The notes beneath the pieces are model-generated. The model saw only the letters and a program-made list of their open reading frames with translations. It was not told where the DNA came from and did not search any database. DNA of 56,208 nucleotides from the IMG/VR virus record IMGVR_UViG_3300043149_000013, positions 1 through 56,208 of that record; one strand, written 5' to 3'. The DNA is from a virus (taxonomy: Duplodnaviria > Caudoviricetes). Position 1 is the first letter of the stretch. Each line of letters opens with the position of its first letter. Below, piece by piece: positions 1 through 56,208 of the stretch. The position numbers were made by a program, and so were the translations under genes.

Positions 1-127
1 CGGTGCCTTCCTTGGTCTACCCGGCCGGCGCGGCCATCACCTTCGACATCACGAGCCTGCTATGCAGCGCTTCGGTGCCGCAAACCTACAATATCGACTT
101 TGAGGGAATCTGGAGGTTGCCATGCAG
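1..127. repeat. Terminal direct repeat, copy 1 (circular assembly overlap)
   Basis: 1-127 is identical to 56082-56208, and an ORF reads in frame across the junction. Confidence 0.97.
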
Positions 128-149
128 CGGCAGGAATCCCGGCTGGTAG
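1..149 (+). CDS. 3' end of the junction-spanning two-domain capsid-like protein (starts at 55319)
   Basis: Frame continues ...FPVPSLVYPAGAAITFDITSLLCSASVPQTYNIDFEGIWRLPCSGRNPGW, stop TAG at 147-149. Confidence 0.85.
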   Translation, partial: VPSLVYPAGAAITFDITSLLCSASVPQTYNIDFEGIWRLPCSGRNPGW

Positions 150-754
150 TTCCCCAAGTGTGCGACGGGTTTTCGTACAACGCGAACAACCTGTATCTGG
201 CCGGGCGGTATTGGCCGGATGCTCTCGCGCAATTGGACGTGTTGCGTCGCGCGAACAACTTCCGGGCTCGGTGGTGGGTGGTGCCGGACCCGCAGAATAA
301 CCCGGTGATCGCCGCCGACACGCTCTACTATCAGTTGGAAGTGTCGGCGGGGTCCTACCTGTGGGGATACAACTTCGCCAGTCTTTCCGCCGTCGATTCG
401 ACCAGCGGGGCTCCGGCTGAAACCACGGCCACGGACCTTTCGATTCAGGCGGTGGACTCTTGCTCTGGAGTACCGCTCTTCATGGACTTCGCGAATGGAG
501 GCGGGTGCCGCACGTCGGGCAGTTCGGGATTCCAGCCGATCCTTTTGACGCAACCGCGCCTGATTCTGGAACCCGGTCTGGTGAATATCCAGATCGCGAA
601 CAACACCACCACGAAGAACATCACCTGCCAGTGGCTCCTGTTGTTTGCCGAACCCTGCCGGCTGATCGATGAAGATGAGCGCAAGCGGGAATGGCGGATG
701 CTCCAAATCATGGGAGCCACGTCTGGCGGCCGCGCGCTTCCGGGGGTGCGGTAA
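122..754 (+). CDS. Putative virion beta-sandwich (jelly-roll-like) protein
   Basis: GGAGG RBS; alternating beta-strand pattern; PILLTQPRLILEPGLVNIQIAN loosely resembles the P-x-P-x-L-I motif of neighbouring proteins; lies in the structural operon. Confidence 0.6.
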   Translation: MQRQESRLVVPQVCDGFSYNANNLYLAGRYWPDALAQLDVLRRANNFRARWWVVPDPQNNPVIAADTLYYQLEVSAGSYLWGYNFASLSAVDSTSGAPAETTATDLSIQAVDSCSGVPLFMDFANGGGCRTSGSSGFQPILLTQPRLILEPGLVNIQIANNTTTKNITCQWLLLFAEPCRLIDEDERKREWRMLQIMGATSGGRALPGVR

Positions 755-1341
755 TGGGCAGTGCCATGATTCCCGGCCTGAACAACCGGTACTACCCGGT
801 GAACCTGCAGCAGAGATTGTTCCCTCCGAACATGTTCGACGCCTGCCTGTGCGATGAAACGCGTCTGTGGCAGGAGATCCAGCGGTGCGGCGGATTGCAG
901 GCCTTGTGCCCCGGCCACAAGTACAAGGAGCCGCCGTGGGTGAAGATGCCACCACAAGGAAAGCGCTTCCTGAAGCCGAACAGTATCGCCCTTCCCGATC
1001 CGGATGGAATTGACCACGTGGTGACCACCATCCGGGTACCGATGGGATACGACGGGGTGATTGTCTCCACGATCAACCTGTACACGGGGCAGAACTTCGC
1101 GGAAGGCTCGGGGGACCTCACCTGGCGAATCAAAATCAACCAGCACTACGCCAAGGACTACGGGGCCATTCTGACCACGATTGGTTCGATGCAGACCCCA
1201 TACAACATCAATTCGGGAGGCATTATTTTGCAATCCAACCAGCTTGTGCAATTCATTGTGAACCGATCCACCGCGAGCGCCGGAAACCTCAATGGTGGTC
1301 GAATCATTTGCACTTTCGCGGGTTGGTTTTGGCCGAGGTAA
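754..1341 (+). CDS. Putative vertex/penton-like beta-sandwich protein
   Basis: TAATG coupling to the upstream gene; VPMGYDG..YTG..FAEGSGDLTWRI..GWFWPR is clearly paralogous to the C-terminal half of 7401-8357. Confidence 0.65.
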   Translation: MGSAMIPGLNNRYYPVNLQQRLFPPNMFDACLCDETRLWQEIQRCGGLQALCPGHKYKEPPWVKMPPQGKRFLKPNSIALPDPDGIDHVVTTIRVPMGYDGVIVSTINLYTGQNFAEGSGDLTWRIKINQHYAKDYGAILTTIGSMQTPYNINSGGIILQSNQLVQFIVNRSTASAGNLNGGRIICTFAGWFWPR

Positions 1342-1343
1342 TT

Positions 1344-2441
1344 ATGAGAATGCGACACGCACTATTGCATGGAGTCTTGCGCGCGGCCCTGATTGCTTAT
1401 GGCCTGTCGCGCGTCCTCTGCGGGCAGACCTTCGTCACCCCGCAGCCGGACTGCAACATCTTTTTCAGTTTCACAGCCACGGGAACCCTGCCCCTCTCGC
1501 CGAACGCGGGGTACGACAACCGGACCAACGGCTGTATTGTCTGGCAGGTGACCAGTAACAACTCGGGATTCAGCGCCATCAATCTGGTGCTGCAGTCGGC
1601 GCCGAACAACGCCGGAGTGCCGGGTACTTGGGTCACCTACGCCGGAGCCACGGCGATTGCGGGAGCCAATCCGATCACAAGCACCACGCAGACCTACTTT
1701 ACGCTGGTCGGATACAACCCCTGGGTTCGCATCAATTTGAGCAGCAAAACAGGGAGCGGGGTAGTCAGCGGGTCGGCCCTCGGGTGGAGGAGCCTGGAAG
1801 CGGCCGGCGCGGCGGGAGTGGTGGTGATTACGACACCATCGAATGTGAATGTGGCGGATTGGGGAGGCGCAGCAACAAGCCTCGGGCAGAAGGCAATGGC
1901 CGCATCCGTCCCGGTTACGTGGGCAAGCGACCAGGCCGGAACCATCTCCAGCAATATCGCACAAGTAAATGGGCACACCGTTGTGGAAGCGGGTTTGTCT
2001 GGAACTCTTGGAGTGGGAGGGGGAGCCGCAACAGGAGCGGCCCCAAACTCGAATCCGATTCCAGCGGGGGAACTGGACTCTGCCGGGAACCTCATCACCC
2101 CGGACTACTGCACCCTCAAAGCGACCGTCAGCGGGGCAACCCTCATTACCGGAAACACGCAACTGGTAGCCGTCAGCGGATCGAAAACCATTCGTGTCTG
2201 CAAGTGGAGTTTCACCACGGACACATTAACGACGGCGCAACTGGTCACCGGGACCGGAGCCACATGCACATCGAGCACAGCCGAGACTGGCGTGTATTCA
2301 GGCGCAGGCGGGGGATTGTTCGGCGTGATTGAAGACTACCAATCACCACTCATTACGACCGCCGCGAAAACGCTTTGCTTGGCACTCTCCGCAGGCGTCA
2401 CGACGACAGGCGGGATAACGATCCTGTACTCACAACGATGA
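1344..2441 (+). CDS. Putative spike/virion surface protein with signal-peptide-like N-terminus
   Basis: Basic then hydrophobic N-terminus; G/T/S/A-rich beta composition. Confidence 0.6.
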   Translation: MRMRHALLHGVLRAALIAYGLSRVLCGQTFVTPQPDCNIFFSFTATGTLPLSPNAGYDNRTNGCIVWQVTSNNSGFSAINLVLQSAPNNAGVPGTWVTYAGATAIAGANPITSTTQTYFTLVGYNPWVRINLSSKTGSGVVSGSALGWRSLEAAGAAGVVVITTPSNVNVADWGGAATSLGQKAMAASVPVTWASDQAGTISSNIAQVNGHTVVEAGLSGTLGVGGGAATGAAPNSNPIPAGELDSAGNLITPDYCTLKATVSGATLITGNTQLVAVSGSKTIRVCKWSFTTDTLTTAQLVTGTGATCTSSTAETGVYSGAGGGLFGVIEDYQSPLITTAAKTLCLALSAGVTTTGGITILYSQR

Positions 2442-3517
2442 CCGCCAGACCAGTACACGTTCGGATTGTAGCTGTTTTGCTTGTGGCGATGATCGCAGGT
2501 GCCAGCGGGATTATCCCTGCCATCATTCCGCAAGCGGTTCCAGCAGCCAACAAGACCGGGACGGGTACGGTCTTTGTCCTCCAGCAGTCCCCGACGATCA
2601 ATACCCCGACGATCACCAGCCCAACAGTTACCGGTCAAATCGCCGCGACTACCAGCGCCGTGCAAATGCCTCCCTTTCTGGCGACCAATACCTTCACAAC
2701 CAACGCCAGCTACGTGTGGACCTTCAACGGACTCGCGCCGAATATCTCTCCCACTGGAGGCGCTCTGTTTCTCCTGGGGAAAGACACCTCCACTACGAAC
2801 AATTCCGCCTACTTCGCGTTCGTTTACGCAGGGTCGGGATTGACCACCAACCGATTGACGTTCGGATTTTTGAACAACGATAACGTCTTTAACGTGTATG
2901 CGACCGGAAGACTCGCTATAGCCACGGGTGCCACGGCACCGGTGAGCACCTTGGATGTCGGAGGCGGGATGTCGATCGGCACGTACGCCGGAGTAAACGC
3001 TCCACCCACAAACGGTATGGTCATCAGCGGAGGAATCGGCATCGGAAAGACCAGCGTCACCAGCGGCTTTCTGCTGGATGTCGCCAACCCGATTCAATCG
3101 ACATCGAGCGCAGTAAACACCGCTCCGGTGACGGTCACCAATACCTTCACGTCCAGCGGTTCGTATACCTGGGTCTACAACGGGATGGCTCCGAATATCA
3201 GCCCTACCGCGGGCGCTCTGATGCTCGTGGGGCACGACACCGGAACGACGAACAACGCGGCGTACTTCGGGTTCATTTATCAGGGCGGAAGCGGATCGAC
3301 CACAAACCGCGCGACGATTTCTTTCGTGAACAACGACGGCCTTTTCACTTTCCGAGCGGACGGGCGACTCGGCATCAATCAAATCGCTCCGACGACGGCC
3401 CTGGATGTCAACGGGACAGTTCACGCGACTGGATACCAATCTTCGGATGGCAGCGCGGGAGTTACGGTATCGGCCTGCACCTCTTTCAAGAACGGACTTT
3501 GCGTTGCTGGTACCTAA
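2438..3517 (+). CDS. Fibre-like protein with an internal duplication of about 95 aa
   Basis: ATGA coupling; signal-like N-terminus; two copies of TNTFT..SY.W..NG.APNISPT.GAL..G.DT.TTNN.AYF..TTNR..NND..GRL.I..AP..LDV.G; ends in FKNGLCV. Confidence 0.7.
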   Translation: MTARPVHVRIVAVLLVAMIAGASGIIPAIIPQAVPAANKTGTGTVFVLQQSPTINTPTITSPTVTGQIAATTSAVQMPPFLATNTFTTNASYVWTFNGLAPNISPTGGALFLLGKDTSTTNNSAYFAFVYAGSGLTTNRLTFGFLNNDNVFNVYATGRLAIATGATAPVSTLDVGGGMSIGTYAGVNAPPTNGMVISGGIGIGKTSVTSGFLLDVANPIQSTSSAVNTAPVTVTNTFTSSGSYTWVYNGMAPNISPTAGALMLVGHDTGTTNNAAYFGFIYQGGSGSTTNRATISFVNNDGLFTFRADGRLGINQIAPTTALDVNGTVHATGYQSSDGSAGVTVSACTSFKNGLCVAGT

Positions 3518-3518
3518 A

Positions 3519-3821
3519 ATGAAACCGGTGAATATTGCGCTGCTTGCTGTTGTTGTTGTCTTGTGTGGTGTGATTTTGTGCCTGATCGAATCGCCGTCCG
3601 TCAGGGCGCAAATTGCAAAGGCAACCGGGCAAGCCCCGTCCGTTCCTGCCGATCTTCGCTCTTCATGGTGGAGAGCCAACGCCGAAGCACTCGCGGCGGA
3701 AAAGGCGATGTACACGTGGCAAGGGAAAAGAGATCAAATCGGCGGCAAGATTCGGGAGATCTGCGGAAAGTTTCCCGTCGTTCCCGATGCGAATGGAGAG
3801 CCATCGTGCGGAGTCAAATGA
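3519..3821 (+). CDS. Small secreted or membrane helical protein
   Basis: Hydrophobic N-terminus; C-terminal Cys pair; directly follows the fibre gene. Confidence 0.55.
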   Translation: MKPVNIALLAVVVVLCGVILCLIESPSVRAQIAKATGQAPSVPADLRSSWWRANAEALAAEKAMYTWQGKRDQIGGKIREICGKFPVVPDANGEPSCGVK

Positions 3822-5365
3822 ATCGCTGGCTAGTGGCGGTGTTCGCCGTCGCGATGATCGGGTGCGAGATCCCAACCGGCTCTACGATCACAGACCACCA
3901 GGACGCCTCGCGAACCGCCTGGGTATCGACCGAAACCACACTGACCCCGGCCAACGTAACCGGCCTGCATAAACTCGGAAGGTACAACACCACGGGAACG
4001 GTGATGGCCCAGCCGCTTTACATCCCGAGTTTCACGGTAGCCGGTGGATCACGCAACGTGATTTTCAGTTGCGACATGGCGAACCACGTCTATCTGTTCG
4101 ATGCGGATTCGCCAGGCGCAGCGCCTTTAGCAACGAACAGTTTTGGCCCACCGAGAAGCGTTTACCTCCTGAATCAAGGGGGAGGACTTTACGGATTGCC
4201 GATAGGGTGCCTCTCTACCCCGGTAATCGACCTCGCCAACTCGCGGGCGTTCATCGTGCATTCCACCGACGTACCAACCTGGGTAATGCGATCCTTGGAC
4301 CTCGCCACCCTCACGGATCTGGTGCCGGCCGTTACCTTGACAGCGACAGCACCAGGAACCGGCGACCCGACGACACAGACCGGAATTCCCGACACCGTGA
4401 GCAATGGTATCGTCACATTCAACCCGCCGATGCAAATGCAGCGAACCCCGCTGGCGCTTTACAACGGCAGGGTATACGTGTGCTTTGGTTCCTACGGGGA
4501 CATTCACCCGACGCATGGGTGGGCGATGGCGCGAAACGTCAGCGATCTGAGTTCTGCAGGGTCCATGTGCATGTCGCCGTACGGCTCTCTGGCGAGCGTT
4601 TGGCAAACCAAGGGAGTGGCGATAGATTCTCAAGGGAACGTGATTCTTTCAACGGGAAACGGAGACTGGGACGGAAACCGAAATTGGGCGATGTCGGTCC
4701 TAAAGTTGACCCCATCGCTTTCGTTGATCGATTCATTCACCCCGTCGAACTGGAAAGCCCTCAGCGATGTTGACGCCGATTTGGGAAACACGGGATCGAT
4801 TCTACTGGAATCGCAAAATCAAATCGTCATCTCCAGCAAATCGGAAACCTTCTTTGCAATCCCGTACAACTGCATGGGAGGCTTAGGAGGCACGCAGCGC
4901 GGTTGCCCCGGAGTGCAGGAAGTCACGATCAACGCGCGTTCTCCCCTGGACCCGCGAGGCTCCTACGGCAGCGCTTTCTTTAACAACCTGGGATTGTTTT
5001 CCGATGCGGACCCGGACGGAACCGCCAATTTGTACGCTTCGATTTTATCGGGTGGAGTTTGGAGTCCGGTTTCCGCTACCGCGCAGGCGTGGGCATGGCC
5101 CGGCCCCGCGAGCATCTCTGTTTCGTCGAATGGAACGAACAACGGTATCGAGTGGGTAACGGTTCCGATATCGAGCAATGCAGAGGAAGCCGCCGCCGCT
5201 GGAATGCTGCTAGCGATTGATCCGAGCAGCCGCGCGGTGCTTTGGAGCAGCAACGCCCTTCCGGCAAATGCCCTTGGAACATTGAGCAAATTCTCCGCTC
5301 CGACTATCGCAAACGGAAAGGTCTACGTTTCCACGGCGCTAGGGATTGTCGTCTATGGACTGTAA
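3818..5365 (+). CDS. PQQ-like beta-propeller protein, lipoprotein-like signal
   Basis: MNRWLVAVFAVAMIGC leader; motifs ETTLTPANV, AQPLY, STPVID, QRTPLAL.NG.VY, TGNG, D.DLG and KFSAPTIANGKVYV recall acidobacterial PQQ-repeat proteins. Confidence 0.75.
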   Translation: MNRWLVAVFAVAMIGCEIPTGSTITDHQDASRTAWVSTETTLTPANVTGLHKLGRYNTTGTVMAQPLYIPSFTVAGGSRNVIFSCDMANHVYLFDADSPGAAPLATNSFGPPRSVYLLNQGGGLYGLPIGCLSTPVIDLANSRAFIVHSTDVPTWVMRSLDLATLTDLVPAVTLTATAPGTGDPTTQTGIPDTVSNGIVTFNPPMQMQRTPLALYNGRVYVCFGSYGDIHPTHGWAMARNVSDLSSAGSMCMSPYGSLASVWQTKGVAIDSQGNVILSTGNGDWDGNRNWAMSVLKLTPSLSLIDSFTPSNWKALSDVDADLGNTGSILLESQNQIVISSKSETFFAIPYNCMGGLGGTQRGCPGVQEVTINARSPLDPRGSYGSAFFNNLGLFSDADPDGTANLYASILSGGVWSPVSATAQAWAWPGPASISVSSNGTNNGIEWVTVPISSNAEEAAAAGMLLAIDPSSRAVLWSSNALPANALGTLSKFSAPTIANGKVYVSTALGIVVYGL

Positions 5366-6353
5366 GCCTGTTTGCAAAGCCGCGTGGTACGTGCTGATAT
5401 CCGCCCTTGCGTTGTGCGGGTCTGGAATTATCCCCGCGATTGCTCCACCATCGGTGGCTGCGCTTTTCAAACGAGGCAGCACCGGTACCAAGTTTCAAAT
5501 CGCAGGCGGCAGCACACCTGTACCGGGAGAGTGTCCTACCTGGGATGCGGACCTCAATTTAATTTCCTCCGGTATCAATCTGTGTGGAGGATCGGGCGGT
5601 ACAGCGGTGAACTCCTGGAACGGAGCAACTGGAACCGTCGTGTACAGCATCGAGCAAGGCGGCATACCAGTACTCAACAACCGCTTGAAACTGAATTTCA
5701 TCGGTGCAACAGTGGCCGACAATGCGGGGACGCAAGCAACCGACGTCACCATTGCGACCCCAACGAACCCCACCGTATTCGTTGTGCAAGGTGTCGCCGC
5801 CAGCGCCGCATCCGTAGCGTTCACAGCCAACGTGACCAGCGGAAACTATTTGTTCGTCACGACCGGAACGAACACCGCATTCCCGACGATAGCCGATACT
5901 CTCGGCACCAGCTTCACAGCGATTGATTCCGCGTCGAACGGATCTGGAAATTTCGGCAAGATGTGGTTTGGGCTGCTGGCTTCGAGCGGCGCCGACACGA
6001 TCACCCTCACATCTGGAACCGTTCAGAACGTGGCCGCGTTTGAACTGGTGCCGCCCTCTGGATTTTCAGGGACGCTGGACAACCACAGCACCAATAATGC
6101 TGGGAATCCGTTCTCCATCGCAACGACCGCCGCGAACAGCATCGTAGTGGTAGGGATCGCATTCAATCACACCAGCGTAACAAGCGGGCCGCGTGGGAGC
6201 ATCATTCCCGTAGCGCAAGCGAACAGCAACGACAGCGTTGCAACCGGCCTGAGTTTCATTCGAGTGCCTACCGCCTCAACGATCCAAGCAGGGCTCACGT
6301 ACACTTCGGGCGCACAAAACGACGCGATTGTCATCGCGGGGACTTTTCACTAA
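5355..6353 (+). CDS. Putative spike/fibre protein
   Basis: Signal-like N-terminus sharing SGIIPAI with 2438-3517; VNSWNGATG and LNFIGA fibre-like segments; T/S/A-rich. Confidence 0.6.
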   Translation: MDCKPVCKAAWYVLISALALCGSGIIPAIAPPSVAALFKRGSTGTKFQIAGGSTPVPGECPTWDADLNLISSGINLCGGSGGTAVNSWNGATGTVVYSIEQGGIPVLNNRLKLNFIGATVADNAGTQATDVTIATPTNPTVFVVQGVAASAASVAFTANVTSGNYLFVTTGTNTAFPTIADTLGTSFTAIDSASNGSGNFGKMWFGLLASSGADTITLTSGTVQNVAAFELVPPSGFSGTLDNHSTNNAGNPFSIATTAANSIVVVGIAFNHTSVTSGPRGSIIPVAQANSNDSVATGLSFIRVPTASTIQAGLTYTSGAQNDAIVIAGTFH

Positions 6354-7399
6354 TGGCCAACCTCTTTCGTATGAGTTGGGATTTTCTGGATACGAACATC
6401 GGCCTGCCGGCCTACTTCCTCCAGAACACGGCACAATGCCGGGTGGACCTCTCGGGTACGCTCTCGCGGACGGGTATCGGCTGCCTGGTGATCGACAGCG
6501 GCGCTTTTGGTCCGGTGTGGGGGATGCCGTCTTTACCCGGAACGGCGGGGTTCTTCTGGGGCGGGGCCGTGTGGCCGAACGTTCTTGCGGACAGCTCGGG
6601 GTTTGTGGTCTTCGGACTGGCGACCCTTCCGCCGCCGAACATCATCGACATCAACACCATCTTCTACATCATGGGAGACGGCAGTATCAAAGTCGTCCAG
6701 GGAAACGGCACCACGCAAATTGGACGGACGGCGGCCGGCATCATCACCTCCAGCGCGTGGAACTACATCGAAGTGCATGTGATTGAAAGTTCCACGGTGG
6801 GATCGGTCGAGATCCGGGTGAATGGCGTCACGCGCCTCACCCTGACGAATGTGAACACGCAGCCGCGGCCCACGGCGTCCAACGGATTCCAACTCCTCGG
6901 GTTTGGTGGTGGCGGTGCTTACCGCCATGACGACACGTACCTGAACGACAGCACGGGTCCGGCTCCGTTCAATGGTTTCCTCGGGCCAATCGAGGTCAAG
7001 GTAGGCGCACCGATCGCGGACAGCACACCGCTGCAAATGACACCATCGACGCCGGGCGCACACTATGTGCTGGTAGCGACCATTCCGGAGCAGATCGTAA
7101 CGAACGTGCAGGATGCCGTGGTGGGCCAGACGGACCAATACCTCTATTCAAATGGCAGCATCTTGGATTCGGATACGATTCTGGCCTTGAGCCATGAGTT
7201 GTACATGGGGCTTGCGGCGGCCGGGACGGGTTCTGCCGGCTCCAGCGTGGCAGGGGCAGCAGCGCCCAGTTCTGTGGCCCTCTCCACCACACCAATATTT
7301 CAGAGCACGATTCGCGTGACCAACCCGCAGACCGGCGTCTCCTGGGTAAAAGGAGATCTTGCCACTACCCCGCTAGGTCCGATTGTCGTAACGTCGTGA
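6353..7399 (+). CDS. ConA/laminin-G-like lectin domain virion protein
   Basis: WNYIEVHV..GSVEIRVNG..DDTYL..FLG pattern of the kind seen in phage receptor-binding proteins. Confidence 0.6.
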   Translation: MANLFRMSWDFLDTNIGLPAYFLQNTAQCRVDLSGTLSRTGIGCLVIDSGAFGPVWGMPSLPGTAGFFWGGAVWPNVLADSSGFVVFGLATLPPPNIIDINTIFYIMGDGSIKVVQGNGTTQIGRTAAGIITSSAWNYIEVHVIESSTVGSVEIRVNGVTRLTLTNVNTQPRPTASNGFQLLGFGGGGAYRHDDTYLNDSTGPAPFNGFLGPIEVKVGAPIADSTPLQMTPSTPGAHYVLVATIPEQIVTNVQDAVVGQTDQYLYSNGSILDSDTILALSHELYMGLAAAGTGSAGSSVAGAAAPSSVALSTTPIFQSTIRVTNPQTGVSWVKGDLATTPLGPIVVTS

Positions 7400-7400
7400 T

Positions 7401-8357
7401 ATGAGCGCCACTAAGGTTGGGCAATCCGTCATCCAGACCATTGTCACAGGGACCCCCAACATTCAGGTAGGGCAGGCGATTGTGCAGATGATCGTGCTGC
7501 CCGGCGTAGCGCCGCTTTCCATCATCTGCAACAATCCACCCCAAGCGGCAGTGGGCATTCCTTACTCTCATGCCTTCCCTGCCAGCGGAGGGACCGCGCC
7601 TTACACGTTCTCCGTGTCCGCCGGGTCTTTACCGCCCGGCATCACCTTGGACCCCGCCACGGGCATTGCAAGCGGCATACCGACCAGTTCGGCAACCTAC
7701 AATTTCACCATTCTGGTAACGGATGCGATGGGGTCTACCGCCTCGGTGTCGTGCTCCATTGCTTCTGTAATTTCGACCCCCAGCACGGGAGCCGGCGCGC
7801 CGCACGCCATGAACCCCGAGAAGTTGTGCCGGAAACCCAACGAGTACGACTGCTGCCTGTTCCTCGAAGAAGTGAAGGTCCGCAAGATCTGCTTTCCGCC
7901 GCTGTGCTCCATCCCGGAGGAATACCGGAACCTGCTGCCCTGGGACGATACGTTCGGGGCCGTGCCGGAACAGGCGGTGCCGTTCCGCGTGGCCAAGGGG
8001 ATTGCAACACCGACCAGCGCCGCGGGCGACCAGACGATTCTCGAAATGAAAGTGCCGGTGGGGTATGACGGGCTGCTGACGGGGATCTTTCAGATTTACA
8101 CCGGGCCTGGGTTTGCGCAGGGGTCGGGGGATATTCTCTGGCGATTGCGCATCGACCAGCACTTCGTGAAAGACCTGGGAGCCTCGCCCTACCAGTTGGG
8201 AAGTCCACAAGAGCCGATTCCAATGACGGAGGGGATGGTGTTGTGGTCGGGACAAACGGTAAGATATCTGGTGAATGTCCCCAACTTATCGGGTAACATT
8301 CAGAGTGGCAGTACACTGATTGTAGCGGGTGTGTTTGGGTTCTTCTGGCCTAGATAA
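7401..8357 (+). CDS. Putative-Ig (He_PIG-like) domain fused to a vertex-like beta-sandwich
   Basis: VGIPYS..ASGGTAPYTFSVSAGSLPPGITLDPATGIASGIPT..YNFTILVTD Ig motif; C-terminal half paralogous to 754-1341. Confidence 0.8.
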   Translation: MSATKVGQSVIQTIVTGTPNIQVGQAIVQMIVLPGVAPLSIICNNPPQAAVGIPYSHAFPASGGTAPYTFSVSAGSLPPGITLDPATGIASGIPTSSATYNFTILVTDAMGSTASVSCSIASVISTPSTGAGAPHAMNPEKLCRKPNEYDCCLFLEEVKVRKICFPPLCSIPEEYRNLLPWDDTFGAVPEQAVPFRVAKGIATPTSAAGDQTILEMKVPVGYDGLLTGIFQIYTGPGFAQGSGDILWRLRIDQHFVKDLGASPYQLGSPQEPIPMTEGMVLWSGQTVRYLVNVPNLSGNIQSGSTLIVAGVFGFFWPR

Positions 8358-8431
8358 TTTGGGACTGGCGTGCTGTTGGCTTCGACAGGCAGGTACGCAG
8401 CTATTGAACTGGAATGCCGGGGAGGGGTCGA

Positions 8432-8896
8432 TTGACTAAATTACAGCAACTCGCGGAAGCCATCGCCCATTATGAAGGCTTCTATGTCACCGAGAAGGAC
8501 GCGAAGACGCGCGGCATCGAATTTCCCACCATCCCGCAGCGCCTGCACAATCCCGGCGATTTGATTTACGACCATCAACCCGGCGCGGTCCCCTTCCCCA
8601 TCGTAGGCAAAGACGGGAAGACGCGGGTATTCGCCAAGTTCGAAATGCCGGAACAAGGGTGGGATGCACTCTACCATCAGATCCGGCTGGACGCTTCGCG
8701 CGGCGAAACGCTGCTGCAGTTCATCAACAAGTACGCCCCGGCAGCCGATGCCAACGACCCGCGCAGCTACGCGGCCTACGTCGCGCGGCAGTTGCACGTG
8801 CAGGTATTCGACCCGCTGCACAGCGTGATCGCGGAAGACGCCGCAGCGGACCCGCCGCCCCAAGTACCCCCGCCCGTAGGCCCATTCGAACCCTAA
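8432..8896 (+). CDS. Lysozyme-like endolysin/muramidase
   Basis: HYEG..RLHNPGDL..FAKF..G..AL..TL.QFINKYAP..ND..YA..VA pattern; TTG start after GGAGG (the ORF track starts at 8414). Confidence 0.7.
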   Translation: MTKLQQLAEAIAHYEGFYVTEKDAKTRGIEFPTIPQRLHNPGDLIYDHQPGAVPFPIVGKDGKTRVFAKFEMPEQGWDALYHQIRLDASRGETLLQFINKYAPAADANDPRSYAAYVARQLHVQVFDPLHSVIAEDAAADPPPQVPPPVGPFEP

Positions 8897-8900
8897 GGAA

Positions 8901-9248
8901 ATGGACATCAACATCAAAGAGGTGATCGGGGGAACGGGACTCGCGGCAGCCTTGCGGGTGATCTTCAAGTACATCAGGCGGAAGCAAATCCAGCCGGAGA
9001 GTATGAACTTGCAGGAGGCCGTCGAATTCCTGAAGCGCGCGGTCATGCGCATCGAATTCATCACGACCGACATCCCGTCGATGCGGGAACAGTTGGCCTT
9101 GCACGACATGCAAATCGAGCAGCAAAAGAAGATCAGCGAGACTACCCGCTTTGACCTCTTGAACTTCAAACAGCGAACGCGGGAAGATCTGGACGAACTG
9201 GGTTCCGAAGTGCAACGCATCAAGCGCCACATCGACCGCGACGCCTGA
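8901..9248 (+). CDS. Holin-like or coiled-coil membrane-associated protein
   Basis: AAGGA RBS; N-terminal hydrophobic helix then coiled coil; follows the endolysin. Confidence 0.45.
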   Translation: MDINIKEVIGGTGLAAALRVIFKYIRRKQIQPESMNLQEAVEFLKRAVMRIEFITTDIPSMREQLALHDMQIEQQKKISETTRFDLLNFKQRTREDLDELGSEVQRIKRHIDRDA

Positions 9249-9300
9249 AATCAAGCATCGGCCCTCAAACTGCCCTGGTAAACACCTAGGAGAATTTCTT

Positions 9301-9474
9301 ATGCCGTTTGTGGCCGTTCTGTGTTTGGTCCTTCTGTTCATCGCAGCCCTGGGGAGCACGTGGTGGTGGAGGACTGCGGAGCCTCTGTGGTACGGACATG
9401 CCGCGTTCCACTGGGGCATCTTCTTTCTCGCGCTCTACCTCACGTGGCCGGTATTGAAGGCGCTGGGGGTCTGA
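9301..9474 (+). CDS. 57-aa protein with two transmembrane segments (not in the ORF track)
   Basis: AGGAG RBS; MPFVAVLCLVLLFIAALGSTWWW...FHWGIFFLALYLTWPVLKALGV. Confidence 0.7.
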   Translation: MPFVAVLCLVLLFIAALGSTWWWRTAEPLWYGHAAFHWGIFFLALYLTWPVLKALGV

Positions 9475-9490
9475 TATACTGACCGTCGAA
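9472..9490 (+). repeat. 19-bp direct repeat, copy 1, containing extended -10 TGnTATACT
   Basis: TGATATACTGACCGTCGAA, identical at 9932-9950. Confidence 0.9.
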
Positions 9491-9934
9491 ATGGCAGAGA
9501 CGCAAACCCCTAAAGAGTGGAGAGCCACGCGGGTGGCCGGACCCGAAGAAGGCTACCGGCATTTCTCGCTGATGTGCGGTTGCGGATGTGGCCGCATCGC
9601 CTGTTGCGCCAGTGAACCATACTTTGAGAATTACTGTTGCCGCAGTTGCCGTGAAGATGGCGTCCACAGCCAGCGTTGTGATGAGACGTGGAAGTATTGC
9701 TCCATGCTGCTGGTAGAGGATCTGGAGCCGGGGAATCGGGTCTATGTCGATGCTCCGAGAAAACACGGCAATGGATGGGATGGGTTCTCCTGCATCGTGA
9801 CTGAGGTGTTGGGGGATCGGCGATACAAGGCGCGCGCCGTGTACTTCAACGGGAGAGACAGCGGCGGAACCATCATCTGCAAATTCGAGGAATGGCACCT
9901 CGTGTTGGAGCCGGGTTCCTGGATTCGCGCGTGA
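9491..9934 (+). CDS. Cys-rich hypothetical protein with SH3-like C-terminus
   Basis: CGCGC, CC..C and further Cys residues; flanked by the 19-bp repeats. Confidence 0.6.
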   Translation: MAETQTPKEWRATRVAGPEEGYRHFSLMCGCGCGRIACCASEPYFENYCCRSCREDGVHSQRCDETWKYCSMLLVEDLEPGNRVYVDAPRKHGNGWDGFSCIVTEVLGDRRYKARAVYFNGRDSGGTIICKFEEWHLVLEPGSWIRA

Positions 9935-9950
9935 TATACTGACCGTCGAA
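9932..9950 (+). repeat. 19-bp direct repeat, copy 2
   Basis: Identical to 9472-9490. Confidence 0.9.
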
Positions 9951-9982
9951 TCAGGTTCCCAAGTTCAATATCTGGAGCAAAC

Positions 9983-10204
9983 ATGAGCGAAAGCACCTTC
10001 ACGCGCGGACAGAAAGTCCTCGTGGTGGGATACGTGGAAAAGACCAAGGCCAACGGCGAGTTGGTCGTGGAGATTGCGGGCAAGAAGATCGCCGGCACGT
10101 TGGCGGAAGCCGCCGCGCCGCTAGCAGCCGCAGCCGAGGGAGACGGGGGACAGGAAACCACACCGATTGTGGACTTCCAGGAAACCACGCCGATTGTGGA
10201 CTAG
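9983..10204 (+). CDS. Small hypothetical protein
   Basis: GGAG RBS; ends with a duplicated QETTPIVD. Confidence 0.6.
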   Translation: MSESTFTRGQKVLVVGYVEKTKANGELVVEIAGKKIAGTLAEAAAPLAAAAEGDGGQETTPIVDFQETTPIVD

Positions 10205-10236
10205 AATAGATTCCAATCTGATATCCTGTGGCTGAA

Positions 10237-10284
10237 GATGGGGGCGGCATAGCCGGGGTGAGAGTCCTCGGGGCCGTCCCCATC
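10237..10284. other. Long hairpin with a T-loop-like apex between convergent genes
   Basis: GATGGGGGCGGC/GCCGTCCCCATC plus CCGGGG-TGAGAGT-CCTCGG. Confidence 0.6.
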
Positions 10285-10289
10285 GCACG

Positions 10290-10901
10290 TCAGGCCGACA
10301 CGCGGTGCAGCACGCGCGGCCGCACAATCAACACCACCCACCCCAACGCGCACAACGCGGCACCTGCGTAATTGAGCGACAGCACCGCATCCCGTCCCAC
10401 CTGGGGCCACCACTGCCACGTCCACAAATCCATCGCCTGATTCACAGTCACGGCGAACAGCAGCCATGCATGGTACCGGGTCTCCCGATCGGTCGGCACG
10501 AAGCGCAGCACGCGGATGGTCAGCAACAGGAATAGCGCCATCAGGGTTTGGAAGTGCCGCAGACCTTCGGTGAATCCGTGGACGGGCCACAGCAACATAC
10601 CGAACACCGGAACCGAAATCAGGGCCGCGACGATCTTGCGCCGGTCCTTCCGCCACCACAGGCCATTCGCCAGGTGCACCAGGCATTCCACCGCGGCCCC
10701 GGCGCGCGTGAGCATCAAACCCCACTCCACCACGGTCCAGGGACCCCAACGTAATTGGGAGAATCCACCGCACATGCCAATCAACGCCAGCGCCACGTAA
10801 GAGCAGAATGCCGGGTAGTGGCGGTAGCGTCCATGCCCTATCAGAATGGCGAGCAGGACCGCCAAGGAAATCAACAGCGCATTGTGTAAGCCTTCAGTCA
10901 C
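10290..10901 (-). CDS. Multi-pass membrane protein
   Basis: About 6-7 hydrophobic helices; start uncertain (ORF is open to 11075). Confidence 0.65.
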   Translation of the reverse strand: MTEGLHNALLISLAVLLAILIGHGRYRHYPAFCSYVALALIGMCGGFSQLRWGPWTVVEWGLMLTRAGAAVECLVHLANGLWWRKDRRKIVAALISVPVFGMLLWPVHGFTEGLRHFQTLMALFLLLTIRVLRFVPTDRETRYHAWLLFAVTVNQAMDLWTWQWWPQVGRDAVLSLNYAGAALCALGWVVLIVRPRVLHRVSA

Positions 10902-10957
10902 CCTTGAATTGTAGGCTTGCAAGTGATATACCGGAATAGGCCATTGGGTGGAAAACA

Positions 10958-11635
10958 ATGCAGATTCAGTACGATGAGGCACAGGACCAACAGGACGGAC
11001 GTAGGGCTCTTCACGTCCGGTTGCCGTTTCTGAAAGAAGCGGTGGGGTTGGGGGATGTGATTGCGCAAGGGACACAGGCAGTTGGAATGCAGGGAGCGTG
11101 CGGCATGATACTCTCCACCGGCCTGGGGGACACCGCGCAAGTCACCTCCCTCCTGAACCAAGCGGCAGCCCGCTACAACCTGCCACCCTCCCTACTCCTC
11201 TCCGTCGCGCGGACGGAATCCAACTTGAATCCAAATGCCGTCTCGCCGGCCGGCGCGCAAGGCGTGATGCAACTGATGCCCGCTACTGCGGCAGGACTGG
11301 GTGTCTCCGATCCCTTCGACCCGGCGCAGAATATCGACGGCGGCGCCAAGTACCTGTCACAACTCCTGACCCAGTTCCATGGGGATACCTCCCTTGCACT
11401 CGCAGCCTACAATGCGGGGCCTGGGAACGTGAACAAGTACGGCGGCATCCCACCCTTCCCGGAAACGCAGGCGTACGTCTCCAAAGTGCTGGCCGGCGCA
11501 GGAGACATGTCCACCGGCTTTTACGACGACTCCACACCTTCTCCAGACGTCCCATCCTCCGATTCTTCCGACAACTCCATGCTTTTAGCCCTTGCAGTCC
11601 TTGGGGGTGTGGGGTTAGTATGGGCACTATCGTAG
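10958..11635 (+). CDS. Lytic transglycosylase (SLT domain) with C-terminal TM anchor
   Basis: ES.LNPNAVSPAGAQGVMQLMP, NIDGGAKYL, ALAAYNAG, ETQAYV; alternative start at 11105. Confidence 0.93.
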   Translation: MQIQYDEAQDQQDGRRALHVRLPFLKEAVGLGDVIAQGTQAVGMQGACGMILSTGLGDTAQVTSLLNQAAARYNLPPSLLLSVARTESNLNPNAVSPAGAQGVMQLMPATAAGLGVSDPFDPAQNIDGGAKYLSQLLTQFHGDTSLALAAYNAGPGNVNKYGGIPPFPETQAYVSKVLAGAGDMSTGFYDDSTPSPDVPSSDSSDNSMLLALAVLGGVGLVWALS

Positions 11636-11674
11636 GTACGAAGACGCCTTGAAGAATAAGAATTTGGGTGCGGT

Positions 11675-12616
11675 ATGAGCCGCCCTCTCGTAATTGACCT
11701 GTGCTGTGGCCTGGGTGGATGGACGCACGGCTTTCTCGCGGAAGGCTGGGACGCCATCGGATTCGATATCGAACGGCACCAGTACGGCGAGAAGCGCTAT
11801 CCCGCGCAGCTCGTACTCCAGGACATCCGCACATTGGACGGGCGGCAGTTCCGTAATGCCGACATGATCGTGGCTTCCCCTCCCTGCCAGGCGTACTCGT
11901 ACATGGCCATGCCGTGGGACCGAGCGAAACGGGAGATCCGGTGGCAGAAGTGGGAGCGCGATTCCCCGTTCGGCGACTTCCATCTGAATGATCTGTTTGA
12001 CGCCTGCTTTCGGATCGCACGGGAAGCGGGTGTTCCAATCGTGGTGGAGAATGTGAAGGGTGCCCAGCCGTGGGTCGGTAGGGCAGCGTGGCACTACGGG
12101 AGTTATTACCTTTGGGGAGATGTGCCGGCACTGATGCCGCAGACCCTGCATCGCAAGGTGCCGGGCATGAACTTCCACGAGTTCGAAAAGACTGGACAGG
12201 GCCGGTCCTTCCAATCGGCAGCAGTGGACAGCATCAAGAATGCAGGAACGGCCGGCGGATCGTGGTTTAATATCTCGCACGGGGAGCGCATCCCAGGTAA
12301 CCAGCGCGGAGCGCCGCAGCGCGGAGACGGCCTGAAGACGGTAGGCCACGCCAACATCCGAGACGGACACACACACACGCGCCACCTCACAAATCAGCGT
12401 GAATCGGATGCGGTAAAGGGCATGAGCGGGTTACGCGGCTTCAGCCACCCGAGCGGCAACGGCGGTAGGGACTTGGGCGGGCCGAACGACCCCAGACGCT
12501 TCAGCAGCAAGAGCACGTCCCGCAAAGCCGCATCCGCCATGATTGCCGAGATCCCTTTCGATCTAGCCCAATGGATTGCCCGCTGTTTCAAGCCTGACCG
12601 GAGCGCGACCGCATGA
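11675..12616 (+). CDS. DNA (cytosine-5) methyltransferase-like protein
   Basis: IDLCCGLGG (motif I), SPPCQ (motif IV), VENV (motif VI). Confidence 0.85.
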   Translation: MSRPLVIDLCCGLGGWTHGFLAEGWDAIGFDIERHQYGEKRYPAQLVLQDIRTLDGRQFRNADMIVASPPCQAYSYMAMPWDRAKREIRWQKWERDSPFGDFHLNDLFDACFRIAREAGVPIVVENVKGAQPWVGRAAWHYGSYYLWGDVPALMPQTLHRKVPGMNFHEFEKTGQGRSFQSAAVDSIKNAGTAGGSWFNISHGERIPGNQRGAPQRGDGLKTVGHANIRDGHTHTRHLTNQRESDAVKGMSGLRGFSHPSGNGGRDLGGPNDPRRFSSKSTSRKAASAMIAEIPFDLAQWIARCFKPDRSATA

Positions 12617-13380
12617 ACCCGCAATTCTCGATCTGCCACACCACCGCCCGTCCCAACGCATGGCGCAAATCCTACGACCTCTGGATTGAACGGGCAGCCT
12701 TCCCGGAAAGTGTAGAGTACGTGCTGTGCGTGGATGAAAGATGGGGATTCGACCCGCCGCCAATCTCGCTTCCGATGCCGTCTCCCGACCAGTTCATCTG
12801 GGAGCGTACGGGTTGGGACCGCGTGTGCATGGAGGACGTGAACCCTTTCCAACTCGGATACAGCCTGAACAAGATGGTGTGGAACACCGGCCGCAAATGC
12901 ATGGTAGATGGATACGCCGCAGCCGCGCGCGCCAGCACCGGCACCGTCCTTATCATGAATTCGGACGACATGGAGCCGCCCGAGGAATGGGACGCCGCGC
13001 TACTCTCCGCGATCAGCAACCACAACCCCGACCGCGACGTGATGCGCGATGACTTCGCCATTCACGTGCTCACCGGCTACTTCGACGCTCCGCAAGCCTC
13101 CGGCATCCAAATTCTCTCCCGCGCCCGCTACGAACGCCTAGGATACGTCTTCTACCCCGAATACGAATCCCTTTACGCAGACGACGACTTTCTGCAGCAC
13201 GCCTACCACGACGGCGTAGTGATTGACGCGCGACCCCTCACCTTCCCGCACCACCACGCCGAACGCCCACAATGGGATGACGTGTACCGGCACCAGAACC
13301 GGGGAGAATCTTCCGACCTAGGAAACCGTCTGCTGCAACGCCGGGTAGCGTGCGGATTCCAAAACCTGGAGCCGGAATGA
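12613..13380 (+). CDS. GT-A (family 2-like) glycosyltransferase
   Basis: SICHTTARP, VEYVLCVD, NSDD, YESLYADDDF, HHH. Confidence 0.75.
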   Translation: MNPQFSICHTTARPNAWRKSYDLWIERAAFPESVEYVLCVDERWGFDPPPISLPMPSPDQFIWERTGWDRVCMEDVNPFQLGYSLNKMVWNTGRKCMVDGYAAAARASTGTVLIMNSDDMEPPEEWDAALLSAISNHNPDRDVMRDDFAIHVLTGYFDAPQASGIQILSRARYERLGYVFYPEYESLYADDDFLQHAYHDGVVIDARPLTFPHHHAERPQWDDVYRHQNRGESSDLGNRLLQRRVACGFQNLEPE

Positions 13381-14240
13381 GTTTCCGCCCTTGGAGAGAA
13401 CCGCCCGAGCAGACTATGAGCGACAGCAACCAACCCCACATCATTCTCTTCTGCCCCGTCCGGGAGTGCCCGGAGATCCTGGAAGTCACCTTGGAATCCC
13501 ACCGGGAGTTGGAAGGCATCGCCGAACGGTGGTACTTCGATGACAACGAAGACCCGGCATCCTCGGAACTACTGCAAGGCTTGAATCGCATCGAAATTCC
13601 CAACTTGCCGCCGCGCGAGGGATACCAGGGGCACGGGTGGACGCCGAGCAGCATGGGCAGGATGGCCGCCATCCGGGATTACGCGCTGCATCACTTTGGA
13701 GAAAAGTGGACCACGGACGCGGTATTCATGATCGATGCTGATATCGTGCCACATCCTCAAACAGCCGTCAGGTTGGCTGACCCCTATGAATCCGACACGG
13801 GAGACGCGCTGGTGGTTTCGGAAATCTTTTGGTCTCAATGGCCCTCCAGTCCCTTATGGCTCCCCAATGTCTGGGATGCGGACAACTACAGTTTCCACTC
13901 TCTGGATAACATCGTGCGCTTGCGCGATCCGGGCAACTACCCCGTGGGAGGATTGGGCGCCTGCACCTTAATCGACTGGTACGCCGTGGAGCAAGGCGCA
14001 TCCTACCTGCCCCTGTCGAACCTGACTGTATTCCCCGGCGAGGACCGCCACTTCTGCATCCGCAACGCCGCCCTCGGAATCGACATGCAGGTGAATACGG
14101 AACTGCCGGCATTCCACATCTACCGCAAAGAACAGTTGGCCGAGGCCAAAAAGTGGAAGAAAAGTGGATGCCCTCCGTGCTATTTTCGAGAGAACTGGCT
14201 GACCGATGAATGGGCCAACCAAGTGAGAGGCATGAAATGA
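13377..14240 (+). CDS. GT-A glycosyltransferase
   Basis: CPVR, FDDN, IDAD (DxD), VGGLGACTLI, GEDRHFCIR. Confidence 0.8.
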   Translation: MSFRPWREPPEQTMSDSNQPHIILFCPVRECPEILEVTLESHRELEGIAERWYFDDNEDPASSELLQGLNRIEIPNLPPREGYQGHGWTPSSMGRMAAIRDYALHHFGEKWTTDAVFMIDADIVPHPQTAVRLADPYESDTGDALVVSEIFWSQWPSSPLWLPNVWDADNYSFHSLDNIVRLRDPGNYPVGGLGACTLIDWYAVEQGASYLPLSNLTVFPGEDRHFCIRNAALGIDMQVNTELPAFHIYRKEQLAEAKKWKKSGCPPCYFRENWLTDEWANQVRGMK

Positions 14241-14731
14241 ACAACCCGCCCGTAGTACCCGCCACCATCTGCGTGGCCGCAAGCAAAGACGACTATACCC
14301 AATACCTGCACCGCAAGCGCTCCCTGATTCAGAAAGCCTGCAAGGCCGGAGCCGAACTGGCAGACGGCTTCCTGATGAAGTACATGGGACGGGATCACGT
14401 GCCAGTAGTGACGGCCACGGCCTTTGGCGCGGCCCTGTGTGAAGTGCTGGTGCTGAAGATTGACGCGGAACTGGCCGAACTCGCAAAACCGCAACCCGAG
14501 CGGCCGGGGATCGATCCGGAAGCCTTGATCCATGCGCAGACCGAAGTGCAGGCATGGCAGGAGCGGATTGACATGGTACGCGCCGCGGCGGCCGGGTTCC
14601 CACCCGAGTTGGGATTGAGTGCCATGTGGGAGGCGATTCTTATCCCCATGGCGGAAAAGGGACTGCGGGACGCCGAGCAGCAGCGGGATTGGATTCAGCA
14701 GGCTTTGGAGAATCAGCAGCCGGGCGAGTAG
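14237..14731 (+). CDS. Hypothetical helical protein
   Basis: ATGA coupling to the upstream gene. Confidence 0.55.
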   Translation: MNNPPVVPATICVAASKDDYTQYLHRKRSLIQKACKAGAELADGFLMKYMGRDHVPVVTATAFGAALCEVLVLKIDAELAELAKPQPERPGIDPEALIHAQTEVQAWQERIDMVRAAAAGFPPELGLSAMWEAILIPMAEKGLRDAEQQRDWIQQALENQQPGE

Positions 14732-14739
14732 TTTTTCTC

Positions 14740-14768
14740 TTGACTGCCCCGCGTTTTCGCCGTACAGT
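14740..14768 (+). promoter_or_regulatory. Sigma70-like promoter
   Basis: TTGACT-17 nt-TACAGT. Confidence 0.65.
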
Positions 14769-14774
14769 TGCTTC

Positions 14775-14859
14775 GTCGCCGGTCTTTCTCCGAGGCCGGT
14801 GATTACTCCTACGATTCTTTGATTGGCATGGCGGTTCCCTCGTGGAGCCGCCTTTTTTT
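14775..14859 (+). ncRNA. Candidate small RNA of about 85 nt
   Basis: Own promoter, 5' hairpin, unpaired ACTCCT, intrinsic terminator, no ORF. Confidence 0.55.
14830..14859 (+). terminator. Rho-independent terminator
   Basis: GGCGGTTCC-ctcgt-GGAGCCGCC followed by T7. Confidence 0.85.
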
Positions 14860-14942
14860 CGCTTGTTTCTCCCCTCCAAAACGCTTATGATATTCTCCGT
14901 TAGCAAAGGATAAAATCTACGCCAGAAAAACCCACCACTCCC

Positions 14943-15191
14943 ATGTTTTTGATCCGCCTGTCCATCTGCTCTTGTGGATATGGCGTCCTGCACGATGACA
15001 TTAAACTGGGGACCAAGTACGAAGTGGATCTGTCGGTGCAGTGCCCGGCAACGTATGTGTGCGGGCAATGTGGCAGGGTCTATCTTGTGACCTGCGTTCC
15101 GGCATCGTCGGTTCGCAATCCAGCAGCGGCACCCTACCCGCTACCACTCGCGCTCTTTCAGGACGGGGCCGAATCCAAGCAGGTGCAATGA
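14943..15191 (+). CDS. Small zinc-finger-like protein
   Basis: CSCG...CGQC. Confidence 0.55.
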   Translation: MFLIRLSICSCGYGVLHDDIKLGTKYEVDLSVQCPATYVCGQCGRVYLVTCVPASSVRNPAAAPYPLPLALFQDGAESKQVQ

Positions 15192-15197
15192 ATTGCC

Positions 15198-15620
15198 ATG
15201 AAGCACGACTATAAGGACATCACCGACCGCATACCGGAACCCCCGGCATGGTGGGATCAGAACGGGGTACCTCGATACGGGAAGTTCACGCCGGAAGCCT
15301 GCCCCGACATCTACGCGGCTCAAGTCGCGCTGGTACAAATTGAATGCCAGAATTGCCAGATGCGCTTTCCCGTGGAGATGCACCACCAAATCATCCGCTC
15401 ACGCGGAGCTGGAGACCTGAAGGAGAACATCGCATTAAAGACCTTGCACTACGGGGACCCGCCGATTCACGATTGCACAGGCGACACGATGAACAGCATT
15501 CCGCTCAAGGTGCTGGAATTCTGGATGCGCAAACGTCCACCGAAGGAGTACGGGTTTGAGCGGCTGCCATCATTGGAGCGCGACATCCGGCCCAGTTGGG
15601 CAGACGAGCCCGCCGTATGA
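15198..15620 (+). CDS. Hypothetical phage protein
   Basis: WWDQNGVPRY..F.P, CQNC, LHYGDPP.H.C. Confidence 0.65.
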   Translation: MKHDYKDITDRIPEPPAWWDQNGVPRYGKFTPEACPDIYAAQVALVQIECQNCQMRFPVEMHHQIIRSRGAGDLKENIALKTLHYGDPPIHDCTGDTMNSIPLKVLEFWMRKRPPKEYGFERLPSLERDIRPSWADEPAV

Positions 15621-15910
15621 CCACCCGCGCGCCAATGACACCCGGACAGGTTGCCGACGCTGTAGAAAACGGCTTGGGGATTGGCTCCTGCCAAGAAGAC
15701 GGCCCGCTGAATCACCTGCTCTGTGTTCGGCTGGAGGATGAAAAGGACTTTCGGGAATGGACGCGCACCATCTACATGGATTCTCCCGCGCCGGAAGCGC
15801 CGCCCCGATATCCGGCACTCGCGGTCTGGTTTACCTATTCGAATCGCGGGCCCTACAAGGTCATGCACTACCTGTACGTGCTGGACATGAACGCCACCTA
15901 CGAAGACTGA
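15617..15910 (+). CDS. Hypothetical protein
   Basis: ATGA coupling. Confidence 0.5.
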   Translation: MTTRAPMTPGQVADAVENGLGIGSCQEDGPLNHLLCVRLEDEKDFREWTRTIYMDSPAPEAPPRYPALAVWFTYSNRGPYKVMHYLYVLDMNATYED

Positions 15911-15914
15911 CTCC

Positions 15915-16616
15915 ATGACCGACCCTACCCCTCAAGTGGCGCTCACCCGACAACGATCCCTGCATGTGATGGTGGGGGACACTCGGAGTTCCGCCAATCT
16001 GGTAATCCTGCAAGAGAAGCAATGGGGCCGCATGGTGGTGGAGAAGCGCCCGAAGCCATTCCCTTTTGAGCGGTGGGGATTTGACAACGGGGCGTTCCCT
16101 GCGTTTTGCGCCGGGTTGCCATTTCCCGAGGAAGCGTTTCTGTCCCGATTGGAGGTTGCGCGGCAGGCGAATGTGGACCCATGGCTTGCGGTAGTGCCGG
16201 ATATTGTGGCGGGTGGCATGAGGTCCCTGGAGTTCTCGACGGCATGGCGGGTGCGCCTGCGTGAACCGTGGCCGTGGTATTTGGCAGTGCAGGACGGGAT
16301 GACCTTCGAAGCCGTAGAGGATGTGCTGCACTTATTCAGCGGGATATTCCTCGGGGGAACCGACCGCTTCAAACTGACGGCCTACTCGTGGTGTCAATTC
16401 GCGCACCGACATCACAAGCGATTCCACTATGGACGGGCCGGGACGCTGCGCAAACTGCGCCATGCCTATCAAATTGGGGCGGATTCACTGGACTCCTCTT
16501 TTCCCCTCTGGTCTGCCGAAAGAATGCGGCTGTTCACCCTGTGGTTTGACGGACTGGGAGAACAAACCAACTTTACCTTTGCAGAGCGTTGCACGCCGTT
16601 GCATGGTGTTGCATGA
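15915..16616 (+). CDS. TGT/DpdA-like (tRNA-guanine transglycosylase fold) protein
   Basis: FDNGAF, VVPDIV, AVQDG, IFLGG, HYGR, ADSLDSS pattern. Confidence 0.6.
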   Translation: MTDPTPQVALTRQRSLHVMVGDTRSSANLVILQEKQWGRMVVEKRPKPFPFERWGFDNGAFPAFCAGLPFPEEAFLSRLEVARQANVDPWLAVVPDIVAGGMRSLEFSTAWRVRLREPWPWYLAVQDGMTFEAVEDVLHLFSGIFLGGTDRFKLTAYSWCQFAHRHHKRFHYGRAGTLRKLRHAYQIGADSLDSSFPLWSAERMRLFTLWFDGLGEQTNFTFAERCTPLHGVA

Positions 16617-17572
16617 CGGATTCCCCCACCCCGCAAGTTGCGCTCACCCGAGGTAACAGCGCGCCATATCCCCAGATTGTTCAACAGAAAATCATTCAGT
16701 TGGTCTTGGACTCCCTCAACTCTCCCCAATCCAAGAGAGCCTATTCCCGCGCTTTGCAGACCTTTCTCGCCTGGTTTCATGCCAACCAGCCAGCACAAGG
16801 CCTCACCCGAGCTTCGGTGCAATCCTACCGCTCCTATTTGCTGGAATCGGGCCTTTCTCCCTCCACCGTAAACTTGCGCTTGTGTGCCGTGCGCCGGCTG
16901 GTCGTGGAGGCAGTGGACAATGGGATGCTGGACCCAAACTTGGCAGCAGGAATCCTGCGGATCGCGGGAGCCAAGAAGCATGGGGTACGGACAGGGAATT
17001 GGTTAACGCTGCAGCAGGCCGAGCAGTTGTTGGGGACGCCGGACCCCGAGACACTCCGCGGTAAGCGGGACCGGGCGATACTTGCAGTGCTGATCGGGTG
17101 CGGGTTGCGACGGGAAGAGGCCGCGCGGCTGACCCTGGATCACATACAAATGCGGGAGGCCCGGTGGGTGATTGTGGACATCCAAGGAAAAGGCAACCGG
17201 GTACGGACCATTCCCATGCCGAGCTGGTCCAAGTTGGCAATCGATGAATGGGTAGCGGAAGGGGCCTGCGACTTTTCGTCCGGTAGCGTGCTGTTTCGAG
17301 CAGTGCAGGGGGACCGGATCTCAGGGGATTCGATGACGGCACAATCCATTTTTGATGTGGTGAAGAAGTATGCCGCACAAGCGGATCTGCCCGCGATCGC
17401 GCCGCACGACCTGCGGAGGACATTCGCGAAGTTGGCACACAAGGGGAAGGCCGCATTGGAACAGATCCAATTGAGTTTGGGGCATGCGTCGATTCAGACT
17501 ACCGAGCGGTATTTGGGAGTGTCACAGGATTTGACGGATGCCCCGTGCGATCACCTGGGGATCAAGATATGA
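16613..17572 (+). CDS. Tyrosine recombinase/integrase
   Basis: RDRAIL..GCGLRREE, GKG, HDLRRT, LGHASIQTTERY give the R-K-H-R-H-Y catalytic set. Confidence 0.96.
   Translation: MTDSPTPQVALTRGNSAPYPQIVQQKIIQLVLDSLNSPQSKRAYSRALQTFLAWFHANQPAQGLTRASVQSYRSYLLESGLSPSTVNLRLCAVRRLVVEAVDNGMLDPNLAAGILRIAGAKKHGVRTGNWLTLQQAEQLLGTPDPETLRGKRDRAILAVLIGCGLRREEAARLTLDHIQMREARWVIVDIQGKGNRVRTIPMPSWSKLAIDEWVAEGACDFSSGSVLFRAVQGDRISGDSMTAQSIFDVVKKYAAQADLPAIAPHDLRRTFAKLAHKGKAALEQIQLSLGHASIQTTERYLGVSQDLTDAPCDHLGIKI
16658..16684 (+). repeat. 27-bp inverted repeat, left copy
   Basis: AGCGCGCCATATCCCCAGATTGTTCAA is the exact reverse complement of 20594-20620. Confidence 0.9.
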
Positions 17573-17639
17573 AACTCGCCCGCGTGTTCCCACGAAAGAC
17601 TGGTGGTCGAGTGCAACACGATCCAAAAGAGTGGCTGTT

Positions 17640-17843
17640 TCATTGGATGTAACGCTCCGGATGCTCCGCGCGACTGCGGTCGAAGTAGCGGTTCTTGAAC
17701 GCGAGATCCCAATTCGCCATCCATCGCAGGAGTTTCCAGTACGGCATCCTCACGCGACACCAGAGCACTGCCCACTTGCCGTAGCGCCTCTCGTACTCCT
17801 GCCTGGGTATCAGTTCGTGGTTGCGTGCGTCGTAGAAGTTCAT
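17640..17843 (-). CDS. Hypothetical protein
   Basis: Coupled to the upstream minus-strand gene. Confidence 0.45.
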   Translation of the reverse strand: MNFYDARNHELIPRQEYERRYGKWAVLWCRVRMPYWKLLRWMANWDLAFKNRYFDRSRAEHPERYIQ

Positions 17844-18796
17844 CGGGGCATCTCATTCCACTCGCGGCCATCCAGCAAGCGGCCGGCGGATTTCTTGCCA
17901 ACCCGATAGAGATCCGGTTGATCGTCAACATGGCCATCGGTGCGGGCGAGGCTTTCGCGGCTAAAGATCCAGTGCCCATCGAATAGCGTGGCCGTCTGGA
18001 CAATGCCCTTTTGCCTATCAACGTTCTCACCCGGCGTCCACACTCCCCATTGCTTGAAGAAAAACGGGACGCCCGCCGCGATGCACTGATCCCGGATGGA
18101 CCGCACCCAAGCGGGACGCATCGGACGCGCGCCCTTCCCGCCCGACTCCCCGCCCACAATCACCCAGTGGATGCCCGTTAGATCCAGGGGTCCGAGGTCT
18201 TCCAGCAGCGGCTCCAAACTCAGGAAGCGAACCGGCGCAATCTCAAACGAAGCGGACATCGGCGGGCATTCGAAAGTTCGCGGGAGGTTCCGCAATAGAT
18301 CGATGCGGCCCAAGTGCGCCCGGTCCTCCACCGACACCCCGAACCAAACATGTGGCATCGGCCCGAACGTGGCAAAGATTCGCTTCATGATCGCGGGCAG
18401 CCGCGCGTCCGTCTCCCCATGCTTCGTCAAGACCTGGAACCGATGCCAGTTCGCGCGGTGCATCACCTTGAACACTTCAGCAATGTCCTCATCTGAAAGC
18501 GACGGGTGGAATAGATCGGAAAGCGAATTCACAAAGTAGGTGGTGGGTTTCTTGCGCCGCAACGGAATACACAGGCGCGCCGGCACCATCCGCACCTTTC
18601 CCGTCCAATTCACCTGCCCATTCTGGATTACCGTCAACCCCGCGTTCGCCGCTGCAATCTTTGGATTGGGATTGCTGGCCAGCCGATGCACCACTTTGAT
18701 GGCGTAGCAAAGTTTGCACCCGGCGCTGCACTTCGAACAGCCGAGAGTGGGGTTCCACGTGGCCTGCGTCCATTCAATCGGAGAATTGAGACTCAT
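17840..18796 (-). CDS. Phage Gp37/Gp68 family (DUF5131) protein
   Basis: IEWT.ATWNP..GC.KCS.GC..CYA, FVNSLSDLFH, FQVLTK, GVSVED, FLSLEPLL, WVIVGGESG, FFFKQWG. Confidence 0.92.
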   Translation of the reverse strand: MSLNSPIEWTQATWNPTLGCSKCSAGCKLCYAIKVVHRLASNPNPKIAAANAGLTVIQNGQVNWTGKVRMVPARLCIPLRRKKPTTYFVNSLSDLFHPSLSDEDIAEVFKVMHRANWHRFQVLTKHGETDARLPAIMKRIFATFGPMPHVWFGVSVEDRAHLGRIDLLRNLPRTFECPPMSASFEIAPVRFLSLEPLLEDLGPLDLTGIHWVIVGGESGGKGARPMRPAWVRSIRDQCIAAGVPFFFKQWGVWTPGENVDRQKGIVQTATLFDGHWIFSRESLARTDGHVDDQPDLYRVGKKSAGRLLDGREWNEMPR

Positions 18797-19053
18797 TCGT
18801 TTTGCGCCCTCGCGTACTGCCCTTCCAGCATTTCGCACGTGGTGCAGTCGTACCACGCGGTCAGATCCTTGGAGCCATGCACTTGCCAGCGGTGCAGCCG
18901 CATGGCTTCCACTGCATCCCACGCCGTCTCCCGCTCCGGCTCTTTCTTTTTCCGCGCTTCCCAACACGGGACCGAGCAGTAGCCGCGCGGCCAGAACATG
19001 TTCGAGTAGCGCCAGTAGTTGCGACCGCAAGAGCGGCAGACCGGGGTACTCAC
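18793..19053 (-). CDS. Zinc-finger protein
   Basis: CRSC..YCSVPC..C..C. Confidence 0.6.
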   Translation of the reverse strand: MSTPVCRSCGRNYWRYSNMFWPRGYCSVPCWEARKKKEPERETAWDAVEAMRLHRWQVHGSKDLTAWYDCTTCEMLEGQYARAQNE

Positions 19054-19307
19054 ATCACCGGCCCCTCAGGTTCCCTTCGCATGTATTCCGCTCTCCGCTT
19101 GCGCAAAGACAGGACTCCCAAGGCACGGGCAAAGAATCGGACATGGGGATTCCGCAAGGTTTCGCCGGCATCCAAGCGCCGCTGCGCTTCCAGCCGTTCG
19201 TATCCCAGGATTTCCTGCACGCCTTGAAAGTAGGCGTCCAGATTCGTGGCCTTGATCGGCCGCGCGTTGGCCGTGGTTGCTTGCACGAAGTATTCCATCA
19301 GCGGCAC
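19050..19307 (-). CDS. Hypothetical protein
   Basis: Part of a coupled minus-strand operon. Confidence 0.5.
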   Translation of the reverse strand: MPLMEYFVQATTANARPIKATNLDAYFQGVQEILGYERLEAQRRLDAGETLRNPHVRFFARALGVLSLRKRRAEYMRREPEGPVM

Positions 19308-19509
19308 CTCATTACCTCGGAGAGCAAGCGCTTGGCCTGATCCAAATAGCGGGCATGGACGTAGATCGCGATGGAGTCTTCACGGGTCAGGTACACGCGG
19401 GGTTCGATGCCCAATCCGTTCAGGTGGGTGCGGAGAATCGGCCAGCGGCCTGTGGGTTGGCGGTCGGGTTCCGGGAATTCCGCCAGTTTGCGGAGGAGTT
19501 TCGCGGCCA

Positions 19510-19758
19510 TCAGACACGCCCCACAAAGCGCACCGGGTACCAGTCGCACCGCTCATTGGCCGCTTCCGCGCCGACCATCACCGCGCAGTGCGAAAAGAAT
19601 CGGCAGTCCCCGCACGTCTTGCCCTCTGGCAAATTCATGGTGGCGAAGTAACCGTTTGAAAAGTGGCCCTGATCGGAAACAGGACACTTCAAGTCGGGGC
19701 CGTGGAGGTCTTTGGATCGGCCACAATCCACGCATCGGTCGGAGCGAGTGTTGGCCAT
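19510..19758 (-). CDS. Cys-rich small protein
   Basis: CVDC..MNLPEGKTCGDC..C..CDWYP. Confidence 0.6.
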   Translation of the reverse strand: MANTRSDRCVDCGRSKDLHGPDLKCPVSDQGHFSNGYFATMNLPEGKTCGDCRFFSHCAVMVGAEAANERCDWYPVRFVGRV

Positions 19759-19979
19759 TACAGGGACACCCCGCTTTCCGCCATCTGCCGGCGTTCTTTA
19801 CGGGAAGGCAGGTAGATGCCGTGCGCCTGAAGCATGATGCGCGTCAGCGGGACATCCAGACAGCGGATGCACTTCCCGTACTTGGTAGCCTTCGCCCCAC
19901 ATGAGCACTGCGCCTGGCGACTATCGACACGTGGGGACTTGCGCCGCCGATTCGCGGGACGCCCATTACTTTTGGGCAT
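19758..19979 (-). CDS. Small basic zinc-finger protein
   Basis: CSCG..KCIRC. Confidence 0.5.
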   Translation of the reverse strand: MPKSNGRPANRRRKSPRVDSRQAQCSCGAKATKYGKCIRCLDVPLTRIMLQAHGIYLPSRKERRQMAESGVSL

Positions 19980-20565
19980 TGCCGCGCTCCCACATGGTGC
20001 AGTATCCGTCCCGTGCCGCCTGAATCAGAATGGTGCAGACAGCAGCCTGCCGCGCCTGGTCATCCCACTGTTCTCCGCGAGCCTTCAATTCGTTGGAGAC
20101 TAAGGAAACGATTTCCCCGAATGCCACATTGAGCGGCACTTTCATGGGAGGGACGGGAGACGCCACGGGGCGAGCGGCGGGTTGCGGCGCTGGACCATAT
20201 GTGCCCGTGCCGCGCATCTGCGGTTGGGACTGGGACTGCTGCGAGGCCACCGGCTTGCGCGCCGCGGCGACCGACCGCTGCAACGTGGGCTCCATCTCTT
20301 CTTCCCGTGTGGTTACCGGGTTGACATCCCACCGGGTGTGATTGTTCGGCCCTACCCGCTTGGTAATCGAAAAGGGGATGCCGGGCTTGAATCCCGAGTT
20401 GCGGATGGAGGCGGCAACTGATTCCGACACGTACATTCGGCGTCCGTCCATCAGCGTGTAGAGGACCTGGGGTCCGTAGCGGCCGGTAACGTTCAATCCG
20501 TCCGCGTACTGCAAGCAAACTTCCTGGGGAATGTTCGGTTCAAAGTGGACTAGGTTGTTATTCAT
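19966..20565 (-). CDS. Hypothetical protein (OB-like N-terminus, possible ssDNA-binding or recombination protein)
   Basis: GAGG RBS; beta-rich N-domain, Pro/Gln linker, helical C-terminus. Confidence 0.55.
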   Translation of the reverse strand: MNNNLVHFEPNIPQEVCLQYADGLNVTGRYGPQVLYTLMDGRRMYVSESVAASIRNSGFKPGIPFSITKRVGPNNHTRWDVNPVTTREEEMEPTLQRSVAAARKPVASQQSQSQPQMRGTGTYGPAPQPAARPVASPVPPMKVPLNVAFGEIVSLVSNELKARGEQWDDQARQAAVCTILIQAARDGYCTMWERGNAQK

Positions 20566-20593
20566 CGCGTTTCTACCTCACAAACTTTATGGT

Positions 20594-20620
20594 TTGAACA
20601 ATCTGGGGATATGGCGCGCT
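20594..20620 (-). repeat. 27-bp inverted repeat, right copy
   Basis: Reverse complement of 16658-16684. Confidence 0.9.
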
Positions 20621-20833
20621 TTCACCACCAACGTACGCCAGTCGCCATCAGATTTTCATTTGCACAAGACGGCCATGCGGGACAGCACCTCCCGCGCCCT
20701 GTCGATGGCTTCAATCAGGCGCTCCCACATCAGCGCTTCCTGCTCATCCATACAGCAGTCGAAGCACATCCCGAGATGGAAGACTCGCACCCGGCGCGTA
20801 CACTTCGCACAGCGGGGCAGCCAGAACAGCAGA

Positions 20834-21112
20834 TCATTCATCCGCAAGCATTGCCTCTTTCAGCCGGCCCACCGCGCGTCCGGGGATTCCACAATCGCTT
20901 ACAGCCACCCCGGATTCAATCACTGTTACCGGGATGCTCTTCAAATTCCGCACCTCGTCAATATCCAGATCCCCGAATACCACCGCACCCGGCTCCGGCA
21001 TCACCAGCACCGCCAGTGAGAAATTGGAGCAACGCATCATGGCCGTTACCAAGTACGTGCCATACGCGGTTGGTTCGATCAGGATCGCGAGGCGCGGGGA
21101 TTTATCGGTCAT
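20834..21112 (-). CDS. Hypothetical protein
   Basis: Operon context. Confidence 0.45.
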   Translation of the reverse strand: MTDKSPRLAILIEPTAYGTYLVTAMMRCSNFSLAVLVMPEPGAVVFGDLDIDEVRNLKSIPVTVIESGVAVSDCGIPGRAVGRLKEAMLADE

Positions 21113-21812
21113 CGCGGGGTCCTGTTCTCATCTTGATCGATTGGGCTCGCCGGGCATGGTTCACGGGGTACAAATACGGCGATCCTGTACCCTCATCAAA
21201 CGCTTCCATGATCTCGGGAGCGAGTGTAAAATAGCAGTAGTTGGAGTTGCGAAGCGTTCCTAGCAGCATCCGCTGCGCATCGGCCTTCGAAATGCCCCGG
21301 CTTCGAAGATAAAATAGGGCGCTTTTGTCAATGTGCGCTTCGTCGCTCAGGTAGTGAATAAACAACCCGTCGTCGTCGCAGAATTCCAGGAACCCGCCGA
21401 TATCGATCTTTGTGAACTCGTGCGGCCATACATGCACCGCACCGTCCGGCGTATTGATGACAGCCTGATGCAAGTGGGTATACTGCCGATCCTTCCGCCG
21501 CTTGATTCCGAGATCATGCAAGAGTACGCGTGCGTTAGATGTATGCGGCTTTGCAAACCACATCGAAAGGCGGGGAACCGAAATTACCTGGGTAGTTTCG
21601 CCTACCATCCTGCCGACCGTCACTGTTGATAGCAGCAAGATCCAAGCGCCATCGGCTGGAATCTCTTTGCCGTATTCTTCTGGAAACGCATCCTCTGGGC
21701 ATTCGCGGCGGCGCACCATGTCGTCTATTGTTAACTGCTTGATGAGCTTCGCTTCTTCCGATTCGCTCCACGCGGGATTTGGAATCATGCGAGGTACCAC
21801 CTCAGTGTTCAC
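21102..21812 (-). CDS. Hypothetical protein with a SufB/SufD-like C-terminal motif
   Basis: IDKSALFYLRSRGISKADAQRMLLG resembles the SufBD C-terminal helices. Confidence 0.6.
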   Translation of the reverse strand: MNTEVVPRMIPNPAWSESEEAKLIKQLTIDDMVRRRECPEDAFPEEYGKEIPADGAWILLLSTVTVGRMVGETTQVISVPRLSMWFAKPHTSNARVLLHDLGIKRRKDRQYTHLHQAVINTPDGAVHVWPHEFTKIDIGGFLEFCDDDGLFIHYLSDEAHIDKSALFYLRSRGISKADAQRMLLGTLRNSNYCYFTLAPEIMEAFDEGTGSPYLYPVNHARRAQSIKMRTGPRDDR

Positions 21813-22260
21813 GCGGCATTCCTCCTCTGTCCAATTCCTACTTCGCCCTCTCGCGAAAGAGGCTTCCTCTCAGGGACAACAAACAATCGCGGTTTCCATG
21901 TGGTGCAGCACTCCCCCACATACAACTGCAACTCCCCATCCCAAGCGCGCTCCACCATGGACCCGCAAACTTGACACTTCTCTGCAATCTCAGGCCCCGC
22001 CATACGCAAACTCCCGCAGCTCCGCTTCTGCAGCGAACACCATCCGCCGCGCGTCCGCTTGCGCTTTCCGGTTCCTCGGATCATTCACCAGTTCCAAGGC
22101 ATTCTGGTAGGACCGTAGGATAGCCGTGCCCTTGTGCACGTTCCCACCATTCATGCGACCCACGGCGTAGTGCACCAGCAGCAAGTTTTCGCGCATCATC
22201 TCCAGCGTCTCTCAGGCTACGCACGAGCGGGCTTGCGCCCGCCGTGCTCCATTTTTTTTC

Positions 22261-22455
22261 TTAGAATGACCGCGACCACGACCACGACCACGACCGCGAC
22301 CGCGACCACGACCACGACCGCGACCGCGACCGCGACCACGACCCCGACCACGACCCCGACCGCGACCCCGACCGCGACCACGACCGCGACCACGACCGCG
22401 ACCCCGACCGCGACCACGACCACGACCGCGACCGCTCGACTACAGCGGCGTTCAT
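22261..22455 (-). CDS. Ser/Arg/Trp/Gly dipeptide-repeat protein (64 aa)
   Basis: MNAAVVERSRSWSWSRSGS...; ATGA-coupled to the upstream gene. Confidence 0.75.
   Translation of the reverse strand: MNAAVVERSRSWSWSRSGSRSWSRSWSRSGSRSGSWSGSWSRSRSRSWSWSRSRSWSWSWSRSF
22268..22433. repeat. Degenerate hexamer tandem repeat GACC[GAC]C
   Basis: About 27 units encoding the SR/SW/SG dipeptides. Confidence 0.9.
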
Positions 22456-22775
22456 TTCTGCGTCCTCGGAAGCGCGTGCTTCCACGGGAAAGCATCGGCT
22501 ATCGTGTCGGCATTGACGATTGCTTCCCCAACGGGTTCTACCTCATTCAGGCTTCCAGTTTTCAGTGCATCTGCGAATCTGCCACTGTCGGCGATCCATG
22601 CGGCATCTTCCAATACCAGGAAGCGCCCGATAATCTGCACCACACGTCCAGTGAGGTGGTAAGTGACCGTGCGCAAGAAATACGCGCGGCCAATCTCAAA
22701 CGGCTGCGTACGTGCCTCCGTCTGTTTGCCTGCTGGCTTCTGTTTGGTCGTCTTCTTCTTCGTTGTTTGTTTCAT
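22452..22775 (-). CDS. Small beta-barrel-like phage protein, partner of the SR-repeat gene
   Basis: IGRAYFLRTVTYHLTGRV..LEDAAWIADSGRF..EVEP. Confidence 0.75.
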   Translation of the reverse strand: MKQTTKKKTTKQKPAGKQTEARTQPFEIGRAYFLRTVTYHLTGRVVQIIGRFLVLEDAAWIADSGRFADALKTGSLNEVEPVGEAIVNADTIADAFPWKHALPRTQK

Positions 22776-22942
22776 CGTCCCAAATCCCTTTCGTGATCCC
22801 CATTCATTAAATCGCCGGCCAATTCGATGGACGGTGGCTCGTGGTACACCGGGTAATGCATCAGGGCATCGTCGCGTTGTTCCAGCTCCCGACGCCGCGC
22901 TTTCTGCGCGGGTGTTTCGTCAAAGTGATGCGAGGCTGCCAT

Positions 22943-23191
22943 TTACCACCATCCCCAAATCTTGCCAATCAAATAGACAGACAGGAAGAGAATTAGGTGA
23001 ACGACCATCTGCCCAAGAATCCACTTCGGAATAGAAGTGCGGTTGACATCAGAGCTACCGGTAACTTTCGCAGACTCTACCGTCTCTTCCGCCTCAATCC
23101 AGATAATCAGGGCGAAAAAGCAGATGACAAAGACCCAGAACAGAGTCCCTACTATCTGCTGGAATAGTACCGAAATCACCAGAGGCTTCAT
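22943..23191 (-). CDS. Small protein with two TM segments
   Basis: Two hydrophobic helices. Confidence 0.55.
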   Translation of the reverse strand: MKPLVISVLFQQIVGTLFWVFVICFFALIIWIEAEETVESAKVTGSSDVNRTSIPKWILGQMVVHLILFLSVYLIGKIWGWW

Positions 23192-23508
23192 GCTGCCCTC
23201 TTTCCCGTCTTGATCTCGTACGCCCGATTCAATCGCTCTACCAGTGCAGGCACATCCAATCCGTGCCGCTCGGCAAATCCCCGTGGGTCCTGATCGAACT
23301 CCCGATGTTCTTTGCGCGTCAGTGGAATGCACGACAGGTCCGAGGATTTAGAGCCAATTCCATGTGGCCCCGTATGACAGGCATCACACCCGTACCGCCC
23401 CGACACTGCCGAAGGGAGCGACCGCACGAAGGCTTTGTAGCGCTCATCCCGTACCGGCTTTTCTGCCACGTAGATGCGCTCACTGCGGATACCAAAGACA
23501 CGCTCCAT
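23188..23508 (-). CDS. DUF968-like (HNH-related) protein
   Basis: YKAFVRSLPSAVSG..DACH..GIGSK.SD..CIPLTR.EH. Confidence 0.7.
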   Translation of the reverse strand: MERVFGIRSERIYVAEKPVRDERYKAFVRSLPSAVSGRYGCDACHTGPHGIGSKSSDLSCIPLTRKEHREFDQDPRGFAERHGLDVPALVERLNRAYEIKTGKRAA

Positions 23509-23892
23509 TTACCAAACTCCATCATGAAAGTAGGGATGCTCACTGTTGGCATGTTGGGCGGTGACGGCATCCACTTCATCTTTGGGGTACGCCCGGTCTT
23601 CTTTGGGACGTTGAGTGCAGATAAAGGCCGCCTGCGATTCCGGAACCGCCCAGGCTTCCCGCAAATCAGTGGTGTACCCACTGCCACCTGCACGCCACCA
23701 AACCAAACAATCTCCGCAGAACCAGCGATTGCGGATATAGAACAGGCGTTCGCCCAACTCGCCTTCATGCCGGATTCGAACCGTCGCGCGTTCCGCTGGT
23801 GTCACGGCGATCCGATGGATATACTCTCGCGCCTTTTCCTCCGTCCAATCAGACGGGCAGGTCAGCACCACTTCCACTTTGAAGAGTTTCAT
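23509..23892 (-). CDS. Hypothetical phage protein
   Basis: GD..VWW..G.GYTTDL.EA pattern. Confidence 0.6.
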   Translation of the reverse strand: MKLFKVEVVLTCPSDWTEEKAREYIHRIAVTPAERATVRIRHEGELGERLFYIRNRWFCGDCLVWWRAGGSGYTTDLREAWAVPESQAAFICTQRPKEDRAYPKDEVDAVTAQHANSEHPYFHDGVW

Positions 23893-24611
23893 TCTTTCCC
23901 TCGAATCATCCGGCCCTCGTGCGCGCCTTCGAAATCCACTCGCGATCCTTGCCGGTACCCCTCTCGAAATGCCAACTCCGCTTTCTTCGCAGGCTTCACA
24001 CTGGGATCGTACGTCCCGCGAAATTCCAACTGTTCTACCATCCGCTTGGCAACCGCATTCCCGATCCGCACCAATTCCATGGATTGCGATGCCCGCATGG
24101 CTGCCCGCTTCCGCTCCATAGCCAGATCCCGAATCCGCATCGCCGCCCCATTCCGAAATGCCACGTACTCATCCTTATCGAATGGCTTGCAACCGAACAG
24201 GAATCCTTCGCCGATGTGCCGGGTTTTCTTCCAGCCTTCCAGCAGCGCTTCAATCGATTCCAGTAACCAGTGGAACGTGAGGCGCGCGGTTTCCACATTG
24301 GCTTCCAATCCAACAAATGCCACGCGCCATTTCGATCCCTTGCCTACCCAGAAGCACTCCACGTCAAAGAGATCACAAAGCGTTCGGGCTACCACGTTGT
24401 AATGTGGCTTGCGTTTTCCAATCGCATGGGACACTTGCTCGCATCCCGGCTCCGCTTCCAGTTGTACGGTGCCGATGTCCAGATTGTGCTTTTCCAGTAA
24501 CTCGCGCACCCGCGCCGCTGCATTCGCCGCTTCCGCTTCAGTCCCCGCGCGTTCGGCGAGCGCTTGCAGTTTGCGGATTTTCTCAATGACGGGATTGGGT
24601 ACGCTCGGCAC
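23889..24611 (-). CDS. DUF2786-domain protein, probably leaderless
   Basis: VIEKIRKLQALAE..EAEAANAAARVRELLEKHNL; GTG lies 7 nt from the -10 box. Confidence 0.8.
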   Translation of the reverse strand: MPSVPNPVIEKIRKLQALAERAGTEAEAANAAARVRELLEKHNLDIGTVQLEAEPGCEQVSHAIGKRKPHYNVVARTLCDLFDVECFWVGKGSKWRVAFVGLEANVETARLTFHWLLESIEALLEGWKKTRHIGEGFLFGCKPFDKDEYVAFRNGAAMRIRDLAMERKRAAMRASQSMELVRIGNAVAKRMVEQLEFRGTYDPSVKPAKKAELAFREGYRQGSRVDFEGAHEGRMIRGKE

Positions 24612-24617
24612 AAATTC

Positions 24618-24646
24618 ATCCTACTTCGGAGCGCTACGTATGTCAA
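24618..24646 (-). promoter_or_regulatory. Leftward sigma70-like promoter
   Basis: TTGACA-17 nt-TAGGAT on the minus strand. Confidence 0.75.
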
Positions 24647-24709
24647 CAGAAAATCTACCGGCGCTTTTCACCCGGCGTACCATACACTCGGTTAATTTTC
24701 AGTTGGTAC

Positions 24710-24738
24710 TTGACGGCGCGTATGCAATCGGCTACGAT
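24710..24738 (+). promoter_or_regulatory. Rightward sigma70-like promoter
   Basis: TTGACG-17 nt-TACGAT. Confidence 0.7.
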
Positions 24739-24752
24739 TCGTACTGCTAGGA

Positions 24753-24929
24753 ATGGTGACGCCACAGAAGGACCCAAACGCGGTTGCGCTCGGCAAGAAG
24801 GGCGGGACGGCTCGTGCTGTTTCCATGACGCCTGCGCAGCGATCGAAGGCCGCGCGACGGGCCATCAAGGAACGCTGGCGCAAATACTACGAGGCGAATC
24901 CAGACAAGAAGAAGGGCCGCAAGAGATGA
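24753..24929 (+). CDS. 58-aa basic KGG-motif protein (not in the ORF track)
   Basis: KDPNAVALGKKGGTARAVSMTPAQRSKAARRAIKERW. Confidence 0.8.
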   Translation: MVTPQKDPNAVALGKKGGTARAVSMTPAQRSKAARRAIKERWRKYYEANPDKKKGRKR

Positions 24930-25141
24930 AGGTCACCTACGAGTACGATGTGCGCCGCGCGACCTTTCCGAACGGGGATGACGCCGCCGTGATTGCGTGG
25001 CTGAACTCGTTCGGCACGGAGAGTTGGGGAGCCATCCAACTGGATCGATTCCCCTTGCGAAACAATCGCAGACGCCTGACCGGAGAAACCCTGTACCGCG
25101 CCACACTCGAACGCTGCATCTTTCACGAAGAGGCCGCATGA
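24926..25141 (+). CDS. Small hypothetical protein
   Basis: YEY..WLNSFGTESW; ATGA coupling. Confidence 0.55.
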   Translation: MKVTYEYDVRRATFPNGDDAAVIAWLNSFGTESWGAIQLDRFPLRNNRRRLTGETLYRATLERCIFHEEAA

Positions 25142-25449
25142 GCGACAGCGCACCAATTCTCGAGACCGACCAGCGCCCGCGCTTCCCCAAGTGGGGAGCC
25201 AAAGAACGGGACTTCTGGATGGATCTACTGGCCGACTACTCCGGGTGCTTCCTGGGACAGTTGGGAGACCAGCAAGAAAAAGGGGACACCACCTTAGTAC
25301 ATCTGCCCAAGGAAGACCAGGCCACCGAAGCGGTATTGCTGGCCGCGCGCCTGGCGGATGTCGCATTGCAAGAGATGGGCTACCGATTCTGGATTCAGGA
25401 GAATGGACCGAAGCGCCGGCCGCGCGTGGTCAAAAGGACGAGACGATGA
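25138..25449 (+). CDS. Hypothetical protein
   Basis: ATGA coupling. Confidence 0.55.
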   Translation: MSDSAPILETDQRPRFPKWGAKERDFWMDLLADYSGCFLGQLGDQQEKGDTTLVHLPKEDQATEAVLLAARLADVALQEMGYRFWIQENGPKRRPRVVKRTRR

Positions 25450-25901
25450 CCGAACAATCCCAAGCATCCTTCAATGGCTATGCCCGCGTCGAAGTCATGG
25501 GGCACCAAGTGCACATCGGGTATGTGAGGACCGAAGCCTACGGACAGGCCGTACTGTTCCGCATCGACACCCCAGAACTTCCAGAGCGCGAGTGGACTTT
25601 GGAAGCGCCGGAGTGGATCGGCAGCCAGTTAGCCCCGGTCGGCACCAAAGTGCAGCGTCCTGCGGTACCGGGTGGATCGGTACTGATTGGCGCGGGGTCC
25701 ATCTACCGCATCGTGCCGTGCTCGGAAGCCGCCGCGCTCAAAGCCATCGAGAACGGGACGCACCGGCCCTTGAAAGTGATTGACCTGCCACCGGGCCACG
25801 TACTGGCACCTCCCGAGTCGCGGGACTACACGTGCTGCAACGGCAATCCCGACGATGGTCACGACGACGATTGCGAGAACTCCCCGGAGGTTGAATTCTA
25901 A
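25446..25901 (+). CDS. Phage hypothetical protein
   Basis: ARVEVMGH..G.V..LFRID.P..GAGSIYRI.PCSE. Confidence 0.65.
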   Translation: MTEQSQASFNGYARVEVMGHQVHIGYVRTEAYGQAVLFRIDTPELPEREWTLEAPEWIGSQLAPVGTKVQRPAVPGGSVLIGAGSIYRIVPCSEAAALKAIENGTHRPLKVIDLPPGHVLAPPESRDYTCCNGNPDDGHDDDCENSPEVEF

Positions 25902-26332
25902 TGCCCGATACTGTTCAAGTAGCCCGTTCTTTCGAGTGTTCCTACGAAACCAAGGACCTCGCCACCTTCCAGCGGGAAGGCCACTTCGTACCGGCAATGC
26001 AGGACGAAGAGCAACGGCGCCGCCCGTGGGAAGGGGACACGGTGCATATTCTGCAACTGGACTGGCACCGCACCCAGGTTTTACGCGTTCTGGCCGACAG
26101 CCGAGAGGAAGTGGTACTCCTCATGGGCAACCGGATTCACGAATACTTCTTTGGCATGTGGGTATCGGCGCAGACCACCACCCGGTTGATTGAAGTGACC
26201 GCCCTGATGCAGGAGGAGCGGAACAATGTAATGGAGGCGTTGCGCGGAGCCGGGTTGCCGTTGTCGATTTCCGATCCCGTGAAGGGGATTGAGTGGCTGA
26301 AGGCGCGCGCGGGCGAGAAGTCGGAGGGGTGA
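25901..26332 (+). CDS. Hypothetical protein
   Basis: TAATG coupling. Confidence 0.5.
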   Translation: MPDTVQVARSFECSYETKDLATFQREGHFVPAMQDEEQRRRPWEGDTVHILQLDWHRTQVLRVLADSREEVVLLMGNRIHEYFFGMWVSAQTTTRLIEVTALMQEERNNVMEALRGAGLPLSISDPVKGIEWLKARAGEKSEG

Positions 26333-26847
26333 TGCTGGACCGGGTGGATAGCTGGATGCTGGATCGATGCCAGATAATTACTGACCGGGTGCAATTGTGG
26401 ATTGGGCCGGACGCGCTGCAGCAGGCAAATCTGATGTGCATCGTGTCGGCGATTGGGATTCTGTGGCTGATCGTAGCCGACTTGCGGTCTCACTGGGACG
26501 CCAGCACTTGGTTCAAAAGTCTGATCCTCCTGTGCCGAGTTTACGAGTTGTTTTTCGGAAACCCCACGGACAATGACATCCGCCGCGACGCCCACATGGG
26601 GATGCGCAACCGTAGACGGATAGAGGGCATCAAGGCCAGAAAGTTTTCGCTCTGCGCCGCGCTGATTCTGCCTGTTGCCTGCAGTTTGGGATGGGCTTAC
26701 CCGGTATGGTTCTTTGGCGATATCGCCAATCAGTGGATGGGGACCTGTGACCTGCGCCCGCCGCAGTCTTCGAAGGTTCGCGAGTGGGTCAAGAGCCTAT
26801 CCATCCTGCCGACTCGCACGCCCGCTCCGGCGCAGGAGGCCGCGTGA
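26329..26847 (+). CDS. Membrane protein
   Basis: GGAGG RBS; several hydrophobic segments. Confidence 0.55.
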   Translation: MMLDRVDSWMLDRCQIITDRVQLWIGPDALQQANLMCIVSAIGILWLIVADLRSHWDASTWFKSLILLCRVYELFFGNPTDNDIRRDAHMGMRNRRRIEGIKARKFSLCAALILPVACSLGWAYPVWFFGDIANQWMGTCDLRPPQSSKVREWVKSLSILPTRTPAPAQEAA

Positions 26848-27076
26848 ATCCCGATCTCATCCAGCGCGCCCTGATGCACTACGCGGAACATTTGGAGACT
26901 GCGAAAGATGACGGATTGGACCTCATTGAGCAGCACGCCCAATGCCTAGAAGCAATCGCATGTTTTCTCTGGCCGGAAGAGGGAGCGCGCCGATTTCGAG
27001 GTACTCCAGGTGACGCGGCGTACGCCATCATGGAGGAGTTGAAGCGCCGGGGACTCGGGAATGGGAAGGTGGGCGA

Positions 27077-27322
27077 ATGAACCGATGGGGCATTGCCGGA
27101 CTCGCGATTATCTTGGTGCCGCTGTTGTCACTCGCGGCCTTCACTCTGCACCAGCAGTGGCATTTTCTGACCCATACGTCCGCTACGGTATGGCTACAAG
27201 CGGGTGGTATCGCAGGAGCCGTGGTTCTGGTGTTCGTCGCGTGGATGCGCTTGGCAGTCTGGTGCCTGAATCGCGCGGACCAGCGTAGCCGCGAACAATG
27301 GAAACGGAGGGCCGGCGAATGA
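27077..27322 (+). CDS. Small protein with two TM segments
   Basis: Two hydrophobic helices and a basic tail. Confidence 0.55.
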   Translation: MNRWGIAGLAIILVPLLSLAAFTLHQQWHFLTHTSATVWLQAGGIAGAVVLVFVAWMRLAVWCLNRADQRSREQWKRRAGE

Positions 27323-27640
27323 CCGTCAGCAAAGAGCAGTTGCAGCAGATCCGCGAGGCGCTGTTGGAAGCCGTGCAGGAATGCACCGAGCACAACAACG
27401 AGTACCGATACATCACAGCGCAAACCGTCATTGACCGGTGGTCAGCGCTAGCACGGGAGTTGCCCCAATGAAACTGGAAGAGTTGAAAGAGCACGTGGAC
27501 AAGTTGCAACAGTTGCTTGCCGACCCGCACCCCGGCCTGTTCACCTGGATTGAATGGGTCGCTCACCACTGCAAGGCCATCGCCGAATTCTATTACGGGG
27601 ACGCCTACGAGATCGCAAAGAAGACGGGAGGGTTGCCCCA

Positions 27641-27865
27641 ATGAATCTTCCCTTGCCCGCCTTCGACACCGAAGAATCGACCGCCACCTTTGCCATTACG
27701 ATGGACTACTTGAGCGACCTGTTTACAGCATCGGGAAAAGAGACCTTCAGTAAATTGGAAGTGCTGCACATCTTGAATCTAGTGCGCGGGGATTCGGACT
27801 TGGTAGACCAGGACCGTCTGATGCAATTCGAAGCCTCGGTAGCGCATATTGGACCGGAGGAATAA
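27641..27865 (+). CDS. Hypothetical protein
   Basis: GGAGG RBS; ATGA coupling. Confidence 0.5.
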   Translation: MNLPLPAFDTEESTATFAITMDYLSDLFTASGKETFSKLEVLHILNLVRGDSDLVDQDRLMQFEASVAHIGPEE

Positions 27866-27872
27866 AAGAGCA

Positions 27873-28655
27873 ATGAAACGCAAAACGTTGGTGGCAGTAT
27901 TGAGTATCAGCGCGATCGGTTGCGGGTATGTTTCTCCCGACGCCGGTCATGAGGCGGTGTTGGTAGAAAAACCGTGGTTCTTTGGCCATGGCGGGGTGGA
28001 CCCGACGCCGGTCACCACCGGATCACAGATCGTCGCTTCCAGTACCGAGGCGATCATGGTCAACACACAGCCGATTCGATTCGATGAGGCGTTCGAAGAC
28101 ATGATGTCGAAAGACAACGTGCCGATGAGTTTTCACGCCGTGCCGCGAATGCAGATCACCAACACCGTGGATTTGATTCGCCGGTTTGGGATTGAGTGGT
28201 ACAAGAACAATGTGCAGCGCCAGTTCCAGAACTTCACCCGGAATGCTGCCAAAAGTTATTCAATGACGGACCTCGCAATCAATCAGGCAAGCGTGAAGGA
28301 TTTGGAATCGGACGTTCAGAAAGAACTCTCGCAATACCTTCTCAATCAGAGCATACCGGTAAAGTGCCTGGAAGTGACCGTAGGGCGCGTCAGCCCGCCC
28401 ACCCAGGTAATCGACGCCATCAAGGGAACCGCCGAGCAACAGCAGCGTATCAAGACGGAGGCGCAAAAGAAACTGGCCGAGGACGCTCGCCGAGCCGCCG
28501 AAGAAAGCCGCGCTATTGCCGATAAAGCCTATCAGGAAAAAATGGGCCTCACCTCCCAACAGTTCGTGGAGTTGGAAAAAATCAAGATGTGCGCGAGCAA
28601 ATCCAACTGCTCCGTATTCCTCGGATCGCAAGCGGTTCCGGTGGTGGGAAAGTAG
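27873..28655 (+). CDS. SPFH/band-7 domain lipoprotein
   Basis: Lipobox-like IGC; SPDAGHEAVLVEKPWFFGHGGVD; C-terminal coiled coil. Confidence 0.85.
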   Translation: MKRKTLVAVLSISAIGCGYVSPDAGHEAVLVEKPWFFGHGGVDPTPVTTGSQIVASSTEAIMVNTQPIRFDEAFEDMMSKDNVPMSFHAVPRMQITNTVDLIRRFGIEWYKNNVQRQFQNFTRNAAKSYSMTDLAINQASVKDLESDVQKELSQYLLNQSIPVKCLEVTVGRVSPPTQVIDAIKGTAEQQQRIKTEAQKKLAEDARRAAEESRAIADKAYQEKMGLTSQQFVELEKIKMCASKSNCSVFLGSQAVPVVGK

Positions 28656-28662
28656 GCTCTCA

Positions 28663-29037
28663 ATGGATTTGCACTTCGCCGGCAAGAACCCCGGCCGCCC
28701 CGATGAAGTCTGGATCGACCATGAAACCGGCACCATCCACATCCCCGGCGTTGCCCCACAACCCCTGGTGAATGAGACCAGCGGTAAGGAATACGAGCTC
28801 CTGAAAGAGCGGGACGCCGAGCGGCAGAGGATGATGCAGCACTGGAAACGCCAGATGCTCTCCCGCTTCCAATGCTTGCAGTGCAAGAAGACCTTCTGGG
28901 GAAAGTGGTGCCGGGTGAAGTGGCGCAACCTGGATGGGGTGCAAACGGAAACTCTGGTGTGTCCGGATCAGACATGTGACGGGCCTACCGTGATGGTGCA
29001 GGATGCGCTGAATTTGCGCGAGGTGCCGAAGCCGTGA
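28663..29037 (+). CDS. Zinc-ribbon protein
   Basis: CLQC...CPDQTC. Confidence 0.55.
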   Translation: MDLHFAGKNPGRPDEVWIDHETGTIHIPGVAPQPLVNETSGKEYELLKERDAERQRMMQHWKRQMLSRFQCLQCKKTFWGKWCRVKWRNLDGVQTETLVCPDQTCDGPTVMVQDALNLREVPKP

Positions 29038-29324
29038 ACACCTGTCCGAAGTGCCAGCAGAGCACCATGCCACCCCGGAGACCGGGCAGCAGCGCTACCG
29101 CGCGACAGTGCCAGAATCCGGAATGCCAATACGTGGAGGAATTCGAAAGTGAATCGGCTTCCTGAAACCGTTCTGCATCAACTGCGGCTGATGCGGAAAC
29201 GCGCGCCTAGCACTTGGACATGCACCAGCACCTATCATGATTTGGTCAGTCCATTTATCAATGGGAAAGACCCGCTGACGGTAGAGGTGATTCAAGAAAT
29301 CATCCGTCAGATAAAAGGAACCCA

Positions 29325-29843
29325 GTGAACCGCCGCGCTTTTATCGGAGCCTTGTTCGGGGCAGCCGCAGCAGCCGCCATTCCGGAAGATCCACAGCAGG
29401 CAATCGCACCACCCGCGAAAACGCCGGAGCAATGGTGGCAGCACTACACCTATTGCTTTGCCACCGAGATGCGCGGCGACAAGACCTACACTTTGGAACT
29501 GGCGGTAGACCGGGACTTTTGGATGTCGCACATCCAGTGGACCATGCCGGAAGGAACGCGCGTAGCCGTGCGGGAGAGCGGCAAGTTACTTTTTGAAATG
29601 GCAATGCCCGGAATGTTCACGGGACCCTTCAGCAGTTTCCCTGTCATGCCTGACCTTTTCGTTGCGGCCGGAACTTCCCTATCGGTGGACTTCCGCAACC
29701 CGGAGGGGCAGTTCCTGATGTCCCCGGCGATGCTGGCAATGACGGGACGGCGCGCGATGACCGAAGCAGAAATCGCAAGCTGGAATACCAAAGAGAAAGA
29801 TGACGAGGACGATGGTTTTTACGAGGACGAAGAAGAGTTATGA
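29325..29843 (+). CDS. Protein with a twin-arginine-like leader, paralogous to capsid-like 54884-55315
   Basis: MNRRAFIGALFGAAAAAA; DRDFWMSHI..FPVMPDLFVAAGTSLSVDFRN..MTGRR aligns with DADFAWRAI..WPVFPEILIPAGGRIGIDIQD..CRGVKR. Confidence 0.65.
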   Translation: MNRRAFIGALFGAAAAAAIPEDPQQAIAPPAKTPEQWWQHYTYCFATEMRGDKTYTLELAVDRDFWMSHIQWTMPEGTRVAVRESGKLLFEMAMPGMFTGPFSSFPVMPDLFVAAGTSLSVDFRNPEGQFLMSPAMLAMTGRRAMTEAEIASWNTKEKDDEDDGFYEDEEEL

Positions 29844-30121
29844 CCGACCAGCAGATTGATTCCCTGATAGACGCGCTCCGCCCCGAGTTGCGCACCGCGA
29901 TCAAAGGACTACTCGCCGGAGAACTAGTGCACGCCTTCAACATCGGCGCCCACAACTCCCAGACCGGGCAGCCGGGTACGATGGTCTGCTACATCGCCCA
30001 TGAGCCACTGGCGATTCTGATTGAAGGGGTATTGAGCGGGTTCGGGCAGATGCAGCAGCGCTCCATGGAGTTGCAGCAGCAGGCGCAACAGCCGGCACCA
30101 CGCATCATCCAACCGAGTTGA
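29840..30121 (+). CDS. Hypothetical protein
   Basis: ATGA coupling. Confidence 0.55.
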   Translation: MTDQQIDSLIDALRPELRTAIKGLLAGELVHAFNIGAHNSQTGQPGTMVCYIAHEPLAILIEGVLSGFGQMQQRSMELQQQAQQPAPRIIQPS

Positions 30122-30336
30122 AACGCCATGCTGCTACCTGACGCAAGAGACCCCAACACACCGCATGATCCAGGTGGCCCGAAGTGCCGATATGAATGTG
30201 GATCGCCTGTAACCCATTTCTGCGAAGAATGCGCCGGTGGGGCATCGGGACTCTCGGGATACTTCTGCGAGTTCCACGCGCGACGGCATGACCTGAAAGA
30301 CAACGGCGGGACCATACTCGCCGCTCCGATCCGACC

Positions 30337-30657
30337 ATGAAGGGCACCACCTACGGCGGTATCGTACACTTCCCCCGGCATCCGGAAGCGGACATGCACG
30401 GTCTGATGCGCGCGGCCATGCGAACGACCAGCCTATTGCAGTTGGAGACCGCCTGCCAGATGTGGGATATCCCCTTCCGCTTGTCCTTGATGGGCATGGG
30501 GGTGTGGTCGGTATCGAAGTCGATTGCCGAGATTCACGCAACGGAGCGGAACTACGGGTTCCTGCTGGTGTGCCCTTTGTCTCAGGCGTATTTGGAAGCG
30601 GAGTACTATCAGGCGATTCCCAGGAATCTACTGGCACGCAGGAAGGAGCGGAAGTGA
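30337..30657 (+). CDS. Hypothetical protein
   Basis: ATGA coupling. Confidence 0.45.
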   Translation: MKGTTYGGIVHFPRHPEADMHGLMRAAMRTTSLLQLETACQMWDIPFRLSLMGMGVWSVSKSIAEIHATERNYGFLLVCPLSQAYLEAEYYQAIPRNLLARRKERK

Positions 30658-31167
30658 TTCAAGTACGCAGCGTTTGGGCAAGTTCGTGGATGTGCTGGCG
30701 TTGTGGCGGGTCTCATGGCGGGGATGATGAAATGTTCCAGGTGACGATAACGGATGCGGAAGGGAACTGGAGGACTTCCGCGTGTATGTGCCGAGGTTGT
30801 GCGGGAGGCAGAGACCCTAACGGTGGTTTCAGTTGGGCGCTTCCAATCATCGGAGCAATCTGCAATGGCAGGCAGGTTTGGTGGAAACTGCGTCTCCGTC
30901 TTGCGTGGCGCATCTTGCGGGGTACGCTCCAATGACCATCCTTGAAGTTCACGTCTCCGACACGCCCGAAGGATTCCGCGCGGCCCTCGGTCCCACACTG
31001 ATGCGCTGGAAAGAAGTATGGACGGATGGAACGGTGGAGCCGCATGTGATGTCCATCAGCACGGAGGGGATTGTCTGCACGGCTCCGACGCGCGAGCAGG
31101 CGGTACGGGAATTGGCGCAGGTGTTTCAAGATCTGCTGTTCGAACCGATCCGACAGGCAACACGAAA

Positions 31168-32040
31168 ATGAAGCGCATGATGCACGTCCAGAACTTTAGC
31201 GGCGGGTTGTGCTCGTTCTGGAGTGCGGTACGGGTGGCCGAGAAGCATGGGACCTCGGACCTCACGCTGCTATTTGCCGATACGCTCATCGAAGATGAGG
31301 AACTTTATGAATTCAACGAGCGCGCCGCGCAATATCTGGGAGTTCCGATCACGCGGATTTCTCTTGGCGTGACCCCATGGGAGTTGTTCCGAAGCCAGGG
31401 TTTAATCGGCAACTCGCGCTTTCCCATCTGCTCGATTTATTTGAAGCGCGAACCGCTGGACGAATGGCACGCGGCCCATTGTGTAAGCGCCACAGAGGAA
31501 CAGCAGGAATCCCTATTCGATATCAATGACAAGCGCCCGGCAACAATCTACGTCGGATTCGACTGGACAGAAGAAAACCGCCTGAAAGATCTTCGCGCGG
31601 AGCGTCCAGACTGGCGGATTGAAGCGCCGATGTGTGATTCTCCCCTCTGGGACAAATGCCAGATGGAACGGGAGGCACGCGCCATTGGAATGCCGATTCC
31701 CCGGCTGTACGGATTGGGATTTCCGCACAACAACTGCGGCGGGCGATGCGTACGGGCTGGCATCTCGCATTGGGTTCACCTGTATCACGTACTGCCGAGT
31801 CGCTACCTGGAATGGGAAGTAGAAGAGCAATCAACCAAGGTGGAACTGGAAAGGCGCGGTATCAAGCCGTTTTCTATCCTGAAAGACCGGCGCGGTGGCT
31901 TCTACAAACCCCTCTGGCTGGCAGACCTTCGAATCCGCATCCAATCCGGAGAGAAGTTTGACAAATACGATTGGGGCGGCTGCGGATGTGGCGGCGCGAC
32001 CCAGGAACAAAACGCCATAGTCTCAATTACAGAGCAATGA
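31168..32040 (+). CDS. PAPS reductase / adenine nucleotide alpha-hydrolase family protein
   Basis: NFSGGLCS PP-loop, FADTL.ED, CS..LK, GFPHNNCGGRCVRAG, WGGCGC. Confidence 0.85.
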   Translation: MKRMMHVQNFSGGLCSFWSAVRVAEKHGTSDLTLLFADTLIEDEELYEFNERAAQYLGVPITRISLGVTPWELFRSQGLIGNSRFPICSIYLKREPLDEWHAAHCVSATEEQQESLFDINDKRPATIYVGFDWTEENRLKDLRAERPDWRIEAPMCDSPLWDKCQMEREARAIGMPIPRLYGLGFPHNNCGGRCVRAGISHWVHLYHVLPSRYLEWEVEEQSTKVELERRGIKPFSILKDRRGGFYKPLWLADLRIRIQSGEKFDKYDWGGCGCGGATQEQNAIVSITEQ

Positions 32041-32041
32041 A

Positions 32042-32082
32042 AAGGGGAGCGGCCCTGCAACCCCAGGATCGCCGCTCCCCTT
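32042..32082. terminator. Hairpin terminator between convergent operons
   Basis: 12-bp stem AAGGGGAGCGGC/GCCGCTCCCCTT; short T-run on the minus strand. Confidence 0.65.
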
Positions 32083-32103
32083 CCCCCTCGGTGTGTGTCC
32101 CTG

Positions 32104-32460
32104 CTACTTCCCTTGTGCCGTCAATTGAATCTGCTGCCGCGCGGCCGCTTCCGCGACAGACGGCGGATACCCATGACTCCACAACTGCGCGAGCTGCCCC
32201 ACGTTCAAGTGCACCTTCACAGCTTCCACTTGGATGTCAAAGAACGGCACCTTGGATGACACCACGACCGGCCCGCCCATCTGGTAGCCGAACGGCCAGT
32301 CCTCGACAATTGCCGGCGACAGGTCGGAAAGTACCGATGCCAGATCTGTGGCGCATTGGTCTGTGGCGCAATACCACGGGTGAATGGGAGTCGGCGGCGC
32401 GTCTCCCACAGTAACGGTCACATCGTCCCGGTAGGTGGGTACGAATTGTTCGCTGTTCAT
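32104..32460 (-). CDS. Hypothetical protein
   Basis: ATGA coupling. Confidence 0.55.
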   Translation of the reverse strand: MNSEQFVPTYRDDVTVTVGDAPPTPIHPWYCATDQCATDLASVLSDLSPAIVEDWPFGYQMGGPVVVSSKVPFFDIQVEAVKVHLNVGQLAQLWSHGYPPSVAEAAARQQIQLTAQGK

Positions 32461-32705
32461 GCTTTGGTTCCTTTTGTGAAAACTCCGGAGGTGTTGAGCA
32501 TGGTGACGGTCTGGTCAATCAGATGGCTGACCAGCGCCACATGCGCTTCCGGAACCTTTTCTCCTACCGCGGTAGCGGCGGTTACGGCAGTCAGGACTGC
32601 CTGTTTCTTGGTCGCGCCCGGCTGCCCGTGCAGCGCCCCTTCGACCGCCACCACGCCATTCAGCACGTAGGGCAGGTATTGGAGAGCGAGTAAAAAGTAG
32701 TTCAT
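32457..32705 (-). CDS. Holin-like amphipathic protein
   Basis: LP.V..GV.AVE..G..KK..V..LID..V..LN..GVF pattern. Confidence 0.55.
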   Translation of the reverse strand: MNYFLLALQYLPYVLNGVVAVEGALHGQPGATKKQAVLTAVTAATAVGEKVPEAHVALVSHLIDQTVTMLNTSGVFTKGTKA

Positions 32706-33778
32706 CGTTTGTGCGTCCTTTCGTTTTTCATCGCGGCGATAGTGGCTTGCCGCTTCTTGCTACGGGAATATCGGAAACTGCACCATCCGCGATGCCCCGC
32801 CGTCTTCCCACAGCCACAGAGTATCTCGCGGTTCTGTCGCGCAGCGCGGTAGAAGAATACAGCACTGCTTTTGCTGATTCCCGCCGCCGCTGCAATTTCT
32901 CGGAGAGATGCGCCAGCGTTGGCGGACTTTTGCGCTTGTATCGTTTGTTGCTGAGACAAGCAGACCCTTCTTTTGTCCGGCGTTTTTCGCACAACCATGC
33001 GAACACTGGTTTTCTTACAGGACCCGCAGCGCCACCTGCTATTACCATTGCGGGTTTTCCCAAATGGCGCTAATCGTCCACCGCAGAAGCAGCAGTTTAC
33101 TGCAGGATCTTTGCGTCTACGGTCGGGGATATCGGAGGCAACCCGAGTCGGCGCGTCAACTCCGGTCGCAACTTTGCTTCGAGTTTGGCCGCGTTCAATA
33201 CCAGTTCGAAGGCCCTCAGTTGGATGTCCCGATTCTTGGCAATCACTCGCGCCCGCGCTTCGCTCAGTGATCCATCCTTCAGAGAGTCGATTTCCAACTC
33301 CACGCTCATCATCAGATCGTTGATCGTTCGCAGACCCGTTGTGTCCTTTACGGGTGCGGATTTGGTTACTTTTTTCGGCGATTTCATAATACTCCTTTCG
33401 TTTACAAATTGTTCTTTCTTCTCCGGTTGGGGATGCGCCACACAACTTACACTTTCTTAACCCGATGACGTTCGGCCCAATCCAGGCATGACCATAGACG
33501 ATATTCCAGTGTTGACCACACATCCCATCCAAAAAGGCATCCTTCTGGCACCGCAACCCGGCACCAGTCACATGCCAGCATCTTATTCCTGAAACCTCAG
33601 CGGCGTGCTCCAATAAAGCACGATGCAGTAGACGGACTGTTCTTTCCAGCCGGATTATATCCCGCGCATAGGATGCAGCCGCAGAAGCGATACCGGCTAA
33701 CTTTCGCTCCGTGACCGACATCTCTTCGTGAGTCTGTTCTTTGTCGCGCCATCGCCGCCAATTGTCTTTTGAATCCAT
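32702..33778 (-). CDS. Multi-zinc-finger/HTH protein with an InsA-like zinc ribbon in the C-terminal third
   Basis: CCFC..G..RNG..RWRCGSCKKT, GASLREIAAAAGISKSS HTH, CGCGK..HRGWC; middle part overlaps another ORF. Confidence 0.5.
   Translation of the reverse strand: MDSKDNWRRWRDKEQTHEEMSVTERKLAGIASAAASYARDIIRLERTVRLLHRALLEHAAEVSGIRCWHVTGAGLRCQKDAFLDGMCGQHWNIVYGHAWIGPNVIGLRKCKLCGASPTGEERTICKRKEYYEIAEKSNQIRTRKGHNGSANDQRSDDERGVGNRLSEGWITERSAGASDCQESGHPTEGLRTGIERGQTRSKVATGVDAPTRVASDIPDRRRKDPAVNCCFCGGRLAPFGKTRNGNSRWRCGSCKKTSVRMVVRKTPDKRRVCLSQQQTIQAQKSANAGASLREIAAAAGISKSSAVFFYRAARQNREILCGCGKTAGHRGWCSFRYSRSKKRQATIAAMKNERTHKR
33097..33387 (-). CDS. Nested helical protein in an alternative frame
   Basis: AGGAG RBS before ATG; LRTINDLM..EIDSLKDG.LS..ARVI amphipathic helices. 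Confidence 0.55.
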   Translation of the reverse strand: MKSPKKVTKSAPVKDTTGLRTINDLMMSVELEIDSLKDGSLSEARARVIAKNRDIQLRAFELVLNAAKLEAKLRPELTRRLGLPPISPTVDAKILQ

Positions 33779-33801
33779 CTGCTTTTGATTTCCCGACCCC
33801 G

Positions 33802-34911
33802 TTACATCATGGCGGTAGCTTCGCCGCCGTCTTCATCCCGTTCCAAAAAGTATTTGCGTACGTCGTCCCGGAGCCGGGGTTTGTTACCGGCCCACCTCCA
33901 CACCCCTTGCCAGTCGCGCGCCAGGTCCCGTACCGGATCAAAATCATGATTCACTAGAATCCGCCACCGATCGCCGTACGCGCGCCGGCCGTGCGTCCCG
34001 TGGAAGTAATGCACCGCGAAGTTATCCACACACCCGATATTCCGCGAGAGCAGCGCGGCCCGCGCCTGCCATGACCGGATGGAGGCATTGTACGCCCGCC
34101 CGGTAAATTCTGTCTCCAGCCGCGCGGAAGTCCCTTCGATCAATCCGAAGGCCATGTGCCAGTCCCCAGACCCCAGCACGCAAGTATCGAGCAATCCCCC
34201 TACGGTATCGAAGGCGGACCGTTTCCAGGCCCAGGCGCCGCCGGGGGACCCTGGAGCCATCCCGAAGGGGAAAAGCGCTCCCTGGGGCACGGGAAGGCCG
34301 TAGTAGGGGTCTTTTTTGCACTGTGCCAACTTGCGCGCCTTGAATTCCGCCTGGTGCGTGTAGTTCCACCCAAACGAGGAGTTCAGGCGGTAGGGCCGGT
34401 GTCCCGTGTTCGAGTGCGGTACCTGGGGAGTCAGATCGCTGTAGCTCGAAAACAGTTGCACGAAGTCATGGTGCTGCAACAGGTGAATCGCTTCGAGCGC
34501 CCAATCGTGCCGGGTGAAGTGGAAGTCCATGTCGCAGTACCCGGCGTACTTGTAATCGGCCGGTAGACGGGTAGCGGCCACATTGATGAGGTTTTCCTTG
34601 TGCCACATTTCCGAATCGGTTCGCACCTGCACGTCGTTCGGATGTTCTCCCGTTAATTCGAAGGGGCGGGTGCCGTGGGCGAGCTCGACCACATGCAGGG
34701 CCACGTTCGGGGTGTTGCGCAAATGGCGGATGGCGTTTGCGGCATGTTCGCGCCGGGTCCTCCAGCGGAACGGATTGTCATACACGCCGATGATGTGCAG
34801 GGTTTCGTCCTCGGACCATTGCGTCCAGGGACGGTGCACGTTCGGGTGCTGCAGTTTGTTGCCCAGGGCCGTGAGCATCTGGGCCAGTTCGGAGAGGGTG
34901 GGGTCGGGCAT
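33802..34911 (-). CDS. GT-A fold glycosyltransferase-like protein
   Basis: VVELA.G..PF, WHKENLIN, CDMDF (DxD), GGAWA..R, LGSGD, HYFHG. Confidence 0.7.
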   Translation of the reverse strand: MPDPTLSELAQMLTALGNKLQHPNVHRPWTQWSEDETLHIIGVYDNPFRWRTRREHAANAIRHLRNTPNVALHVVELAHGTRPFELTGEHPNDVQVRTDSEMWHKENLINVAATRLPADYKYAGYCDMDFHFTRHDWALEAIHLLQHHDFVQLFSSYSDLTPQVPHSNTGHRPYRLNSSFGWNYTHQAEFKARKLAQCKKDPYYGLPVPQGALFPFGMAPGSPGGAWAWKRSAFDTVGGLLDTCVLGSGDWHMAFGLIEGTSARLETEFTGRAYNASIRSWQARAALLSRNIGCVDNFAVHYFHGTHGRRAYGDRWRILVNHDFDPVRDLARDWQGVWRWAGNKPRLRDDVRKYFLERDEDGGEATAMM

Positions 34912-35098
34912 TAGGGGAGTTGTACCTTGACGCGCGCCGATACCGCCGTCTTTTCGCGGATGACAGGGACGGAGTGGATTAAGGCTCCGGTGCTCTTCTC
35001 GTATTCCTGGAGGAGAGCGGAGATGCTGAGGGCCAAATCTGCAGCTTGTTTCTTGGCTTGGTTGATCGTGACGTCTGCCATGGGGGTCCTTTCGAGTT

Positions 35099-35692
35099 TT
35101 AAAGGCTTTCTTGATTTGGGACTAGTGCGCCGCTGGCTTCGATTACAGGGCGCGCGGCTATTGGCAACGGGAATTCTTCACACAGGACATTCAACTGCAT
35201 GTCGAACCGTCGCGGCTTCAGAGTCTTCGGCAAATAAAGCGGGTGTTCCGGTTCGCCGCTTCCGATCAGGCGCAAGGCGTATACCGGGGAACTGGACAGG
35301 AGTTGCCGCAATCGCCTGGAGCGGGAATCGATCTTCGCGTGCGCTCCCCATCCACAGAGAAACAGGTCGGAATCGCTAACGGCATCCAGAATGTAACGCT
35401 CGTTCGACCAGATCGAAAAGCAATCTTCTTTTCTGGAATGCAACTCTTTCGGATTGGTCGCACACCAGGGGAATGCATTCACGACTGCGACTGATCCAAA
35501 CCCCCACAGCCGCGCGAACATCTGGAGTTTGCGCAAGGTCGGGTCATCAATCTGTTCGCTTGCGGTGGAAGGGTTGGTGAGGCAGCACCCGAGTTTCGGA
35601 AGGGATGGAGCCCACGTGCGGCGCAGGATAAAACGGTTCATGTGCTCGGCATCGAACACCGCGCTGGCCTTCACTCCCAATTGCAGACGCAT
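35099..35692 (-). CDS. DUF1643 family protein
   Basis: R..L.R.W, NPSTA..DDPT.R, W.FG..VVN.F..AT.P, WG, G.P.HPLY. Confidence 0.85.
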   Translation of the reverse strand: MRLQLGVKASAVFDAEHMNRFILRRTWAPSLPKLGCCLTNPSTASEQIDDPTLRKLQMFARLWGFGSVAVVNAFPWCATNPKELHSRKEDCFSIWSNERYILDAVSDSDLFLCGWGAHAKIDSRSRRLRQLLSSSPVYALRLIGSGEPEHPLYLPKTLKPRRFDMQLNVLCEEFPLPIAARPVIEASGALVPNQESL

Positions 35693-35695
35693 GGC

Positions 35696-35980
35696 CTACT
35701 CCAATTCCAATCGTTGTTGTGGATCTTCTGCCGGTCTCTTCCAGCGCTCTTCATTCAGCCACGAATTAAAGGCTTCCACTGCCGCAAAGACGGTCTCACA
35801 CGGGATCTTCACCCACTTTTTGTCTTTGCAGATTTTGAGCATTACTCCCCACTTCTTGCTTACCGGGTCCTGGTAGGCTTCGATTTCCATCAGTACGCCG
35901 TCATGGTGTGCCCGGTAGGTGCCCGTAGCGTGTACCCGGTCGATGATGCGCTGCCGGGTGACCGGGGCAAGGGAGGTCAT
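35696..35980 (-). CDS. Hypothetical protein
   Basis: AGGAG RBS. Confidence 0.5.
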   Translation of the reverse strand: MTSLAPVTRQRIIDRVHATGTYRAHHDGVLMEIEAYQDPVSKKWGVMLKICKDKKWVKIPCETVFAAVEAFNSWLNEERWKRPAEDPQQRLELE

Positions 35981-36149
35981 GCCCGCTCCTGCTTTACGGC
36001 GTCACACATTCGGGAATGCAACTCGCCGGATAGAATCATGGCCAGTTCCGCATAGGTCAGATCATACTCCAGGGCCACGCGGTTGACTGTTTCCACAATC
36101 ACGGCGCGGGCCGCGTTCACTTGGGCGGTGCGGGGATGCAGTGTAATGC

Positions 36150-37169
36150 TCATGCGGTTTGTTCCCGTTCTTCAAATTGCAGCGATTCCTGATTCTGCTC
36201 TTCGGCTCCCACTTCCGGAACTGTGGCCAGGTTGCGCACGGCCTGTTTGTAGTAACTGGGCTTCAGTTCGATACCTACACCCCGGCGACCCGCGCGTACT
36301 GCGGCGTAGACTTCCGACCCCACGCCCATAAACGGAGTGAGGACGGTTTCGCCGGGGTTCGACCACAATTCAGCGCAGCGCGTAATCACATCCAGTTGCA
36401 ACGGGTGGACATGCTTTTCGTCTTCGGCGTCCCGCGCTTCACGGTAAGGAAGAACACCTTCTGCTTTGGTGCCCGTATTCCCTCGGATGTCATCCCAAAT
36501 TGCAGAAGCGTATTGTCGCCAAATCCACTGGGAGTACCGGTTTTCAATCTGGCTGCCCTTCCACCCGCGATAGCGCAGCAACTCGGCGGGAATCTTCCGC
36601 TCGCCGGCATACGAGAGCAATCCGCGCGCGTGCGTCACCGGCACCGGATTCTTGCCCTTCTTGCGAAACACCAGCACGTAGTCCGATCCCGCCATAGAAC
36701 AGTCACAAGAGTCATCCACAATCGTTTTGTGCGCTAGGGATTTGGTCAGCGTCCGGTTGCGTACCGTGAGGGGTTCTTTCCAAATGCTGATGCGCGGCGA
36801 GGCCTGCCGGAAGCCGATCTTTTCATGCAACTGGATGATGTGACCCGGAAAGTCGGAGTAGGAATCGCACCCCGTGTTGCCGCCCGGCACGTCCATGCAA
36901 TGCACGCAGGTCATGCGCCCCGGCATAGTGAGGCGATAGAGTTCCCTCACAAAGAATTCATAGTGCTCAAAGAACTCCGCGTACGAGCGCGAGTTGGAGA
37001 GATCCCGGTCGGACGAGGAGTAGTGGTAAAGCGCGCCGCCCGAGTCGGTAGCGAACGGCGGCGAATAGATCGACAGATGCACCGACCCGTCCGGCAATGT
37101 GGGTAGGACCTCGAGCGCATCCCCGTTGTAGAGCGCGTACCGATCCGTCAACAACTGGTCTATAACCAC
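36150..37169 (-). CDS. DNA amino-methyltransferase (N4-mC/N6-mA, beta class)
   Basis: SPPF catalytic motif; KHVHPLQLD; TPFMGVGSE; GIELK. Confidence 0.9.
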   Translation of the reverse strand: MVIDQLLTDRYALYNGDALEVLPTLPDGSVHLSIYSPPFATDSGGALYHYSSSDRDLSNSRSYAEFFEHYEFFVRELYRLTMPGRMTCVHCMDVPGGNTGCDSYSDFPGHIIQLHEKIGFRQASPRISIWKEPLTVRNRTLTKSLAHKTIVDDSCDCSMAGSDYVLVFRKKGKNPVPVTHARGLLSYAGERKIPAELLRYRGWKGSQIENRYSQWIWRQYASAIWDDIRGNTGTKAEGVLPYREARDAEDEKHVHPLQLDVITRCAELWSNPGETVLTPFMGVGSEVYAAVRAGRRGVGIELKPSYYKQAVRNLATVPEVGAEEQNQESLQFEEREQTA

Positions 37170-38548
37170 GCGGGAACCTCCGTCTGTTTTGCGAACGTGT
37201 AGCCGGATTCAATCCGCATCGCCTGGTGCATGTGCTCCACGAGCGCATCGAACATGTGATCGGCCTGCTTTGCCTTGCGCTTCATGTTTTCCATGGCACC
37301 CCGTTGGCCTTCGGTCACGATGATGTCATTGAAGACGGTCTGCTTTTGGCCGTAACGCCAGCAGCGGCGCACTCCCTGATAGTGTCCTTCAAAACTGTGC
37401 CAGGGAAACTCGACGACATGCGGGCAGTGCTGGCAGTTGAGACCCCACCCGCCGATTTTTTGTTTCGAGATCATGCCGCGCGCCTGCCCCGACAGGAACG
37501 CTTGATATTTTTCTTCTTTCACTTCATCTTTGTCCGACCCCGAGATGTGCACCGCATCCGGAATCAGTTTTTCGAGTAGTTCCCCTTCCGGGTTCAGATG
37601 GCACCAGATGATGAAAGGCAACTCGGTGTCTACGAGCCACGCGGCTTTCTCACAACGTTCCGCGATCGTGCGGCGGCGCTCTTCCAGTTCCTCGGCCCGG
37701 TTGGTGGCCGGAAGCGCGAACAGGTGACCATCTGCCAGTGTGCGGGTCTCCACGATGTGCTCCCGCTCAATTAAAGGCGGCAAGACGAATTTCGCATCGC
37801 TGAATGGTCCGAGATCTGAAGGCCGGCGGCCGGCGCGCGACCACCCACACGTCCAGCGCCAAAACGGGACCTCGGCATGACCCTTGAAACGCCACCCGGC
37901 GCTCTTCGGTCCTCCCTCTGCCGGAGAGTGCCTCACCAGTCGCCGCATGTCCGAGGTGTTCTGGTCGTTGCGGAAGAACCGGTTCAGCATATCCACTTGA
38001 CCCATGATGCCCAAGGCTTCGCTGGTTGTTCCCAGTTCGATGTAATCGTTAGGAGCTGCGGTGGCCGTGGCCATCAGGCGATAAGGAATCGTTCGCAGGA
38101 ATTCGGTGACTTGCGCCCGCCGCTTCCCGTCGAATGCCTTAATTGCGCTCGATTCGTCACAGACCACGCCCGCGAAATCGTTGGGGTTGAAGAGATGCAG
38201 TTTTTCGTAATTCGTGACGTTGATTCCGGGGTGCGCCTGCCCGTCGTTCGACCGGTGCGCTTCAATCGAGAATTTGACGGACTCGGCAATCGTCTGCGCG
38301 ACCACGGCCAGCGGCGCCAGGATCAGAACCGGCTTGTTCGTTTTGCGGACGACGTTTTCCGCCCACACCAACTCGATCACGGTTTTACCCATTCCACAAT
38401 CGAGGAACGCGGCAGACTTGCCTTTCCACAATTCCCACTCGGTGACGGACGCCTGGAAGTCCATCAGGAAATCCGGCATCCAGATGGGCTTGAATCCGCA
38501 GCGGGTTTGGTCCTGCGACTTGGCTCGCAGGAAGGCTTCGTGAATCAC
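37160..38548 (-). CDS. SNF2-like superfamily 2 helicase
   Basis: DCGMGKT, CDESS, TATAAPND, GWGLN, RRCWRYGQ. Confidence 0.9.
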   Translation of the reverse strand: MIHEAFLRAKSQDQTRCGFKPIWMPDFLMDFQASVTEWELWKGKSAAFLDCGMGKTVIELVWAENVVRKTNKPVLILAPLAVVAQTIAESVKFSIEAHRSNDGQAHPGINVTNYEKLHLFNPNDFAGVVCDESSAIKAFDGKRRAQVTEFLRTIPYRLMATATAAPNDYIELGTTSEALGIMGQVDMLNRFFRNDQNTSDMRRLVRHSPAEGGPKSAGWRFKGHAEVPFWRWTCGWSRAGRRPSDLGPFSDAKFVLPPLIEREHIVETRTLADGHLFALPATNRAEELEERRRTIAERCEKAAWLVDTELPFIIWCHLNPEGELLEKLIPDAVHISGSDKDEVKEEKYQAFLSGQARGMISKQKIGGWGLNCQHCPHVVEFPWHSFEGHYQGVRRCWRYGQKQTVFNDIIVTEGQRGAMENMKRKAKQADHMFDALVEHMHQAMRIESGYTFAKQTEVPAWL

Positions 38549-38955
38549 GTGGTCTTCCTCCGCATCCCCTTGCCCTTCGCCAGATCCCGCACCGCTTCCG
38601 CCATCTGCCCATCACGCGACCGTGCCAACTGCTTGCGCGCCGGCCCCTGCCCCATCACCCGTTCGATACTCTCCGGTGTCAGCGGTACAAACCCATTCGA
38701 CCCGTCCCAAATCTCCCCGCACACATACACTGCCTCCATGGCTTCAAAGACCGGGGGTTCTTGGAGCATCCGGCGAAATCCACTCTCCCGCCACACCCGA
38801 TGCTTCCCTAATATCTGGAGCATTAGTTGCGCCCGGTCCTCCGTCGCAGGCAGCAGCCACCCGCCGATCATGCGGAGCCCGCGGCGTGCGGGGAAGTGCA
38901 GTAGTCCCAGGTCTTCGATGCGGTTGACGAAGGCGGCGGATTGCTCGGCAGTCAT
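38545..38955 (-). CDS. Hypothetical protein, possible helicase loader or initiator partner
   Basis: Lies between initiator and helicase; L..L..FP motif. Confidence 0.45.
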   Translation of the reverse strand: MTAEQSAAFVNRIEDLGLLHFPARRGLRMIGGWLLPATEDRAQLMLQILGKHRVWRESGFRRMLQEPPVFEAMEAVYVCGEIWDGSNGFVPLTPESIERVMGQGPARKQLARSRDGQMAEAVRDLAKGKGMRRKTT

Positions 38956-39329
38956 TTTGCAATCTCCATGCGGAACCCTTCCACACAGGCGGAAAAATCG
39001 TTGAAGATCACCACCGAAGGCATCCAGTGAAAGACGTTCTTGCGCTCGCCCACCACGCACACGAGTTTGTTTTTCGCGAGAGCGTACCCGAACTCGACAT
39101 GCTTCCCGCCGCGCGTCCGCGATCCTTCGAAGTCCTGGGAGAAAAATATGAGCGCATCGGCTGCATCGATATCGCGCAGATCGATGGCCGCGTATCCCGC
39201 GTGGTCGTGCGAGGAATGCGTGCCCTGAATCCATTCGCTCGTGATCTCATGGCCCAGGTCGGTCAAAGAGGCCGCGACTTCCCGCATGTACGGGTGCGAC
39301 GTGTAGTTACTGGCAAGGTAGATTTTCAT
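38952..39329 (-). CDS. Nucleoside 2-deoxyribosyltransferase-like protein
   Basis: KIYLAS, DLRDIDAAD, GGKHVEFGYALA..K, ERKNVFH. Confidence 0.85.
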   Translation of the reverse strand: MKIYLASNYTSHPYMREVAASLTDLGHEITSEWIQGTHSSHDHAGYAAIDLRDIDAADALIFFSQDFEGSRTRGGKHVEFGYALAKNKLVCVVGERKNVFHWMPSVVIFNDFSACVEGFRMEIAK

Positions 39330-40060
39330 TTCTTCTCCATCCGCTTCAGATCTTCAACTAGTGTGTCCCGCTCACTCGACTTGACGGGTTTGGATGCCGG
39401 AGGCCACTTTCCCGACCAGTGGTCCTTGGCGTTTTCGCGAATCCATTTATCCCGATTCATGATGGCTCCGCGCGCCACTTCGCCGGATTGCAAATATCGT
39501 TCCGTGCAGGAGTAAAAGGCGGTGCGGTCGGGGAGAATCGCTACGTGCTTATCCCACTCGCGCCGAACCTTTTCGCGCGCGGTGTCTTTTCCTGTCGCTT
39601 CCACCCAACGCGCGCACCAGACCTCAAACTCTTTATCCAGATCCGGCGCTTTCGCGACTCCATTCGTATGCGGCTTCTCTATCGGGATCTGAACCGCACA
39701 CACCCAGGGAATCACATCCACCACCTCAATCTGAACGAAGTAATCCAGGGCCGCCTGAATCAATTCGGATTTGATTTTGGTTTTGTTCGAGAGGGTGTCT
39801 GACGTGTGGGGTTTTCCGTCTTCGCGGATCAGCGTGCCGCGCGGCTGGCAGGAGGACGCTACCATCATTACGGCTACGTGCACTCCCCAGAAGGCCGCGC
39901 CGTTTTCATGGGCCACAATATCGCAATAGAAATCGCCGTCCAGGCGATTCGGAAGCGCTACCCATCGGGCTGCTTTCAAGTCGCGCGTTTCTTTGATTTC
40001 GTATTTACGATCCCAATCACGGAATCTGTAGGCTGTTCGATTTGTAGGTAGGTCGCTCAA
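39326..40060 (-). CDS. Phage replication initiator (replisome-organiser-like winged HTH)
   Basis: YR..DW..YE..W..LP, G.L..DG.P..LS.KT..IQ.AL; C-terminal FE.W..W domain; adjacent iterons; start uncertain (40060 or 40156). Confidence 0.7.
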   Translation of the reverse strand: MSDLPTNRTAYRFRDWDRKYEIKETRDLKAARWVALPNRLDGDFYCDIVAHENGAAFWGVHVAVMMVASSCQPRGTLIREDGKPHTSDTLSNKTKIKSELIQAALDYFVQIEVVDVIPWVCAVQIPIEKPHTNGVAKAPDLDKEFEVWCARWVEATGKDTAREKVRREWDKHVAILPDRTAFYSCTERYLQSGEVARGAIMNRDKWIRENAKDHWSGKWPPASKPVKSSERDTLVEDLKRMEKK

Positions 40061-40194
40061 ATCATTCCCTGCCAGAATCAGGGTTCCGGGCGGGTGTTCT
40101 GGGCACCCAACCCGGAAATCCAAAAACGCTCGACGCGCTTCAGATACCTGTATCATAACGCGCCGAAAGGTGTCAATAGCGCGACAAGAAAATA

Positions 40195-40314
40195 CCGCGT
40201 CCCACAATCTCCCGCCGCGTCCCACAATCTCCCGCCGCGTCCCACAATCTCCCGCCGCGTCCCACAATCTCCCGCCGCGTCCCACAATCTCCCGCCGCGT
40301 CCCACAATCTCCCG
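40195..40314. repeat. Six perfect 20-bp tandem repeats, putative iterons/origin
   Basis: (CCGCGTCCCACAATCTCCCG)x6, followed by a (GC)n run and a CA-rich tract at about 40340-40412. Confidence 0.9.
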
Positions 40315-40535
40315 CCATCCGGGGAAACTGTGGAACCCTCGCGCGCGCGCGCGATACACACACACATACAAACAGACACTACACACAAGAACAGACACAA
40401 CACACAAACACCTGTGCGTGCGGCGGCTGCGCCGCGCTCCCGGCCACGTTCGCTCCTGGGCGAACAAAAGGCGGAACGCTTTTGGCGGTAAGGCGCTTGA
40501 AAAGGCCGGTGTGGTAGCCGAGTGCCTAAAAGCGT

Positions 40536-40564
40536 TGGACAACGCCGTGAACACGTGTTATAAC
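40536..40564 (+). promoter_or_regulatory. Sigma70-like promoter with extended -10
   Basis: TGGACA-17 nt-TATAAC with TGn. Confidence 0.55.
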
Positions 40565-40587
40565 GCTTCTACGGGGGTATTCACGAA

Positions 40588-40998
40588 GTGAGCAGAGCCG
40601 CTAAGCCGCAGTCGAAAGGACAGATCCCCTGCGCGTACCCGAAATGCCGCCTCTTATTTACACCGGTCCGCTTCAAACAAACCTACCATTCGACCAAATG
40701 CCGATTAGCGCATTGGAACGACCAAAACCCGCGCGACCGCTTGACCCCGACCCGAAAACGGAGTTTACGATCCGATGTTAGGAATCCCCTACTCGCTCTA
40801 CCGTCCGCTAGGAAGTTGCAGAAGTTGCCTCAAGAAATCCGCGACACACTGAGAGAACTTTTGGAAGAGATTGCGCACGACGCGCGGGAGCGTGCGGAAC
40901 TCTGCTGGAAAAAACACAAGGCCCCGATGGCCGCATATTGGAAGGCGGTCTCTGTCTATGCGGGGCACTCCAAGCGCATCCTCAAAATAGATTTGTGA
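40588..40998 (+). CDS. Zinc-finger-containing protein
   Basis: CAYPKC..F..Q.YHS.KCR; C-terminal W..HKAPMAAYWKA. Confidence 0.65.
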   Translation: MSRAAKPQSKGQIPCAYPKCRLLFTPVRFKQTYHSTKCRLAHWNDQNPRDRLTPTRKRSLRSDVRNPLLALPSARKLQKLPQEIRDTLRELLEEIAHDARERAELCWKKHKAPMAAYWKAVSVYAGHSKRILKIDL

Positions 40999-41024
40999 TA
41001 CAACAACCGGAATAAGGAGCAAAT

Positions 41025-41345
41025 ATGGCAACGCCATCTTTTCGAGTGGAAACAGGAACAACCAAATACCGCATCTGTTCTTTGGACGGTCACGAAGGGC
41101 CGATTGCCGAATACGGCGACTTGGCTACGCTCGTGATCGGAACCGCAATCTACTACTGTCTGATTCAGGAGCCCGACGAAGAACAACCCGCCGTGCTGCG
41201 TGTAGACCAGGCGGCCGAGATGACGACCGAGTACGAGGATGTCACGTTCGAAGGTGACGAGGATGAAGAAGACGACGCGCCACTGGTCGGGGATGTGGAA
41301 GAAGATGAAGAAGAGGAAGACGAAGAAGGCGTTGAAGTCCAATAG
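41025..41345 (+). CDS. Acidic-tail protein
   Basis: TAAGGAG RBS; D/E-rich C-terminus. Confidence 0.7.
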   Translation: MATPSFRVETGTTKYRICSLDGHEGPIAEYGDLATLVIGTAIYYCLIQEPDEEQPAVLRVDQAAEMTTEYEDVTFEGDEDEEDDAPLVGDVEEDEEEEDEEGVEVQ

Positions 41346-41464
41346 AAGATTGCGGCGTCCGAATCCGGCTGCGGGCCGGGTGTTCTACCCCGACCCGCAA
41401 ATGGATGCCGCTTTGCAGTGCTTCTATAGCGGACTTCGAATGATCGCGGCTGCTTTGGGAATCA

Positions 41465-43261
41465 CTATTCCGGTTTCACCACAGCCGGACCCCGATGTAC
41501 CGCATTCACCTTCGACCCATCCGGTTGAATGATCGTCCGTCCCTGGGGATGTGCCGCTCCGTTTGGCTGCACGGGTTGCGCCGGTCGTGTGGCGTTGGTC
41601 TTCGCAACCCGGATTGCCTCGGCCACTCTTTGCGCGGCGCTCTCATCCAGGAATTCCGAAATGAATGTGGTTACGCGCGGCGCTCCAAACTTCTGAATCT
41701 CCCCCCACATGGCGGCGTCCTGTTGCAATAGGTCTAAAATGCCCTGCTGTCCTTTTTGCGTGATCCAACTGTAAGCACCCGCTCCGTACTGGTGTAGGAT
41801 GGCCCCGGCCAATTCATAACCGTGGTGTCCTTGGTCCAGCGCGGTCATGAGCGGCTCGCGGATCAACGTCAGATACATCTTCATCGGGTCATTCTCCTGT
41901 TCTTCGACTACTTCAGCGGCTCCGATCTCTCCCGACAATTCAGGCGGCGGTACCGGTTGGCCTTGTCCGGTTTTGAGCACCGCCAGATTGTGCATGATGT
42001 TCGTGGCTCCCTTGATGGCCATCTCCCCAATTTGCAGAGCGGGCGGTAACCATCCCGGCATGTCGGGTGCGTTTCCTCCGGTCAACTTGTCAAACTTGTC
42101 CCGCAGGCTGACCAGTTTATCCAGTAGTTTCATGTCCGATTCGCCGGGTTGCGTTGCCGCGGGCGGTGCGGTGACGGCGCGCGCGGCCTGGAGTTCCCGC
42201 TCCATAAATCCCAAGCGGTCTTCCATTCCCTTCTGAATCATCTGGAACATCTGCTGCTGCATCGCCACCATCTGCTGCCCGCGCTCCCGCTCGGCGGCGA
42301 GTAACTGAATCAGCAGCGGCCCCATGGGATCGGCGGCAGGCGTATGGTTCGGCTGCAACATCTTCGCCATTTCAATGACGCTGGCGGTCGTCTTCATCGG
42401 GTCCTGCATCTGCGCATTCACCTGCTGCGCGGTCTGCATCGCATCGGTAATGATCTTCTGCCCCTGAATGGCGGCGGAAGAAATCACCTTCATGGTTTCG
42501 GCTGCCGCTACCGAACTCTGATCCGGCGTTGCCGGTTGCTGCGGCTGCCGATTCCGTTCCTTGCTGCTTTCAACTAATGCGTCGGTCAACTTTTCGATTG
42601 CGGCTACGTTTGCCATGTCATCCTCTTCTTCTCTGGTGTTCTGTGGTGCTTCGCCGGGCAGTGAAAGTCCCCGCATGCGCAGCGATTCAATATAGGATTG
42701 GTTTGCCGGGTCCTCTAGGTCGAGGAGTTCCGGACGATCAAGCACGGGAGGGTATTCGTCGTCTCGCACCTGTACGAAGGTCTTGGTGACGGTCGATCCT
42801 TTCAGGTCGCCTTCCCCGCTGTCGTTCAAGAACATCTTGTAATCGCCCGACCCGTGGCGGCGCAACAACTCCGTACGCCAATCGTCCGTTTCGAACTTCT
42901 CGATGTATTTGGTGATGTACTTCTTGACGTACTTGCGGAGGGCCTTCGGGTTGCGCTGTACTTCCTCCCGCTGGTCTGGCGTGAGGCCCAACAAATAGTT
43001 GTAGACGGGCCACTCCCGCTGGATGTAGGTCACCTGGCGCTGGTCGAATTCTTTGGGGAGTCCGTTCCAGTAGGCGAAGAACTTCTCCGGCTGGACGGTG
43101 TGGTCTTTTTGCTTGGATCGAGGCGGGGAGGGGAAGGGCCGGCCAACTTTGGTTCGTTTTAGGGGTTGTTTTTTGCGTGGTTTCGGCGTATTTTGAGGTT
43201 CTGGGAGTGTTTCGGTTGCGTCTTCCGGAGCAAACGGGATGTCTTCTAGTGCATCATTCAT
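41465..43261 (-). CDS. Large (598 aa) hypothetical protein with a Q/A/M-rich helical central region
   Basis: Long ORF, AGGTGG RBS, divergent from the virion operon; no Walker A motif seen. Confidence 0.85.
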   Translation of the reverse strand: MNDALEDIPFAPEDATETLPEPQNTPKPRKKQPLKRTKVGRPFPSPPRSKQKDHTVQPEKFFAYWNGLPKEFDQRQVTYIQREWPVYNYLLGLTPDQREEVQRNPKALRKYVKKYITKYIEKFETDDWRTELLRRHGSGDYKMFLNDSGEGDLKGSTVTKTFVQVRDDEYPPVLDRPELLDLEDPANQSYIESLRMRGLSLPGEAPQNTREEEDDMANVAAIEKLTDALVESSKERNRQPQQPATPDQSSVAAAETMKVISSAAIQGQKIITDAMQTAQQVNAQMQDPMKTTASVIEMAKMLQPNHTPAADPMGPLLIQLLAAERERGQQMVAMQQQMFQMIQKGMEDRLGFMERELQAARAVTAPPAATQPGESDMKLLDKLVSLRDKFDKLTGGNAPDMPGWLPPALQIGEMAIKGATNIMHNLAVLKTGQGQPVPPPELSGEIGAAEVVEEQENDPMKMYLTLIREPLMTALDQGHHGYELAGAILHQYGAGAYSWITQKGQQGILDLLQQDAAMWGEIQKFGAPRVTTFISEFLDESAAQRVAEAIRVAKTNATRPAQPVQPNGAAHPQGRTIIQPDGSKVNAVHRGPAVVKPE

Positions 43262-43383
43262 AGGCCACCTTTCGATTCGAGCGAATCCCTATATATATTA
43301 CATTCCTATTTGCTGGGCGCAAGCGCACAATACTATACTGTCCGGCAGATGGCGTCTTTCGTTTACGTGCGCGGCGGGGTGCG

Positions 43384-44073
43384 ATGAGTTCCCTGCCGCC
43401 TCCCATGCGCGGTGTGATGGATCATCCCAGCCTGGGTGTGGTGCGGTACTCGGCCACCCCTACGTCGGAAGATCCCGACCAACAGGTAGCGGACACGATC
43501 TCTTTAATGCGGCAGTACGCCGGTGAGGACGCCCGGTCCCCGGTGATTGCATCCGACGTGGCGCAAGCGCAAGTCTCAAACGATCCGATCGCCGACACGT
43601 GGAACTACATCAACCGCTACAGCGGCACACGGGGAATGCGCTTCACGCGCGACGAAGCGATTGCGTCCCAGGTCCCGATTGGCCAGTGGCGACCGTGCGT
43701 CGAAACCCTGATCCGGCCGGTAGACCAGGCCATGCTTCCGAATCCGCAAGGCGACTGCGACGACTTTGCAATGTATGGCGCGGCGCATCTACAGGCGCGC
43801 GGTGTCCCCTGCTCCTTTGCTACGGTGGCCGCCGACGGTCGCGATCCCAACGCCTACTCGCATGTGTACCTCGTGGCGTACCCGAGTTGGGGACCGTACG
43901 CGGGGATGCGCGTGCCGATGGATCTCTCGCACGGCTCCTACCTCGGATGGGAAGTGCCCAATGCCTACGGCAAGTTCTGCGAGTGGTCTTGCTCTGGCAT
44001 TGGTGTGGTGGGTTGGGGCCTGCTGCTCAGTGGCGGCTACCTCTTATATCGTTCGTTGCGGAGGGCGGCGTGA
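43384..44073 (+). CDS. Transglutaminase-like cysteine protease with C-terminal TM segment
   Basis: GDCDDF (Cys), SHVY (His), PMD (Asp); first gene of the virion operon. Confidence 0.85.
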   Translation: MSSLPPPMRGVMDHPSLGVVRYSATPTSEDPDQQVADTISLMRQYAGEDARSPVIASDVAQAQVSNDPIADTWNYINRYSGTRGMRFTRDEAIASQVPIGQWRPCVETLIRPVDQAMLPNPQGDCDDFAMYGAAHLQARGVPCSFATVAADGRDPNAYSHVYLVAYPSWGPYAGMRVPMDLSHGSYLGWEVPNAYGKFCEWSCSGIGVVGWGLLLSGGYLLYRSLRRAA

Positions 44074-44549
44074 TTCTTCCCGTGAATTCGGTATTGCCGG
44101 AATCGACGTTGGCGCCGGAAGATGTAATGGAGAAATTCGGAAGCCAGTCGCTCGCAGGGCTCGGCTGCGATTGCTCCTACACCGATCTGGTGTCCGGGGA
44201 ATGTTTTGATCCGGAGCCGTGCGCGTCCAACACGACCACGCTTCCCAATCCCTTCGGTCTTCCGTATGGTACATCCCCTTCGGGTGTGCCTCCCAACTCT
44301 TCAACGGCCGGCACGCGCAACACCTCGAGCTCGGATGCGGCTCTTGCGGCGGGGATCAGCCAGACCGCGCGGCTTTTGCAAATGCTCGCGATCCAACCCG
44401 GCACCACGGTAACGAATCAGGGCATCAGCCGGCAGGCCGCGGGGTTTCCGATTTCCACGGCGGGGCTCAACACCAGCGTGAGCGCGATGGGCAATATGCT
44501 GCCCCTGCTCTTGATCGGCGGCGTGATTCTGCTTGCGGTGAAGAAATGA
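44070..44549 (+). CDS. Small virion membrane protein
   Basis: LAGLG motif, Cys cluster, C-terminal TM plus KK. Confidence 0.75.
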   Translation: MILPVNSVLPESTLAPEDVMEKFGSQSLAGLGCDCSYTDLVSGECFDPEPCASNTTTLPNPFGLPYGTSPSGVPPNSSTAGTRNTSSSDAALAAGISQTARLLQMLAIQPGTTVTNQGISRQAAGFPISTAGLNTSVSAMGNMLPLLLIGGVILLAVKK

Positions 44550-44871
44550 AGCTACCAAGGGCATCCGTGTGCGTGGCCGCTCAGGCTATAGCGCTCTTCC
44601 TCGGCCTCTGCTGGCTTCACGGTAAATATGTGGCATGTCGTTCCATCGGTTCGGAATCCGCGCACCTCAACGGGCAGATTCTCCCGGTTGGCCAGTTTGG
44701 TAGCGCTGTCTCTGTTAATGCCGATCACATCTTCGGAGTGCAACTCTCCACTACCGTTTTCGCGTATCAACCACATCTGTTTCTTCTGCATCCTGGACAT
44801 ATCCCAATTCTACTGTCGTCGCTTGGATATTGTGCGGGGGGATTCCCTTATTCCGGTACGGGAGGTGGAGT

Positions 44872-45165
44872 TTGAGTAGTTATGACATTTTGGTTGATGG
44901 AGCGGTTTGGGATACCCACGATAACCGCGCCGGGGCAACCAAGAAGGCGCAGAAATACCGTAAAGAAACCGGCCTACCCGTCCGCGTGCGTAAAGTCAAT
45001 CCTGCCGCAAACCCGCACGGGCGCGTCAAACTTCCAGCGAAGTGGACCGCCGCGCAAGTCCGCGTCAACGACAAAGGCCAACTACAGGTAAAGGTCGGAC
45101 CCTCGAAGGTCGGCAAGGGCCGTGTCGCAAAGAATGTGCGTGTGGCCAAGGGGAAGCGCAAATAG
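44872..45165 (+). CDS. Small basic protein with NP motifs
   Basis: GGAGG RBS and TTG start; K/R-rich; KVNPAANP. Confidence 0.65.
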   Translation: MSSYDILVDGAVWDTHDNRAGATKKAQKYRKETGLPVRVRKVNPAANPHGRVKLPAKWTAAQVRVNDKGQLQVKVGPSKVGKGRVAKNVRVAKGKRK

Positions 45166-45881
45166 TGGAACAGGTGCTCCATCGCGCGGCAGTCGGCCGG
45201 TACACACTCCCGCCAATCCATTCCGGATTGGGAGCGACACCAGGGCAGTCGGTCGCACAATACGGAGCGGCAGTTACACCTGTAATTTCCGCTGTGGCCG
45301 CGCCGGCTGTCGCCACCGCATTGGGAATCGGCGTGAGTGTCGCGGTCCCACTTGTCGGGCTCGCATTCGCCGGAGTCTTGATGGGTGTCGAAGCCTTGAT
45401 GAATACCGGCTGCGGCCCCACCTGCGTGCAGACCTCTGAATGGGCCAACCAGGCCGAGCCGCTATTGCTCCAGAACATCCAGAAGTATTTCAGCCTTCCC
45501 GCGCCGCGGTCTTCTGTTGATCAGCAGGGCGCGCTGAATATCTTCGATGCGGTTTGGCAGGGGCTCGTGCAACGATGTTCGCAACAGGGACTCGGAACGG
45601 CAGGCCAGCATTGCATCAGCGATCGGCAGGCGGGCGCGTGCCAGTGGCGGCAAACCGCGACCTCTCCGCTCTTGAAGTTCCCCGGCGAGCCGCAACCCGG
45701 AGAATGTTGGAATTGGTTTTCCGGTTACCGCGATCCAATCGCCAACGATGCGACCGTGAGCACTGTGCCGCAACTTTCGAGCGATCCGATTGGCAGCATC
45801 GCCGCAGCCACGGGCTTCTCCAGTTCGAATCTGATTCTCGGCGCCGCCGCGCTTCTCATCATCCTGGGAGTCTCGCAATGA
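45165..45881 (+). CDS. Cys-rich virion membrane protein
   Basis: SGLG motif; N-terminal hydrophobic hairpin; six Cys; C-terminal TM. Confidence 0.75.
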   Translation: MEQVLHRAAVGRYTLPPIHSGLGATPGQSVAQYGAAVTPVISAVAAPAVATALGIGVSVAVPLVGLAFAGVLMGVEALMNTGCGPTCVQTSEWANQAEPLLLQNIQKYFSLPAPRSSVDQQGALNIFDAVWQGLVQRCSQQGLGTAGQHCISDRQAGACQWRQTATSPLLKFPGEPQPGECWNWFSGYRDPIANDATVSTVPQLSSDPIGSIAAATGFSSSNLILGAAALLIILGVSQ

Positions 45882-46828
45882 ATCTGCAACTGGCCAACCA
45901 AGCGCTCCGCTTCCACACCACCCCGGCAGATCTCGAAACCCAGAACCTTCTGGCGCGCATGTATGGAAGCGTGCGGGGCAATCCCTACTTTTACGGGATG
46001 GGGGATTTGCAAGACGACATCGCGGCCGGCAACGCGCAAGTGGTCGCATACGCCATTGCGCATCCCGGCACTGTGGAATCGATCCGCACGTTGAGGAGCG
46101 CCGCGGCGGCCTATGCCAATCCCAGTTGGCCGCAATGCACTTCGGCGGGCCAAGTCAATTGCAACGACATCCCGCCCCTGCCGCTCGATCCTCCTCCGGG
46201 CTGGGACGCCGCTACATGGCACGCGATTCTGTACGGCACTCCCGGAGTACTCACCGGCCCAGCGCCGCCCTCGGGATATATTCCGCCGCTTGCGGATTGG
46301 TTCCCCACGACGCCCCCGCCGAGCAGCCCACCGCCCGCGTCCGATGGAACCTTCCGGCCCCGCGTCGTCTTCACCACTTCCCGCGGCGGAACGACCGTCT
46401 ACCCCGGCGACACGTGGTCGATCAGCATCAGTGGAGCGCAACCTGGATCCCCTGTCGTCGTGCAAGGCGGAAAGAACGGAGCGCAAGACCGGACACCAGA
46501 AGGAACTGCCGACGCCTCGGGCAACTGGCAACTATCGGGATCATTCACCCCGGACATGATTGGACCGTGGCAGGAAACGTGGAGCGCCGGAGGCGTGCAG
46601 GCCGGCAGTTTTAGTTTCAACGTGCAACCCGCTCCGAGCGGGAATGGATCGGGAACCGGAAGTGGCAGTGGGGCCGGAACGCCACCGCCAGCGGGCAACG
46701 GATCGGGAAGCGGCACACCGCCGAGCGGAGGCGGGATCACCATCGGCGGTATGACGCTGGACGGCACCACGCTGGCGATTGCTGGAGCTGCGCTCGTCGG
46801 TCTGTTTTTCCTGGGAGGCAAGAAATGA
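45878..46828 (+). CDS. Pro/Gly-rich membrane-anchored protein with an Ig-like domain
   Basis: YGMG motif; YPGDTWSISISGAQP..G.ADASGNW..G.W.ETW; C-terminal TM plus KK. Confidence 0.8.
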   Translation: MNLQLANQALRFHTTPADLETQNLLARMYGSVRGNPYFYGMGDLQDDIAAGNAQVVAYAIAHPGTVESIRTLRSAAAAYANPSWPQCTSAGQVNCNDIPPLPLDPPPGWDAATWHAILYGTPGVLTGPAPPSGYIPPLADWFPTTPPPSSPPPASDGTFRPRVVFTTSRGGTTVYPGDTWSISISGAQPGSPVVVQGGKNGAQDRTPEGTADASGNWQLSGSFTPDMIGPWQETWSAGGVQAGSFSFNVQPAPSGNGSGTGSGSGAGTPPPAGNGSGSGTPPSGGGITIGGMTLDGTTLAIAGAALVGLFFLGGKK

Positions 46829-47112
46829 ATCTGCCATTCGCAAACGTGGCCCCGAATTCCGGAATCTACGTGAACGGTGCGCCGCTCCCCGAGTTGCCGC
46901 CCGCGATCGATACCAATTCTCAATCGATGAACAAGGTGGGGCCGATCTCTCTCACGCCGCCCATGCCGAGTATCACCGCGCCGCGTTCGACGCAGGTCAC
47001 CCCGCAATCCTTCCAGTCTCTCGCGTGCTGGGTGGGGCAGCATCCCTTGCTGGCCGTCTTGGGAGCGGGTGCGTTGTTCCTGATGGCGAAAGGAGGAACG
47101 CGTGGACAATAA
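46825..47112 (+). CDS. Small membrane protein
   Basis: C-terminal TM. Confidence 0.7.
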   Translation: MNLPFANVAPNSGIYVNGAPLPELPPAIDTNSQSMNKVGPISLTPPMPSITAPRSTQVTPQSFQSLACWVGQHPLLAVLGAGALFLMAKGGTRGQ

Positions 47113-47560
47113 GATTCTGCTGATTGCCGGAGGGGGACTCGCGCTCTGGTACCTGATGTCGAAGAACACCGCGCCTGCGGCAGTGATTCCCGACCGTACC
47201 CCGGCAGGACCGCCGCCCGCGAATCCGCCGAGCGATCCGAACACGACCCCGACACCGCCCCAATATTCGCAAACCCTGGCGCGCATCCAGCAGGCCATCA
47301 CGAGTTCTGGGAATTCCGCCACCTTCAGTTATGGGTTGCAATCGCCGGATGTCTGGAATACGTTCGCGCAGCAGGCGATTCCGAATTACCAGCCACCGGC
47401 CCCGGAAGATCTCTTCCCCGGTTCTACGAATGCCCATGCCCCTGTGACATTCCAGGTGTGGTGGGGCGCGTTGCAGAAGTTCTTACCCCAGGGCCTCAGT
47501 GGCCTGGGATTCCGACGCCAGTCTGCACACTGGCACATGGCAGGAGGTTGGGCCGTATGA
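47102..47560 (+). CDS. Small membrane protein
   Basis: N-terminal TM; GLSGLG near the C-terminus. Confidence 0.75.
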   Translation: MDNKILLIAGGGLALWYLMSKNTAPAAVIPDRTPAGPPPANPPSDPNTTPTPPQYSQTLARIQQAITSSGNSATFSYGLQSPDVWNTFAQQAIPNYQPPAPEDLFPGSTNAHAPVTFQVWWGALQKFLPQGLSGLGFRRQSAHWHMAGGWAV

Positions 47561-47750
47561 ACATCAGCGTTATCAGATGCCGTGTCGGGAAAGCCAAGAC
47601 TCCGGAGCAGCGGAAAGGCAACAACCAATTGATTCGCCTCTGTCGGCGCGTTGCAGAGGTGACCGGTTTTGAATGCCAGTTGCAGACGCCGCGCGGGCTG
47701 ATGGTCTTTGCCTGCCGTAAAGGGCGATCTCAGAAAGCGAAGGTGGCAGC

Positions 47751-47897
47751 ATGATGTGCTTCGGTTGGCGTCCCACGATGAGCTGCTACAAGAGCCAGCG
47801 GCAGGCCCAGCAGGGCCAAGGGGAATGCGCTTCCCCCAACTGGTTTTATGCGCTCCTGGGACTTGCAGTAATCGGGGGTCTCGCTTCGAGAAAGTAA
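47751..47897 (+). CDS. 48-aa membrane protein (not in the ORF track)
   Basis: MMCFGW...NWFYALLGLAVIGGLASRK. Confidence 0.55.
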   Translation: MMCFGWRPTMSCYKSQRQAQQGQGECASPNWFYALLGLAVIGGLASRK

Positions 47898-48161
47898 ATG
47901 CACATCGGAATGGGAGACACGTTGCCGCCTTGCAGTTCGATCACGGTCGCGCCGGGTTTCGTCGGCCCGGTGAACTGCGACCCATCGAGCGGCGGTGTCA
48001 ACTATCCGGCATCCCAATCGCAGGTGGCGAGTGTCGAACAAGCGCTACTCGATTTGCAAGCGCAACAGGACGCGATGGCGCAGCGGCCAGCAGGAGTATC
48101 CAGCAGCATGTTGATTCTTGTGGCTGCTGGTCTGGTAGCGCTGATGGTGATCAAGCGATGA
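47898..48161 (+). CDS. Small membrane protein
   Basis: MHIGMGD; C-terminal TM plus KR. Confidence 0.75.
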   Translation: MHIGMGDTLPPCSSITVAPGFVGPVNCDPSSGGVNYPASQSQVASVEQALLDLQAQQDAMAQRPAGVSSSMLILVAAGLVALMVIKR

Positions 48162-48427
48162 GCGGACTTTCCAACTCGGTGAAGAACCCACAGGGCCGCG
48201 CGGACTGGCTTGCGTCGAAACTCTTGGAGCGTACCGTGGCCGAGAACGGCGACCCGCTGATTGCCCTGATCCACCGCGAGTTTGCGCCGCACATCGACAT
48301 CATGTTGCGGCAGACCATCGGCCCCAAGACGAAGCACGGCCGCGCGATCAAGAAGTATGTCACCGAAGGCCAGCGCCTCATGGGGGAAGTCGCTAAGGCG
48401 CAGCAGCAGCGGAGGAGCCGGGCATGA
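48158..48427 (+). CDS. Small basic protein
   Basis: ATGA coupling; VKNP motif. Confidence 0.55.
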   Translation: MSGLSNSVKNPQGRADWLASKLLERTVAENGDPLIALIHREFAPHIDIMLRQTIGPKTKHGRAIKKYVTEGQRLMGEVAKAQQQRRSRA

Positions 48428-48783
48428 TGTTACCGACTCCAGCACCGGGCCGCGAGATTCCCCAAGGGTTGGGAGCATTGGGCACCGACTGGCGCATCGA
48501 CTGCAACGACGGGAAGACGATCGATTGTGACGCCTGGTCGAATCTCTTCAACCGCACGTGCTGGGGGATCTGCTCCGCGTCTACTTTGCCTTCGGGCACT
48601 GTGCCTCCCGGCCAGGCCGTGCAGCCGGGCGGCCCGCCGCAAACTCCGGACCCCGGACAAGCGGACGAATCGATTACCGGGGCCGTATTGAATGCCGTGA
48701 AGCCGCAACTGAGCGGGACCGCGCTGCTCGCCATGGGAGCCGCCGCCGCTTTCGGATTGATGCTGTTGACGACGAGGAAATAA
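48424..48783 (+). CDS. Small Cys-containing membrane protein
   Basis: GLGALG; four Cys; C-terminal TM plus RK. Confidence 0.75.
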   Translation: MMLPTPAPGREIPQGLGALGTDWRIDCNDGKTIDCDAWSNLFNRTCWGICSASTLPSGTVPPGQAVQPGGPPQTPDPGQADESITGAVLNAVKPQLSGTALLAMGAAAAFGLMLLTTRK

Positions 48784-48787
48784 ATTT

Positions 48788-49255
48788 ATGCAGACTCGAT
48801 TTCATGTCGCGCCCGGTTTGGGTGATCTGATGAACGGATGGTTCGCAGTGCCGCAGAATCCGATGCGGCCGGACGGGACCGTAATCGCTCCCTCCGTGAT
48901 GGCCGTGAACCCAAATGAAGTCGTCAAGTTCCGGAGCCTGGGAGATCTGGTGAGCGGGTCTTTTGTTGTGCCGCAAAACCCCGTGGCCAAGGAAACCGGG
49001 CTCTCCGGATTGGGATGTGGGGGATGCGGCTGCTCCAATTACAACTACGGCCTGTCGGGATTCTCGGATGACCCCGTGGGTTGGCTCTCCGAACCTTCGA
49101 TGGTCGGCAGCGTTCCCAATTGGATGCTCTGGGGAGGCGTGGGAGTGGCGGCGCTGTTCCTCTTCGCGCCGGGTGGCTCCGAGTATCGCGCCAAGTCCCG
49201 CGCCCTCCGTTCCCAGTACCGAGGATACAAGCGAGTGGCGCGCGCCGCCGCATAA
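48788..49255 (+). CDS. Membrane protein with two LG[DE]xxxGxFxxPQNP motifs
   Basis: GLGDLMNGWFAVPQNP, SLGDLVSGSFVVPQNP, GLSGLG; TM followed by a basic tail. Confidence 0.8.
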   Translation: MQTRFHVAPGLGDLMNGWFAVPQNPMRPDGTVIAPSVMAVNPNEVVKFRSLGDLVSGSFVVPQNPVAKETGLSGLGCGGCGCSNYNYGLSGFSDDPVGWLSEPSMVGSVPNWMLWGGVGVAALFLFAPGGSEYRAKSRALRSQYRGYKRVARAAA

Positions 49256-49261
49256 AACACT

Positions 49262-50533
49262 GTGATGCCTTCCCGGAAATCCAACCTCTGGCCTTTCTCG
49301 CGCAGCCGCAAGGCAGTGAGCCACAAGCCCGCCCGCCGCTCTTCCATGACGGTAGGCGAGGCTACCCGTGCGGCCTATCGCGCGGGAAAAGCCAGTGGGG
49401 ATACCGGGTTGTTTCAAGATTGGCTGGAAAAGCAGGGATTGAGCACGCGCGGCAACGTGCTGGTGCGCCGGCTGAAAATGGAGTACGACCGCGGCGTGAT
49501 GGAGCCGACCAGTGCGCCGTTACCTGCTGCTCCCAAGAAATCCGTATTCCGCACGGTGATTCACAAAGGCGTGAAGATCACGCCGACCGAAGAGGGATTC
49601 GTGACAGCCCTCGATTCGTCGGAATTCGAAACGGTGACGGATGCGAAGCGCTTCATTGACGCGTGGAAGAAGAACCCAACCGCGAAGGCCACGGCGCGCG
49701 GCACCCTGAAAGCCTACGACGACGTGTCTGGCGGCATCTACAAATACACGGCGGGATTGCCCTCCACTTTGGGACATGCGCTGCTGAATCCGGATTGGGA
49801 CCAACTCATTCGGCAGGCGGAAACCTCTCACAGTGTGGACGAACTCGCCCGGCTGCACAAGTACGCGATTGGCGCGCGGCACAGGGGATTGCAAGAAGCG
49901 GTAGAAACACGGGCCAATAAGATGAATATCAGCATCGCCAAGTTAACGGCGAAGCACCCGCGCAAGTGGAACGGCAAAAAGAAGAATCCGCAATCGGAAG
50001 CGGATGCACTCTTTGAATCCTTTCACGGGAAGTCCCCGGAAGAGACAATTGAAATCCGGGAAGAGATCCACGAGCATTTGCACCTCGCGACGTTGGGCGT
50101 GTTGCGGGAATTGGTAGTGGACACCATGAGCGGGTTACGCGCGGTCATCCGGTTTGAAAAGGAACCGTACCTCGCATCGTCCGAAGACGGCCGGCAACTC
50201 TACATCGAAGCGGGAGACCAGGAACTCGACTTGGCCGCGCTGAAGATGGACGGCGAAGAGTGGGTGCGCGATCGGATGGTGATCGGCCAGTTTTCCCCAC
50301 CGGAGCCTGGCGCGACGGAGCGCAACGGAAAGCGCTATTGGAACCTGTCCTACCAGACGCAAAAGAAGTTCGATGACTTTGAACTGGTCGATTACCAGCA
50401 CGACCTGGGGGAAGAATCGGGCGTCCGGCCCTTCCTCGAATACGAGCCGCGCAACCAGCACCTTTACATTGCGGGCGGCCAGTATCGAATCGAGCAGCCG
50501 CTTTTGGAAATGAGTCCGGGAATCGAGAACTAA
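49262..50533 (+). CDS. Modular virion/core protein punctuated by NP motifs
   Basis: Basic N-terminus; KKNP, LLNP, KKKNP separate distinct segments; acidic C-domain (FHG..Y.H..GE..G..P.L.Y..LYIAGG.Y). Confidence 0.8.
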   Translation: MMPSRKSNLWPFSRSRKAVSHKPARRSSMTVGEATRAAYRAGKASGDTGLFQDWLEKQGLSTRGNVLVRRLKMEYDRGVMEPTSAPLPAAPKKSVFRTVIHKGVKITPTEEGFVTALDSSEFETVTDAKRFIDAWKKNPTAKATARGTLKAYDDVSGGIYKYTAGLPSTLGHALLNPDWDQLIRQAETSHSVDELARLHKYAIGARHRGLQEAVETRANKMNISIAKLTAKHPRKWNGKKKNPQSEADALFESFHGKSPEETIEIREEIHEHLHLATLGVLRELVVDTMSGLRAVIRFEKEPYLASSEDGRQLYIEAGDQELDLAALKMDGEEWVRDRMVIGQFSPPEPGATERNGKRYWNLSYQTQKKFDDFELVDYQHDLGEESGVRPFLEYEPRNQHLYIAGGQYRIEQPLLEMSPGIEN

Positions 50534-50536
50534 TCT

Positions 50537-50854
50537 ATGAAAAACTCTTGGTGGATATGGGGTTTGGTGGCAGTGGGGGGTTGGTACCTATATCAAAATT
50601 ACCACACTGTGCAAGTCCCTCCCGGAACGCAGCCGGTAGGTGGAGGCGGTGCCGCCCAGTCGGGAACGGCAGTCGGCGGGGATGCCATTACGACCCTTCC
50701 GGTAGGCGGTCCAGGGTCGGCCAATCCGCACCCGCCGGTTACCGGGCCGACCGGAATTCAGACCACGATTGCGGATGCCCAAGGCAATCTGTATGTGGTC
50801 GGAACCGTCAAGGCGTTGCCGGTCACGTTGGCCGGATTGGGTTGGTACACGTAA
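50537..50854 (+). CDS. Small membrane protein
   Basis: N-terminal TM; LAGLG at the C-terminus. Confidence 0.75.
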   Translation: MKNSWWIWGLVAVGGWYLYQNYHTVQVPPGTQPVGGGGAAQSGTAVGGDAITTLPVGGPGSANPHPPVTGPTGIQTTIADAQGNLYVVGTVKALPVTLAGLGWYT

Positions 50855-50856
50855 AT

Positions 50857-51585
50857 ATGAAAATCTCACGGAATGACTTTTTGAAATTGGTGGGTGCCGG
50901 ATCTGCGGGGATCGGCGCGGCGGCTGTCATGAATGGCGGACCTGTGCTCACATTGGAACGTCCATCTGACGTGATGACGGACTCCAAAGTGGAGGCTCCC
51001 GCGCCGACCCTGAAGCCTGTGCCAGACGGGATAGCCGAGCGATTCCCGCATGGCTCCGGCTACTATGATGCCGTGCAGGGAATGCTCTACGACCGAATCA
51101 CATTTCCCAGGGGATCAGTTCTACCGCACTACTTCCCGATGTTTAGTTCCCCGCGCGGCTACGTCTGCCCCTATTCCAACCGAATCAAAGAAAACGGGGA
51201 CACCAATATGTATTCGGCGTGCCAGTTGCACATGCCGCGTACGTTCTGGATTCAGCGGGCGCATATTATGGTGGACCCGGCTACCGGAGCGAGCGACCTG
51301 AAGGCTATTCGTCGCTACGGTTGGCAATTCACTATCGCCCAGAAAGTTTATGCGCAAGGGTCGCTTCTGATGGATGCTGCCTCGCGCAAACTCACAGACA
51401 TTTTCAAACCAAGATTGCAGCCGACGCGCGAGACGCGAGACTTTGAAAAGTCCGGTGGATTCTATATCCCGTCCCTCGACTACTTCGATGTGACTTTTCG
51501 AGGACCGGATAACGGCTACCGATTGAACGAAGATTTGGACCTCGCCTTTGCATTTGAAGGCGTTGATTTTCGCCCAATTCAGTAA
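50857..51585 (+). CDS. Paralogue of the putative major capsid protein with a Tat-like leader
   Basis: MKISRNDFLKLVGAGSAGIGAAAV; LYD..F..K...TNM....L..P..F..QK.Y..G..R..Q-stop shared with 54099-54740. Confidence 0.75.
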   Translation: MKISRNDFLKLVGAGSAGIGAAAVMNGGPVLTLERPSDVMTDSKVEAPAPTLKPVPDGIAERFPHGSGYYDAVQGMLYDRITFPRGSVLPHYFPMFSSPRGYVCPYSNRIKENGDTNMYSACQLHMPRTFWIQRAHIMVDPATGASDLKAIRRYGWQFTIAQKVYAQGSLLMDAASRKLTDIFKPRLQPTRETRDFEKSGGFYIPSLDYFDVTFRGPDNGYRLNEDLDLAFAFEGVDFRPIQ

Positions 51586-51638
51586 AGGGCAGGGGTTCGC
51601 TCGCGCTTCCGGCCGGTCGCGCAAGTGATAGCAGCAAA

Positions 51639-51739
51639 CGCAAAGCAAGCCTTCTAGAAGGGGCTGCCAGCGCAAGAGGAAGTCCATCCCGTGGGGGAAT
51701 GGATCACCTCGAAACGCGGGTAGCCCCTTTTGCTTTGCG
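51639..51739 (+). other. Nested stem-loop of about 100 nt directly before an RBS
   Basis: CGCAAAGCAA/TTGCTTTGCG, AAGGGGCTGCC/GGTAGCCCCTT, GAGG/CCTC, GTCCAT/ATGGAT. Confidence 0.7.
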
Positions 51740-51746
51740 GGAGGAG

Positions 51747-51989
51747 ATGACGACGATGATGCTTGGAATGGGAGACACGACACCGGCACCCACGCCGCAG
51801 ACCACGCTGACGTTTGGAACGGGTCTGCAAATGTGGACCGCGCCCAGCGCCGCATTGACGGCAGTAGGGACGGTGGTTTCCAACCCAACGACCAGTTTCG
51901 CGGCGGCCAATCTCCCGTTCAGTATCGGCCTATTGACTCCGCTGTTGGCCGTAGGCGCGGGTCTTCTGTTGATGGGGAGCAAACGATGA
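51747..51989 (+). CDS. Small membrane protein
   Basis: GGAGGAG RBS; MLGMGD; C-terminal TM plus KR. Confidence 0.75.
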   Translation: MTTMMLGMGDTTPAPTPQTTLTFGTGLQMWTAPSAALTAVGTVVSNPTTSFAAANLPFSIGLLTPLLAVGAGLLLMGSKR

Positions 51990-52666
51990 GCCAAGTAGTC
52001 GAACGTCCGAAAGTGATTGCGCTGTGCCTGCCCGGCGAGTACTTCCACAACATTTGGATGGCGCACATGCTAACGCTGTTCCACCACCTCACGGGGCGCT
52101 TCCTGGTGCAGACCATCACCGGCTACTGCTCTGCCGTCTACATGACGCGCCACGACATTGCGCAAGCGGTGTTGCAAGGAAACCCTCCCGTCGATTACGC
52201 GCTCTGGATTGACGATGACAACATTCTGACCCCGGAGCAATTCGACCGGCTGTACGCAGGACTCACCAAATCCGACGCGCAACTGATTGCCGCGTGGACC
52301 GTGATCGCCCCCGACGCAATCAACGCGTCGCTGTTCGTCTCCTGTGGCCCCATGAAGCCGGACGGCACCAAGGATTGTTTCGGATTCCAGGACATGCAAG
52401 GACCGCCGCGCGAAATCGGATGGACCGGATTCCCCGCCGTCCTCATGAAAACCGAAGCGCTGCGCATGACCGGAAAGTTTCCCTTTGCCCCGATGCCCAT
52501 GGAGACGGAGCGCGGCGCGTCCGGCGAAGACTACGCCTTTTGCAAGCGCCTCACCACAGCAGGAGGAAAGATGCTGGTAGACCCGGAAGTCGCGGTGCCG
52601 CATCTCAAGCTGCGCAACGTGCTCCCCAATCCCGGCATTCTGCGGGCGCGCGAGGTGAGCGCATGA
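51986..52666 (+). CDS. GT-A glycosyltransferase inside the virion operon
   Basis: LWIDDD (DxD), GFPAVLM, GEDYAFC, VDP.V.V.HLK. Confidence 0.8.
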   Translation: MSQVVERPKVIALCLPGEYFHNIWMAHMLTLFHHLTGRFLVQTITGYCSAVYMTRHDIAQAVLQGNPPVDYALWIDDDNILTPEQFDRLYAGLTKSDAQLIAAWTVIAPDAINASLFVSCGPMKPDGTKDCFGFQDMQGPPREIGWTGFPAVLMKTEALRMTGKFPFAPMPMETERGASGEDYAFCKRLTTAGGKMLVDPEVAVPHLKLRNVLPNPGILRAREVSA

Positions 52667-52709
52667 TTTCGATTGCCCGCACGGGCCATTTCACTCAAAG
52701 GAGAAACCA

Positions 52710-53069
52710 ATGGCAGTAACCACTACGTATAGTTTCCGCGTGCCCGGCGGCACCGATGTTGCGGGGTCCACCACGGCCCCGACCGTGGCGCAAGCCGGAG
52801 TCGTTACCCGCATCGCGGCCCAAGTCGTTTTCGGCGCGGATGCGGACACGACCGCTACCGTCACGCACAACTTCCAGACCAGCACCGGCGATATCAACCA
52901 ACTGATGCCGCAGGTCATTCTGAACCAGTCCGCAGCCGGCACGGGACCGATTGCGATCCTCGTCACGCGGACCAACTCGGTTTCGATCACGCTGACCAAA
53001 GGAACCACGGCGGGATCGGCCTGCACGTGCGAACTCGTAATCAGCAAGCCGCACACCATCATCCAGTAA
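52710..53069 (+). CDS. Small beta-rich structural protein
   Basis: AAGGAG RBS; T/V/A-rich. Confidence 0.75.
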   Translation: MAVTTTYSFRVPGGTDVAGSTTAPTVAQAGVVTRIAAQVVFGADADTTATVTHNFQTSTGDINQLMPQVILNQSAAGTGPIAILVTRTNSVSITLTKGTTAGSACTCELVISKPHTIIQ

Positions 53070-53079
53070 AGGAGAGCCG

Positions 53080-54024
53080 ATGACGCGAATCCGAGTCAAG
53101 AAGCTTTCCAATCCGCGGCGGGTCGCGCATCGGAAGGCCAACGCGAAAAAGAAGACCAAGCGCAAGCTGACCCCGCGTCAGATCAAGGCAGGCTTCGGCG
53201 GCAAGCGCCGCCAGTCGGCCCTGAAGCGCAAGGCCCCGAAAAAGAATCCGGTGTACCGCCAGGCGAAGCGACAAGCCAAAGCCAAGCGGCGCGCAAAACG
53301 AACGAGTCACAACCCGGCGCCCCTCATCCTCACGGTGGGGGCCGTCAATCCACGAAGGAGCAAACCCATGGCTCAGAAAAAAGCCAAGAAACGGAAGTCT
53401 GTCAAGAAGAATGCGCGTCGGGTATCCCGGCGTGCTCCACAGCGCCGTCGTCGCCGGGTTGTCGCGCACAACCCCCGGCCCCGACGTCGCGCCCGCAAGC
53501 AGAACCGCCGCCGCAATACGCGCGTCATCGTGATGCAGCCCCGGCGCGCTAACCGCCGCAAGTCCCGGCGCAATCCCGGATTCTTCGGCACCTCGATGAC
53601 GAGCACCGAAGGATTGAAGCTGATCGCGGGCGGTCTGGCTGGTGTGGCTGCAGCCAAGTTCCTGCCCACCCTGCTGCCCGCATCGATCGGTGGCGGCATT
53701 GCGAGTTCCAACGTCGGGCGTACCGTCCTCACGGGCGTGGCGGCCGTCGCGGCTGGCTTCATCGCCGGCAAGTGGGACAAACGCGTGGGTGACGCAGTAC
53801 TCTTCGGTGGACTGATGCAAACCGCATCCGTCGCGCTGAATGCGTTCCTGCCGTCGCTCTACCAGTCGCTCGGTATCGGCCTCGGCGAATTCGCTCCGGG
53901 CCGCTTCGGCCTGCCGCAGAACCCGCTCCGCGAATTGCCCGCGGCCCCGGCCTATCTGCCGGCCGCTTCCGGCTCGCGCGTCCAGACTACCCGGCTCGCC
54001 GGAGCCTACAACCCGGCGTACTAG
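53080..54024 (+). CDS. Highly basic NP-repeat core/genome-condensing protein with a membrane-associated C-domain
   Basis: About 165 aa of K/R-rich sequence punctuated by NP, then hydrophobic helices and GLGEFAPGRFGLPQNP. Confidence 0.85.
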   Translation: MTRIRVKKLSNPRRVAHRKANAKKKTKRKLTPRQIKAGFGGKRRQSALKRKAPKKNPVYRQAKRQAKAKRRAKRTSHNPAPLILTVGAVNPRRSKPMAQKKAKKRKSVKKNARRVSRRAPQRRRRRVVAHNPRPRRRARKQNRRRNTRVIVMQPRRANRRKSRRNPGFFGTSMTSTEGLKLIAGGLAGVAAAKFLPTLLPASIGGGIASSNVGRTVLTGVAAVAAGFIAGKWDKRVGDAVLFGGLMQTASVALNAFLPSLYQSLGIGLGEFAPGRFGLPQNPLRELPAAPAYLPAASGSRVQTTRLAGAYNPAY

Positions 54025-54038
54025 TCACTAGTTTTCAC

Positions 54039-54065
54039 GGGCAGCCGGTAAGTTGACGGCTGCCC
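54039..54065 (+). promoter_or_regulatory. GC-rich hairpin upstream of the capsid candidate (possible mRNA stabiliser)
   Basis: GGGCAGCCG/CGGCTGCCC with no T-tract. Confidence 0.55.
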
Positions 54066-54098
54066 CAATATTCACCGCACTTCAACCAGGAGAGAGAA

Positions 54099-54740
54099 AT
54101 GGCCGCACAAGGAATGCCGATGCCCGGCAACAACCTGTCCGCACAGCAGAAGTTCATTCTCGAGAGTTTCAATTCCGAGACCTACGTGAACAACCGGATG
54201 GACATCCAGGACACCCCGCTCTATGACACGGTGATTCTGACCAACACCGGCGCCACGTCGGTAGTTTCGGTTCTGTCCACTGCGCTCTTCACGAACGTGG
54301 GACCGCAGTCCGGGAAGACCATCGGTCTGACCAACATGGCGCAGCCGCAAAAGCTGAATGCGCCCGAAGCGTTTTCTGTGTTCGGGTTCCGCTTCCGGTA
54401 CTCGGAAAACATCCTGCTCGCCGACCTGTACAACGTCGTCAACACGCAGGTCTTCGAGTTCTACATGGGGCAAAAGGCCTACCACCGCGCGCCCATCTGG
54501 TGCTGCAACGCAGGCGGCGGCATCTACGGCACGCTGACCAACACCGCCACCTCGGTGCTGAACAACGGTATGCCCGGCCGCTCCGACATGCAGCGTCTCG
54601 GCATCAATGTGGTGATCGAGAACCAGATGTCGTTCTACGGTCAGTTGAACGGCGCGCAGCAAACCCTTTCGGCATCGCCTGGGACCGGCATGACGTTCCA
54701 GATGGTGTTGTCGGGGCTCTACGCCCGCGGCGTTCAATAG
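54099..54740 (+). CDS. Putative major capsid protein (single jelly-roll-like, 213 aa)
   Basis: Strong AGGAG RBS, flanking RNA hairpins, follows the core protein, beta-rich; the fold is inferred. Confidence 0.65.
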   Translation: MAAQGMPMPGNNLSAQQKFILESFNSETYVNNRMDIQDTPLYDTVILTNTGATSVVSVLSTALFTNVGPQSGKTIGLTNMAQPQKLNAPEAFSVFGFRFRYSENILLADLYNVVNTQVFEFYMGQKAYHRAPIWCCNAGGGIYGTLTNTATSVLNNGMPGRSDMQRLGINVVIENQMSFYGQLNGAQQTLSASPGTGMTFQMVLSGLYARGVQ

Positions 54741-54883
54741 AAATCCGCTTCGTTTCCCGCGTCCGCTGATTCCGAAACCGGACACGTCGCGCGCCGCTGC
54801 TCCTCTGGGGTGACGCGCGGCGTGGACCGGCTAGGAAGGCCGGACGAAGAGACCGAGCGCAACCGCAGCCAACTGGAGGAAAT

Positions 54884-55315
54884 ATGCCCGCAGTCGCTTC
54901 GAACCCTTACGCTCCCCCGTCGTACAACGGCATCCCGGACGGATCGCCGGAGAACTACGTCGATATCGATTTCACCTACCCCTACGACGTTACGCTGACC
55001 GCCAACCAAGTGCTCTTGGGACAGGCAATCAGTACCACCAACGATGCGGACTTCGCCTGGCGCGCGATCATCATTGCATCGGCCACCGGGTCTTTCAGCA
55101 TCAAGTTTTACGACTCGCAGTCCTTCGCGCTGTCGAATTCTCCGGTAGCATCGGCCAACCTGGTAGGCGACGCGTCGTCTCCGTGGCCAGTATTCCCGGA
55201 AATCCTGATTCCCGCGGGCGGCCGGATCGGCATCGACATCCAGGACACGTCCGGCTCCGGCAATACGATTGAGCTGCTGTGCCGCGGCGTCAAGCGGTAC
55301 CGGATTGCGGGGTGA
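54884..55315 (+). CDS. Putative minor capsid beta-sandwich protein
   Basis: GGAGG RBS; YVD.DF.Y.Y, D.DF..RAI, P.P..IPAG..I.ID, GVKR shared with both halves of the next gene. Confidence 0.7.
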   Translation: MPAVASNPYAPPSYNGIPDGSPENYVDIDFTYPYDVTLTANQVLLGQAISTTNDADFAWRAIIIASATGSFSIKFYDSQSFALSNSPVASANLVGDASSPWPVFPEILIPAGGRIGIDIQDTSGSGNTIELLCRGVKRYRIAG

Positions 55316-55318
55316 CCT

Positions 55319-56208
55319 GTGCGGCTGATCGAAGCGCCCTACCAGACCCCGGAAGGGTACGTTGATTTCCCTTTCGCCTACGTCTACAACACCAGCGCCT
55401 TTGCAGATGGGCAGGCACAAGTCCTGAACATCTCGCAGCAGTTGCAGGGAGACTCGGATTTCATCCTGCGCGCGATTCGCGGGGTCCGCACCACAGTGGA
55501 CACTGCCGCGAACGGCGGGCGATTCAACTACAAGAACGCCTCCAGTTCGTACGCCTTCGGCAATCCATCGGCGGGAATCGTGGTTCCCAACAACTGGGTA
55601 GTGCTTCCCGAGAAAACGTACAAGATCAACACGCAGATCAACTTCGATCTGTACAAGACTCTCCGCGCGTCCACGGTGTGCGCCGAAGGCACCATCTACA
55701 AGTCCTCGATTGCCTTCATGGGCGTGAAACGCTTCCCGTTCGCCTCCTCCGGGTACCGATCGCAGAAGACCCCGTACGCCTACCGCGAGTTCCCACAGAC
55801 CTACGTATATTCGCTGACCATCACGCAACCCAGCCTCGCGGCCAACGGCGTGGCCAACGCCCCGCTCCGCTACACGCAGGTGATGGACAATTACGACTTC
55901 GAGTTGTGCCGCATTACGGTGTCCCTCGCGAACGCCACAGGCGCCCTGACTACCAACGACTTTGCGATGACGCTCTACGATGCGAACATGCACCAGACGA
56001 GCTCGGCCCCACTAATGCAGACCTACTTCAACGCGGGCAAGCCAACAGCCTCGACGCTGGCCACACACCGCGCCGTGTTTCCGGTGCCTTCCTTGGTCTA
56101 CCCGGCCGGCGCGGCCATCACCTTCGACATCACGAGCCTGCTATGCAGCGCTTCGGTGCCGCAAACCTACAATATCGACTTTGAGGGAATCTGGAGGTTG
56201 CCATGCAG
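55319..56208 (+). CDS. Two-domain capsid-like protein, 303 aa, continuing across the junction to 149 (missing from the ORF track)
   Basis: Translated by hand from GTG 55319 with no stop; domain 1 ends AFMGVKRF and domain 2 ends DFEGIWRL. Confidence 0.85.
   Translation, partial: MRLIEAPYQTPEGYVDFPFAYVYNTSAFADGQAQVLNISQQLQGDSDFILRAIRGVRTTVDTAANGGRFNYKNASSSYAFGNPSAGIVVPNNWVVLPEKTYKINTQINFDLYKTLRASTVCAEGTIYKSSIAFMGVKRFPFASSGYRSQKTPYAYREFPQTYVYSLTITQPSLAANGVANAPLRYTQVMDNYDFELCRITVSLANATGALTTNDFAMTLYDANMHQTSSAPLMQTYFNAGKPTASTLATHRAVFPVPSLVYPAGAAITFDITSLLCSASVPQTYNIDFEGIWRLPC
56082..56208. repeat. Terminal direct repeat, copy 2
   Basis: Identical to 1-127. Confidence 0.97.

Follow-up and report, generated by a model that had tools for sequence, protein, structure and literature searches.

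A complete soil-virus genome carries a small gene, ORF 29325, whose product joins a twin-arginine-type (Tat-type) leader to a diverged relative of a domain that is also encoded in the structural module of the same virus. What seems unusual about this protein, as far as its sequence can tell, is its cargo: an accessory protein with a Tat-type leader would here be carrying a domain derived from the virus's own structural proteins. Our favoured, though tentative, view of its function is that it mimics a virion protein at the cell envelope after export by Tat.

The virus and its structural module

The IMG/VR virus record IMGVR_UViG_3300043149_000013, complete and 56,208 bases long, contains ORF 29325 and was analysed over its whole length (hereafter called the window). 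Because a terminal repeat of 127 bp is present at the window ends, the genome is taken to be a circle of ~56.1 kb. A crude gene call on the window yields 87 ORFs, named here by their start positions, which cover 86% of the sequence. Window proteins were scanned with Pfam (35 proteins) and with PHROGs (19 proteins), and the matches comprise a tyrosine integrase (16589-17572), two DNA methylases, DUF5131, a helicase-like protein, an SPFH/Band-7 protein and an Ig-like domain. No terminase, portal, HK97-type capsid, double jelly-roll capsid or packaging ATPase was matched among these scanned proteins by either resource. Judged in this way, the virus looks non-tailed, with the recognisable head genes of tailed phages absent. 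No tRNA genes were found in the window, and promoter-like sites occur without excess (3 observed versus 3.3 in shuffles).

The block at 49262-56208, which runs on at 122-8357, is syntenic in five loci. Three of these are IMG/VR loci (L002, L007 and L008), another lies near the end of a 358-kb Bryobacteraceae MAG contig (L016), and the last is a 36.8-kb Lysinibacter MAG contig (L017). The gene order 53080, 54099, 54884, 55319, 122 is preserved within the syntenic block. Many proteins of this structural module have a single hydrophobic segment, and signal-like or anchor-like segments are present in several of its proteins. The product of 53080, whose gene is located just upstream of 54099, 54884 and 55319, is K/R-rich and then hydrophobic. 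Two members of the module are central to the argument below.

54884..55315, plus strand: single-domain beta-sandwich protein of the conserved structural module (AF2 pLDDT 76.8), syntenic in L002, L007, L008, L016 and L017
55319..56208, ending at position 149 on the circle, plus strand: tandem double copy of the 54884 domain, 303 residues, recognized by hhalign and HMM

A search for relatives of the 54884 protein retained 231 of 252 candidates at E <= 0.01. Its relatives are 60-80% identical among the 119 matches listed besides the window's own, and many of them reside on contigs of 45-68 kb. The neighbouring ORF 55319, which crosses the terminal repeat, aligns with the 54884 family in hhalign at 95.7% probability (E 9e-9), and two domains within it are matched by HMM. 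Specifically, the 54884-family HMM (A1) finds 55319 at E 2e-9 among the 88 window proteins.

An earlier note on this DNA had referred to these genes as capsid genes. This label is not borne out for 54884, which has no capsid family match by Pfam, PHROGs or PDB sequence; the PDB sequence search with the 54884 family gave nothing better than E 0.44. Foldseek likewise returns only generic jelly-roll matches for 54884, and the BFVD list is equally generic. The place of 54884 in a conserved syntenic module nevertheless suggests that it has a role in the virion, and the genomic context is consistent with 54099, 54884 and 55319 being the capsid-forming proteins.

ORF 29325 and its parts

ORF 29325 sits in a plus-strand block outside the structural module, among non-structural genes; the earlier note had taken this location to be an early region. 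The following features are recognized in the gene and its immediate surroundings.

29325..29843, plus strand: whole gene with a GTG start, 172 residues, comprising leader, linker, beta-sandwich and acidic tail
29325..29378, plus strand: twin-arginine-type leader, residues 1-18 (MNRRAFIGALFGAAAAAA), with the arginine pair at residues 3-4 and then 16 uncharged Ala/Gly-rich residues
29379..29432, plus strand: variable linker, Pro/Glu-rich, residues 19-36 (identity 23%, length different among relatives, pLDDT 50-76)
29433..29759, plus strand: predicted eight-strand beta-sandwich (jelly-roll-like), residues 37-145, from AF2, hhalign and reciprocal HMM matches
29760..29840, plus strand: C-terminal helix (residues 147-162 in the model) and acidic aromatic-containing tail (DDEDDGFYEDEEEL), from AF2 and alignment
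29149..29328, plus strand: upstream 59-residue ORF, GTGA-coupled, with no match to a known family and a low coding score
29840..30121, plus strand: downstream 93-residue ORF, ATGA-coupled, with no match to a known family and not kept beside the relative in L005 (a 56.7-kb contig considered below)

ORF 29325 is a real gene, and it is present as the earlier note had described it, on the plus strand at 29325..29843 with a GTG start and 172 codons for amino acids. Its GTG start shares a GTGA overlap with the stop codon of the upstream ORF, with AAGGAA located 4 nt 5' of the start, and its own stop codon overlaps the ATG of the downstream ORF (ATGA). ORF 29325 is in this way translationally coupled to both neighbours. 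The position of the start is confirmed because relatives open with M/V-N-R-R at the same place. The composition of the gene (GC 0.578, GC3 0.676, codon score 0.219 per codon) is inside the genome's range in all three respects. The distance to 54884, which had been put at about 25 kb, was measured as 25.0 kb on the 56.1-kb circle. The acidic tail that had been noticed is also real, with a net charge of -10 over the last 25 residues. The corresponding values in 12 aligned relatives range from -6 to -12, and the tail consensus among relatives of 29325 is DAEFxDE.

The 29325 protein family

A word-seeded protein search with the single 29325 sequence recovered only the query itself among 144 candidates. 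With full HMMER, 15 proteins including the query passed E <= 0.001 among 1.84 billion representatives, and a profile search provided 3 additional family members. Thirteen relatives are full-length proteins of 142-186 residues that match from the first residue over most of the query (30-42% identity, E 1e-19 to 3e-4). The family alignment, termed A2, contains 13 sequences and leaves out one of these relatives, P0132, in which the C-terminal half is replaced, as well as P0134. The latter is a protein of 1156 residues whose six repeats align with residues 87-134 (E 1.5e-5), and it was rejected as a repeat-amplified weak similarity that we take to be spurious.

The 29325 domain matches no family in Pfam, NCBIfam or PDB sequence, and no PHROGs family matches the protein. 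A tblastn search of GenBank phages with 29325 gave one match only, which at E 2 is attributable to chance, and searching PDB by sequence with the 29325 family gave no match. The best score in the ESM Atlas, 0.77, is at most a lead.

Family members diverge faster than those of the 54884 family (30-42% identity versus 60-80% among the 54884 matches listed). This divergence is distributed unevenly along the protein, in that mean pairwise identity in A2 is 62% for the leader, 43% for the acidic tail, 34% for the domain and 23% for the linker. By this measure the leader is the best conserved and most constrained segment of the 29325 family.

Twin-arginine character of the leader

The N-terminus of the 29325 protein follows the pattern MNRRAFIGALFG(A)n. 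Residues R3, R4, F6 and G12 are invariant in all 13 aligned sequences, each of which carries [N/D/S]-R-R-x-F-[I/L] with the arginine pair at residues 3-8. All 17 family sequences examined carry the core motif R-R-x-F-[IL], and no Arg-to-Lys change is seen. In most of the alignment (11 of 13 members) the arginines are followed by an uncharged, Ala/Gly-rich run of 12-28 residues with a mean hydropathy of 1.8-2.4, and two members have an acidic residue inside this stretch (P0128, Asp at +1; P0131, Glu at +4). Ala-x-Ala-like sites occur after the leader in most members and precede the Pro/Glu-rich linker, and no cleavage site is strictly conserved among family members.

These features resemble those of established export signals. 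The Tat consensus has consecutive arginines near the N-terminus in an S/T-R-R-x-F-L-K-like context, and some Tat signals stay uncleaved as Rieske-type signal anchors. Tat signal peptides and the 29325 leader have in common the RR-x-F motif, a short and weakly hydrophobic stretch and Ala-x-Ala-like sites. However, the consensus Lys at +5 is absent from the 29325 leader, and the curated cut-offs of the Tat models are not reached. Specifically, TIGR01409 matches 1 of 13 members, with 12.4 bits (E 0.16) where 16.7 are required, and PF10518 is matched below threshold by 2 of 13 members with a best E of 0.053. Tat-signal models are still the only named families that touch the 29325 N-terminus. The identification of the leader as a twin-arginine-type leader in the earlier note is supported, in that the motif is invariant and lies in the best conserved segment, even though neither TIGR01409 nor PF10518 recognizes it at its cut-off.

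Other kinds of N-terminal segment were considered. A lipoprotein signal was rejected, given that no Cys follows the leader, and a transmembrane anchor was judged unlikely, given that no 19-residue window has a mean hydropathy greater than 1.6. A signal peptide fits better than a membrane anchor because the hydrophobic stretch is short and weak and offers no 19-residue window at the level of a transmembrane segment. When measured against the established Tat consensus, Tat is favoured over Sec because neither arginine ever becomes lysine. Unlike the usual Tat signal, the putative Tat-type leader of 29325 sits on a viral protein that is related to a virion-module protein.

Relationship between the 29325 domain and 54884

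The earlier note had aligned 29325 with 54884 by four pairs of motifs, and all four are present and in register (HYTYCF / DFTYPY; DRDFWMSHI / DADFAWRAI; FPVMPDLFVAAGTSLSVDF / WPVFPEILIPAGGRIGIDI; MTGRR / CRGVKR). The likeness that it had reported proved to be beyond chance. BLASTP aligns 29325 and 54884 with 24 identities in 123 positions (20%) at E 5e-4. The profile alignment of the two families by hhalign, which the note had proposed, gives a probability of 90.9% (E 1.2e-6, score 45.0, 84 columns). Controls reached at most 2.1%, with reversed profiles giving 0.2-0.3% and the best of 30 column shuffles giving 2.1% (score 19.7). When the single 29325 sequence is compared with the 54884 profile A1, the signal is weak (11% probability, E 0.0028), and no member of the 54884 family came up at E <= 0.001 when the single sequence was searched against 1.84 billion representatives.

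Profile searches within the genome point the same way in both directions. Run against the 88 window proteins, the A2 HMM picks up 54884 (E 8.9e-6), with 55319 next at 0.49 and then a match at 0.8; the A1 HMM finds 29325 at E 0.0027, with the next match at 1.5. A six-frame search of the window genome with A2 matched only the ORFs 29325 and 54884, and the same search of a related genome (G001) matched only the 54884 orthologue, at E 1.4e-6. Within the window genome, no protein is closer to the 29325 domain than 54884. Motifs common to the two proteins include D-x-D-F, P-x-x-P and (P)AG-x-x-[LI]-x-[VI]-D.

Structure prediction is consistent with this relationship. The AF2 model of 29325 has a pLDDT of 79.8 overall; means for 10-residue blocks across residues 41-150 range from 77 to 96, with at least 90 in 8 of 11 blocks. 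Its strands span residues 38-49, 54-60, 65-73, 79-84, 87-93, 103-113, 118-124 and 133-144. AF2 predicts the same eight-strand beta-sandwich for 54884, with strand order identical and six strands coinciding along the hhalign alignment. The shared fold anticipated in the earlier note was thus recovered in the predictions, and the lack of a common fold that would have spoken against the relationship did not occur. Foldseek searches of PDB return generic sandwiches for both proteins (TM 0.3-0.5), and the matches common to both are Ena2A 9i0y, Ena3A 8pdz, GOLD 5gu5, IBDV VP2 and the phage 7-7-1 fibre 9rkv. Matches of capsid type (IBDV VP2, nanovirus and tymovirus coats; E 1e-3 to 2e-3, TM ~0.3) are found among CBM, GOLD and Ena domains. 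A predicted complex of 54884 with residues 34-150 of 29325 scored 0.30 and 0.20 relative to a mark of 0.32, and is counted neither way.

On the combined strength of profiles and models, the 29325 domain is a distant homologue of 54884, and nearer to 54884 than to either half of 55319. It likely arose as a paralogue by duplication within the lineage. The two proteins have the same predicted eight-strand sandwich and shared motifs even though their identity is only ~20%. They differ in that 54884 lacks the leader, linker and acidic tail of 29325, and in that 29325 is optional and located outside the conserved module.

An accessory gene of the virus group

We searched for A2 family members in related genomes. 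Five related IMG/VR records (four with terminal repeats and three rated 100% complete) gave no match at E <= 1, and no family member was found in three MAGs that carry the structural module, in 401 genomes sampled from the phylum to which the Bryobacteraceae MAG belongs, or in G001, which is 88% complete. As a positive control, the A2 profile found its targets in the window genome and in G001. All five related records that lack 29325 keep 53080-54099-54884-55319. ORF 29325 is an accessory gene that is dispensable for the virus group.

Two clusters of the 29325 family are located on virus-sized contigs of 56.2 and 56.7 kb, and others are on fragments of 0.7-32 kb where this is recorded. When 20.5 kb of the 56.7-kb contig (L005) is compared with the window, a helicase, a methylase, the 598-residue protein 41465 and five smaller genes are common to both at 30-68% identity. 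The immediate neighbours of the family gene differ between L005 and the window, and in L005 the gene adjoins a T5orf172 protein, the helicase and the methylase. No relative of 54884 is present in this 20.5-kb part of the L005 contig.

The earlier note had counted 29325 as the second protein of its kind, such that two different capsid genes would each have a copy with a leader, and had read this as a sign of a repeated strategy and not of chance. Neither proposal is supported in the window or in its nearest relatives. In six-frame scans of the window, 29325 was the only ORF found to begin with an RRxF-type leader, and no leader-bearing protein similar to 54099, 54884 or 55319 other than 29325 is present in the window. 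As noted above, none of the five related records has a family member, and in a partly different set of five related records no R-R-x-F-I-x-x-L leader was found (0 of 5). One match to this pattern in the related records is inside a 606-residue ORF and is therefore not a leader. A search of IMG/VR with a degenerate DNA version of the leader pattern returned one stretch that has no ORF of at least 80 residues on the matching strand, and this was set aside as a chance match.

A possible Tat-exported mimic

The 29325 product is a conserved three-part protein with a Tat-type leader, a diverged jelly-roll-like sandwich and a helix with an acidic aromatic tail. In the mechanism that we propose, the host Tat machinery, whose presence we assume, would export the already folded sandwich across the inner membrane, and the sandwich would then be either freed by cleavage at an Ala-x-Ala site or tethered through its leader. 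Once at the envelope, the protein may act as a look-alike of the virion protein and thereby occupy or neutralize that protein's partner, which might be a receptor or the basic delivery proteins of an entering virion. The acidic tail might engage basic partners such as the 53080 product. The outcome would be that superinfecting relatives are excluded, or that progeny are spared dead-end adsorption, and this is the weakest step of the proposal. It is also not obvious what job a strongly acidic tail would have in the periplasm, and this point counts against a mimic.

There are partial precedents for such a protein. Phage envelope proteins that block superinfection or receptors include Llp of T5, Cor of phi80 and N15, Imm and Sp of T4, and gp15 of HK97. 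They rely on Sec or lipoprotein signals, and none of them is known to copy a virion protein of its own phage. Like them, 29325 is small, optional, putatively exported and encoded outside the structural module, although the likeness extends to proposed action only. No match of 29325 to the known superinfection-exclusion families was found in PHROGs, Pfam or NCBIfam. Another precedent is Ccm of the cos-type PICIs, which is a capsid-protein homologue used for interference by mobile elements. Ccm-type homologues and 29325 are comparable in that a diverged copy of a virion protein would serve as an accessory gene, and in 29325 it is the whole folded domain that appears to have been copied.

Alternative functions

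We considered whether 29325 might instead be an assembly helper for a membrane-containing virion that works on the cytoplasmic face of the membrane. The leader would tether the protein to the inner face, the sandwich would dock on shell proteins, and the acidic tail would chaperone the extremely basic 53080 protein in the manner of nucleoplasmin with histones. The abundance of single-hydrophobic-segment proteins in the structural module, the location of the K/R-rich 53080 gene directly ahead of 54099, 54884 and 55319, and the conservation of the acidic tail would all suit such a role. Foldseek matches for 29325 include the nucleoplasmin cores 1xe0, 1xb9 and 4n8m at E 2-3e-3, and nucleoplasmin (NPM1) resembles 29325 in having a small eight-strand sandwich that is followed by an acidic tail. 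However, these matches are weak (TM only 0.25-0.30) and occur among generic sandwiches, and we know of no nucleoplasmins with an export leader. Moreover, the hydrophobic stretch has neither the length nor the strength to anchor the protein stably, and a simple tether would not need an invariant RR-x-F-[IL] motif. Because the gene is missing in all five related records that retain 53080-54099-54884-55319, it is not a general assembly factor. On balance, we regard a helper role as unlikely.

A second alternative is that 29325 is a generic exported beta-sandwich moron, perhaps carbohydrate-binding or adhesin-like, acquired from the host or from another element. If so, its likeness to 54884 would reflect a common jelly-roll fold and not descent. 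The Foldseek matches to BcsB, CBM6/35/61, GOLD and Ena domains (TM 0.3-0.4), the failure of the single sequence to retrieve any 54884-family member at the cut-off of 0.001, and the lack of conserved neighbours are what might be expected of such a gene. A fold shared by chance is difficult to reconcile with family profiles that pick each other specifically while controls fail. Nor is there a sign of a cellular source, in that no relatives were detected in the 401 phylum genomes or the three MAGs, and the domain belongs to no Pfam, NCBIfam or PDB-sequence family. Furthermore, family members are carried on 56.2- and 56.7-kb virus-sized contigs that have replication genes in common. This origin consequently seems to us distinctly unlikely.

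Third, Tat might deliver the sandwich to the outer face of the cytoplasmic membrane for subsequent uptake into the particle, which would make 29325 a minor virion or envelope component such as a host-range spike. Homology to a structural-module protein is compatible with this idea, as are the signal-like or anchor-like segments in several proteins of that module, and a strain-specific presence would suit a host-range module. We find such a role improbable, however. The structural module is 25 kb away and the block around 29325 holds non-structural genes, the L005 counterpart adjoins genes for a T5orf172 protein, a helicase and a methylase, and the domain evolves fast while the leader and tail are preserved.

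Finally, it is highly improbable that 29325 serves as a Tat hitch-hiker escort, pairing in the cytoplasm with the leaderless 54884 or 55319 protein and carrying this partner across the membrane: Tat is recognized to export folded complexes, such as hydrogenase and DmsAB, and the occurrence of the domain family both free and as a fused double suggests that these domains can pair, but the gene is absent from most relatives, and we know of no need that a periplasmic virion protein would serve.

Implications

The Tat-exported mimic of a virion protein thus stays our preferred, if provisional, reading of 29325. Neither searches of the full-text literature, in which subscription journals were largely not covered, nor the phage passages of a 2026 review of Tat (PMC13673990) revealed an account of a phage virion protein copied behind a Tat leader.

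A broader proposition is that bacterial viruses keep export-tagged look-alikes of their own virion proteins. Directed to the envelope by its Tat leader, a folded shell or spike domain would there interfere with receptor use or with entering relatives, as a bacterial-virus counterpart of the receptor interference exerted by endogenous retroviral env genes. Such proteins would constitute one widespread and undescribed class of accessory proteins, with 29325 as its whole-domain form. We consider this generalization doubtful at present.

If the leader proves to be inactive in export, then the finding shrinks to that of a diverged accessory paralogue. ORF 29325 is a clean system in which to test for Tat-dependent export, given its invariant arginine pair, its small folded cargo and its lack of a cofactor. 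If the protein is exported, then it would represent a rare case in which a virus uses the folded-protein export route of its host for a copy of its own structural domain. It would also point to one concrete means by which these soil viruses, a poorly understood group that is large as judged from the 231 relatives of the 54884 protein, might exclude competitors or manage their receptor.

Gene content of the structural block

The virus belongs to a widespread group. Among the proteins of the window compared with Pfam (35) or with PHROGs (19), none was recognised as a terminase, a portal, a packaging ATPase or a capsid protein of the HK97 or double jelly-roll type. The sole Walker-A-like motif of the window lies in the protein encoded at 2375-3517, and many of the small proteins carry a single hydrophobic segment. 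Several proteins of the block have segments in common or a notable composition:

53080-54024 (+), 314-aa protein with a Lys/Arg-rich N-terminal part and a hydrophobic, Gly/Ala-rich C-terminal part
691-1341 and 7401-8357 (+), two proteins with a common C-terminal domain of ~180 aa (34% identity)
2375-3517 and 5346-6353 (+), two proteins with a common signal-like N-terminal segment
12377-12892, 14141-14665 and 16907-17278 of the related IMG/VR locus L002, three further copies of the ~180-aa domain

The gene at 53080-54024 belongs to the syntenic core, where it directly precedes the 54099-54884-55319 series, which includes the single and the tandem beta-sandwich proteins (IMG/VR loci L002, L007 and L008; MAG loci L016 and L017). 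Residues 1 to ~170 of its product are extremely rich in Lys/Arg, and the protein could bind both DNA and membrane within the particle. The ~180-aa domain may be an exchangeable receptor-binding module, and one of the two window proteins that carry it also has a He_PIG Ig domain. The signal-like segments are 42% identical over 52 residues, and the remainder of these two proteins is not common.

Genes near 29325-29843 and unusual relatives

The ORF with the twin-arginine-type leader (29325-29843) lies in the plus-strand block of two divergent sets of genes:

24611-24740, ~100-bp gap between the minus-strand block (17640-24611) and the plus-strand block (24710-32040)
27849-28655 (+), SPFH/Band-7 protein (PF01145, E 6e-16)

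Promoter-like hexamers occur on both strands of the gap, and the frequency of such sites in this region is no higher than in shuffles. The SPFH/Band-7 gene lies two genes upstream of 29325-29843, and its product has a lipoprotein-like leader (…LSISAIGC). It is thus far the second accessory gene of this block, after 29325-29843, whose product is directed to the envelope.

Some database matches are unusual in architecture. Six tandem repeats of P0134 (1156 aa) match residues 87-134 of the 29325 protein (E 1.5e-5); we read this match as a weak resemblance near a P…P…AGG-like motif, amplified by repetition. P0132, of the 29325 family, has unrelated sequence in place of the C-terminal half, and P0013, of the 54884 family, carries an internal duplication (~28 residues) of its first strands.

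Possible hosts and life style

The MAG contigs with the structural module are assigned to three different phyla (L016, Bryobacteraceae; L017, Lysinibacter; L015, Methylophilaceae).

L016 799-21236, structural module near the end of a 358-kb Bryobacteraceae MAG contig
L016 5513-6943, two tandem copies of window protein 12613-13380 (47% and 39% identity)

Because the module lies near the end of this long contig, and because the window encodes an integrase, a temperate life style is suggested.
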